A DNA stretch of 64,000 bases, taken from NCBI GenBank assembly GCA_043228905.1, contig JBHGNT010000002.1:26660001-26724000 (forward strand). The letters are read 5' to 3'. Made by a program: the position numbers and the translations under genes. The notes under the pieces are model-generated. The model had not been told where the DNA came from. It worked only from the letters and a program-made list of their open reading frames with translations, and made no database searches. Each line of letters opens with the position of its first letter. Within the stretch, counting starts at the first letter, position 1. Source of the stretch: Azolla caroliniana. Lineage: Eukaryota; Plantae; Polypodiophyta. Shown piece by piece: positions 1 through 64,000 of the stretch.

Positions 1-974
1 ACATGTTAATATGGTCATTGGCTTTGATCCATGATAGTTTGAATTAGAATCCCCTTTTCCCTCTTCTTATTCTCAAGAACCTTAGGAAGCATGTTTTTCA
101 TAGCCATGGAGTATATCAATAAGCAAAAAATAATGCTTGTGCGTCTTGTTAAAACTCCAATAACTAACCATCAAGTTTGTAGCATTAGAGCTAGAAGATT
201 AGGAAGCGACAACATGAGGAACTTCATCAAAGAGATTCCAACTAGAAGAAGCATTGTTATCTCTATGAACACAAGGTGTGAAAGCACATCCAAATCCTCC
301 AAAAGAACCAAAAAATATTCTTCCCATGAAATCTAGTGGTACTTTATCATAGTTTCAAGGATTCCTTAATCGGGTATCCCTCAACTACTTGATATCCAAC
401 TAATAATATTCAAGTTGAATTGGTTGAAACATATATAAGAGGCACACATTTACAAGTTGTTCATGGTGTCAAGATAATGATTGTTGCCATTTCAACGACA
501 TATTCCTCATTGTTGACAACCTTCCGACCTATGTAGGAACATTTTTGGTTTGGATGCTTCATAAATGAAATATTGTTGGTTGTCAACGGTGTCTCACCTA
601 ATGGGTGCATTACTTATTTTGAGCTTCTTGACAACAACAGATTGTAGCCTCATACCTTTGACAACAATTATCTACAACACATGCGGAATGCACCAACCAG
701 GGTGGTTGCTAAAATGCGAAAGAAGTGGCTGCTTGATCCTTATCCTTCCATTACTCATATGTGTGATATGATGTGGTTGTATGCAAAAGAACCAGTTACA
801 AGATTATTATGGGATCCGAGGGGTTGGTTCTAGTCATACTCCTTGGGGGAATAGATCATAAAGGTTCCCTTCTTTCAGTATTCAGTGAAGCTTGGAAGGT
901 CATTACTGATGTCTCAGAATGTAACAGTGCCAGCAGCTCAAAACCATTGAACTAACGGGGGTTTTTCAACTTTG

Positions 975-1660
975 CAAATGAAAACCTACTAGAGATAGAT
1001 CTGGTCTTTCAAGGGGCCCACTAAATTTATCCTTTTTATATGGTTATTAGTGCATGCAGCATTACCAGTTGGCAGTCATTGAAAGGGAATGTAGCAACTA
1101 ATCTCAAGCAATGTGGCTTTTGTTATGCAACTCAAGAGACTACCAAGCATGCCCTATGGTCTTATCCCTTGGTTTAGCAAGTATGGAATAAAGTTCTTTC
1201 TTTATTCCTAACGATTAATGTTGGTTGCTTGTTCTCATGGGGAGCAACGGTGTGGGGAGTTTTACATTCCAGCTTGATGTTGTATGAGGCAAACGATATT
1301 CATGAGGCCATGACGGTACACAATAGAAAATTGATATCAGTTAGTCTGTTTCAGCAACATCGAAAGAAGATGCAATCTGCCCATGTTTGGAAAACAATCA
1401 CTACGGTAACGTTATGGGTATTATGGAAATGTAGATGTAATTGACTTTATGATGCAACAAATCTTGGTCCTTCAGAATCTATATTGCTTGAGATATGGGA
1501 GACATTGTTGACAGTAGTCCGTGGGCAATATGATAATATGTATGATTCTCTAGAAAATGTTCATAAGAGAAGGACGAAGCTTCTTCACTTATGGACTCGG
1601 AAGTTGCCCCTCTTTGTAGTGTCAAATCAAGGGCCTCAATAGAACTGTTGACTTCCATGA
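975..1660 (+). pseudogene. L1-type LINE ORF2 C-terminal fragment (zf-RVT region), decayed
   Basis: Translates to ...CGFCYATQETTKHALW...FSWGATVWG...TLWVLWKCRCN, broken by stops. Same motif order as the LINE 3' fragments at 59600-60237 and 62297-63156. Confidence 0.6.
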
Positions 1661-2906
1661 ACCCTTTCTTGAATATCAATACATCATGGTAATGTACCGT
1701 ATCAAATTTCAACACCCCTTTATAAGTGGTTTTTGTATATACAAGTTTTGGTGTACATACAATGTCTTTTATTCTATGTTGTAAGCCTCTGGGCAGATAA
1801 CTTTTACTTGTAGACTTCAGAAGTTTTTAATATTGTTGAAGAAAATTTTTCTAGGGAAAAAAAAAACCTATATAAGAGGCACACCATTAGTGTGGTTCAA
1901 ACTAGTGCTAGCAAAAAGATCATCATTGCTTGAGAACTTTGAAGATTTTACTAAAGAGTTCTAAGTGTGCTTTGAAGATAATAGATAGTGTTAGAATAGT
2001 GATAAAAATTATTAGAAGGTTATGATAGGTGATTGTTCTACCTTGTTGCATGTGATATCTTGTGTGCCAAGGATGAGGAAGTATTGATGGATCAATTTTG
2101 ACATTATATTCAGATTCATGACTTTTGAACACGAAAACCCAAAATCGTTTATTGAGATAATTAACCAAGTTGTATAATGTGGTCATTTCTTATTTGGGCG
2201 ATCTTTTGATCTTTCTCTGTTACATTAATTTTAGGAGACAATTAATGTTTTATGTGGTGAGTATAGAAAGATGATAGTTCTAGAAGTGTTTAGAGCTATA
2301 TGGTTAAAGTTATAAATTGTTGGTTTAAAGTTCAAGTCTTAATTGGTGCAGAAGGGAGATAATATTTTACATTTCAATGAAATGCAACTCATTTTGGGGA
2401 TTTTTTCTTTGTTCGACCGTTAAAGGGTTTTTTTCTTTGATATTCAAACTTTTAGGGTTTCATCTCTGTATCATTCTTACTTGGAGTTTAGGGTTAGGAG
2501 AGTGTGGAGTTTGGACCACCTTTACTTCATCTTCTTCATGTGTTGTGCAAGCGTCCAAGATGTAAGTTGTAAGACGGTGTGATTCATCAATTGAGAAACA
2601 AGGCTTGAAGTGGCATGGAGTACTCGAAATCAACAAGAAGCGGCAGCAGAGTTGTTGATCATAGGTGGGCCTGTCGAAGACCACAAAGTTTGGATCCTCA
2701 CCGTTATCTTAGTTTGCCTAACTTTCGTTACCACGATTATAAACACTTCTCATAATCATTATTGTGATTATTTTGTAATCACATTGTAAACCCTATTCTG
2801 AAAAGGGATTTCTTTCAAAAACCAAAGTTTTGCGCCTTAATCTATGTATTGTTGTATTATTTAGGTGTAATTAGTTCTAATCTTGTGTTAACCACTTGAG
2901 TGCGAC

Positions 2907-2910
<4 letters not shown>

Positions 2911-2974
<64 letters not shown>
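2911..2974. repeat. (GA)n microsatellite
   Basis: Perfect GA run of about 32 units. Confidence 0.95.
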
Positions 2975-2978
<4 letters not shown>

Positions 2979-3152
2979 TTGAATCACAACCTTGACCAAA
3001 GGAGGAAAGATTCCTCCACTAAAAGGTTTCCTCTAGTCAAAAGATTTTCCTCAAGTCTAAGCTTTTCTTAGTCGAAAGTTTTCCTTGACTCTAAGTTTCC
3101 ATCAATTCTTAGGTTCCCTTGAGTCAAAGGCTTTCCTGGATTGTAAGCTTTC

Positions 3153-3226
3153 CTGTTTCATGCTACCTCTTCCTAAGTGGGAAGCATGTTTCATGCTACC
3201 TCTTCCTAAGTGGGAAGCATGTTCCA
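3153..3226. repeat. 33-bp tandem repeat, about 2.3 copies
   Basis: TGTTTCATGCTACCTCTTCCTAAGTGGGAAGCA repeated directly. Confidence 0.85.
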
Positions 3227-3254
3227 TGCATACACGAACTATTACGAGCATGAC

Positions 3255-3568
3255 CATTTGAGACAACCCATAAGGCCAAGTGTGAACTTGCATGGGGGCC
3301 TTAGGTCTAGCTATAAATATGAGGCCTAACTACCCTCATTAGCCACATCATTCGACTACTTCGAGACTTTGATCGTGTGGTGAAGAGACTTTTATAGCGA
3401 GTGCACGAGTACCAGGTACAACTCGATGCCACGACGGTGGTATGGGACGTCGATTGAGACTCAAGTCCATCTTGATCCCTTCACTCGGGGGTGATCGGGT
3501 GGATCAACACCCTTCTTTCTCTCTCTTCTGTATTTTCCTATCTTATATTTCCTTATATTTCGGTTACA
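3255..3568 (+). mobile_element. LTR-like fragment, family shared with 57842-58284 (inverted) and 5955-6085
   Basis: ACAACCCATAAGGCCAAGTGTGAACTTGC...GCTATAAATATGAGGCCTAACTACCCTCATT matches the reverse complement of 58078-58155. Contains a TATA box and ends in ...GTTACA. Confidence 0.6.
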
Positions 3569-5465
3569 TTAGGATAAAGCTCTTAGAACATGAACCATGA
3601 CGACTTCCTATTTCAAGACACAAACTCGTCAAATTAGTGATATAAATTAACGAGGATGATATACAGAAGAAACTAAGCCAATTAACATGATAGAAACTAA
3701 ACACATTAATGAACCCACGTGACCTTGTCATAGACGATGGCCTTGTGATATTTCCTAAACTTGTGATTCTCATATTATGCAAATAAAGACATGTGTTAAA
3801 TTGGTTCTAGTTCAGTTTTTTATCTTATGTACAATATAGATTTAAATTTAAGTGTAAAACACCATCTCCACTAGTATACCACCCTCAACTCAAGGTTGCA
3901 ACACATGAACTTACCAAGGATGGATGCATCATGTTCAAATGGCTACAAGATGCAAGATTCCTTAGAGGAGAGGATAATATGTTCGTGTTCTTATGTTAAG
4001 ACATAATCACCTAGTCATGAATCCAAGTTCGTCAACATGAGTATCAAAATGGATGGACCCAAATGCACTACCACCACATCAACAAGATGGTCGACTCATG
4101 GTGAAAATATATATCATGTTATAGTTTTGTATTTTATAATTGGGAAACTCTAGGTTAACTGACATAGTATAACTTATATAGGCCCTTGTAATAAAATCTA
4201 AGGAAGACAATGATTATGAGGATAATATCGAAAATACCTCTCATGGTCATGGTATAAGGAGTGCATGATCAAGACAAGCACTTTGAGAATTGGAATGAGA
4301 TGTGTTGTTACTGTCCATGTCTCTCGTGGTCAGGATAGAAGGAGCTTGACATGATCAAGATAAGCTCTTCGAATATTGGAAAAGGTCATATAATTATGTT
4401 CCATGCACGTTGGACACATAACAAAGACATTGGGAGACAATCCACTTCCTCTGCCCCTTCGATCATTGCATTGAAGGCAATATGTGGAGGATGGATTGGA
4501 TCATCCTTCCTTAGTGATGGGGAGGTTTTTCATTTTTGGGATAGATCATATATATGATAGCTCCAACTTCAATGCCTCAAGATGTTGGTCGAGGCTAGTT
4601 CTTAGCATAGGATCTACGTGTCCCTTCCCATTAAGAATCATCTTATTGCCCTTTTGTGGGCCCATGTATAAGTGAACTACATGGGATCCATTGATCCAAT
4701 TCATTAGAAGCATGACAACATATGGTCTCGGTGCAAATGTTGCATCACCAATAGAAAGAGTAATGGAAATTAGATTGTGTCCCCAAATTTATGTATGAGA
4801 GACCATACTCTGAAGGAAATATAGTTGGCCTCATCAATAGAAGTCGAGGAAATATGGTCTTTGTAGAATGTTGTAATAATTCCCTCCAAGTGTACCTAAC
4901 ATATAGATGGGCGCTGCCATGAGAAGAAAGTGGAGGATGCCTATGCTAAATTCGAGTTGTATGAGGCTCACATGGAGGGAATGCGTTCGGGTAATGCTAT
5001 GCTCTTCGAATGATGTGGTGTTTTGGAGTTGTTTTTGTTGTTTCCTTTACACATATTGTTTTCCTTTTGACAAGCAAGTTGGCCTGTAAGATATGAGTTG
5101 TATATTATCCAATGTACATTGCCTTAACTAATGGAAGTGGTTTTTTTTGGGAAAAAAAAAATGTCGTAATGGCCATATACCTGAGTAAATGAGTCAAGAT
5201 GTAAGTGTTGTTATGTACACATAATGTAGGTGAGGGTAGGTCACTAATATTTACATAAGTGAAGGGAATGTTCACCAATGTTAAAATAAGGTAAATATAT
5301 TGGATAGAAGAACTCATTCCACCCTACCACCCCCGAGCTATTATCAAGACATAGTCAACCTACGACCGGCGTCCCATACCCCCGAATATTAGGATGACTA
5401 ATACCTTATGTTATGTACACACACGTAGGTGAGGTTAGGTCACTAATATTTACATTAGTGAAGGG

Positions 5466-5849
5466 TGTAAAGAATCAAGAGATGGATTCTTGTGAAGCGG
5501 AATAGGTGTGAACTATGTGTGTGTGTGTGTGTGTGTGTGTGATAGAGAGAGAGAGAGACACAGAGTATACGCAAGGTTAAAAGTATATTAACAAAGGAGA
5601 AAGACTCAACACTATACAAGGTGGGAGGAGGGTGCTTTATGTAGTCACCCTCTCTCTTCATTAACTACAAGGCTCATGGAGCATGGGGAATGTGAAAGCT
5701 CATAAGTTATGTGTCAATATGATTCTATGACTCATACTAAATGCTAGAATACAAAGAGGTGACTTAATGGTGACTCTTGACCGTTGGAGTGTCTATTCAC
5801 TCTCAAGGTGAGTTCACACACTAGACTAAGTTGAGCTTGATTCTCAACA
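5466..5849 (-). mobile_element. Solo LTR related to copia C, TSD AAGGG
   Basis: TG...CA ends. AAGGG at 5461-5465 and 5850-5854. Both ends (TGTAAAGAATC... and ...GTTGAGCTTGATTCTCAACA) match the LTRs at 44369-44830 and 54117-54553. Confidence 0.9.
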
Positions 5850-5954
5850 AAGGGTATGTTCACTAATGTTAAAAAGGGACTAATGATAGGTGCATGCACT
5901 ATCATGATTTGGACAATCAATGAATGGAGAGTCTTTTAGAAAGGCACATCTATT

Positions 5955-6085
5955 CAAGGGGCCTAGGAAGAGGTATAAATATGAGGCTTAACTACCCTCA
6001 TAAGGACATTACAATCATAGCTCGAGGGGTGGTCGGGTGGAACGGGTTCATCTATCCTATATATTTACCTTATTTTACTTTAAAC
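5955..6085 (+). mobile_element. Internally deleted LTR-like fragment (family of 3255-3568 and 57842-58284)
   Basis: TATAAATATGAGGCTTAACTACCCTCAT, then GGTGGTCGGGTGGA, then TTACTTTAAACA end. Confidence 0.5.
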
Positions 6086-7581
6086 ACCAGGACATTTGAA
6101 ACGGGTAATATGTCATGTTCTCTTTTTTATTTATGGGGAGATGTTAAAAAATGGCTCATTTCAGCACAATTTTACGATGGTATGATACATGCATACATGG
6201 TTTCTTAAAACATACCATAATTCTCAACTAATTATTTTCATGACAAGAAAGTCAATACTTTCATATTCCATCTGTCATGTTCTTTTATCCAATTTGGGGA
6301 TAAGGAATGGAATTCCATGTAAGCTGAATTGTATTAACCCCGATTTTACAAATTATGAAAATGGTACCCCATTAAGCAACTTTTACTATGCGTAATTTAT
6401 GTTTATTTATATAGAATGTGTCTCTTAGTATTAAATGCAATCCACTCTGTTATTGATTTGTCTCAAAATGTAGACCATTGTTCTCAACTTGTTGTCATGT
6501 TAAGAACTTTATTTCAGAAACAACCTATTGTAACTTTGTTTCGGACCAAGATGCATTACCATGGAAGAAGGGAGCATTGGCAATCCACATATTTGGTTTT
6601 TTATTTACATTTTAAAATTATGTTTGAAGTTTGTGGTTACATGGAAAGATTGAATAATTCCCATAAAATGAGTTTTTCTTAGCAAAAAAATGTGATGAAA
6701 ACTATAGAAAATGGTGGTCTAACTACATAGAAAGCTAGGGGAAATTCTGTATATTTTTAAATCTGATGTAATGCATCATATTTTTGCTACAAATCCAACA
6801 CTTACAACAAGAATCCATTGCACTGCATCAGATACTAGATGTATAGAATATAATCCGAATCCCAATGCAATGCATCGTGGTTCAAAGTCAGGCCTCTTGT
6901 CTGTCTTTGTGTTGTGTTTAGCTTCTCAAGCCATTAATACCAAACCATTTAAGAAAATGTAAACCAAACCCGTTATGGAAAAGTTGAAACCAAACTAAAC
7001 CATTTAATAAAAAATTTAAACGAAATGGTTCTATATACATGCCAACACCACATTCTAAGAGCTTTGTGCAAAGATATACTTATCTTTTGATATCCTTACC
7101 ACAAGTTACTTCCTACTCATGTGTTCTTCTTGAGAACCACCTTAAGATTGGTGTGTAGGAACTGACGACCATCTCTTCTTTTGTATGCAAGATGAGTATC
7201 AATCTCCCTTGAGCTATGAACACTTTAAGAAAACTCGAAATGCCATCTAGAACTTAATCAAATACATAAGACACGATCTTTTACTTAACCAAGAAGAGAC
7301 TTTTTTTATTTTTTAAAGAAGATACACCTTAGTATATTACTTGAAAAGTCTACATAAGAAAAACAGAAGGAGACATTTCATCTCACTTCTTTTTGTAAGA
7401 TACAAAAGCTAGTACATCTGATGATACAAATATACAGATGATACAAAACCAAGAAGAGACTTTACCATGTTTCCATGCACTTAGAAAAAGAACAAAGAGG
7501 TAAGAAGTCACCACCTATGTGTAGCTACTTCCTCCTATTTAAGTTTTTAACCCAATTAATGTATATCACTTTCATGCTTGG

Positions 7582-7601
7582 GAGGGTATAAGCTTTATAA
7601 A

Positions 7602-7635
<34 letters not shown>

Positions 7636-7795
7636 CGTAATTAGCTTACGCTAGTGGTAAGTTGTTACATTACAAGCATTGTAGGGTATAAACTTTATAA
7701 ACATCTCTCTCTCTCTTATCGTAATTAGCTTACGCTAGTGGTAAGTTGTTACATTACAAGCATTGCAGTGTTGGGTTCGAAACCCAATTTTCTCA
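7582..7795 (+). repeat. About 100-bp tandem duplication overlapping a degenerate tRNA-like (SINE-head) sequence
   Basis: GGGTATAA..TTTATAAACA(TC)nTTATCGTAATTAGCTTACGCTAGTGGTAAG...GCATTG occurs twice. The second copy continues into a B-box-like GGGTTCGAAACCC. Confidence 0.55.
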
Positions 7796-7808
7796 CCTCT
7801 CTATTATA

Positions 7809-8118
7809 TACTTCATACATATCTCTTAATTTACTAAATGCCACTGTGGAATGTAGGGGTTGAACCCATGACCTCCTGGTCACCATTGGGCAACCTTACC
7901 AATTGAGCTATAAACTTCATACATACCTCTTAATTCACTAGATGCCATTGTGGAATGTAGGGGTTGAACCCATGACCTCCTTGTCTCCATTGGGCAACCT
8001 TACCAACTGAACTACATCCATATGGGAGAGAGAAACTTCATACATATCTCTTAATTCACTAGATACCATTGTGGAATGTAGGGGTTGAACCCATGACCTC
8101 CTGGTCTCCATTGGGCAT
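7809..8118 (-). repeat. Three tandem copies (about 104-120 bp) of a tRNA-derived SINE-like unit
   Basis: Minus strand reads (GGATG)TAG(C/T)TCA(A/G)TTGGTAAGG...GAGGTCATGGGTTCAACCCCTACATTCCA, i.e. A-box and B-box at tRNA spacing. The third copy is cut at the LINE junction. Confidence 0.7.
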
Positions 8119-8149
8119 TGACAAACACTCCAGTAAAGAAAGAATTTCC

Positions 8150-10319
8150 ACTTGCTCCAATAAAGAAAATTGCCATATTAGTGCTCCCTTCAACTTCATA
8201 GATATGCTTTCACTCCATGTCTACCATTGAATACAAAAGTGTTGTGCATGTTCCAATTATGACGCAATCCCCAATATCTCAGAAATAGGAAAATGATCTC
8301 AATCTCTGATTTTTGGTCAACCTGTGCAAATTGTGCAAACAACCATTGTCCAGGTGTCAAATAGCACCGTGATAAAACTTGCCAAATTTGAGAAATGTAA
8401 CTCCAAATTTGGCAAGGAATCGGACATTGTATAAATCGATGAGTACTATCTTCCATTTGAACAATGCAATAGAAGCAATTACCCATTGCTAGTCCACAAC
8501 GCTTTAGAGCTAATGCCAAAGGCAATCCTCCAATCAAAACTTTCCAAATGAAGATCTTTCCTACAGGTGGCAATTTAGAATGCCAACTACGTTGTAGGAT
8601 CTGCCACCAGCCATGATCAGATTTGTATATTTTCCATTCTTCTTCAGCCGTAGATGATAACCATCCAAGGGACTCAATAGAGCAATGATACAAAAGAATA
8701 GTAGTCACTTGTAACAACGACGTTTGACCCCGTAAACACCAATCAATCGTCGGTTGTTCTCCAAGACTTGTTTGTAATGGCAACTTCTGAAGTCTGTTGG
8801 ATATTATCTTTGCAAACACTTTGTATAACCCTCCCATCAATGAATAGGCCTCCATTGATAAAATGACTCCGGAGATGGTACCTTTGGTATCAATTTCATT
8901 AAGTCCACCTTCCAGCTCTCAGGCATGAAACCAGAATCCCAACATTGTTGAAACATTTGTGTGAATGGACTCTCAAGCATGCCCACATACTTCTTAAAAA
9001 CTTCATTTGTAACACCATCCCAGCTAGGGCTTTTACCATTTGGAAGGTGTAACAATACCTTTTCCACCTCAGCTTCTTCAAAATCAGCATCCAATTCTTG
9101 ACAAATATTTGTATTCACGGCACTCCCAATTACATTATAAAACTCTTGTCGTGCTTTCAAGACATCCTTATTAATAATCAACTCTGGCCCAATCAAATTC
9201 CTAAAATAAGTAATACATCACTCAATAACCTTGACTAGGTCTACAACAATGTCATCCCCTATCTTAATTTGTACCACATTTGAACGAGCATATGGTGGTC
9301 TTAATCCTTGAAAAAGCATATGAGATTGTGATTCGTTATCTATAAATCCCGCCTTTAATTGACATAGTCTTGTCTGTTGATACTTTGACAAGACAAATTC
9401 TTCACAATGTCTTGTACTTGAACTTGAACATCCAAAATCTCTTCATCATGTGGATTATTCATTAATAGTACATTGCACCGCATAAGAATATATGAAAACT
9501 TATCAATCAATTTCTTACGTCTTTTAGCATAAGTCATACCATACATACGATGAATATCATTGATGTTTTGTAGTGTTGTATCCTATGCAAGCCATCCTTT
9601 TGAAATAACTTGTTCTGAAAACATGCCAAAAATTTGTTGCATATAGGCATCAAATAAAGAAGAATTAAACCTCAAAGGAACTCGTTGAAGCAATGTTTTG
9701 TACATATCTGCCCCATGTTTATTAAACTCAAAACATATGGGAAAATGATCCAATGTCGACTGAAATGTAAACCCAACTTCATCTTGATGCAACCATTTCC
9801 ATACATCCAACTTCAAAACCTTTGATGCCAATTTGTCCCAAAGTGCTTGCTCAGGAGAATCCATCAATGAGAATCGTGAAGTAGATTGTGAAGCATCAAC
9901 ACACATATTAAAATCACCCATTAACAAACCAACACGGCCCACTAATAACTGTGGATACATTGAAGACCATAACTCAATGCATTGATTAGCATTATTGGGT
10001 GCATAGGTTCCTACCAACCATATCAAATCTTCAAAGTACTTGACTTCCATCACCAAAAAACGTCCATATTGATCATTGTAGACTATATGTGGACAAAACA
10101 AATCAGAATAATCATGACAACCCCTGAGTAATGATGTGATAACTGTCATGCATAATATGCAGAATATCCACGCAAATGTAACACAGATCCTGCTAAATCA
10201 TGACACTTATGTTCAACTACACATAAAACATCCCATTCTTTAACCAATATAGTTTTCCATAATATATATTTCTTATGAGGAGAAGATGCCCCTCGCACAT
10301 TCCATGATACCACTTTCAT
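8150..10319 (-). pseudogene. LINE ORF2 (APE endonuclease, truncated RT, zf-RVT)
   Basis: ORF pieces 9583-10149, 8837-9196 and 8196-8855, with stops and frameshifts. Confidence 0.85.
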
Positions 10320-11743
10320 TTAACACCTTTAGTAAGAACTTGCTCATTATGAGCAAGTGTATTCATGAATGTACTAACTACTTGTTCAAGAGTTGCATAA
10401 GGATTCGTGTGTACTACATTCCCTCCAACAATATTAGGGTTTTGTTGTCTAGCTCCACGAGAACGAAATTCTTGATTTAATTGAGGTTGTGCCACCCTTC
10501 CTAAAGAATCGAATTTTAATTGGTTGGATAATCTCTGATTTCGCACTTGTTTTTGCCAAGGATTTTTCTTAAACCTCTCATTTAATCTCAAATTATCTTT
10601 TGATAATGTCTTACCATTAGTATTTTTGTGTCCCTTTGTATGGCAACACCCTTCCCTTTTATCTTAATGCTTCAGTTGATGCCACTCTCCATCTTCAACA
10701 TATGGGTCATCATTAATGCATACTCCATTCTCCTCCCCAACACCTCTAACATGACCATGAACTTTAGGATCTCGCTCTATCCCATGAGATGTTCCCTCAT
10801 CCATGACCATATCAACCATTGAAACAATATCTTTCTCAACATCTTCCTTATTTTTCCCTTTGACATTATTTTCTGGGGATAGTTCACCATGAGATTGGCA
10901 TTCAACCATAAAATGCCCAAGTTTACCACATTTAAAACAATGTCCTACAGAGGTCTCCCATTGAAGCTTAAAACGAAATCGACCAAATCGGGATGTATTT
11001 ATACTCAACCATCTTGGAAGTTTACAACTTGTATCCCATAACATGCAAAATCTACATTTGTTCAACGAATTAACATGAGGAGCAACCAAAACTTTACCAA
11101 TTTGAGACATCAATCCTGGTAGTAAATCCCAAAAGAACGAGTTACTACAATCAATGGTCACCCAAATTGGACATTGTTGTTTTAATAAATCTTTATAATC
11201 CACCACCGGAACCCATTCCATCACATGCACTAATATTCTATAAAAAAAGATTAGTACCTTTGCCATCAAAGTCGTACGACGTTTTGATGATCGAAAAACC
11301 ACATCATAGAAACCTCTTGGACCCACATAGACATCCTCAACACGATAAGGCATTATGAATGAATTCAACCATTTTTTAATCCATGATACCAAAGGAAGTT
11401 TGCTAGTGAAATACAAAATAACACCACGATCATAGAACCTATCAAAAGTTGCTAACATAGACTTGGTCTCCATGACCACCTCTACAACATCCTCCTCCAC
11501 ACAATCTTTAGCATCACTCTCATTTTTTTCCATAAAATCGGAAAGCAAAGCTTTAACAAAATCATAATGACTGTCAATATTATAATCATCTCCAATAACA
11601 TCTTTTCCACTAAGAATAGCAACATATGATGTTTTCTCACGTTCTGTAGAATCGATACACTTTTGCCTCTTTTAATTTTCACAACCATCATTACTACCAC
11701 ATCCATCAACAATCATCAACTCACTTTCTGTTGTGTTAGGCAT
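10316..11743 (-). pseudogene. LINE ORF1 (DUF4283-like region plus CX2CX4HX4C zinc knuckle)
   Basis: GFYDVVF...PIWV...IGKVL...CFKCGKLGHFMVEC in ORF 10664-11548. Confidence 0.85.
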
Positions 11744-12059
11744 CCTAATAGAGAATGAGAGAACTAACCTGAGATGGTGACAATTTTTCTTGTAGCTTCT
11801 TGTAATGATAACAAAACTTAGTGTCCAAATAATCCTTGGAAATCTCTCTAAACAAGCTTCGCAACGAGCCAAAAAATCATAAAAATCAGAGTTTTGAGTA
11901 CAAAGTTACATTAGAAACATGTTTCAACACTATTCTTGGAACGTCGTCACTTTTTTTCCTCTCTCTCTCTCTCTCTCTTCTGGTGAAAACACACAATTAT
12001 ATTAATAAAAGTGTGTAAAAAACACTACTTACAATAGATGTGTCAATGGAGTATGGTCA

Positions 12060-15000
12060 CCCATTAACTACACTACATGGATAGTGGAACATGTTGAATT
12101 GCTAATACGGAAGACAAACACTCCACCGAGGAAAGAATTTCCACTTGCTCCAATAAAGAAATTTGCCACATTAATGCTCCCTTCAACTTTCGTAGATATG
12201 CTTTCACTCCATGTCTACCATCAAATACAAAAGCAAAGCGGATATTCCAATTATGATGAAATCCTCAATATCTCAGAAATTTAACAATCTCCATCTCTGA
12301 TTTTGGGTCAACCTATGTAAATTGTGCAAACACCCATTGTCTAGGTATCAAATAACACCGTGATAAAACTTGCCAAATTTGAGAAATGTAACTCCAAATA
12401 TGAAAAGCAATAAGATATTGTATAAATCGATGAGTACTTTCTTCCATTTGAACAGTGCAAAAGAAAAAATTACCCGTTGCTAATCCATGACGCTTTAGAG
12501 CTAATCCCAAAGAAAATCCTCTAATCAAAACTCTCCAAATGAAGACCTTTGCTACAAGTGGCAATTTAGAATGCCAACTATGTTGTAAGATTTGCCACCA
12601 CCCAATGTGATTAGATTTGTGTAATATCCATTTTTCTTCAACCTTAGAGGATAACCATCCAAGAGACTCAATAGAGCAATGATACAAAATACTGGTAGTC
12701 ACTTGTAACAATGACGTTTGACCCGTTCAACACCAATCAAGCCACAATTGTTCTCTTATTTGTAGAGGTAAGGGACCTTGCATCAATGCAATATTTTGTA
12801 GTTGTTGCGAAATAATTAGGTGGAATGTGTAATAATTGTCGCGCTTCAGCAAAATCCAAAATTCTTTGAGATGGAGCCTCAAGTATATCTCCCACCTCTT
12901 TGACCCCCCAAACGAAACAAACGATTAAATTGAGAGTGCAATCTCTCCTTTCCTGGCCAACATAATAACCGAGAAGACACAAGCAACTCTTTTTGCAAAG
13001 AATTACAATGCTCTCTACTAGATGATGGTTTCCATACACATAACAAGAGTGCGTCTTGCCATGAGGTAACAAGGTGTTGAACACATGTACAACCTGGAAT
13101 CTTAAGTGAAATACATCCATTTAGTAATTGCCACCATGAAGCCTAAATCGTTGTCCTCCCATGTGTTAAACCCTTGTTCTAAATAACATATTGAATAATT
13201 GATATCCATGGTTATGAGTTTGAACACATATCTTGTAATAATGAAAATCTACGAGCCATCATATGCATAGATAAGTTCAATATTCCAACTCTCCCCAAGC
13301 GTTTAGGGGTTTCTACATGATTCCACGCAACCTATGTGATTCCCATCTTATCCCTCTTCTTCCACAACAAATATCGAAGATGTTGCAAAACATAATGCAA
13401 AGCCTTCTTTGTCCATGGCAACAATGGCAAGTAATATAAAATCATGGGTTCCATAATACATTGTAGAACCTTCAAACGTACATGAAATGGCCAAGATTGT
13501 TACTTCCAATACATGAACTTATCCCTCAACTTACTAGACAACCATGCAATCAATTGACAATTTGTAACATTCATTCCTTAGAATGGATAGCCTAAATATC
13601 GAAAAATAGACCCTTGCCATCCGAAACATTCCAAATCCTTTTCAGTACATCATATAATACTATAATTCGTCCAATTAATATGTAATCCAGAAGCCAATAC
13701 AAATTGGTTCCATACAAGCATCCCCTTCTCAAGATTCTCTCGTGAAGCTTGTAGAAACACGAAAGTATCATTGGCCAAAGCTTGTGCTACTAGTTGCCCT
13801 CTAGACGAAAGGTGTATACCCATAATGTCACCATTTGTTGCAAGCCTTGCTAACATCACGAACAAGGGATGAGTAACAGTAACAAACAACAATGGGCTAA
13901 GAGGGCATCCTTGAGGAACGGATCTTATGAGGGCAATATCTGATGTAAATCCCCCATTAAGCATTACTCGAGACACCACAACATGTCCTAATAAAAATAT
14001 GAGGTGAGACATACAAGGTCTAAATCCCATTGTATGCATTAACCCAGAAACAAAGGACCAATTAACATGATCATAAGCTTTCTCCAAAATCTAATTGCAC
14101 CATAATCAATTCTTGATGAGTGTTTCGAACATAATTCATGGCCATTTGAACATTCAACACATTATGCAATATATTCCTACCTGCAATAAAACCATATTGA
14201 GCGGGATGTATCAACTTTGGCAAATACTTTTGTAATCTATTTGCCAAGACCTTTGTAAATATCTTATACAAAGCCCCCATCAAAGAAATAGGTCTCCATC
14301 AATGAAAAGACTCGGGAGATGCCACCGTTGGAACTAATTTAATTAGACCAACCTTCCAAGCTTGAGGCATATGACCATAATCCCAAGAATGTTGAAACAT
14401 CAAAGTTAAGGGGCCCTTTAAAATTTTCGAATATTGCTTAAAAACGTCATTTGTCAAGCCATCCCAACTAGGGCTCTTACCATTAGGAAGATGCCTTAAA
14501 ACCGTGTCCACCTCATCCTTAGTGAAATCCACATCAATTCATGACTAATGATGTCATGCCCAATACATCCAACCACATCATAAAACTCATGATGCGCTCT
14601 ACTCACCTCATTTGTCATTAACAAATTTGGGTCAATCAACTCCTTCAAGTAATGAACACATATATCAATTTTTGTAGTAGGATATACAGTTATCAATTCA
14701 TGTCCTTGCTTCACATGTACCACATTACATCAAGCATAAGTAGGATGCAACGCTTGGAAAACCAAATGAGATTGACATTGATTATCTATGAGCCCATCCC
14801 TGAGTTGTCACATCTTAGCATAACGACAACTTTAGCATTGCAATTGAGAAATAATAACATGCAATTGACAATGGATATCCAAAAGCTCCTCATCTAATGG
14901 TGCATGTATCAATAATGCATTACACCTGGATAGAACATGTGGGGATTGTCGAAGAAGACTTGTTCTTCGTTGAGCATTTGTTACTCCATACATATGACGA

Positions 15001-15283
15001 AAGACCTTAATGTTTCGTAACATGATATCCTATGCTTTAACTCCTTTACCAAAATTTACCAAAATTTGCTCCATGAGAGAATCAAAGTGCGGTTGAAGCA
15101 AAAGAGAAGAGTTAAAGTGTAGTGGAGGCTTTCCAAGTAAAGATTTATACATGTGAATTGCATGATTACAAACCTCCAAAAATATAGAAAAGTGATCTGA
15201 AGTTCCTACATCTTGTAGAACTCTCATATGAAATGATGTTGGTAAAAAAGAATCAACGTGCATCACATACATTCTATCTAACC
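12060..15283 (-). mobile_element. L1-type LINE (copy 2, same family as copy 1): ORF2 from the end of the endonuclease to the 3' end
   Basis: RLDRMYV, SDHF, KSPSWDG, QYGFIAGR, EKAYD, QGCPLSP, zf-RVT. 12085-12750 closely parallels 8120-8760. Cut at 15283 by the copia A LTR. Confidence 0.88.
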
Positions 15284-16068
15284 TGATGGGAACTGGTCGT
15301 TCCTAATGCGCAACGCTTGGCCACAACCGAGCTTAGAATGATTCACAAAAAAAAATGGAAATAAAACATGACAAGAAGAAGGGAAGAGTGCGCGAGATGT
15401 TTACGTGGAAAACCCCAAACTAGGGGAAAAACCACGGTAGCCCACAGGCTGCAAACTATCACTAGGTTAGTATGTACAGCAGTGAGTTCACGGAGGCAAC
15501 GACCTCGTACTCACGATCTTCGCCACAGGCGGCGGTTACAATAGAGGCAACGACCTCTTTCTCTCACTCTCTCTCTGTACACAACGAGAATGACAACAAC
15601 CTCAGCCAAAAGTTTGCCCTAAGTCATATTTATACTAATATGACTTTTCAGCTATTTACAAATATAGCCTCGATGGACTCTCAGAAAACATATTTACGAA
15701 TATGTCTCTTCATCCGGTTCATATCGGGTCTGCACCATCCGGCTCTCTGTAGCCGGGTCCTCCTCGTCCTCCTCGTCCGGTTCATACCGGGTCTGCACCA
15801 TCCGGCTCTCCGTAGCCGGGTACTCCTCGTCCGGTTCATACCGGGTCTGTATCATCCGGCTCTCCGTAGCCGGGTACTCCTCGTCTGGTTCATACCGGGT
15901 CTGTATCATCCGGCTCTCCGTAGCCAGGTACTCCTCGTCCGGTTCATACCGGGTCTGTATCATCCGGCTCTCCGTAGCCGGGTACTCCTAATACGGGTTC
16001 GGCCGAGGCCGATAGTTCATCGGCACTGTTCTTCTCCCTTCCCATCCGGAGGGACCTGTCTCCCAACA
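15284..16068 (-). repeat. 3' LTR of copia A with an internal 54-bp tandem repeat (about 5 copies, 15712-15990)
   Basis: Minus strand TGTTGGGAGACAGG...GTTCCCATCA. Homologous to the solo LTRs at 34097 and 35976. Confidence 0.92.
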
Positions 16069-16078
16069 AACTCCCCCT

Positions 16079-19000
16079 TCACTCCGGCATGGGGTGTCTT
16101 ACCAGTCCGATCCTCTTCCGGCACGCACTCAGCTTGTCGGGTGTCAACACTTTGGTCAGCATATCTGACCCGTTCTCGGCCGTGTGGATCTTCGTCAGTG
16201 CGAACTCCTGGTCATCTACTCTTTCCCGGATCCAGTGATACCTCCGCTGGATATGCTTCGTCTGGGAATGGTAGGCTGCATTCTTAGCAAGGTGGATGGC
16301 ACTTTGACTGTCGCAATAGAGTCGGTATTCATCTTGTCGGATACCGAGCTCTCCGATGAAGTCCTTCATCCATAAGATTTCCTTGCCGGCTTCCACAGCT
16401 GCCATGTACTCCGCCTCCGTGGTTGACAATGCAACCGTCTTCTGCAGCCTCGATTGCCACGAAACAGCTCCCCCTGCATATGTCATCACATACCCGGATG
16501 TAGACCGGCTGGTATCCACATAAGCCGACATGTCTGAATCGGTGAAACTGTCCAGTTGAGGTTTTCCGGAGCCGAATCGGAGACACATATTTGAAGTGCC
16601 CTTCAAATACCGGAGTATCCATTTGACCGCGTTCCAGTGCTCCTTGCCGGGATTGCTCATAAACCAGCTCACCACTCCGACTACGTATCCAATGTCCGGT
16701 CGGGTACAAACCATTGCGTACATCAAGCTCCCGACGGTAGAGGCATATGGGATCTTCATCATATCCGCCTTCTCTGCTTTCGTCTTCGGGCTTTGCTTAC
16801 CGGATAGCTTGCAGTTTGCCGGAAGTGTCGATCCGACCGGTTTTGCATCTGACATGTTGAACCGGTGAAGCACCTTTGTCACGTACTTCTCCTATGACAG
16901 CCATAATTGCTTCGCTTTCCGGTTACGGATGATGTGCATCCCCAGCATCTGTCTTGCCGAACCCAAGTCTTTCATTGAGAAGGTCCGGTTGAGAGCCTTC
17001 TTCAGCATCCGTATTTTTACTTGGTCTCGTCCGACGATCAACATGTCATCCACGTAGAGGAGGAGTATCAGGAAGTCCCCTCCTTCGAACTTCTTCACAA
17101 ACACGCAGTGATCGGCCTGCGTCTTGTGGTACCCTTGATCGGTCATGAAGGAGTCGAACTTCTGGTACCATTGCCGGGGAGCCTGCTTCAGTCCGTACAG
17201 GCTCTTCTTCAACCGGCATACCAGGTGCTCCTTCCCTTTCTCCACAAATCCTTCCGGTTGCTGCATGTAGATCTCCTCTTCGAGGTCGCCGTGAAGGAAT
17301 GCCGTCTTCACGTCCAGCTGCTCTACCTCAAGGTCCATGCTTGCTGCTATACTCAGCACCGTCCGGATGGAGGTCATCTTTACTACCGGGGCGAATATCT
17401 CATCGAAGTCCACGCCCTTCTTCTGCTGGAACCCCTTCACCACGATCCTGGCTTTGTATCTCGGGGGGTTGCCGGCATCTCCCAGTTTCAACTTGTACAC
17501 CCACTTGTTTCGGAGTGCCCGCTTTCCTTTCGGCAGCTCCACCAATTCGTACGTATGGTTCTCATGCAGGGAATCCATCTCATCCTGCATGGCACTTAAC
17601 CATTTTCGGCTTTGGGTGTCTTCCTTCGCTTCTTCGAAGCTTTCCGGCTCCCCCACATCGGTCAGCAAAACATGCTCTGCATCCGGAAATCTCCGGGGCG
17701 CCCTTCTCTCTCTGAGAGGATATCTACGTCTTCGGGCTTCAGTAACCGGCTCCTCCATTTGCTCTTCATCTGAATCCGATTCGGGGTCTTGACCGGTTCC
17801 GGTCTCCGCTTCCTCTACTTCTTCTTCTGCCGGTTCGGTATCCTCACCGTAACCGGCTGGTTCCTCGAGTGCTAACCGGTCTCTTGCCGGTTGGGTCTGC
17901 TCATCGTAGAGTCTATCCTTACCGGTCGACTCGGAGTTCATTATCTTCTTCTCCGACTCCCAGTTGGCGAGCGTCTTGTCCTCCATGAAGATAATATCTC
18001 GACTCCGGAATACCTTCTTGTCGACCGGGTCCCACACTCGGTAGCCGAACTCATCGTCACCGTAACCGAGGAATATGCATGGCCGGGTCTTTGGATCTAA
18101 CTTTCCTCTCCGGTCCTTAGCTACATGCACGTACGCGAGACACCCGAACACCCTCAGATGCCGGTAGGACACTTCCTTACCGGTCCATACTCTCTGTGGC
18201 GTGTCTCCGTCCAAGGGTACTGAGGCTGATCTGTTTATCACATATGTCGCCGTCGACAATGCCTCAGCCCAAAACTTCTTGGGTAGTTTTGCATGCGCTA
18301 GCATACTCCGGACCCTCTCCATTATGGTCTAGTTCATCCTGTCGGCCAGTCCGTTTAGTTCCGGCGTCTTCGGCACGGTAAATTCGAGCCAGATTCCCTT
18401 CGAGCGGCAGTACTCCTCAAACTGCCCCCGGTACTCTCCTCCGTTATCTGCTCGAACCGCCTTCAGCTTCCGGCCGGTTTCTCTTTCCACTCTCGCGTGG
18501 AGCTCTTTGAAGACGGATAACACCTGATCCTTTGTCTTCAACGGTGTGGCCCACAGCTTCCGGCTGTGGTCATCTATGAACGTCACGAAGTACTGTGCTC
18601 CGGCATGTGACTTCGTGTCTACTTGACACACATCCGTATGCACCAACTCCAGTGGTGCATTACGTCTCATCGGTGGCCTTGGTCGGAAGGAGGTCCGGTT
18701 CTGCTTACCGGCCAGACAATCAGTGCACTTCTTTAAGTGCACGTTCTTCACTGGAATGAGGTTGTTGTTTGCAAGCCTCTTCATCCCCTTCTCACTCATG
18801 TGGCACAGCCTCTTGTGCCACAGCTCACCGGCAGTGTCGGATGCCATGTTCACTTCTTCCGGGCATAACCGGGCATTCATCAGGTACAACGTGTTTACCT
18901 TCCGAGCCCGAGCCACAATCAGGCTCCCGTTGCTGAACTTCATGACACCGTTCCGGATGCTACCCGTGTAGCCCTCATCATCTAGCCGACCGGCTGATAT

Positions 19001-20043
19001 TAGGTTCAGTCGAACCTCCGGAACATGTCGGACATCCCTCAGCAGCAACTTGCATCTGGTTGGTGTCGACAACCACACGTCTCCTATGCCGACAATTTGG
19101 CATGTACCTTCATTCCCCATCCGGACACAGCCGTGATCACCGGCTGAGTAGGATGAGAAGCATTTCCAGTCCGGGGTAAGGTGGAACAACGCTCCGGAGT
19201 CTACCACCCATGTCATCTCGTCGTCGGCAAGGTTTATCTCACACTCCTCGGTGATGAGCATCAACTCTTCTTCACTTGCCGCGATTGTCGTCGTTCCCTT
19301 CCGGTCTTTACCGTTCCGGTCCGGGGTTTGCTTCGAATCGGTACCGTCGATTTCCTTGTCTTTACGGAAATGCCGATAGTTCTTTTGGAAGTGACCCGGC
19401 TTGCCGCAATAGAAGCAAGTGGGCCTCTCCCTTGACTTTGACCGTGTCCCCGACTTCTCCCGGTTCTGGGGACTACGGTTTCTATGTCTTCCGCGTTCCG
19501 ATTCGGTAAGGAGCGCCTTGGAGTCGGAGCTCGTATCTTTATCCTTCTGACGCGCCTTCTCATCTAGCAAGCTCGACTTTACTCTTGCTAGGGATAACCG
19601 TTTTCCTTCCGGTCCGGCGTTGCCTAAAGTGACAACCAACGTCTCCCAGCTATCCGGGAGGGAACCGAGCAGGAGTAGCGCTAGTACCTCATCGGCAAGA
19701 GGTACTTCCAATGAAGTTGCCTGGTGTATCAGCCCCTGGAAGGCATTCATATGCTCCGCCATGCTGGAGCCATCTTGGTACCAGAGTCTTACTAGCTTCC
19801 GGAATACCGAAACCTGATTAACAACATTTTTGTTCTGAAACATTATGCCGATCTTCTCCCAGAGCTCATGAGCCTTGCCCTCTTCATTGAAGTTGTTGTA
19901 CAGGCTCATGTCGATGAAGCACCGTATGTACGCCGTTGTCTTCATGTGCATCACCTCCCATATCGCGGCGTCGATTTTGTCCGGTCTCTTGTCCCCGAAC
20001 TGAACCGGCAGCCAGAGGTCTTTAACCACGAGCATGTCCCTCA
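16079..20043 (-). pseudogene. Copia gag-pol polyprotein in one frame, with two TAG stops and the N-terminus missing
   Basis: CFYCGKPGH knuckle, VDSGA protease, WHKRLCH..CTDC and rve integrase, GKLD motif, YVDD RT, DSD/STTEAEY RNase H. ORFs 18329-20062, 16892-18322 and 16079-16882 are co-frame. Confidence 0.93.
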
Positions 20044-20045
20044 AG

Positions 20046-23000
20046 GATTCATTTTGGGCCAAAAATACGTGTGTCTCACCAAATAAGAAGGACGTGTGTA
20101 GACAACGAATAAGTCAGGGTAAGTACCAGATTCACCCTAGACACTTCTTGGAGATGACAGAGGTATTCCATTTTTTTATATCAATTCACATTCCATAACT
20201 TTGTGTTTTGACCAAGTGTATATTAATGTTTGCTATATATATTGGTTGATGTAGGCTGAATTGTACATGAACTTTAAAGACCAACATCCAAGCTTGACTG
20301 TTGGATTCCGCAAGTTCCAAGGTTTGAAACCATTTTATGTTAGAAAATTAAATGAGAGGAATACATGTTGTTGTGTGTACCATGTGAAGATGGACATGTT
20401 AAGGCTACCAGTGAATGCAATGCGTACTGATTCTAAGGGTATACACGGGGAATTATGTGTTTGCACTTGTGAGATTTGTAGACCAAATGGGGAGGATAAT
20501 AGGTGTAATGCACGAAACATGACTTATGCATCCGTTTTTGAGCTATGGAGGTCTTGTGTTTGTGAAAAAGAACCATCATGTGAGTGGCATCGTCGTACAT
20601 GTCTATTAAGAACATGTAAGGTTTGTCCGCTACCATTATTTTGTAGGCAGGAGCTTGATTTGGGAAATAGTCATATCGTGAAATGGAAATATTTGGAGTA
20701 TGTGACTGAAAATATTGGCAAGGGAGTTGTAACTAAGCGTATCAAGGAAGTATATAAGGAGACATGTGCTGCTACCCTTGTCTCAGAATTTAAGAAACAA
20801 CTTGGGGAGTTCATTCCACATAACTTCCGGAGTTATTGGCAAAATTCACAGTTCAAGGAATGTATTAATAACTTACCAACGGGTGTCATCGTATCCGTTA
20901 TTGATTTTGTAGAAAACTATACATTTAAAGTTCAAAATGAGGTTCAATCAATGCATTGGTACAATGATCAATGTACAATACTTGAACATATTTGCTATTG
21001 GAGGCAAGATGGTGAGTTACATAAGAAATCAATATTTTACATTTCAGATGATAAAAAGCATGATACACTATTTGTTCAACATTGTTTTAAGCTTCACCAT
21101 GCAGATTTATTTTCTCTAGGGTTAACCTTTAACCGTCATTGGGTTTGGTCAGATGGTGCAGCCTCGTAGTTTAAGGCGGCACGATCGTTCTACTTTATCG
21201 CCAGGTAATTTTTAATCCATATGTTTAGTACTTATCATGCAATGTGTAAGGAAGTAATTCTTGTGTTAGTGGATGCATACTAATTATGTTTGTAACTATT
21301 AACAAACAATACTATTCACATGGATGCATACTAATTATGTTTGTAACTATTCGAATCTTGCACTTGTGAATGGATGCATGCATACTAATTTTGTTTGTAT
21401 TATGTTGTGTGTTGTATCTGTACTAAATCAATACTTACTGAAGGATGTAAAGTACTCGTATTGTACTCTATAGTATTGTCCGTCCTTAAGAGAATTGTAC
21501 TAAGTAACTTTTAATCCATGTGAAGTGTTCTCCATAGACACATTGTACTATGTTGTGTTTACAGAAGGATGTAAAGTACTCATCTTGTACTCATAGTATT
21601 GTCCGTCCTTAAGAGAATTGTACTAATTATCTTTTTATCCATGTGAAGTGTTCTCCATAGACACATTGTACTATGTTGTGTGTTGTATCTGTACTATGTT
21701 GTGTTTACAGAAGGATGTAAAGTACTCATCTTGTACTCATAGTATTGTCCGTCCTTAAGAGAATTGTACTAATTATCTTTTTATCCATGTGAAGGGTTCT
21801 CCATAGACACATTGTACTATGTTGTGTGTTGTATCTGTACTATGTTGTGTTTATAGGAGGATGTAAAGTACTCATCTTGTACTCATAGTATTGTCCGTCC
21901 TTAAGAGAATTGTACTAAGTATCGATTAATCCATGTGAAGGGTTCTCCATAGACACATTGTACTATGTTGTGTGTTGGTTCTGTACTATGTTGTGTTTAC
22001 AAAAGGATGTAAAGTACTCATCTTGTACTTATAGTATTGTCCGTCCTTAAGAGAATTGTACTAATTATGTTTTAATCCATGTGAAGGGTTCTCCATAGAC
22101 ACATTGTACTATGTTGTGTGTTGTATCTGTACTATGTTGTGTTTACAAGAGGATGTAAAGTACTCATCTTGTACTCATAGTATTGTCCGTCCTTCAGAGA
22201 ATTGTACTAAATCAGTATTTACTCATGTTGTACTCATAGTATTGTACTCATCTTGTACTCATCTTTTAAACACACTATGTGGTACTGATTATCTAATAAT
22301 CAATGTTCAACGTTCTCCATGAACACATTGTATTGTACTATGTGTTGTATCTATACTAAATCAGTGTTTATTGGGGGATGTAAAGTACATGTCTTGTAGT
22401 ACTAATGATCTTCTAAGGAGGGTTGTGTTCTTCGTGGACACATTATACTGTACTATCCGATATTGAACATTTTGTACTATTTATATGTTAATACATGTAG
22501 AGTGCTTTCCATGAACTCATTGTACTATACTTTGTGTTATGTCCATACTAAGTTAGTATTAAATGGATGCCAGGTACTGTTGGTCGACAACATAGTACTA
22601 TTTATCTTTTAATAAGTGTAGAGTGTTCTCAATGGATACGTTGTGCTATGCTTTGTTTTGTATTTGTACTAAATCAGTATTAATGGAAGTGTAGTACTCT
22701 CAATTGACAACATAGTACTAATTTTGTTGGAAACCTGAGATACCAAAGCAGGTATTTCTCCTTATTCAATATTCGTATGCAATGGAATTACTTCGGGTCT
22801 GGACATGGAAAAGGAGAGCATGATGGCGCGGGGGCTGTGATCAAACATGCCCTTACAAGTGAGCAGTTGGATAATAATGGTGCTAAGTTACAAAATGCAC
22901 ATGATGTTGTGCAGTGGCTAACATGGAAGATGTCAAATGATGGTAAGAACAGATTGTTTGTTGAAGTTCGCGCTGATGAGGTCGATAGAACTAAATCATA

Positions 23001-23637
23001 TGGTTGTAAAACCGTGAAAGGCACACGCAGCACCCATTGTGTGTTAGGGTTTAGCCGCAAGGACACAACACAATTGTTACTCCGTAGTTTATCATGCTTT
23101 TGTTCCATGTGTCTAGATGAAGCTTGGGATAAATGCATCAACCTATCAATCGTGGAGCCTTGGAAGCTGCAGAAGCTTGAGCCTGAACGACAAGATGATA
23201 TTGAAGAGGATGTGCATTCAAACGATATTGTATACTACAACCAAAATCAAGACTTGGCAGTTTTATTGGAAGTTGGAGATCATTTTGCAGTGCTCAAATA
23301 TCCTCAGAATGAAGATTTAGAAGACTACTACATTGTGGTGTGCAAGCAAGGAAAGACATTATTGAAAGAAGTGGTGAGGGATGGTTGGGGCAACAATTTC
23401 AACATTGGTGAGTGTGTCGTGTATGGAAACTATTATGCAAAGTTGCCGCGGTGCAAGAACACATATGCATTACTAAAAGAAGCACCCATCGCAATAATCT
23501 ACGTTGATGCCATTCTTGCGATCAAATTCAATATGACTCAAGCAAAGCACAAGGTTAAGGGATACAACACTGTCTACAAGGTCCCCCAAGAGGTTCATGA
23601 GCACATATTAGGGGAGGTCTCTCTATTTAATGCTTGA
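20046..23637 (+). pseudogene. Sola2-like DDD transposase, three visible exons (<20046-20162, 20255-21204, 22752-23637), one premature TAG
   Basis: GT-AG introns 20163-20254 and 21205-22751 both keep the frame. Motifs FW..T..SPNKKD, F..LKP, CCCVYH, DFVENY, WSDGAAS(*)FK, WNYFGSGHGKGEHDGAG, SCFC..C. TAG at 21167-21169 replaces the expected Q. Superfamily assignment is from recalled motifs. Confidence 0.8.
21440..22262. repeat. 146-bp tandem array (about 5.5 copies) in transposase intron 2
   Basis: Unit starts (GAAGGATGTAAAGTACTC and variants) at 21440, 21564, 21710, 21856, 22002 and 22148. Degenerate GTACT-rich flanks run from about 21270 to 22720. Confidence 0.93.
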
Positions 23638-25329
23638 AAGTCACCCTATCAATACATTGTACCAGAAAACTGAAAAACATCCACTTGGAGTTCACTATTA
23701 ATTTTGATGATTGACAAATGAATTGATATATTTCGTCTTTCTTCCAAAGTGTTTATGCCTCTCAACCACTTGTACTTATCTTTCATAATATATTAGTTGT
23801 TGTCAACAGGACTTGGATTTCTTCATTGCCGATATTGCTCATGTTTCCTGATGTTATTTGAGCATAGGAGTTTTGCAGAGCCATGTTAAAATGAGTAAAA
23901 ATATTGTATATCTTCTTGATAAAGTCTAGATTCATAAGAGTTGGTGTGTCCTCTGTTGGCACATAAATCTGCTCTTCTTTTGCTACCAAGAGAAGATTGT
24001 TAGTTGAATTCATTAAAGACTTTAATATTGTAAGATTTTCTACTGTAAGTTCATTCTTCAAAGGGGGCGATGAATTCTGTGAAGACAACAAAGAAAATTA
24101 TTCTCTCAGAATCCTTTTTTGTTTCATGATATGTCCTGTGAAGCCATCTGAGTTTTAACTTCTTGTATATAAGTCCTGAATATCCAGGCTATGGATTTTA
24201 AAGTATAGACCTTCCTTTCCTTAACGAAATAATCCAACTCCTGAACAAAATAATCCAACTCCTGAAACAATAATTTGTGATAGCTCAAAAAGGTAAGTGT
24301 TTCCTTACTACTGTTAGTGGATGGTTCATCCTTTGGGATGATATCATCAAAATATGGCCCACATTGCTTCAACAATTTGCACACATTCTGGTTACCCTCC
24401 AAATGGGATTGATGAAACAGTCTATACTTCAGTATAGCTTCAATAACACCCGATATTTTCTGTTTCTCATCATCAACACCTGAAAACCTAAATTTTCCTA
24501 GCAAGCTAAGAAGACTTTCAAACATTTTATCTACAATAGACTGAAAGACTTTGCGAGGATTAGGAGATGATCTCAAAAAAGAAACAAAACGCTGTAAAAT
24601 AAGAATACTTAGATCAAAAAGTATATTCCCATTGTTTTTGATATATGTTGACGAGCAAAATACAGAAGCAATCCTTAAACATGAACTTGATTTCTCACTG
24701 GTATAACTATTTCAGATTCATGAACTGGATTTTTGACATTGGCAATTGAAACAGTATTTTGGTATCCAAATAGTTCAATTTCAGACATCACTAACAACTA
24801 AAGTTCAAGTACAATCGAAAGACAATCAGGCACTAGAGGGTAACTTGGCTGATCTTGTAATGCGCTTGTTGTTGGTGCCAGATTTTTCTGATTTTACATT
24901 CTTCTTTATCTTAAAGCCTTTAGGTATGAGCTGACTAAGTGGCACTTCATCATCAGAGGCATCAGAGACAGGCGTGGATGGGCGGGCACCTTGTACTGGT
25001 GGCAAGCTTGAGAGATCAACTATGTTTTCTACAACTGCAATGCTTGTACACAAATCCACAAAGGTGCTGTCGATAGACAAATTATCACTCATCTCCTGAA
25101 TGCTTGTACTCCTAGCGATCTTTATTGCCCTATCATCATCACCGATGCCTATACACTCGTTCTTATTAGACTCCTGTATGTGGACTGTGGCAGTAGTCAT
25201 GGTCAACTCCTCTTGTACGGTGGATGTCACCTCATTCATAAGACAACGTGTACCTGCTTGGGTGGTCGTTATTGCCTGGTCCTCTTGGGTGATGCTAGTA
25301 TGCTCGCTCTGAGTACAATCAGGCCCCCC

Positions 25330-25690
25330 TTCATTAGTAACGTTGTTCGCTCTACACTCCTCATGGGATTCTGTACAATCAGGCTTATCTTCAGGGAAAG
25401 CGATGTTCTTTCCACGATCCTCATGGGCTTCACAAGACACTACTAGCACATTCTCAGTACAATCAAGCTCCTCTTCAGTACTTGCCATATTCTTTCCACA
25501 CTCTTCATGGGCTTCAATCTTCTCTTCAGTACTTGCCATATTCTTTCCACACTCTACATGGGCTTCAATCTTCTCTTCAGTACTTGCCATATTCTTTCCA
25601 CACTCCTCATAGGCTTCTTTAGACATAATGTTGTTTGTACATGCCAGCTGCTCTTCACATATGAATGCTGCGTTTTTCTCACAATCCTCA
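25330..25690 (-). repeat. Coding 54-bp repeat (AHEECGKNMASTEEKIE-type), three good and several degenerate copies
   Basis: Visible in ORF 24826-25794 and as TCTTCAGTACTTGCCATATTCTTTCCACACTC repeats. Confidence 0.85.
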
Positions 25691-26689
25691 TGTGTGGAAG
25701 ATGTGCTTCCAGAGTCTGCCTCCGTGCAAAGGTTAATTTGATTCTGACTCTGACCAGAATCTGACTCTACACTTGTGCTCCATGAAGTTCCCAATTCATT
25801 TGATTGCAGTTGGGAATTAGACTGCTCTTGTAAACCTAATTAATGGGATTCCAAAGAATATTGGTATCAACTCACATACTCAAAAGTTTGCAAACAATGA
25901 ACATAGGGTTTAGGGCCACATTTTTACCTAATGTTACATCGTCATACTGTACAGCCGTAGATACCCCATTGCAAGTGGTGGGCTCGGTCATCTTCTCCAC
26001 AACATCTAGGTGCTCAACAGTGTTGTTATGATCTATAATAACAACAAAAATAGGGTTGTTATGAGCTAAATCATTGTTTTCAAAGTCTGGCTTTTGACGT
26101 GTACCTGGGAGTGTGATAAATTCGTCTTCATGATCAGGTTTTGGACTCGTATCTCCGTCACCAAATATCATTTCATCATCAGCTAGTAACACAAGTACAT
26201 GGTATTAGACAATGGATTAGGTTGACAATGCTCCGGACAGATGAGAACTTATATGACTCACCATTGCATTCAACTTTGCCTTTCTTGCCGTTTCCATACA
26301 ACATTCTTGCAACATTTCTCTTCTTACTGGGCTCTATTTGTAAAGAAACTGCATTTGTCTTCTTAGTGGGCTCTATTTCTTGATGTTGACCGGAGCTTGG
26401 GGAATTTGTTTGTAGAAGCATATGTTCCACTGCTCCAATGGCCCTTCTCATACATTCATCCTCATCATAAAAATCATAGGTTATTGGTAATGATGGTCCC
26501 TGAACCTTGGAATGTGCAGCAGATATTGAGGGTTTAGGCAAAGGGGCTGGTTGTTCCATTACCTTCCCTAGCGTGGAGTTGCTTGACACTACAACATTCA
26601 TTGCAAGAAACAAAAAAACCTTGAATGTTAGTACCATCATCTAAAATATATAATGTAGGTCACAAGAGCTGCTTCCCATTTTACACAAT

Positions 26690-27960
26690 GTACCAATCAT
26701 GAACAATGTACTACTCACATAGTTCCTAAATTACTGAACTAGTACTATTAAGGAACACTGTACTGCTCACTTAGTTCCCAATTTACACAAGTAGTACTAA
26801 TCATGCACAATATACACAAGTAGTACTAATCATGCACAATATACTACTCACTTAGTTACCAAATTACACAAGGAGTGCTAATCCCGAACAATGTACCACT
26901 GACTTAGTCAAATTAAAAAGTAGTACTAATCTTGAACAATGTACTACTCACTTGTTTCCTAAATTACTGAACTAGTACTAATAAGGAACAATGTACTGCT
27001 CACTTAGTTCCCAATATACACGATTAGTACTAATCATGCACAATATACACAAGTAGTACTAATCATGCACAATATACACAAGTAGTACTAATCATGCACA
27101 ATATACTACTCACTTAGTTACCAAATTACACAAGTACTAATCCCGAAAAATGTACCACTGACTTAGTCAAATTAATAAGTAGTACTAATCTTGAACAATG
27201 TACTACTCACTTATTTCCTAAATCACTGAACTAGTACTAATCCCGAACAATGTACTGCTCACTTAGTTCCCAATTTACACAAGTAGTACTAATCATGCAC
27301 AATATACTACTCACTTAGTTACCAAATTACACAAGGAGTACTAATCCCGAACAATGTACTGCTCACTTAGTTCCCAATTTACACAAGTAGTACTAATCAT
27401 GCACAATATACTACTCACTTAGTTAGCAAATTACACAAGGAGTACTAATCCCGAACAATGTACTGCTCACTTAGTTCCCAATTTACACAAGTAGTACTAA
27501 TCATGCACAATATACTACTCACTTAGTTACCAAATTACACAAGGAGTACTAATCCCGAACAATGTAATGCTCACTTAGTTCCCAATTTACACAAGTAGTA
27601 CTAATCATGCACAATATACTATTCACTTAGTTAGCAAATTACACAAGGAGTACTAATCCCGAACAATGTACCACTGACTTAGTCAAATTACACAATTAGT
27701 ACTAATCCTACAAAATGTACTACTCACTTATTTTCTAGATTACTGATCTAGTACTAGTAAGGTACAAAACTAGTACTAATAAGGAACAAAGTACTACTCA
27801 GTTCCCAAATTACAAAACTAGTATTAATCATGAGCAATGTACTAGTAACTTAGTTCACAAAGTACAGAACTAGTACTAATCATGAACCATGTAGTACTTA
27901 CTAAGTACTAATCCAACAAATGTAGATTGGTATTTTGCACACAAGTAATACTAAACATGA
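26690..27960. repeat. 52-bp tandem array organised as a 104-bp dimer, inside the large intron of the RING gene
   Basis: TCCCGAACAATGTA at 27241, 27345, 27449, 27553 and 27657 (104-bp period), alternating with TCATGCACAATATA subunits. Rich in (T/G)AGTACTAAT. Confidence 0.93.
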
Positions 27961-29839
27961 TATGTGTTCTACACACCTAGTTACATAACTTGTACTAATT
28001 ACACCAACAATATTAATCTTGAACAATATTAGTACTAAACGTGATATGTGTTTGACACACCTCATTTCCAAATTACAATAATTGTACTATTATTCAGCAA
28101 TTTACTATACACCTTGTTCCCAAATTACATTACTAGTACTAATTCCCAAGTTACACAAACAATACTAACAGTCAACAGTGTACTATAAGTATAGTGTTTA
28201 CTAAACTAATACTAGGCAAGTTGCAATATAGATTGGACGATGTTGTACCTGGTTCCCTTTTAGTACTACTAATTCTGGAAAATATCCCTTCAACTACACA
28301 TACCAATTATATATTAAGAGTACAGCCAATACTAACCCACATAATTAGGGTTCCACATAATAGTTGTTAAAGATTACACTAAATTTGAAGTATGAATTGT
28401 GGCATACACTAGTTCTAGTCCAAATGTTAATTGACATCATATAATACAAACAATAGAATAGTAGAGCCACATACCGTACGGGTGTACTTTTAAACCCCAA
28501 GCATAGTACCACTCAGCCGCAATTGTAGTTTTACAGTCCATACATGTATTCTCTTTCTCAAAATGATACTTAGCACATAGCACATGATATGTGTGCAAGC
28601 ATGGTGTAATCATAACATCCATAGCCTCCAGCTTGAATCCAAGGCCACAAAATATACACCTGGAAGATTGCAAACACAAGTTATAATATATTAGCTGCTC
28701 ACTTATTTATACCAGAGAAGTAGAAATAAATAACTTTTAAAGCCAATACCATGATATAGCTATACTAATAATGGTACTTTCTATACCACTTGGGTGCTCA
28801 ATTACAGATGGACACAAAGTATCAAAACCCTTTTGTTTTAAATCCTGCATCAAGCATGCAAGGTTCTCAGAATGCAACTTTAAGGCTGACAACTTATTAT
28901 CTATTTCTTCATGTGCATTCTTGCAAGTATCAAGGTCTCTCATCTATGAACCTAATTGAGTGCCCATATTGTTCAGCTCTTTCTTCAACTCCTCTTTCAA
29001 CACCTCACTTTCTGAATTTTGGATTGTCGATGCAATCCATTCATATGTAGTTTTTATTGAAGAAAATTTCTTTTCTGCCTGTATCTCAGCTGATTTAACT
29101 GCTTCCAAATCAGCAAGTAGTGTTTGTATTCTTGAGCTCATAGAAGCTATGCAACCGGCCATCATCTGTTCATGCTTTTCAGTCATTGTGGCCCATACCT
29201 TTGCCTCTAGAACTTGGTGGACAGGTGTTATAGCTAGAATATCCACATGAGAGGTTCCAGATGACTTCAAGCCAGTGTTGGTACTGGAGGACCCTTTGTA
29301 ATGTTCTGACCGGTGCCGATTAAAATCTTCTCAATTTACGTCAATGCCACCTTGAACTTCACATGCAAAAGCACGTGCAAAAACAGTACCCACCTCATTG
29401 TTAGTGATTTGATTTGTATCATAAACATGTTCGTATCTCGTCTTCAATAAATTCATGTATTCCCTCTTCAAACCACTTATGTGGAATCCTCGCCTTGTGT
29501 CGGGATGTGCTGACCCCCAGGTTTTTAACAACCACTCTCTCAACTCTGGATAAACGTCAGGTCGTGCTCGAAGGAAATAATTCCATCCAAGAGGTGTGTC
29601 TCGACTGATGGAGTGGTACATCTTCTTTCTCTGTGTTGATGAATTCATCACCCTTTCTCTTGTGGGTGTCTTCTTGCTTTCTTTCATGGGTGTCCTTCTT
29701 CCTTCCTTCACTGGTGTCTTCACTTTCTCTTTCATCAATGTCTTCTTTATGGGTGTCCTTCTCGTCATTGTCCTAGTCAACACAATTCTCAGGGAATGAA
29801 TATGCATGTACTAGAAGAAAACTCAAGCAATTACCATCA

Positions 29840-30385
29840 ACACATAGCAAATCATCACATTGCATGTACAAACCATGTCAAACACACAATAACCCTAAAT
29901 AGTCGGAAAAAAACTCATCCATGTCAAACACAGACAATAAAAACAGACGGATAGGAAAGTCAAAGAAAACGAAAACATTGTAAATCATCATAGCCAACTC
30001 CATCACATCGCATGTACAAGCCATGTCAAACACACAAAAACCCAAAATAGTCGGAAAAACACTCATCCATGTCAAACTGACACAAAATAAAACAGATGGA
30101 CAGGAAACAAGAACAAAACGAAAACATAGCAACTCATCGTAGCCAACTCCATTTACGTTGCATGTACAAACATGTCTAACACACAACCACCTCGATCAAA
30201 ATATTGTCATACATTTTTAAAAGAAACACAGAGAAAACAAAAACATACCAGTTGGGCATGCAACACATAGACTATGAATAATCAAACCCTAAAAATGGCC
30301 ATACACATGCAAATAAAAAACAGACAGACAGGAAACATTCAGAAAAAGAAAACATACCAGTTGGGTATGCAACACAGAGAATACC
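29840..30385. repeat. About 149-bp tandem repeat (about 2.5 copies) followed by an about 110-bp duplication, upstream of the RING gene ORF
   Basis: GCATGTACAA..CATGTC.AACACACAA near 29862, 30010 and 30160. AAACATACCAGTTGGG.ATGCAACACA near 30241 and 30350. Confidence 0.8.
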
Positions 30386-30857
30386 TGGAGGTCGTACAAC
30401 TTGCAGAGGTACCACACCGTGTTGATTTCAACACCTTGGGAGCACACCAAGCCTTCAAAATCACCTATATGCAAGAGTTTGTTGACGAGACTGCTGCAGA
30501 GGAGACAAACGAGCATACACAAGGAAGGAAAATCAACAACACATACAACGAGCAGGGGAAACAAAAATCCGCACGTATATAGAGTTCAGAGATCGAACCT
30601 GGCACAGAGGGGAACACAAGAACAGCTACGCGGGGAAACAGAGAATCGAAGGTGGAGTGAGAGAGAGAAACAGAAAGAAAGAAAGAAACAGAGCTTCGAA
30701 GGTGGAGTGAGAGAGAGAAAGAGAGAGATAGACCTGTAATAGATATGTCGTCTTTCTTTAACTTTCTGCCACTGTCTGTCTGACAACTTCGAGACAGAAG
30801 AGAGAGAGAGAGCGAGAGAGAGATACCAATTGACACGTTCGACTACCCATACCAGAG

Positions 30858-32382
30858 AGATAGATAGATAGATAGATAGATTATATTATCGTCTTCGGAG
30901 ATCAAATATGACCTATGAGACCAAAAATATTACATTTCACGTGATACGTGTGAAAGTGAGTAGTGACTCTCGATGTTCAAGAACTTTACCAATGAATGTT
31001 GCAATCGAGAGTGCACATTGGGGTTGTGAGAGGAATTCATGCAAAGATTGGGCTCGATCGAAGAGATGTGGAAAGCATGGTCGAATATGATCAAAGGCAG
31101 AGCATTGTATCAAAGTGTGATACTCAGACTCGCGAACTTGTTTAGGGCAAAGTGTGCATAACCGACCACTCTCATCACTTGTACCCCAACGCCCTGTTTC
31201 ACATCGCAATGCATGTGAGCTAAGTCGCATGGAAGCAATGGTTCGAATGGCAGATAACGGTATGGGCTCTAACATGTATGGATGTGTACGATTTCCCCGT
31301 TCCGCAAAGAATATGGTTTTGTAGTTAGGTGCAACATGTGTAGTATAATGTGTGAAGCGTGAGCCTCCACATTTGTCCCATGTCATGATACATTGGCGTT
31401 GCAAAAATGCCTCATTTACAGAGGAATCTAATGATGCATCATGAAGCAAGTGTCTCGCATCCCATCTACCAAACCATTTTTCTATATCTTGCATCCAACC
31501 GGAACACAAAATTTTGCTTTTATGCGTCTTTTGGATCTTTTTGCTTGCTTCCCACGCAATTCTAGGAAGTCGATGTGAGGGACTTTTTTGAACCTTAAGC
31601 ATGTATTCAACAACCCTTTCCATGGCCATGATCTCAATGGGAAGCGATCCCGTCTCAAGGAGGAGGAGGGTGTAGGGCGTTTGTTTCTTAACTTGTAGAA
31701 ACTTGGTAAGAAAATGCTTTTGGACATTTTCAAACTCTTTCCACATAGACTTAGGGATGCTACCGCCCCATACTTCCACCCCATAGAGAAGAACTGTTGT
31801 CACCAAAGTGTCAAAAAGATATTTCTTGAGGACCCAACACTTAATATCTCCAAGATTGCATGTGTTCTCAAATGCATAGTATGCTCGTTTGCCCGCCTCT
31901 AAGCGGCGTGTAGCACATTCATTCCATCTATGATTTGAAGGAACTTCAAGGCCAAGATATTTGAAGCTTTCCACACATTCAAGTGGCTCATTGTTGTACA
32001 TAATGCATGGTTTATCTCTTTTTTGGCTCTTCACAAGCATAATCTTTGTTTTAGAGCTATTGACACTTAATTTAGTATGCATGCAAAATTTTTCCAATGC
32101 CTTCATAAGCTTTTGTGCATCTCCTAAAGTATTTGCAAAAAGCACTACGTCATCTGCATATAGCAAAAGCATAATCACAACATTCCCAATGGCAACTTCT
32201 TCAACACATTCTTCCTTTGCAAACTTGGTAACCATTTCTTCCAATTCATCAATGCATAGACCAAATAGTGTTGGTGAGAGTGGGCATCCTTGCTTAACAC
32301 CAATAGTGCTTTTGAAAAAATCTGAAACTGAGACTGACCAACTGTCACAATGGATACCTTCTCCAAGTGTGCTTTCGTACAA
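30858..32382 (-). mobile_element. 5'-truncated RTEX-like non-LTR retrotransposon with a (CTAT)n tail
   Basis: Open 481-aa frame: GVKQGCPLSP, YADD, YLG, LLYGVEVWG, RLSSHALRCETGRW, CTLC...EYH...C. (GATA)n on the + strand at 30858-30881. The 5' end lies between about 32325 and 32382. Confidence 0.82.
30937..32382 (-). CDS. Partial RT plus C-terminal CCHC domain (uninterrupted frame, 5'-truncated)
   Basis: ORF track, 481 aa, lacking the endonuclease and the N-terminal RT subdomains. Confidence 0.75.
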   Translation of the reverse strand: MYESTLGEGIHCDSWSVSVSDFFKSTIGVKQGCPLSPTLFGLCIDELEEMVTKFAKEECVEEVAIGNVVIMLLLYADDVVLFANTLGDAQKLMKALEKFCMHTKLSVNSSKTKIMLVKSQKRDKPCIMYNNEPLECVESFKYLGLEVPSNHRWNECATRRLEAGKRAYYAFENTCNLGDIKCWVLKKYLFDTLVTTVLLYGVEVWGGSIPKSMWKEFENVQKHFLTKFLQVKKQTPYTLLLLETGSLPIEIMAMERVVEYMLKVQKSPSHRLPRIAWEASKKIQKTHKSKILCSGWMQDIEKWFGRWDARHLLHDASLDSSVNEAFLQRQCIMTWDKCGGSRFTHYTTHVAPNYKTIFFAERGNRTHPYMLEPIPLSAIRTIASMRLSSHALRCETGRWGTSDESGRLCTLCPKQVRESEYHTLIQCSAFDHIRPCFPHLFDRAQSLHEFLSQPQCALSIATFIGKVLEHRESLLTFTRIT

Positions 32383-34096
32383 CTCTACCTAGGAGACTGG
32401 GGCAACAATTAATGTATTAAATATGGCCTAGGGACATTTCGAGTGTGACGTATAATATCTTTGTGCATTCGAGTGTGACGTAATGAATTTGTTTTTTGTT
32501 TTTTGAAATTTATTTACAATTTTTAATGTTTATTTTCTTCTTCGATTTAGTACTAAATTTTTGGCCAAAAGTTGGTACACCGTAGCATGCTTCGACCCAT
32601 AGAAGGGTTGATCTATCATAGTAATTCTCTTCTCTATTCTTAATAGCAGATTTATTTACCCAAATTTAGGGAAGTTACAATATACAAAAGGGAGAGAGAA
32701 GGACAATACGTTAAGTACATACTCAGCCATGGAGGGACCATCGACATCAACGCCCCGAGAGTGATGCAGTGCATCAGCTCTCAATCCAGTCTTTGTCGAA
32801 GGGATTTTAGACATTAACCTTGCACCAAAGGATGAAGTGATTGTTGTGCAAGAGGTGGTTCGTCTTCAGGCCGTCTCAATAGTGATACATGTCTTGGGAA
32901 GTCGGCCGAGCAAAGGGGATCTTCGACATTTGTTATAGTCTTCAATCCAATCAGATTTGAATAAAATTATTGACATTCAAACATTAGAACGTGGTTGCTA
33001 TTAATTGGAATTCGAGAATGGTGAATCGGTTTTCCGTCTCTTGTCATTGGGCTCAGTGGATCTTAAGGGTGCATTGGCGGTGTTTTATCCTTGGCGTCAC
33101 GGATTTAATACAATTGCATTACAAGAGGATTCAGTTGTGATGTTCACTTGTACGACGGTTTTCCCAAGCTTGGAGAAAGAATGGAGGAAGATATTGACTA
33201 AATTAGGTGCATCTATTGGTAGGGTCTTGGCATTTCAATCACGGAATACGAAGGAGGTTTTGGAAGGAGGAGCCCCGTCAGTGAAATTGTCATGTAGGAA
33301 GGGGGACAAATTGCCGTGACAATGGATTCAATTGCCGAAACTAGATGGAAATGATTTTCAACAATTTTAGAAAGTTGTATATTATGGTTTACCAAATCAA
33401 TGTTATAGGTGTAAGGAATTAGGTCATATTGCCAAAGCCTGTCCATTGGAACAAGATACTACCTCGTCCGGTGAAGGCCTTGTTCAAAAATCTTTGCAAT
33501 GGCAGACCGTGAATAGAAGGCAAGTGTTTTGGGGAAAGAAAAAAATGGATTTGCCTGATAGAATTTATGATAATCCTTTGCAATAGTTTTTAGTTTTGAA
33601 TAGTGTTGCGTAGGTTGTGGAAGCAAATTACGAGCCGTTACATATTGTTGCATTGGATGGTGTTGATAGCCAACAAGCTAGTATGGTTCAGGAGGTTGGT
33701 CTTTGTGAGGATGCAGTGCCTATGAATAATCCTTCAAAGGTTCAAAAGTTGGTGCAACATTTAGAGAATCAATCAAACAAGCAAGTATGTTCTTTTAAGC
33801 CAGAAATTCAGCAAATTTCTATATCTAAGGACATTGTGCCTTTTTCTTATGCTGAGATTGTGAGAAAGAATGTAGAGGATCACTCTAAGAAGATGGTGTT
33901 GCATGCTGAAAATGTTCCCATTCCTTATCAATTTTCAGCGTCCAATAGTGTAGTTGAGGCTGTAGGGAATAGCAAAAATAGAGTATACAAGGATACTAGA
34001 AATTCTAATATGGAAAAAAGATTTACTAGAGCAGTTTCTTTAGCTCAAAAGGAACAGAGTGATATCTTGAAGGATAAAAGGTTGTTACCTCCCTCC

Positions 34097-34438
34097 TGTT
34101 GGTAGACAGGTCCCTCCGGATGGGAAGTGAGAAGACCAGTGCCGACGAACAAACGGTATGAACCAGATGAGGAGTACCCGACTGCGGAGAGTCGGATGGT
34201 GTAGGCCCGGTATGAACCGGATGAGGAGTACCCGACTGCGGAGAGCCGGATGGGGAGTACCCGACTGCAGAGAGCCGGATGGAGCCCATCAAGGCTACAT
34301 TTGTAAATAGCCGAAAAGTCATATTAGTATAAATATGACTTAGGGCAAACTTTTAGTTGTAGTTGTTGTCGTTTTATGTTGTTATTATTCTTTCTTGTTG
34401 GTGCAAGAAGAAATTAGAGCGCGTAACTGTACAGAGAC

Positions 34439-34471
<33 letters not shown>

Positions 34472-34749
34472 CGAGGTCATTGCCTCTGTTGTAACCGCCG
34501 CCTGTGGCGAAGATCTGAGAGCACGAGGTCGTTGCCTCAGTGATCTCACTGTTGTATATTTCTACATAGTGATAGTTTGCAGCTTGTGGGCTGCCGTGGT
34601 TTTTCCCCTATTTTGGGGTTTTCCACGTATACCTCCTGTGTACCATTTCTCCTCTTTTGTGTCGCGTTTCATTACCTGTTTTTCTGTGTATAAAAAGGAA
34701 TCAAGGTTGAGGCCGAGCGTCGGACATAAGGAACGTCGAGTTCCCAACA
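34097..34749 (+). mobile_element. Solo LTR of the copia A family, TSD CCTCC
   Basis: TGTTGGTAGACAGG...TTCCCAACA, with CCTCC at 34092-34096 and 34750-34754. Confidence 0.93.
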
Positions 34750-35975
34750 CCTCCTTGTGATATGGATTCGTTGACTTTACTCTCTTGGAATGTACAAGGG
34801 TTAGGAGGTGATAAATTTCATAAAGTGAAAGGTTGTTTAATCAGGAACTATCATCTCAATATGTGGGTAAATTTGACATTTTATTGATACAAGAGCATCA
34901 TTTATCATAGAATAGGGTGGCTAAATTTCGTAAATTCTTGAAGGGAAGGTGGTTTTATGATTGGACTCCGGCTTATGGGCCAACTAGAACGCAAGGGGTC
35001 TTGCTATTTCATGTTCTAAAAAATGGGCTTCTTTGATTGTAGACAAGGGTTTTTTACAAGGTGGTCGTGCACAATTTATAGTCTTAAAGCTATTAGAGAA
35101 AAAAGTTGGATTCTTGAATGTTTATGCACTGAATTCAGCAAGGGGAAGGGCACAATTTTGGTGCCAATTGTGGAATGATCTCCCTGTAATGGATCATTGG
35201 TGCATTTCTAGGGATTTTAACATGCTTGAAGACCCTTCTAATCGTATGGGTGGGAGCACAATTACAATCTCAGGTGCTGAGTTGGCTGAGTGGGAAGAAT
35301 TATGCTTTAAATTTAACTTGTAGGACTTATGGTTTATGCAGTCTTTTGCAAGAAGGGTAGATTCTTTGCAATTTTCTCGGTCGAACAAGCGGGTAGTGGA
35401 TGTCAATCTCTCTAGGATTGACAAGTTTCACGCGGATCAGTTTTTTTGGGAGTTACGTGGATCTCTAGGGATAATGTCGGGTACAAACTTTGTGGATCAT
35501 GCACTAGTAAATCTAACTTTGAAATTGCGATTGGCTGTATTTTAGGATCATGTTAAGATTCCAAAGTGGATTCTGAAGGATGATTCCATTACAGAGAGTG
35601 TTGCTTCTCTTTGGTCTAGTGTCTTTTCTCTTGATAAGTTAACTAAGGTTTTCAAGGCTTTATTTCAGCTTAAGAAACTGCTTTTTGGTAAGGCTAACGA
35701 TAAGAAATGTTTTCTTATCTCTCGGTTCGCAAATACAAGAAGAGGGTTGGCCTCGATTCAATGCTTGCAAGAAAGAGATAGTAACTCTATTTATCTTGAA
35801 AACAATTTACGGAAGTTAAGAGATGAGATTTTTCTTATGCAATCTAAAATGGCTGATTTTAAATACTCTGCATTTGCAGCAAAATGGTCTCAAAAGGGGG
35901 ACAAAATGTCTAAATTATTTTTTGATGTAGTTACTCCAAGACCACAGAAGTTTTAGATGGGTGCATTAAAGAGGG

Positions 35976-36830
35976 TGTTGGGAAACAGGTCCCTCCGGAT
36001 GGGAAGGGAGAAGATCAGTGCCGATGAACAAACTCGGCCGAGGCCGAAACCGTATGAGGTGGACTCGGCCACGGAGAGCCAGATGATGCAGACCCGGTGA
36101 AGACCGGATGAGGAGTACCCGGCTACGGAGAGCCGGATGGTACAGACCCGGTATGAACCGGATGAGGAGTACCCGGCCACGAAGAGCCGGATGATGCAGA
36201 CCCGGTGAAGACCGGATGAGGAGTACCCGGCCACGGAGAGCCGGATGATGCAGACCCGGTGAAGACCGGATGAGGAGTACCCGGCTACGGAGAGTCGGAT
36301 GATGCAGACCCGGTGAAGACCGGATCAGGAGTATCCAGCTACGGAGAACCGGATGAAGAGACATATTCGTAAATATGTTTTCTGATAGTCCATCGAGGCT
36401 ATATTTGTAAATAGCCGAAAAGTCATATTAGTATAAATATGACTTAGGGCAAACTTTTAGCAACGGTTGTTACTGTTGTTGTAGTTGTTGTCATTTTTCT
36501 TGTTGGTGCAAGAAGAAGAGAGTACGTAACGTTGTACAAAGAGAGAGAGAGAAAGAGGTCGCTGCCTCTGTTGTAACCGCCGCCTGTGGCGAAGATTGTG
36601 AGTCCGAGGTCGTTGCCTCCGTGAACTCACTGTTTTGTACATTCTTACATAGTGACAGTTTGCAGCCTGTGGGCTGCCGTGGTTTTTTCCCCTAGTTTGG
36701 GGTTTTCCACGTAAACCTCCTGTGTATCTTTCTCTCCTTTGTGTCGTGCATTTGTTCCCTGTTTTCTGCGTATGAAAAGAATCTCGGTTGTGGCCGAGCG
36801 TTGGACATAAGGAGCGTTGAGTTCCCGTCA
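35976..36830 (+). mobile_element. Solo LTR of the copia A family, TSD GAGGG, about 6 copies of the 54-bp repeat
   Basis: TGTTGGGAAACAGG...TTCCCGTCA, with GAGGG at 35971-35975 and 36831-36835. Repeat starts at 36056, 36110, 36164, 36218, 36272 and 36326. Confidence 0.93.
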
Positions 36831-37668
36831 GAGGGATGACAGTACTCTCTCAACAGATCTAGATAAAATGCGAGAGTTGGTATCGCGGTATTATGAACAA
36901 TTGTTGTTTGCTGATGAGGTAAGTCAAAATGTATTGGCAATGAGGGGTATAGTTTTCAGTACAACAAAGCCCTATGTTACAGATCAAATGGTTCAAACAC
37001 TTTTATGCCCATTTTCATCTTCTGAGGTTTTACAAGCACTAAAATCTTTGGGTTCCGAGGTTTGCCCAGGAGAGGATGGACTAATAAGAGATGTTTTCGT
37101 ACAGTATTGGAACATTATAACTGATGATTTAACTAGTGGTTTTCAGATAATTTTTTATTCGAGAGCTATGCCAGAGGAATGGAAAGAGGGGTTGATTTGT
37201 CTTATCCCTAAAGTAGATGGAGCTTCAGAGGACATTAGGGCATGGCGGCCGATCACATTACTAAATACAATTTACAAAATTTATGCTAAGGTATTGGCAT
37301 TGCGTTCGCAACCTTTATTGCTTGATATTATTCATACTTCTCAGACAGGTTTCATGCAAGATAGAAGTGATAATATTTTCTGGTTTTGGGAGGTGTCCGC
37401 ATCATCTATGGAAAAGAAAGAGAACTTAGTCATTTTATTGTTAGATTTTGAAAAGGCCTAGGATAGAGTGAATGGGAACTTTTTAGAAGAGGCGATGAGA
37501 AGATTAGGGTTTCCAGAAGCTTGGATTATTGCAGTGTCAGCTTTGTATAGATTAGCTTATAGTTCTGTCTTAGTAGTAGGAGGTTGAGGACGAAGATTTC
37601 AAATGTCATGATCTGTTCACCAAGGGTGTCCATTAGCCCCTTTCTTATTTCTTATTGTTACGGAGGTA

Positions 37669-40600
37669 TGTAGAAAGTAGCGTGCGGAAGCAGGTATGAA
37701 GACAAAACAGAGGAAGGAAACACAGGTTCAATGGAGAGCTTGGACTTACACGGTATACGCGGGAGAGACAGAGAGAGTAGACACAAAACAACTATATTCA
37801 ACAATAATACTCAATCTATGTACATAAGATGTGCTCAGTGAACACTTTTATACAAGTCCTGGAAGGACTGACCGAAGTACTGACAGTACTTCAATGCTCA
37901 TTAAGAGCTCCTACACTAACTCCCAAATATATTCCTTATGGAATATCTTTCCTAACGACCTCCCGGTTTACGCACTCGGCCTAACCGATCGGTCCCAACC
38001 AATCCAGTCCTCAGCTTCTTCAGCCGATCCGGCCGATGTTGAGCTTGTCTCTCAACACTCCCCCTCAAGCTCAACTTGAGGTTCTTCGGGATCTTCACAG
38101 CACCGGTTCCTCTTGGCTTCTCGCCTCGCTCGCGCTCCTCGACCTGTTCGACTCCGTGCGCTTCGACCCTTCCGGTCGGCTTGTATACTCATGCGGCCCT
38201 TATCAGCTCTTCTGCTGTTGCGGTGTCAACGCTTCTCCTGCTGCCTTTTCTTCCGCTTGGGCCTCGGTTGATTCAGCGTATCTGAATCAAACATCCGAAC
38301 CGACTCGGCTACCTCCGATCGGTTTTCGCTCTCGTCCGAGTTGGCTATCTCCAACTCGTCTTCGGTCTTATGGCCCTCGATGGCGTTATCTCCCTCATGC
38401 GTGGTTGGCTTCGGCTCTCTCCTTCGGCTGCTCCCCTTCTGTCCGCTTTCGGACCTTTCCGTGGGTCCGCCCTCGGCTTCTTCAGCCGATCCGAACTCGA
38501 ACTCGACAACCAAGTCTACCGACTCGGACTCGGTGTCACGGTCTCTGCTCCTTTCCTGCTGCCTTGCTTGGTCGTTCGGGATTGTTCTCCCCCTCAAGTT
38601 CGGCACGTCAAGGTGACGCAACCCGAGCACACTTGAGAATTGCTGCAACTTGTCCAAACCAAGAGGCTTGGTGAAGATGTCGGCAGTCTGCCGATCCGTC
38701 GGAACGTACTGAAGTTCGACTTCACCGGAAAGGACGCGCTCACGGACGAAATGGTAGTGCACCTCAATGTGCTTGGTCCGTGCGTGGAAGACGGGGTTCT
38801 TCGCAAGCTGGATGCTGCTGAGGTTGTCGCAGTAGATCGTCGTCGGATCTAACACCTCCTCTTGCAGGTCCTTAAGTAGCCACTTCAACCATATGGCTTC
38901 GCATGTCGCGACAGCCGCTCCTCGGTACTCCGCTTCAGTGCTCGACAGTGCAACTGTCGGCTGCTTCTTACTGCTCCACGCGATCGCAGCACTCCCGAGA
39001 GAGAACGCGTATCCAGACGTGGATCGGCGATCGACGGCGTTGCCAGCCCAATCAGCATCAGTGTAGTCGACTAACTGCGCGGCTGTACCGGTCCGATATA
39101 GCAGTCCCCGGTCCTTAGTGCCACTTACGTACCGCAGTACGCGTTGTGCACACTGAAGGTGCTCCTTGGTAGGTCGCGCCATGAACTGACTGATCACTCC
39201 AACTAGGTAACTAAGGTCGGGTCGGGTGATGGTCAAGTATATGAGGCTTCCGACAATTTGTCGGAACCTCGTCGGGTCGCATACCTTTCCCGTATCGGGA
39301 CGAAGCTTGACGGTTCTGTCCAGAGGAGTCGAGACGGTCTTACAGTCGGCCATCCCGAATTTGAAGAGCATACTCAGCACGTAGTGACGTTGGCTGATCA
39401 ATATGCCTTCGGGGGTACGGATCACTTCGATCCCGAGGAAGTAATGAAGGTCCCCCAGATCCTTCATGTCGAACGATGCCGCAAGTTGGAGCTTCACGCG
39501 GTCGATTTCACCTAGGTCGGCGCCGGTGATGACCAAGTCATCAACATATAGTAAAATACTAACCGGTCCGTGGCGACCTTTCCGGATGAACAGGGAAGAG
39601 TCCGATTTTGACGTGACGAAGCCCATCCAACGCAGTTGTTGCGTGATCTTCGCATTCCAGGCACGCGGGGCTTGCTTCAGTCCGTAAAGGGACTTCTTCA
39701 GTCGGCATACTGCCGAGGAGTTCGTTCCGGAGTGAAATCCGGGGGGCTGTACCATGTACACCTGTTCCTCAAGGTCACCTTGCAGGAACGCATTCTTTAC
39801 ATCCATTTGATGTAAGTGCCACCCCTCGGCCGCGGCTACTGCGAGCAAAACACGGACGGTCGTCATTTTTGCGACCGACGCAAATGTCTCATCGTAGTCG
39901 ATGCCGTGTTTTTGCGCGTAGCCCTTTGCCACTAGTCGAGCCTTGTACCGATTGACCGAGCCATCGGTGTTGTACTTGACTTTGTACACCCACCTACATC
40001 TGATCGGCTTCACACCCTTCGGTGCGTCAACCAGGTCCCAGGTCTCGTTCTCTGCCAATGCGTGCATCTCTTCCTCTATCGCGGCATGCCAATTCGCGTC
40101 TTTAGCCGCTTCTGCGTAGCTCTCCGGCTCACGCACTTCCGCTATACGGGTCATGTACGCATAATGATGCGCCATGTACTCGTTGTATCCGAACCGCACA
40201 ACTGGGTTCTTCTGGCGGGTAGATCGGCGTAATCTCACATTAGCCGATGTCGAGGCCTTCTCGGTCGACGCGGTCTTCATCTTTACAGACTTGTCACCGG
40301 TTCCCTCGGAGTCGGACTCGCGTCGGTTTGACTCGTTCCTTTCCGTGCCGGAATCCGACACCTTCTTCTTCCCTTTCTCTTTGCGAGTAACCCGTCTCCT
40401 CGGCTTCCTGCGTAGGGAATGCACGGCCGAGTCTCCATTACTCGCCGGCTCTTCATCGGACTGGTCGTACCGACTCAGTCGTCCAATCGGTCCACTTAAC
40501 CGGAGTGAAATCGGACTCTCTTCGCGGGTCTCGATTTCGGGCTCATCCGGAGGCATCTCAGCCTCGCTGACCTCATCGTCAGAGATCGGATTGGAGTCAG

Positions 40601-42537
40601 GGTTCCGAGTCGGGGGCACGTACCAGGACGCGGACTCGTCAAACACAACGTCGCGGCTGACACGCGCTTGTTTGGTGCGAGGGTTATAGAATTTATAACC
40701 CTTCTGCTCGTCCGAGTAACCGACCAAGATGCACTTCTCGGCCTTTGCGTCCAGCTTCCTCCTTTTCTCCTTCGGTACATGCACATACGCAATGCTACCG
40801 AACACCCTCAAGTGTCGCAAGTTCGGCTTCGTTCCGAAATATAGCTCGTGCGCCGACACTTTGTCTCTGATCCGGTTATGGATGTATATCGCGGTCCTTA
40901 CCGCCTCGGCCCAGTAGAACTTGGGCAAGCTCTTCTCCTCTAGCCTTGCCCGTGCCGCTTCCACAATCGACCGATTCTTCCTCTCAGCCACGCCGTTCTG
41001 CTCTGGCGTGTATCTACAACTGAATTCGCGCCGAATTCCCATTTGTTGTAGATAACCATTGAATTGACCAGAAAAGTACTCTTTCCCGCCATCCGACCGC
41101 AGGCACTTGATCTTTCGTCCCGTTTCGGTTTCCACGAACCCTTTGAGGTCCTGGAAACAGTCGAAGACTTCGCTCTTCCTCTCAATGAGGTAGATCCGCG
41201 TGTGCCGCGTGTGGTCGTCGATGAAGGAGACGAAATATCGGCTCCCGCCAAGACTAACATTTTGTGCCAGCCCCCACACATCCGAGTGTATAAGGTCGAG
41301 CTTGTTCCGGCTCCGGTTTCGCTCGTTGGGGAAGGGAAGTCAGTGTTGCTTCCCGAGCTGGCAGGCTTCACAAATTTGTGCCTTTCGGCCACTAAATTTG
41401 GGCAAACCGAACACTACCTGTTTCGTTTGTAGATCTTGAAGCCGGTGGTAGTTGACGTGGCCTATCCGCTTGTGCCACAAGTCGATGTCCGACTCGGCTT
41501 TTTGTCCCTTTGTGAACATTGCGGTGCCACCGTTAGTGGAATCGAGGATGAACATCCTTCCGTCTCTGCGCCCTTACGCAATAACACGGCCTTCTTCCTC
41601 AATGAAGCACCCGAGGTGTGTAAACCAAACCTCCATCCCTTGGTCGACGATTTGTCCGACCGAGACCAAGTTCTTCGTGATTGTTGGAACGTGCAGCACG
41701 TTCTTGAGTTTCCCTTTCTGCCCGACATGGCTAAGGGGAACTTCTCCGACATTCACGATCGGATGCGGAGTGTCGTCTCCTGTTGCGACTACTCCCGATT
41801 GTATCGGTTTTTCAAGGTACGAGAACCACTCCTTATGGCTCGTCATGTGGTTTGACGCGCCGGAGTCTACGTACCACACCTCGTCCGATCTCGGGGTACT
41901 CTGTTTCATTGAGTTTGCTTCGTCTCTCGTCACGAAGACAGACCCTTCTCCAGCTCTCCCAGAGTCTTTGGCGTAGTGTGATCGCTGCCGATTTCCCTTG
42001 TCGGTATGTCTAGAGCTGTTTCCAGAACCGGTTCTCTCCAAATCGGCGCGCTTCTTCCAGCACTCGCTTTCCCTGTGGCCTTTCTTGCCATAGTACCAGC
42101 ACTCCGCGATGGCCTTCCCTTGCCGGTTCTCATCGCGCTCTGATACCATGTAGAAAGTAGGGTGCGGAAGCAGGTATGAAGACAGAACAGAGGAAGGAAA
42201 CACAGGTTCAATGGAGAGCTTGGACTTACACGGTATACGCAGGAGAGACAGAGAGAGTAGACACAAAACAACTATATTCAACAATAATACTCAGTCTGTG
42301 TACATAAGACGTGCTCAGTGAACACTTTTATACAAGTCCTGGAAGGACTGACCGAAGTACTGACAATACTTCAATGCTCATTAAGAGCTCCTACACTAAC
42401 TCCCAAATATATTCCTTACGGAATATCTTTCCTAACGACCTCCCGGTTTACGCACTCGGCATAACCGATCGGTCCCAACCGATCCGGTCCTCGGTTTCTT
42501 CAGCCGATCCGGCCGATGTTGAGCTTGTCTCTCAACA
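37669..42537 (-). mobile_element. Ty1/copia element B, two 389-bp LTRs, TSD AGGTA, most of gag missing
   Basis: LTRs 37669-38057 and 42149-42537. PBS TGGTATCAGAGC (42137-42148, tRNA-iMet). PPT 38058-38069. AGGTA on both sides. Confidence 0.95.
38226..42135 (-). pseudogene. Copia knuckle-PR-IN-RT-RH frame with two nonsense codons and an acidic C-terminal extension
   Basis: CWYYGKKGHRESEC, YVDSGAS, WHKRIGH..CEAC, SDGG, YVDD, DADW. ORFs 41574-42284, 41340-41555 and 38226-41279 are co-frame. Confidence 0.92.
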
Positions 42538-45500
42538 AGGTATTTTCCGCATATTTAAATTCAGCAGGTGCTGGGATCCAAGGGCTGGTCGCACCGATCT
42601 CTAACAAGATGATTTTAGATGTGGAATTTGCAGATGATACAACAGTATACATGCATGCTAAAGAAGCTAATTTGTGTAAATCACAGGTTGCATTGGAAAT
42701 ATTGTGTTGCCTCTAGTGCAAAAGTGAATTGGTGTAAATCAATGGGTTTTTGGGTTTCTATGCAGCCATTGCCATCATGGAGACCATCTGAGTCTTTCCG
42801 TTGGATTCAATAAGGAGTTTTAGTTCGTTACTTAGGTTGTTAGGTTGGTATAAATATGCATAAGCAGTGATTGTTAGCTCCTCTAATGTTATCACTTAGG
42901 AAAAAATTGTTGATTTGGGACACTACAGAGTTGTCTTTAGTAGGCAGAGTAATGATAGCTAATCAAGTTCTCCTTTCATCGATGTGCTATATTGCATCTA
43001 CATGTTTGTTCTCTAGATCCTATTTGTTACAGATTCAACAACTAGTTCAAAACTTTATTTGGATAGGACAAAGTCATAATGATGCTCGTGCAAAGCTAGC
43101 TTGGTCGACACTTACGGCGCAATTTTCTGATGGAGGTTAAGGGGTTAAGGGTTGGTAGACCCAGACAGCAAGTGTAAGGCTCTTTTGGCAAAATTTGTTG
43201 TAGGGCTATGTTGCCTGCTCAAGGTATATGGTCAGAGTTGCTTTTAAACCGATTGCTTGATATTACATCGTTTTCAGAGGGGGGGGGGGGTGGTTTGGAA
43301 ACAATCTCTAAGATGGGCATTCTTGTCAAATTTTAAGACGAGACCGATACATGGTCTGATACATGGTTTTATGGTTGCCATTTGTAAAGCATGGGATGTT
43401 GTTAAGTTTTTATTTATTCGTAGATGCCCCTCTTCGAATGAAGAACTGTTGCGGTAACCTTTGATTCAAGGAGTTTTATTTTTTCTCATGAAAGGGGTGT
43501 ATTGCTTAGTAGTAGACCGCGATTACAGTGGGCTAAGTTGGATAATGGTATAATTGCCACGATAGCCTCTTGGGGAAATTATGTTAATCATCTTAATAAT
43601 TCACAGCTAGATGTTACCATGTGTAGGGGTTTTAGACTTATGTTTGATGAAATTCAATTATCTTTAGGGAATTTTCTATCTAATTGGTCACCTTCTTTTG
43701 AGCATGTTTGGTTCGGATATTTTACTCCGATTGGTGTTATGTTAGGAGCAAAAGGAACAACATCTCAAGGAGACTGTTACTATTTTGATGTGTCCGAGGA
43801 AGGAAGATTATGGCAAACTGATGTGGAATTGTCAATTTGGCAAACGACATTGCAACATCCGGTGAGAGTGATTCGTAAATCGGGTAAAAGATAGATTTTA
43901 GATCCTTCTCCTTCTGATAGTATGTCGTTTTGCCAACTATGGGTTTTTTAAAAAAAGTAATTGATGGACTTACTTTGGGATCCATCTGATTATCTTTGGA
44001 AACATGCAAATCCTTCCTCTCATACTAAAATTTTTCAATATTTTGTGAAGTTGGGACGAAAGTTGCTCTTAAGTAGGAAATTGCATTCACCATCCGCTAT
44101 GAAAGTGTGGTTGGCGAATGGGGCCTCTTTAATGGATGCATCTAAATATTGGAAAATCTTGATTTGCGTGTTTTGGAAGGCGCAATGTGCATCAATTCTT
44201 GACAATGTCACTCAGGATGTTTCTACAATAATTGTTAGAGTTATGGTTGTTCTTCATTCAATATGGAAGTTTTACAAGGAATTTTGATGTTATTTTCAAG
44301 AAGCAATTGCAATATTTTTTTCTAGAAAAAAAGATACTACACAAAGTTAAAAAACACCGTAAGGCTATTGTAAAGAATCGATGGTGATTCTTGTGCAACG
44401 GAATAGATATGTGTTATGTGTATGTGTGCGAGGAATTAGAAGAGAGAAGAGAAAACACAAGATAGATAGATAAGAACACAATGAAGTACTCAAGAAGAAG
44501 ATGTATATTCACAAGTAGAATAAGAGATACAAAAATGTAGCATTACAAGGGGTCACAATCGATTTAATATGAAGTGTGAGGAGGGTGCTTTATATATAGT
44601 CACCCTCTCTCTTCATTAACTAACTACGACAACCACTCTCTCTCTTGGGGAATGTGAAGACTCATAGTCATGGGGAATCTGTAACTCATTAGTTATGTGT
44701 CATAGAATATGATTCTGTGACACATAGTTAATGTGTAGAGAGTACTTGTGTGACTCTTGACCTTTGAATAATCATAGATTCTCAAAAGGTGTGTTCACAC
44801 GTTCCACTATGTTGAGCTTGATTCTCAACACGCCCCCTCAAGCTCAACTTGGGTCGGTTCCTTTTGATTGATGTTCGCTTCGGCTGGTATCCAGTTCAGA
44901 CGATCTCCGTTGTCCGCTTCCGCTCGCACCCGGTTCAAACGGTATCCGGTTCTCGCTTATACTCCCCCTCAAGCTTGGCAAGTCAAGGATCGTCAATCCA
45001 AGGTCTGACATAAATTGTCGAAGCTTGTCATCTCCTAAGGCCTTGGTGAAGATGTCAGTCGTCTGAAGATTCGTGTTGATGTGTTGAAGGTCGACATCTC
45101 CGGCCTGTACGCACTCTTGAATGAAGTGGTAATACACTTCGATATGGTTTTTGCATGCGTGGAACACCGGGTTCCGAGCTAGATATATACTGCTCATGTT
45201 GCCGCAGTAAATGGGAGTCAGATCCTTGATGGAGATGCCCAAATCCTTCAAAATCCTCTTGAGCCCCAGATACGGCTTCACATGTAGCTACGGTTGTGCC
45301 CCTGTATTCGGCCTCCGTACTCGAAAGTGTGACGGTAGGCTGCTTCTGACTACTCCAATCCGGGCCTAGGACTCTGCACGCCTTGAGACGTTGTCGTGAA
45401 GAATTTCGGCCATAGGCGAAAACCGGGAAACATTGTCTACATCGGCGGGGTGCAGCGTGTGTACGCACCCATGTACATTTGGTGTGAATATCGAGGGCGC

Positions 45501-45956
45501 CTTTATGGCGCCGAAGAGTAGTCAAGTCGGGACAGACGATCCCATGAAAGTCGGGATTTGTCCCACATTGTAACACATCCCTCTCCTTGTTCTATAAAAG
45601 GGAGGGAACGCCCTTTGTAAAAGGGTTGCCCATTTTGGATTAGAGGGTATACCGGTAGGTTTAGGGTTAGGTTTCTTCTGCTTCTTCTTCTTCCCCTTCG
45701 TGTTCGTTTAGGGTTGGCTGTAGCTTATCTCCTGTGCAAGACCCCGCTCGGCGTGACGAGCCCGAGAGCTCCCCGACGGCGGCTTGACAGCAGACGACTG
45801 TTGTAAACTATCCTGGTCCGGCTTGAAGCCGGTAGTGTATTCTTCTTATATATATATACATATACGTTTGCGTCTGTCCGTGTATATTGGCGTCTTGTTG
45901 GTGTCGGGTGCTCCCCTCCTTCCCTGCGTTTCCTGTACAAGAGGGCGTGTGTGTGC

Positions 45957-45987
<31 letters not shown>

Positions 45988-46194
45988 AGTCGGTGTCAAG
46001 CACGCTCTCTCACTCCCTCTCTCTCTTCGGCTGCTTCCGGTGCGTTTCAGGGGTGCCCCAGAAAACGGTGAAGTGCGACTTCCTACGCTCCGTCGCTCCC
46101 TAGTCCAAGACCCCCGTGGTCCCGCCTTTCTCCACGCACGCGCGTAACAACGCGACATCTTTGGTGAACCCGACGTGAAAGGCGGCAAGGGAGG

Positions 46195-47634
46195 ATGGAG
46201 TCGGAAGACGACAACCTTGCGGAGATGGTGGCCGAAGTGGTGTTGGAGTCGGCACGAGTGGTGATGAGGCGAGAAGCAGCACAACAAGCGGTTGGGCGAG
46301 TGGTCGAAAGAGTCGGCCGTTTCAACAGGGACAAAGTCCCATCTTACTTGGAAGCCTACAACGCGGAAATGGAAGAGCGTGGCGTAGACGAGGCGTTGAG
46401 GCTGGAGTTCTTCTACCGGGTCGTAGCTGTCCGGAAGCATGCGGAAGTAATGGAGCTCCGTGAGGCTCATGGGTCGTGGGAGGCCTTCGAAGAGGCGCTC
46501 CTGAAGGCATACGGAGGACGACGGAAGAGCCGGGGACGACACCACTTCGACCAGTGGGTAGCATCGGCAAAGACCCACCGGAGTGCGACGAAGGCGTTCC
46601 GGGAGTTTGAGCGACGACTTGCTCGGCTCCCAGAGCGGGAACAAGGTTTGGTGGGGGTAGACAAAGTCCTTTTGTTCGTCAGGTCGATCGACCGAGCGGA
46701 ACGGGAAGCCATCGGGATTGAGCTCGAAGACGATGATGGAGCAAATGGGCTTACGGAGGACTAGGCGAAGGTCGGAAGGGTGTGCCAACGGCTAGACAAC
46801 GAGCGAGCCGAGAAGGCTAAGAGGAAGGTACGCGACGGCGTGCCATCACAGCGGGAAGAGGCCGAACGGCAGAGAGAGTCGGCAAGGGTCGGCGTTGGGG
46901 CCAAGATTGCGGAGGCTTACGCAGCTCTCAAAGCGATGCTCGAGGAAGAGGGAGGATCGAGGCCGGAAGTCGAGACCGAGGAGACAGACTTGCCCCACGC
47001 GACGGCGGAAGATCGGTACGACGGTACCACGGGAGAGGGTGCGGAACAAAATGCCCTCTCGACTTGCGGAGATAGAACGGCCAAGGACGAGGCCGAGATA
47101 CAGATCGCGGAACCGGAACGTTGGGACCAGCGGTTTCGGGCGTGTCAGCCCGAGATCCCGGCCATTGGAGAAGCAAGCCCAGACGGGGCTTGCGCGATCG
47201 GTAAGAAGACGACCGCCGACCACGAAGAGTCGGTGGCTACGGACAAGGGCGCAAAACGAACGGGTGATTCTTTGTGTCTTCCCACACTTGCTCCCGAGGC
47301 GATGGCAATCGGGCCCGAGTGCCCACGTGAGTCCCAAGCGGAGGAAGGCGGTGGCGAAAGGGCGAGAATCACCGGCGAGACGATACGGGGAAGGAGCGGA
47401 CGAAAGCCCATGGACCCGATTCCGGAGAACTCGGCAATTGGGCCCGTATGCCCATGTGAGACCGAGGAGATGGATGGCGGTACCGAGGAGTCCTGGCACG
47501 ATGCCAGCGAAGAAGGATGGGAAACGGCCTGCGAGGAGGCCGAGGACGGACACGACACGAGGGGATCAGCATTCCGATACGGGTGGAGCGTGATCCGGTC
47601 GTGGATCGTTCGATCGGGGCCGGACTCGGCATAA
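46195..47634 (+). pseudogene. Gag-like ORF of element D with one in-frame TAG and an acidic low-complexity tail
   Basis: ORFs 46195-46764 and 46780-47634 are co-frame. GRFNRDKVPSYLEAYNAEM and KVLLFVRSID align with element E GRFDGKDATSYLVVYRAEM and RVLLFVKSVD. Confidence 0.78.
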
Positions 47635-48029
47635 AGGTGCCGATACGGGAGAGGGTGCGGGACGAGCCGCCCTCTTTTACATGGGGAGAAAGACCGACCG
47701 AGCGAAGGTCGAGGTTTGGAAAGAGAATGAAAGCCGGTCCTATGGGATTCCTTACACTGATACGGCTGCAGGCCCGAGTGCCGGCGTGAGTCCTATAAGA
47801 GAGATCGGTAACGGTAGGAGAACGGGACTCAGCAATCCGGAGAAGGACGAACGGACCTGGACGAGAACTGGGCGGAGCGGACTCCCGGATGACCATTCCG
47901 GGAGGGAGGAAGAGAGCAGGCCTACGAAGAGGCCGAGGCCACGGTACGTCGGTACCATGGGAGAGGGTGCGAAACAAAACGCCCTCTCGGCAATGCGGAA
48001 AAGGACGACCCGGGATAGGGTCAAGATGG

Positions 48030-48580
48030 CGACGAAGGCCTACGAAGGATACTTCACACCGGTTCTAGAAACTTCGGCAGTCGGCAACGCGGTCGACGTA
48101 AGACCAAGATACTGACAGTGGCGGCGAGGTGACGAAGGCAAGGGCTACGGATGGGCGGTCTACGGAGGATCCTTCACAGCGGATCTAGAGACTTCGGCAG
48201 TCGGCAACGCGGTCGACGTAAGACCAAGATACTCACGGTGGCGGCGAGGTGACGAAGGCTATGGGCGTAAGGAAGTCCGGTCCTACGGGATCCCCACACT
48301 TAACCAGAGACTCCGGCAGTTCGGCCAACGTGGCAACATGAGACCGAGAGAGAAGGTTGGTGGCGGCGGGAAACGGGACCCGGCTACGCGGAAGACACGA
48401 GGAGAGTCCGGGAGCGACTCAAACAAAAGACACCCGAGTTTCAGCAAGCATAAAAACGGAGTCCGGTCCTATGGGACCCTCACACTGATCCGGAGACTCC
48501 GGCAGTTCGGCCAACGTGGCAACGTGAGACCGAGGGAGAAGGACGGTAGCGGCAGGGAACGGGACCCGACGACACGAAGT
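48030..48580 (+). repeat. Internal duplications in element D (about 119 bp twice; about 187 bp twice)
   Basis: ACTTCGGCAGTCGGCAACGCGGTCGACGTAAGACCAAGATACT twice; GAGACTCCGGCAGTTCGGCCAACGTGGCAAC twice. Confidence 0.8.
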
Positions 48581-51500
48581 TCGGAAGAAGCCGGTAAGGG
48601 CAAACACGGGGAGGTGTGTCAGACCGGAAAGGCACACCTTGGACAGAACAAGAGTCTCGCGAGTGGCCATCACGGGCCGGATCGAAGCATGACTACGGGA
48701 CGGTGCTCGGCACGGGCGAGGCCGAACGAAGGAAGCGGAAGACGGCACAAGGGAGGTGCCGAGAACGAAGGGACAAGTGCCTAGTGGACTGCACAGGGTC
48801 GGAACCAGGACGGCAAGAGAGTCCGGAGGAGGATCCTCCACACTCGCTTCGTAGATCTCGGTAACTCCGTCGAAGTAACAAAGACTAACACGGCAAGCTA
48901 GGGTGACAAGCTGGTGGGGGCGAGGGGACGACGGCAAGCGAAAGACCCAGGACCTATTTCAGCAGCACGACGACGGGAAGGGCCAAGCGGGCTACTACGG
49001 GGTGTTCCTCGGATGCAAAGGACACCGGTATGCGGGTGAACAGCGATGCACGATCAGGCCGGAAAGGGGCCGACGAGGGTAGGTGGCACACGGAGGTGCC
49101 GTAGCGGAAAGGCGAGCGCGGAGAAAGCCGGAAAGGGATCTTTCACACCATTCCGGAGACCATGGCGGTTCGAGCCGACACGGTGATGTAAGACCATGGA
49201 GAAGGAAGGTGGCGGCAGAAGGACGAAGGCGACGCGAAACACCATCGGGACATCACGATTCGACAACGGAGGCCAAGCGGGCTGCTACGGGCATTCCTCT
49301 AGCGGAGGACATCGGGCATACGGCGAGAAGCGGGGCGTTCATACGGCCGAACAAGGGCCAACAGAAGAACGCGTGCTACGGAGATCGCGGCAGAGGACCC
49401 ATCGACGGGTCAAACGAGCCTACGGGGAGGCGAGCACGAAGGAAGACTCGAAGCCGCCGGATCAAACCGGCAGCGAGCCGAGATGCGGATCACAGGAGAC
49501 CGGTTTCTCACCGGCCGAAATCTCTCACCCTTCAACCAGATTGGCACGTACCGGTGGACGTGCAGTTAGGTGGGGCCGGATGTCGTGAAGAATTTCGGCC
49601 ATAGGCGAAAACCGGGAAACATTGTCTACATCGGCGGGGTGCAGCGTGTGTACGCACCCATGTACATTTGGTGTGAATATCGAGGGCGCCTTTATGGCGC
49701 CGAAGAGTAGTCAAGTCGGGACAGATGATCCCATGAAAGTCGGGATTTGTCCCACATTGTAACGCATCCCTCTCCTTGTTCTATAAAAGGGAGGGAACGC
49801 CCTTTGTAAAAGGGTTGCCCATTTTGGATTAGAGGGTATACCGGTAGGTTTAGGGTTAGGTTTCTTCTGCTTCTTCTTCTTCCCCTTCGTGTTCGTTTAG
49901 GGTTGGCTGCAGCTTATCTCTTGTGCAAGACCCCGCTCGGCGCGACGAGCCCGAGAGCTCCCCGACGGCGGCTTGACAGTAGACGACTGTTGTAAACTAT
50001 CCTGGTCTGGCTCGAAGCCGGGAGTGTATTCTTCTTATATATATATACATATACGTTTGCGTCTGTCCGTGTATATTGGCGTCTTGTTGGTGTCGGGTGC
50101 TCCCCTCCTTCCCTGCGTTTCCTGTACAAGAGGGCGTGTGTGTGCGTGTGTGTGTGTGCGTGTGTGTGTGTGTGTGTGCGCGCGTGAGTCGGTGTCAAGC
50201 ACGCTCTCTCACTCCCTCTCTCTCTTCGGCTGCTTCCGGTGCGTTTCAGGGGTGCCCTAGAAAACGGTGAAGTGCGACTTCCTACGCTCCGTCGCTCCCT
50301 AGTCCAGGACCCCCGTGGTCCCGCCTTTCTCCACGCACGCGCGTAACAACGCGACAACGCTCCTCCGCTCGTTTCTTCTCTCGGCTGCTAATGCCGGTTA
50401 TCATACAGCCTCCGTTGTCGGAGAACCAAAATTTCTTACCTATAGTACAGGGTTTCCTTCCTATGGTACACGTGTGGGGTTTTTTCAGGATGTCTGGACT
50501 ACCACGGCCCCATGCCTTGATAGCCCTCTCTAAAAATCCCCTCGGCTTTCGCCGCCGAGGGTCTCGCGGTTGCGCTCGTGGTTCGATCGCACCGTCAGAA
50601 ATTGGATGGAGTGTCACCCATCTTAGCTCTTCACGCGTGCATATGCCGAACCGTTATCCAACACCTTCATTTCCATGCGTGCTACCATAATGTATGGTTC
50701 TCCGAGTATCACCGGGTGCGAGGATGTCTCCTGCACGAAGAAGTGTTGGTCAATCTCGACATCACCGATTTTCACCCGTACATTTGGGTAGGCCCCGTGT
50801 AGCTCTTCTGTGGCGCACGTCAGCGCTCATATTTTCCACCCGTGCTTGGTGTTAATCGGCCACTTGCCCTTCTTGTAGAAGTCCATAGACATCAGGTTGA
50901 TCTCTGAACCGTGGTCTACCAATGCCACCATCAGTTCCTGGATGTCTCTGATCCGAACCGGGGTCCCCGTAGTGACTCTTGCCTAGTGCAGCTTCGAATA
51001 GTGGCTTTCCGCCAACTCATCTTCTTGGGCCATGTCTTCTAGGTGTGTCATTCACACCTCCACTGGCTTCTCCGGCTCCAGCTCCATCAAAAGCCTTTTT
51101 CGCTTCCCCAAGTCCACGATGGAGTCATGGAATTCTTTCTTCGCGATCCCAAGCACTTACCTTAGCGACAACTCCACCTTGCTGTCGAGGATTCATTCCT
51201 CAAGGACCTTCCGCAGGTCCGTCATTCTTTCTATCACAGTGCTCAACCGGTAATCGGCTTTCTTTGCTTTATCCGATGCGCCGGAAGTACCAGCGTCATT
51301 CTGCTTTGGCCCAAACCGGGTCTCGTGCCGCTTTGAGGGTCCGGCCCTTCCGGCCTTCCCCACACACTTGTCTTCTACAAGAACCTTGTAGTTCTGGCAC
51401 GCGACTTCCATGAAGCCGGTCTTTTCCTCGACCGAATCACTCCACCCGGTGACCTCCTAGACCCGTCTTTCCGCACAGTCCACTTCCTCCTTCCTCAACC

Positions 51501-54500
51501 ACACGCCAGCGAGGCCTTCTAGCACCAACTGCCAAAACCGAGAGTCCTTCGTCTTCCGGCCTTCGTCACGCCTGGCCTGGATACCTACCGACGCCGAGTA
51601 GTGGATGGTCTCTGCATGGCGCGTCGTCGCTTCTTCCATCAACCTTTTCATTCCTCCTTGTCTGATATTCAGCTCCAAGGCTCTCCGGGTCTCCCTAGCG
51701 TGGACCTGCCCGTTCCACAAGTACACCACGAAGTCCACGTAGTCCTTCCAGATGTGATCGACCGCGTCACACCACAAGCATTAATGCCCACCCGAAGGCC
51801 TCCGGTCGCGAAACTGCTCGCCGCCGTCCCTCCTTGCCTGTGCAATCTGGAGGTCTCGTACCATCTGCGCCAGCCCTTCTAGAGCCGCTCCTCCGGATGG
51901 GCCCTTCTTGACCACGCTAGTCGAAGTTGAGCCTGTCTCAAGCAAATCCCGGGTTTCCTCCCTTCGCGTCGGCGGGGGTCCCTCAAGCTTTCTTGCCGCA
52001 ACCGCTCCTACCCCTGATGAGCCCTTGTCGACCCACTGACGTCGTTTGTCAAAACAACCGCAGACTCTCTTTACCACGGCCCGGTCAGCCGTCAACCCGT
52101 CATCCGTCTCCAGCAAGAGACCCACCTGATCTCGATCCCGCGCGTCCACGGATTTGACAAACAACAAGACGCGGCTCGTGTCCAGCACTGCTCTATCCAG
52201 TGCCGAGAGCTGCAAACTCCCGGAGAAGCGTCAACGCATTCATCCCCTCTCTGGGGGTCTCCACCTAATCCATGAAGTCCCGCTTCGATAACTGAAGCAC
52301 GTCATCAAGCCCATACCGTTCGAGGAGCCGCACTTCGAATTCTTCCTAGGTTCGGCATCCAGCCTGCACCTCGAGCACCTCTATGTGGATGTCCGGTGTC
52401 GCCACCCGAGGGAACCCAACCAGACGCCTTTCCTCTGGGATGTCCCTCATCACCATTTCAGCTCGATAGACCACCAAATAACTCGTGGCGTCCTTCCCAT
52501 CGAACCGGCCTATTGTGCCAACAAATTCTTCAATGGCCTTGTCGAGGGTGCTCGTGCCCTCGCGAGCACTTACTATCCGATCAGCTGCTGCCGCCATGGT
52601 TTCGGCGAGCTCTGATCCCCTCATCCTCGATTCCTCTACCGCCTTGTTTCACGTCGAGTTCACCAAATAATGTCGTGTTATTCTGCACGCGCAGGAGAAA
52701 CCAAGGTGGGACCACGGGGGCCTTGAACTGGGGAATAACCGAACAAAGGGAGGAGCGACATGAAACCATGGCTGAGCCGCACACACAAATACACAGAGAA
52801 CTCACAACGAAGATCGAACAACAAATAAGGCAAATATATATTTATGATCAAGATTACAGCCGGCTAGCCGGTAAGCGTCAACGCGCTGACACCAACTCAC
52901 ACAACGCACACAGACAATGTGAGATGGAGCCTCTACCGGAAGCACTCGGGCTTTCCACAAAGCAGAGGCAGCCTCCCAAAACCTACAAAGAACGATGAAA
53001 GACAGAGGAGAAGAGGTTGGTCCCAGTCCGATAGCACTTTGTCCTCCACAACGCGATCCCCTCTCTGCCTTCTTCCCTTCCCTTTTATAGGCCGTCGGGG
53101 AGGGACCGTTATACCTTGGTCACATCACCTTTATTCTTTGTCCCTTCATATAGAGATACGCATCGATTTCCTAGACAATAAATCTTTCCTACCTAGTATG
53201 TTTACATCGGTCGACCTATCCCCAATTATGTACTCCTCATCAATACTTGTGCCCGCGAAGGGCCGGGACACCGGGCCTCATCTACCTCGTCCTTGGCTGA
53301 ATCGGCCCTTCTTGCACGATCGCATCCTCTTCCTCTGTCCGAATGCATGTAGAGCATGTGGCCTTCTGAGGCATTCTCCTCGTTCGAACATGGTTTTCTT
53401 CGACTAACAACATGGATTGAAGATCAAAGAAGGAGGGCGGATTCTCCCGTGCTAATACGGCAGTCCTCATCGCGTCGAACTGTGGTGCAAGGCCACCGAG
53501 GCATATTTGCACCATCTCATCATTGTCCACATTGATGCTTATCGAGCCGAGCGAGTCGCAAAGCTCCTTAATCTTCAAGGTGTAGCTTGTGATGAACATA
53601 TCCCTTTGTTGGATGTTGTTCAACTCTTGGCGGAGTTGAAGCTTTCTCGCGATTGTGTTGGCGGCGAAAATCTTTCGTAGAATCTCTCACACTTCCTTTG
53701 GCGTCTCGGCTTCTCAAATGTACCCGAACATGTGGTTGTGAACACATGTTGCCCACCTGGCTTGCCGCTTGGTCCCACTTTGCATAGTCAGTGTCTTTTG
53801 GCTCAGGTCGGTTTTCTTGTGCTCCCTTGATGTAACCCCAATAGCCTTGGCTGACAAGGTATTGGTGCATCTTGTACTCCCAGTGTGCAAAGTTGTTTCA
53901 ATCCAACTTCTTGCTAGGGAGAGCGCTCCCCATATGAGTATTCATTGTCGATTAAGCTTCCTTTCTTCTAAATTTCCTTCTCTCTTGAACACGAGCTATG
54001 TAGTGGTACTACGATAGCGACAAGCCAGTTCTTCTTGAACGTCGGGATAGAGCACAACACGCGATCACGATGAGGCGAGTGGGCTAGATCGAGCTACCAA
54101 CCTCGCTCTGATACCATGTAAAGAATCGATGGTGATTCTTGTGCAACGGAATAGATATGTGTTATGTGTATGTGTGCGAGGAATTAGAGGAGAGAAGAGA
54201 GAACACAAGATAGATAGGTAAGAACACAATGAAGTACTCAAGAAGAAGATGTATATTCACAAGTAGAATAAGAGATACAAAAATATAGCATTACAAGGAA
54301 TCACAACTGACTTAATATGAAGTGTGAGGAGGGTGCTTTATATATAGTCACCCTCTCTCTTCATTAACTAACTACAATAACCACTCTCTCTCTTGGGGAA
54401 TATATAACTCATTAGTAATGTGTCATAGAATATAATTCTATGACACATAGTTAATGTGTAGAGAGTAGTTGTGTGACTCTTGACCTTTGAGTAATCATAG

Positions 54501-57500
54501 ATTCTCAAAAGGTGTGTTCACACGTTGCACTATGTTGATCTTGATTCTCAACAGCCATACATACAAGATATACCACAGATCCCCTTTATTTTTCTAAATT
54601 CTAACCATCAACTTAAATAAATACTTTGGTTCTAAGTAACCACTCCACCTTATTAGAAATCCATCTATAAAATATACCTATGTCCTAGATGGCATAAAAC
54701 TCCAAATGCTTAAGCTCCGGTTGGTGCGTATTACCTTTTATACTATCCAACAAACCTATGAGATTATGCACAATCTCTGTCCAAATTCTTGAAATTATTT
54801 GGGGAGGTCTTTCGGTCACATTTTGACATACCTTGAAACATCAAGCCTTTCAAATATACCAAATTGTAATACTACTTACCAATTGTCATTTAAAAGGTTA
54901 TGGAATTTCTATGCTCATTTTTAGGGAAGATGGATGTATATGGTTCCCATAATTTTGGAAAACGATGTGTTAACTTCGTTGTTGGCTTTGCTGATTTTGA
55001 GTTATTGCAATCTGCACATTAGTCTATTTAAAATGTTGGAAAATGCATGAAAGAAGGTTGGGACTTCCATGATTCATTTTAATTTGGTGCATTGTGCATC
55101 TTCTTAGAGGTCGGTAAAGGTAGGACAATTGTGGAAACAAGATTGATTCATTAAAAGGTTTTATGTCCATTTTCGGATATTTGTAGGTCTTATGCACTAC
55201 CGGCTTTTGTGCATGTTGCAATTGCTCTTCTATATTGCACATGCTACAATACTAGTTTTGGGTGATTTAAGTTGGAGAATTTGTTGGGAAGCTACTCTGC
55301 AATATCAAGTATCCCGCAAGGATGTTTGGTTCTTCCCGTCCTATTATTTTTTGAATTGATATACAAGTATCCAGTTGGATTTCCATGTTGTTTCTGAGAA
55401 ACTGTTGGTCATGATTTCTATTGTTTTATTTATTCAAGTTGTTGCTTATGCACTTTAGTTGTTGGTGGTATATGCTACATTCAGTGGTCATCTGTAGTTT
55501 GGGTAGGTTAGAGCATAATAATGGTGAAGATATGGTATACTGCATTGGAAATGTCGAGTGGGTTATTTACATTTGTCTTTATACAAGTTTGTTTGGCTAT
55601 TATATATATACATCAAATCGTCCATGATTTGGGTCTTTGGGATTCAGATGTTAAGTCTGTTTTCTCCAACTTCTGTACCTGTTCCCTGTCATCTTTCATG
55701 GGGGAAAAAACACTCGGTAAAGCTCACGAGTCACTCCTAATCACTTAAAGAGTATTACAACCTCAAGTAGGAGTTAGCAATCCTATTTTTGTTAGACATG
55801 CGATCATTGACACAAGAATAAACCAAGAGCTCTACCTTGAGCATCAATAAAAGAAGACATTTCTATGTTTGCCCTAAGAGTTTTATACACCTTGAAAAAG
55901 GGTCCTCATACACTAGGGGTAAATGTTATTTCTACACTTATTACTTGAGAGTTTACTTAGTGGACTTTAATGTTACAAAGGAGGTGCAAGAAGTGTAATG
56001 TACCGCATGTACTTAACAACTTCCTTTCCATTGTATAGATTATCAACACACTCTCACAACTAACAATGTGTTTAGATTTGCTTCTTTACATACTCGAAAA
56101 ACATTTCCATAAGAAAATTTTGACCATGATCCTCAATTGTTTGTTTACATATTATTGATCCAACCCTCCCCCCTCTTTCTTTTATGTAAGGTTTAATTTA
56201 TACTTCAATTGTAGGGAAGGCCTTGTTATAGTGTATCATAAAAAACTTATTATCCGAGTGTATATTTACTCTTGATACCTTGAAGAAGATTTCATGCCTT
56301 CTACTCGCTACATATATCCCCAATTTCTTAAACTCTCTACATATGTCCCCAAAGATGTACTAGAATTGAGGTGGTGAGAGAGAGAGAGAGAGAGAGAAAC
56401 ATTAAAAAAGTGTAGTTTTAGAATATGTCAAGATTCTCATTGACGAGATTGCTAGAAGAAAACGAAGTTGATGACCATTAAGTTAAACAATGCATGTCTT
56501 ACATGTAAGGAGATAACCATTTGAACAATAAGATCAAGGATTCAAACCTTGCTAGGGATAATGGAGGGGAGAAGAATGCCTTGCAATGCATAAAGATGAC
56601 ATGAAGCAAATGTTGTGCGCACATCAAGCACCCATGTGAGGATAAGGTTGGGTGATGCTCGTGTAAAATACTCCTTGTTGAGCAATGGCGAGAGGTGGGA
56701 TCAAGGGGAGCACACAATCAGCATCCAACCCCCCTGAAAAAAGAAAAGAAAAGAAAAGAAAAGATTTAAACATACAACAAATAGAAGGGAGGGAACTATA
56801 TGTTCCCAAAATACCCTCCCTTTTCAATAACTTTATGACACATATAAACTTTACTGAATATTAAAGTATAGCCCCTAAAAACAGAAAGACAAACACAAAA
56901 ACAAATGCATACACCCTTCCATTCTAGGCACTCTCTCAAGAATATTGTTCACATACCTGCATGCAAACAATAATTACTCATAATCTCTTTCATACACACA
57001 TAAAAATGTGTAAACACATCAATGCAATTCCAATTATCACATACATTACACATATACACACACATTTACATAAAGATGCATATACACGCTCATATACATT
57101 AGCGAAATAAAGAAACTATACATGTAGACAATGGTGCTTTGTGGATCCCTTGTTCCAATATGGATCATTCATTTTCTAGTATAATCTTGTTGTTTGTGCT
57201 CAAAAAAGGAAAAGGAAAAGGAAAAGAGTATGCGCAATAGAATTGAGTGGACACATCTTCGAGCAAGCTATGACCAAATTTCTAGACCATATTTGCCTTT
57301 AAGTGACCCCAAAAGTCCCTACAAATATTCTCATCATAACTTTATATAAATATTCTCGCGCACGCGTGCGTGTGCGTGCGTGCGTGTGTGTGTGTGTGTA
57401 CATATGACTTATACATAAAGGGATCACACACACAAAGCCTACCACGAAAACACAAAGATGATAATAATTTGGACCAAAAATAATACATATCTAAAACAAG

Positions 57501-57841
57501 GCGACATTGGTCCAACGCCAATGAATTCATCATTCGATGAACAAAAGCATAATTTACCATTCTAGTGAAGACTATTTGTTTGTGTAAAATGTGTTCATAA
57601 TGTCATCTTATTTACCCATACAATAGTAGATGAAAAATTAGAGTTGGCTCTATCCATGCACAAAGATAGATAATGGATAATATTGCAAATGTTTACATTT
57701 GTATAAAGTATATAAAATGGACAAATGAAGATATAGTGACTATGCCAATACATGTTGAGAAAGTTCGGGTTTTGGGAAGCTCCCTAAAATGTCAGAAGTT
57801 ATTAATTGATTCTATGGAAGTAGCTCTACTGTTAGAGTTTA

Positions 57842-58297
57842 TGTCTAAAGTAAGTATATGATAAGGATAAAATATAGATAAACATAAGAAAGGAGAGAGA
57901 GAAAGAAGGGTGTTGATCCACCCGACCACCGCTGAGCGAAGGGATCGAGACGGACTCGAGACTCGATTGACGTCCCATGCCACTGTTGTGGCGTCAAGTC
58001 GTACCTGGGTTGGCGCGCTTGCTACAAGAGTTGACCCACCACAACGTCAAAGTCTTGACGTAGTCAAAGGATGATGAAATGAGGGTAGTTAGGCCTCATA
58101 TTTATAGCGATACCCAAGGCCCCCAGGCAAGTTCACACTTGGCCTAATGGGTTGTTTCAATCCCGAGGATTAAAAGTAATGATTTCCTTCTTTACACTCT
58201 CGTTTAACCCTCACACTTATCCACATGTATAGAATACTACAGTAAATTCTCACTACGGGATATTATATGGTCATTCCCGTAACATACTCCCCCTCTT
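57842..58297 (-). mobile_element. 3' LTR (57842-58284) plus PPT of a truncated LTR element
   Basis: Minus strand reads AGAGGGGGAGTA then TGTTACGGG...TTTAGACA. Homologous to 3255-3568. Confidence 0.65.
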
Positions 58298-58829
58298 TAA
58301 AACATTGCACTCTTGCAATGGAAAGTTAGGGAAGTTAGTTCTAAGAGTATTTTGGATGTAGAAACCATTTATTCATGGACATTATATAATATGATAATGC
58401 AAGGTTGTCCCATTTGTGCATTACTCTATTGAATTTCCTCTCACTTGCTATTGTTGTACTTGGATAATCTTGTCACATCATGACAATTATGTGAGTACTA
58501 CTACCTAGTATGAGGGATTTGTATCTCAAGTTTATGTACATTACTCATAATTATGCCGTATAATGATCCCCAACTTATGCAAATAGTAATGGACACCCAT
58601 GGTAATGTTTCATGGCGAGTCACCAAATTTGAGCCATGTTGTGATAAAGAACTTATACAATTTTGGAATTAAAGTTGAATCCAAGTTTACTTCTAAATAG
58701 GATCTCATCTAGAGAGAAAGAGAATGAATTATTCTCTTTCTCTTAGGTGTTGTAGAGTATCAAAAACAAACATTCACTTGTTATCAACTTGCCCATAAAT
58801 AAGAACGTTTATCATCCACTCAAGTTTCC

Positions 58830-60349
58830 AATCTTGTGCATAAACATCCTATATGGAAGGACAAGTGGAAAAGGCAACCAATTTGTTGGGACCCCTTGAT
58901 TAAGGATGATTATGGTAATATGTTAGGAAGAAGGACAAGATTAAACTGGGCAGCGGTTGATGAGGCATTTGCAGCTAATGTTGGTACTTGGTTAAACTTT
59001 AATCAATCCTCTAGGGATGTTAAGGAACAAGTTTTGAAATCAATAAGAGGTGGTACTTTAATGTTCCAATAGATAAGTTACGCTTGTAAGAGGATTTTGT
59101 CCTCTTCTTTTAATTCAAACCATGTATGGTACAGGGCATTCTCTTCTTTTAATTTCTTGATTGGAGTAAGAGCTTATACATCTAATGAATCCTTCTTGGC
59201 ATATCTAATAGTTTCGGAGGGAAAATTGCAATGGGTCTCTATGGAGGATGACCTTCTCAATTTAATGGAGTGGAAACCTATTAGAGTGGTTGCAAAAACA
59301 GGGAAGGTATATATTATTGATCCCCATCCTGAAAAAGTAAACCCCTTCTGGGATATTTGGGTTTGTGATAGTAAACGCTTATTGGAGTTAGAGTGGGACC
59401 CAACGGAATGGTGGTGGAGAGATGCTAATGGTAAGACGGTTTCTTTCTTTGACTACTCTGTAAAATTAGGTAGGGAATTCCAACGAAGGAGGAGTCTAGT
59501 TATGCCAGTTGCAACTAAGGTATGGTAAATAATAATATGCCTATGCATTCAATATTGGCATTTGGGAAATGGTTGTGGGCTCCACAGATTCCTTGCAAAA
59601 TCATTACATTTAGATGATTGTGTGTCCACGATGCACTTCAAGTCTTGGAATGGATGCATAGGGAAGAGGGAACCAAAACTTGCTCTTTTTGTGGGCTTCA
59701 CTTGGAATCAATGCAACATGCCTTATAGAACTATATGGTTGCATGTTCAGTTTGGAAACATATGTTGCGTCTCATTGATGTTGCATATGGACCTAATGTG
59801 ATTGCATGGGAAATGTCTTTTGGATGGACGTAAATGTGGATAAACATAATTATGAAAGGAAAAAAATATTGTTTACCCTTCAAACTAGGGGAAGGAAAAT
59901 TAAGAACATACCATACTCAAGCCCAAATCGGTTGAATGTGGATGCCACAGTATGGGCTACGATATCGTCGGTGGTTCTATGGAATATTTGGATAGATTGA
60001 TGACAAAATGTGTTTCAACAAATAATGCAAAATCTTGTTCATTGTGTGAAGGAAATTTGGTCGATGCTTATCTCAATTCTAAAAGGTCAATATGACTCCT
60101 TCATAGGTAATGAAGATATGATTTTTCTGAAACAACAATCCTTTAAAGGCAAATGGAAGGATTTGTTAGTTTTTGTGGAGAGAAATGACAAAATGGAATG
60201 GCAATACGTACCCCCGCAATGGTTGTTCCCTCCATAGGTGGAGGTTGGTTCAATTTAGGACATAATGGGGGATATCTTACCCGCCACTAAATTGTATCAT
60301 TATAGGCTTGTATTTGCTTATTGCATTGGTAATGGAAACTATGGTGTAG

Positions 60350-60376
<27 letters not shown>
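58830..60376 (+). mobile_element. L1-type LINE 3' fragment
   Basis: QPICWDPLI...LEWDPTEWWW...YSVKLGR...VLWNIW...WQYVPPQWLFPP, parallel to 43450-44100. Confidence 0.75.
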
Positions 60377-60380
<4 letters not shown>

Positions 60381-62239
60381 AAAACGTTTCCAAAAATAGA
60401 TTGAAATTCTCTTTTTTCTCGGACCTCTTTGCTTATAATTTACAAGGCAATGGCATCTTTTTCCATTCGATAAGATTTTGGGACTTATAGATTATTTGGA
60501 TAGCATTTAAGTCAATTGGTACTCTATGAATGGCGGTTGGCCTATCACTTTCGGTTTTTCAAGTCCTCTAAGTGATTGTCTCCAATTTGCACAATTCCCT
60601 CTTTGGATATCATAACATTATTTTGAGTGTTATTTAGTGCTAATTTTTTATTTATTCTTTAATTTTACCTCCAATTGAGCTTTCCCACTAGTAATACGTG
60701 TTTTGGTCCAAAGAAATGGGTTTGGCCTCTACCTTCATGTAGCAAGGATACAAATTTGATTATTTGTGTCTCATGGTACCAATGGGTGCATCTAAATAGA
60801 TTGTGATGGCACCTTTTGCTTATATCTATTCAAAAGAAATTATCTCACCTTTGGTCTCATATCACTATTCATATTAGGTATGGCCGCATGTTGAATAATG
60901 GATGGAATGATATGTTCTCACGTTTCATTCTCTTGACACAATCATAATCATTTCGTTAAACTCTCTACTGTATCCTAGAGTAAGACAAAGTGTAAACAAT
61001 ATGTGTGTTTTATCGATGCATGTATGTGAGGGTACACCAATTTAATATGATAACATTGTCTCACATTTGTTAGTATTTGATCATTCACACTAATAATTTA
61101 CATTGAAAAATATGGTTTTACTAATCACTTTTCAAAACCCTAAGGTGGAAAACAATGGCATTGCCTTAAAAGGATGTTATGAGACCATAATCTTTCTTCA
61201 ACATGTTAAAGGCAAGAAACAACATAGACAAAAGTAAATAAACATAAATACAAAGAATTTCGGCCCTTTAAGGAAATTGTTTAAGATAAGTCACAAGAAT
61301 GCATTGTCGGTTTTTCATTCATTGATATGACTTTTTGCCTCTTACTTATCTTCAAAAAGTAGGAACAATTTACAAAATGTCATGCTTGTTCCTACCTCGA
61401 ATTCAAACCTATCATGATAAGAATCCAAAACTTTCTCATAACGTACAAATATCACCATAATCTCCATGTGGTCTAGAATGCACCTCAACTCTATGGATTA
61501 CACCATCGACAAATATATAAATTTATATAACGTTTAAGACAACATGATCATGTTCAAAAGCGCACAATGAAGCTCATTGGCTTTACTATTATTGGCATAT
61601 TATATTAAGTAGGTATACAAACCAATGTACGACGCGAATACTAGCATTTATTTATGTCAACCAAAATACTAATAATGCATAAATAAAGTTCTCATTTGAT
61701 GTAACCAAAAGAATATCAAAAACTTCTAGAGCTTGTTGCTAACTTGACCTGACCCTTTGCATTTAACCCATCATCAAAACAATTCAAGTGAATTAACAAA
61801 ACAAATTAAGGGCCTGTAAGAATGCAATCAATTGATTAGAAATTCTTGCATTGATTTATTATAAAAATTAGACAAACTCATTCAAACTAAATACCAACAA
61901 ATTCTAGTATAATTGAGAGGATCCTATCCAACATTCCCCAACAAATTTGCATGGTTGAGCGGTTTGAGACCACCTAGACATCCACCTAGACATGTGTATC
62001 TTCCATGTTTGTATCATATCAAAATTACCTTGTGGGGAGTTTCCAAGGTTCCATATCTTTTGTACTCAGGTTTTTTCATATCATCGTGACTTATGTTTAA
62101 TGCATAAAATCCATGGCATGCCGTATCACTTGTATGGAAACACAAACACACACTTTCCTCAAAAGGTTGATGTTCACTCTCATGGCAAACCAAGACTTCC
62201 AACATCATTTTGCCCCTAACGAGGACTAACCAAAGCATA

Positions 62240-63540
62240 ACTTCTTTGTTGGGTTCTCAATTAATGTATCTCAAAAAGCATTGCATCTATGCCCCTTCAA
62301 TCGTCGGGGAGATATTGTACGGTCGAAGGTAATGTTGCATGTGATTCTCTGCCCCAATTTAAACAATATTTCGTTAAAGAGGGGGGGAAGGGGGACGGAA
62401 AAAGCCATCTTGGTGGAGGATATCTCCACTCTATTCTCTCTCCAAAAGAGGTGAAGACCTCTACCTTTTTCCAAATTTCTCGAAATTGTTGTTGTTTACG
62501 AATCACAACATTAGGCTCACTAGTTATTGCCTCATAGTGACCTCTTAGAGTAAGTAGGAGCATTAACCATATCTCCTTGACAACATCAACCGCATTCTAT
62601 TTGACTTTATGAAATATACATTTACATTTAGTCTTCTACAATACCCAAACTACTAAAGAAGATATCGTAGACCAAACCTTGTCCCCTTCCAAACAACGGA
62701 TTGTTGTAGTATAAGAGACCTCCAATACATGTCTTCCATTGGAGAGGAGAAGAAAATTAACATACTCCTTTTCATAATTCTATATTTCTTCAGCCAATCT
62801 TCCCCATCTCACTAAACCCCATGTGTACACATGTAAATACCATAAATAGGATATAGAATTCTGAATATTCTTTTCCGGATTGCTCTAGCAATAGGACATA
62901 TCCATAAAACATGGTGAACCGATTCAATGGGAGAACCACAACTATTACATTTTAAATCATGGCAATGCCCCCGCATCCAGGCCTTCACAGGAATGCCATA
63001 ATGTATCAACAACCATCTAAATAATACAACTTCTTTAGGAATTTGCATGGCCCATAGCCATTTCAAATAAGCATCCAACCAAGAGTCTTGTACATTACTA
63101 GACCTCCAAAATTTACAAGTTGTTGGCATACTAGCCACACCCCTCCTTACAACCATCTAAATAATACAACTTTTTTAGGAATTTGCGTGGCCCATAGCCA
63201 TTTCCAATAAGAATCCAACCAAGAGTCTTGTACATTACCAAACCTCCAAAATTTACAAGCTATTGGCATAACAGCCACACCCCTCCATTAGCAATTCTCT
63301 ACCCATTTTTACCGAGCTTTGAAAAAATGGGATTCGCTTCTTACCTAGCATTCCTTGTGCTGATATGATTTGCCATTTCCATTCATCGAGATCCCACAAA
63401 AGGTGATCAATTGGCTTATTCTCATAGACCCACAATTCAAAGAGATTGTTAATATCATTTGGATGTGGATTCAACATCCAATGAATAGGCAACATACTCA
63501 CTTGAGTTACAACTTCGTCTTCCATGAAGAGAGAATGAAG
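62240..63540 (-). mobile_element. L1-type LINE 3' fragment with a 142-bp internal tandem duplication
   Basis: HLLWDLDEWKW...SVKMGR...CNSCGSPIESVHHVLWICP...WRYPPPRWLFP. AACCATCTAAATAATACAAC occurs at about 63010 and 63150. Confidence 0.75.
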
Positions 63541-64000
63541 CTGTCTAGAAGGCAAAACATTGAAGTGTTTATGGGTGGGGGTGGAGTCATTCTCCCATGG
63601 GGGTTGAGCGTGAGGGGAGAGCAAGAGAGAGAGAAAGCAACAGAGCACGAGAGACGGACACAAATTTGGAGGGAAACTTTTTCTATTTCTTTTCATTCCT
63701 TTGGAGGGTTTATATATGTACAAGAGGTAACCGTTACAAATTAAGAACGTTAGGGTAGCTCCTATTGTAGGTTTTGGGTTAGGGTTAATGGTAATGATGA
63801 TTGGTGATGGAGATGGTGTGTTTAATGAGGATGATGAGCGTTATGGGATTGATGGTGAGAGAGACGACAAGCATTGAGAAGCATTGTGGGGTGGGGGGTG
63901 GTGCCTAGAATGGCTCCACCCCCCTCCCAAGGGGGTTCAACGTTAAGGGGGAGGGAAAAGAGAGAGAAATGACAAGAGAGAGATTGAGAGAGAAAATGAT

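Follow-up and report, generated by a model that had tools for sequence, protein, structure and literature searches.

Positions 20044-32598 of the window (the whole 64,000-nucleotide stretch of Azolla caroliniana DNA that was analysed) are a copy, dead and 5'-deleted, of a Sola-like DDD transposon that occurs in many copies. In it, the transposase gene is followed, in convergent orientation, by a second gene (gene 2) encoding a RING-H2 finger. The features of this copy are as follows.

20044..20162, plus strand: what remains of the 5' coding exon of the transposase (match to the related locus L020), with a GT donor at 20163
20255..21204, plus strand: transposase exon with a Cys/His cluster and the first two catalytic Asp regions (homolog identity)
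21205..22751, plus strand: transposase intron, 1547 bp, GT..AG
21544-22210: array in the transposase intron, 146-bp unit, 4.6 copies (TRF)
22752..23637, plus strand: last transposase exon with the third Asp region, stop at 23637 (homologs, RNA)
23783..26588, minus strand: 3' exons of gene 2, exon layout approximate (ORFs, RNA, DNA depth)
26589..28474, minus strand: predicted gene 2 intron, 1886 bp, GT..AG in phase
26813-27730: array in the gene 2 intron, 52-bp unit, 17.8 copies (TRF)
28475..28659, minus strand: RING-H2 exon, C3H2C3 (PF13639 at E 6.4e-5, below the gathering cut-off)
28660..28749, minus strand: gene 2 intron, 90 bp, GT..AG, between the coiled-coil and RING exons
28750..29768, minus strand: gene 2 main exon, a single frame with basic TP-x-K repeats, a conserved N-terminal domain (N-domain) and a predicted coiled coil
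29853..30186, no strand: third repeat, upstream of gene 2, 148-bp unit, 2.2 copies, 0 GTACT
~30890..32330 (approximate), minus strand: inserted, 5'-truncated LINE fragment (RVT_1 at E 6.9e-19)
32573..32598, minus strand: right terminal inverted repeat (TIR), 26 bp, starting GGGTC, with the flank ATAG

The first-pass annotation of 20044-32598 largely holds and is, overall, partly confirmed. It had described a spliced DDD transposase on the plus strand ending at 23637, and this is borne out by the GT..AG intron at 21205..22751, exactly at which ten homologs are uninterrupted. The exon at 20255..21204 is 43-48% identical to homologs P0001-P0010 and that at 22752..23637 is 34-40% identical to the ten homologs, and three Asp-bearing blocks, which we take to be the Sola2 catalytic triad, are conserved in these proteins and in the transposase of the window. 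Plus-sense polyA RNA reads cover the last exon, and comparison of the 20255..21204 exon with a sister subfamily (L025) gives a dN/dS of 0.16. A Pfam scan of the window's transposase exons and of the ten homologs gave no match, MULE models included. Both genes of this copy are interrupted by in-frame stops, that in the transposase lying at 21167-21169 and those in the gene 2 main exon at 29331-29333 and 28944-28946.

The terminus at 32598 is real. The right TIR is identical at 25 of 26 positions to the left end of L020 and resembles the left ends of L023 and L024, and the DNA read depth falls past it from 4,888 to 140. Sola TIRs begin with 5'-GRG, which the GGG start of this 26-bp TIR fits; the assignment, based on motifs of this kind, is worded here as Sola2-like. 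At the other end, the left ~1.5 kb of the element (TIR, start and putative HTH region) is missing, and 20043/20044 is the junction of the truncated element with a decapitated copia gag; L020 matches the window from 20045 at 95% and runs 1.5 kb further left up to its TIR. The transposase N-terminus deleted here contains, as seen in L020, a putative HTH-like stretch recognised by eye. Summed from window and relative coordinates, the element without the LINE measures ~12.6 kb. The LINE was considered as an original part of the element and rejected, as its DNA depth (95,000-317,000, versus 2,000-8,000 for the element) is 15- to 150-fold higher. The flanks of element termini, each read from a single end and none from a two-ended copy, are CTAT, ATAT and GTAA on the left and ATAG on the right; a paired-end TSD scan across 20 loci produced a single weak candidate, which would cut off gene 2, TIR/TSD scans of distant loci gave no convincing pair, and an Rfam scan gave 0 matches. 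Literature searches, which extended to few subscription papers and not to Repbase Reports, brought up no description of this element.

The convergent multi-exon gene with a coiled coil and a RING-H2 finger that had been proposed for the minus strand is likewise present, with the RING at 28475-28659 and the last frame ending near 23783. The RING in the window reads C-x2-C-x15-C-x-H-x2-H-x2-C-x10-C-x2-C, followed by a conserved W-x3-G, the C3H2C3 pattern is shared by its relatives, the zinc ligands are invariant in the family alignment, and P0018 is colinear with gene 2 across coil and RING. For a model of a relative's RING the top Foldseek matches are RING domains (prob ~1.0 but E 0.02), and a PDB sequence search returned only RING E3s, weakly. 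RING-H2 ligases usually have Trp and Pro at the E2 face; these residues are not conserved in the gene 2 family alignment, an observation that speaks against the reading preferred below. The 3' exons encode an acidic low-complexity region with a 51-bp coding repeat and then the C-terminal exons; in organisms B and D the DNA depth over this 3' region is that of a multi-copy sequence. Minus-sense RNA lies over the main exon (28750..29768) and at 23722-24793, with a depth of up to 11 over the RING exon. At 28660, 17 RNA reads break off from the window, and the letters that follow in them resemble the end of the upstream exon. The spliced minus-strand mRNA comes from a diverged low-copy variant, ~85-90% identical.

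The N-domain of gene 2 is conserved, is confidently folded in the predicted structure, and is under purifying selection, the dN/dS between L015 and L016 being 0.25 for the N-domain and 0.33 for the coil. The profile of this domain was trained on L010, L015/16, L027/33, L029/31, L048/49 and L061, matches to which are circular; the independent matches are only L017, L077, L079/80 and the window, the last at a weak E of 0.014 with a profile built without it. A Pfam scan of the N-domain gave no match, DUF1985, PMD, PF03078 and PF20167 included, and its model had no match in Foldseek searches of PDB and viral models or in a wide VIA search, from which neither novelty nor difference from VANC follows. 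In the ESM Atlas the nearest named clusters are those of the LTR-element accessory proteins ATHILA ORF1 (PF03078, score 0.89, 17% of members) and Transposase_32 (PF20167, 0.88, 94%), which at scores below 0.9 count as no more than leads; from a second Atlas query no usable named match emerged. When the profile was aligned by hhalign with the plus-strand RING ORF of L034, the two were in register at an insignificant level (prob 0.7, E 0.08).

Gene 2 is part of the element. It has the same DNA depth as the transposase, and this depth falls at the TIR. A RING-H2 gene of the same family lies tail-to-tail (minus strand, downstream) in 7 of the 12 distant transposase clusters for which 4 kb or more of downstream sequence was available, and additionally at L014, while 135 kb of upstream flank contained 0 RING-H2 matches at E<1e-3. 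The gene is thus not single-copy, and a single-copy host neighbour is rejected by depth and linkage. The refuting conditions named in the first-pass annotation turned out in favour of that annotation, whose interpretation is, overall, partly supported. In a quick tree without outgroup, of which two forks were used, the RING-linked clusters span two, perhaps three, transposase clades, two of them at 30-45% identity. A captured host gene carried passively, with arrays formed by neutral slippage in AT-rich introns, would accord with the pseudogene state of this copy, with an mRNA from a low-copy variant (perhaps a host copy after domestication) and with CG-poor arrays. However, retention of gene 2 beside transposases only 30-45% alike, its dN/dS of 0.25-0.33 with invariant zinc ligands, and retention of the motif through complete replacement of the array unit are against passive carriage, which is already disfavoured and seems very improbable. 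As regards the generality of gene 2, the related transposases at L041 and L042 lack it (at L042 within 4.9 kb), and L015 and L016 have the N-domain and coil with no RING found in the 5.3 kb of L015. Because the other contigs are short, within the window's clade a RING is seen only in the window's own family.

Each gene contains a long intron with a GTACT-rich array, as the first-pass annotation had stated. GTACT occurs 55 times in the 1547-bp transposase intron and 74 times in the predicted 1886-bp gene 2 intron, where Markov shuffles give 8.0 and 14.3, and at 1.2-1.6 per kb in distant flanks; the gene 2 intron array includes 21 TAGTACTA palindromes. The units of the two arrays are unrelated, their common matches being only 16-17 bp with an identical core. 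A third array upstream of the RING gene had been listed with these; the repeat is real (29853-30186) but the motif is absent, and it was rejected as a motif array. In an 87%-identical sister subfamily the unit is 41 bp and has no blastn match to the 146-bp unit, while the GTACTAA word is kept. Of 8 distant clusters that bear a RING, 7 have an array no more than 1.5 kb past the RING exon, and its unit differs from cluster to cluster. Both findings speak for the first-pass annotation. In the window's clade, family-specific words recur to either side of the transposase at 6 of 7 loci; outside this clade, motif sharing across the transposase ranked first or second at only 1 of 14 loci, which speaks against the reading preferred below. 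The arrays are CG-poor (o/e 0.22-0.34), which does not point to protection from methylation.

Copies of the motif lie near the termini as well. TAGTACTA is found once ~45 bp inside the right terminus, as had been noted, and several AGTACT copies stand together 30-77 bp in from the left TIR, positions at which transposase sites usually lie. Due to this, the transposase could be the motif binder, the arrays being its amplified subterminal sites. Gene 2 would then not read them but would target a host protein in trans, such as a silencing or DNA-repair factor, in the role of RING ligase or adaptor. The HTH-like stretch, the ability of transposases to drive sequence-specific activation described in bioRxiv 10.64898/2026.08.24.746577, and the variation of cargo (a NIF phosphatase in the gene 2 slot of L001 and L008) while arrays persist are in keeping with this. 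However, the internal copies, kilobases from the ends, exceed the subterminal ones more than 10-fold, the most constant array position is directly after the RING exon, and L042, without gene 2, has no amplified word (one case); this reading is possible but rather doubtful. If, instead, gene 2 were a transposition cofactor, it would bind the motif, and its coil would help to pair the ends or to load or turn over the transposase, with silencing unaffected. The Harbinger DNA-binding partner and CACTA TnpA are precedents, and the conservation of gene 2 over two, perhaps three, clades and the motif near both ends accord with it, as do the modelled TnpA/TnpD complexes (PMC13547354). However, some related transposases (L041, L042) lack gene 2, the pairing of ends does not require arrays deep inside introns, and a RING finger would be unexpected in a purely structural cofactor; such a role is unlikely.

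Our tentative preference, at somewhat less than an even chance, is that the gene 2 protein binds the motif multiplied in the introns and, through its RING, predicted to be a ubiquitin ligase, maintains transcription and mobility of its own family. The small N-domain, proposed to be basic, would recognise the motif of its family (WGTACT / TAGTACTA in this one), oligomerisation through the coiled coil would limit good binding to dense arrays, and the RING-H2 would recruit an E2 and ubiquitinate nearby chromatin or silencing proteins. As the arrays lie in introns and are removed by splicing, they are free to turn over with neither protein harmed. The constant array position after the RING exon, the motif kept across unit replacement, and L042 with neither gene 2 nor an amplified word are in favour of binding by gene 2. 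The N-domain of the window, with 9 K+R and 9 D+E, has no net basic excess, which, like its weak profile match, is against it. We infer the anti-silencing and E3 activities from these sequence features.

Among transposons, anti-silencing that is sequence-specific has been described chiefly for Arabidopsis elements of the Mutator (VANC) and CACTA (TnpA) types. If the preferred reading is correct, a protein-plus-array module exists in another superfamily and in much older plants, a strategy re-arisen from unrelated parts, with ubiquitination added as an anti-silencing route; it would also provide natural protein/motif pairs, one word per family, for tests of co-evolution and for targeted chromatin tools. 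Should the transposase prove to be the binder, the element still defines a RING gene family of many copies, unannotated and otherwise liable to be counted among host E3 genes. The broadest proposition, which we regard as unlikely as a whole, is that an old Sola-like lineage of non-seed land plants independently evolved sequence-specific counter-silencing, in which a protein joining a new DNA-binding fold to a RING ubiquitin ligase evolves in concert with motif arrays in introns (the first transposon-encoded DNA-targeted E3), and that the second-gene slot swaps chromatin-enzyme payloads (RING, NIF phosphatase, others) between families.

Sola TIRs are reported to be 11-1124 bp long, and the element resembles Sola2 in its DDD transposase, short TIRs, AT-rich flanks and occurrence in non-seed plants (PMC10741241). 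However, ~12.6 kb is above the usual 2-9 kb of Sola. The earlier statement that Sola elements are mainly transposase-only was too strong, because Sola2 elements of Dictyostelids with a second gene, Fanzor1, are published (PMC3627910); there the cargo is Fanzor, whereas here it is an N-domain/coil/RING protein. TnpA of En/Spm (CACTA) and the AtMu1 transposase are sequence-specific activators (bioRxiv 10.64898/2026.08.24.746577), and share with this element an element-encoded protein and dense short motifs, self-activation being a feature of TnpA and AtMu1; TnpA is reported to be transposase-derived, whereas gene 2 shows no such link and has a RING. The Athila domain, like the coil of gene 2, has been modelled with long coiled coils (PMC13547354). 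VANC, described as dicot-specific and MAIN-derived (PMC5735166, PMC13547354), has motifs amplified as tandem repeats within introns (PMC5735166), and in VANC21 a coiled-coil region is predicted to mediate dimerisation (PMC13547354). The element differs from VANDAL/VANC in its transposase superfamily (no MULE Pfam match), short TIRs and RING-H2, and perhaps in its N-domain, for which Pfam gave no DUF1985 or PMD match. It is like VANDAL/VANC in having an accessory gene beside the transposase, family-specific motif arrays in introns, fast array turnover and a predicted coiled coil, and motif amplification of the VANDAL/VANC type, weak elsewhere (1/14), is clear in the window's clade (6/7).

Window 20044-32598 is a DNA transposon remnant surrounded by LINEs and LTR elements, and it holds a transposase and a convergent minus-strand gene (gene 2). 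The features concerned are as follows:

20255-21204 (+), transposase exon, long frame matching ten homologs
22752-23637 (+), transposase exon, long frame matching ten homologs
29810-28750 (-), main frame of gene 2, a single frame with two in-frame stops
90 bp (-), short intron of gene 2, between main frame and RING-H2 exon
28659-28475 (-), RING-H2 exon of gene 2
1886 bp (-), long intron of gene 2, after the RING-H2 exon
down to about 23783 (-), further exons of gene 2
15283-20043 (-), copia element, 3' LTR intact-looking, 5' LTR and gag start missing
about 30890-32330, LINE fragment with an RVT_1 match (Pfam)

The transposase frames show 34-48% identity to ten full-length proteins (567-636 aa), which are continuous at the site where a GT..AG intron of 1547 bp separates the two frames. 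None of the Pfam models matches this protein, and its three Asp-bearing blocks presumably correspond to the Sola2 DDD triad. The spliced plus-strand transposase ending at 23637, as proposed in the first-pass annotation, is upheld as to its intron, but it carries an in-frame stop at 21167 and has lost its left end. At the breakpoint (20043/20044) the remnant is directly joined to a copia gag without start and 5' LTR, indicating that one deletion took both left ends; this copy is dead. LTRs related to that of the copia element are seen at about 34097-34749 and 35976-36831. The inserted LINE belongs to a very abundant family (depth 95,000-317,000), which yields RNA reads from both strands. A metagenome locus with 95% identity in the transposase region (L020) extends 1.5 kb further left to its terminus, a 26-bp sequence (TIR) that shares 25/26 positions with window 32573-32598 read in reverse complement; the left ends of L023 and L024 resemble it. 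In DNA run X1, the summed contig depth, which does not equal copy number (single contigs have depth 15-22), is 2,077-7,885 across element bins outside the LINE and a masked microsatellite, 958 and 0 in two bins at the microsatellite, and 140-347 beyond 32647. This high depth inside and low depth past 32647 shows a multi-copy element that ends at the TIR; a copy with both ends was not found.

Gene 2 is part of the transposon. When metagenomes were scanned with the transposase alignment, 338 stretches matched and 217 were confirmed, the best 80 of which were retained and grouped into 38 clusters. Based on a profile of the window's RING and 19 of 36 earlier matches, picked blind to neighbouring genes, 7 of the 12 clusters whose downstream flank is 4 kb or longer (L033, L029, L049, L061, L080, L017 and L010) have a minus-strand member of this RING family past the transposase, and so does L014 (3.5 kb of flank), which bears out the tail-to-tail co-occurrence anticipated earlier. 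Clusters were counted because paired loci are mostly one site assembled twice, and they are related rather than independent events. Among the five clusters without a RING match, L015 has the conserved N-terminal domain (N-domain) and coiled coil of gene 2. L071, with no RING match within its 6 kb, has 3' exons and an array in common with L017; L077 has an N-domain-like frame on the plus strand and no minus-strand RING match; and in L041 and L042 no gene-2 parts were found downstream of the transposase. The 135 kb upstream of transposases in cluster representatives gave no RING match at E<1e-3. In a quick tree the elements with RING fall in two clades. A further transposase clade, the third, includes L034, where an ORF of 420 aa (3658-4917, +) with a coil-like middle and RING-H2 stands directly behind the transposase and is oriented like it; its homology to the N-domain is in register but insignificant. 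For organisms B and D (runs X9 and X16), depth is 2,135-9,102 on the transposase, 1,288-4,285 on gene 2 at 24794-26660 and a lower 191-1,846 at 23722-24793.

Other frames were seen near the transposases. In L001:2767-3972 (-) and L008:5322-6104 (-), convergent frames immediately following the transposase code for a HAD phosphatase domain of NIF/FCP1-like type (PF03031; E 8e-15 in L001 and 3.7e-6 in L008), in which Asn replaces the second Asp of the first motif; they are either alternative cargo or a C-terminal domain of gene 2 in these families. In L010, the minus-strand frames nearest to the transposase end (4211-4595) hold a motif that resembles a Ulp1-type protease active site and has no Pfam match. 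Exons 2.5 kb past the transposase in L042 (5703-7005, +), which we take to be cullin-like, suggest that this element lies within or adjoins a host gene.

The proposed multi-exon RING-H2 gene is supported by exons to about 23783, but its frame has two in-frame stops. The N-domain (about 120 aa) precedes the coil, and a profile that leaves out the window's exon matches this exon with E 0.014 in a set of 10,743 ORFs. An AlphaFold2 model of the L010 N-domain (pLDDT 87.8) found no match among PDB or viral structures; the closest named Atlas clusters, ATHILA ORF1 and Transposase_32 (0.88-0.89), are a lead only, and a second query (P0049) did not reproduce them. The best matches of the L049 RING-region model are RING domains. 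The N-domain is net basic in 14/15 rows, the exception being the window's fragment. In the L015/L016 comparison dN/dS amounts to 0.25 (N-domain), 0.33 (coil) and 0.65 (linker); that gene 2 is a passive passenger is very unlikely. At its start (29660-29768, -) four TP-x-K/R repeats lie within a lysine-rich stretch and resemble minor-groove-binding or CDK-site motifs.

In about 12% of each of three polyA runs of organism C (X21-X23), reads covering the exons for N-domain, coil and RING all have their first mate on the plus strand, so that the RNA is from the minus strand; transposase reads are oppositely oriented in two of the three runs, and both sets meet near 23720. The short intron is spliced, as shown by 17 reads that stop matching at 28660 and go on with sequence resembling the upstream exon. 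At listed sites (28461-29426) nearly all reads carry identical differences, and many of these alleles are missing from X1 or confined to X1 contigs of depth 15-30. Hence the mRNA derives from a diverged, low-copy variant and not from the high-copy subfamily, a comparison weakened by the different organism label of X1; this variant is either a master copy or one domesticated by the host. Among the listed RING differences one zinc ligand is affected, at a third codon position.

The GTACT-rich tandem arrays described for the long intron of each gene are confirmed, with 55 occurrences versus 8.0 expected in the transposase intron and 74 versus 14.3 in that of gene 2, and AGTACT lies about 45 bp from the right TIR, as noted earlier, and 30-77 bp from the left. 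However, the supposed third array (29853-30186, upstream of gene 2) has 0 GTACT. The 146-bp and 52-bp units have only 16-17 bp matches in common. In a sister subfamily (L025; 87% exon identity, differences mostly at third positions, identical intron site) the intron is filled by a 41-bp unit that blastn does not match to that of the window, yet the top word is GTACTAA. In other families the amplified words differ, for example CCATTAA (L004), GTAATTA (L007), AAGTACC (L003) and TAGCATA (L001). An amplified upstream word is present in 21/26 loci tested and ranks first or second in the locus's own downstream DNA in 7/21, viz. 6/7 in the window's clade and 1/14 elsewhere. Although arrays make up only 2-12% of the loci concerned, 7/8 distant clusters have a tandem array ending no more than 1.5 kb past the RING exon, a limit set after data inspection. 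A dense palindromic ATCGCATATGCGAT-like array is seen upstream of the transposase (L044:611-748, L053:16-65) in the family of L042, which is without downstream gene 2; as it lies outside L042 itself, the absence of an amplified word applies to L042 only.

Retention of the word while the unit is replaced suggests selection for putative binding sites. The gene 2 protein, with its small basic domain, oligomerising coil and enzyme-like module, would bind the arrays as a density-sensing chromatin regulator. We tentatively favour gene 2 as the binder, since no array is denser or more constant than the one in its own intron and since the N-domain/coil/RING layout suits such a regulator. The arrays are CG-depleted and the RING is without canonical E2-face residues, both counting against the simplest version. 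Binding by the transposase, with gene 2 acting elsewhere, is a less probable alternative, and a role of gene 2 as transposition cofactor is unlikely.

The two-gene architecture is real and conserved, and the mechanism is a proposal from sequence. The host is probably a non-seed land plant. A literature search without Repbase and most subscription journals found no report of this element. The earlier view that Sola elements are mainly transposase-only needs qualifying, as Sola2 elements with a second gene, Fanzor1, are described in PMC3627910. In its way of working the element may be likened to VANDAL/VANC as portrayed in PMC5735166. However, it is not a member of VANDAL/VANC, because the transposase of the latter is Mutator-type whereas that of the window is not, and no DUF1985 was detected in the window's element.
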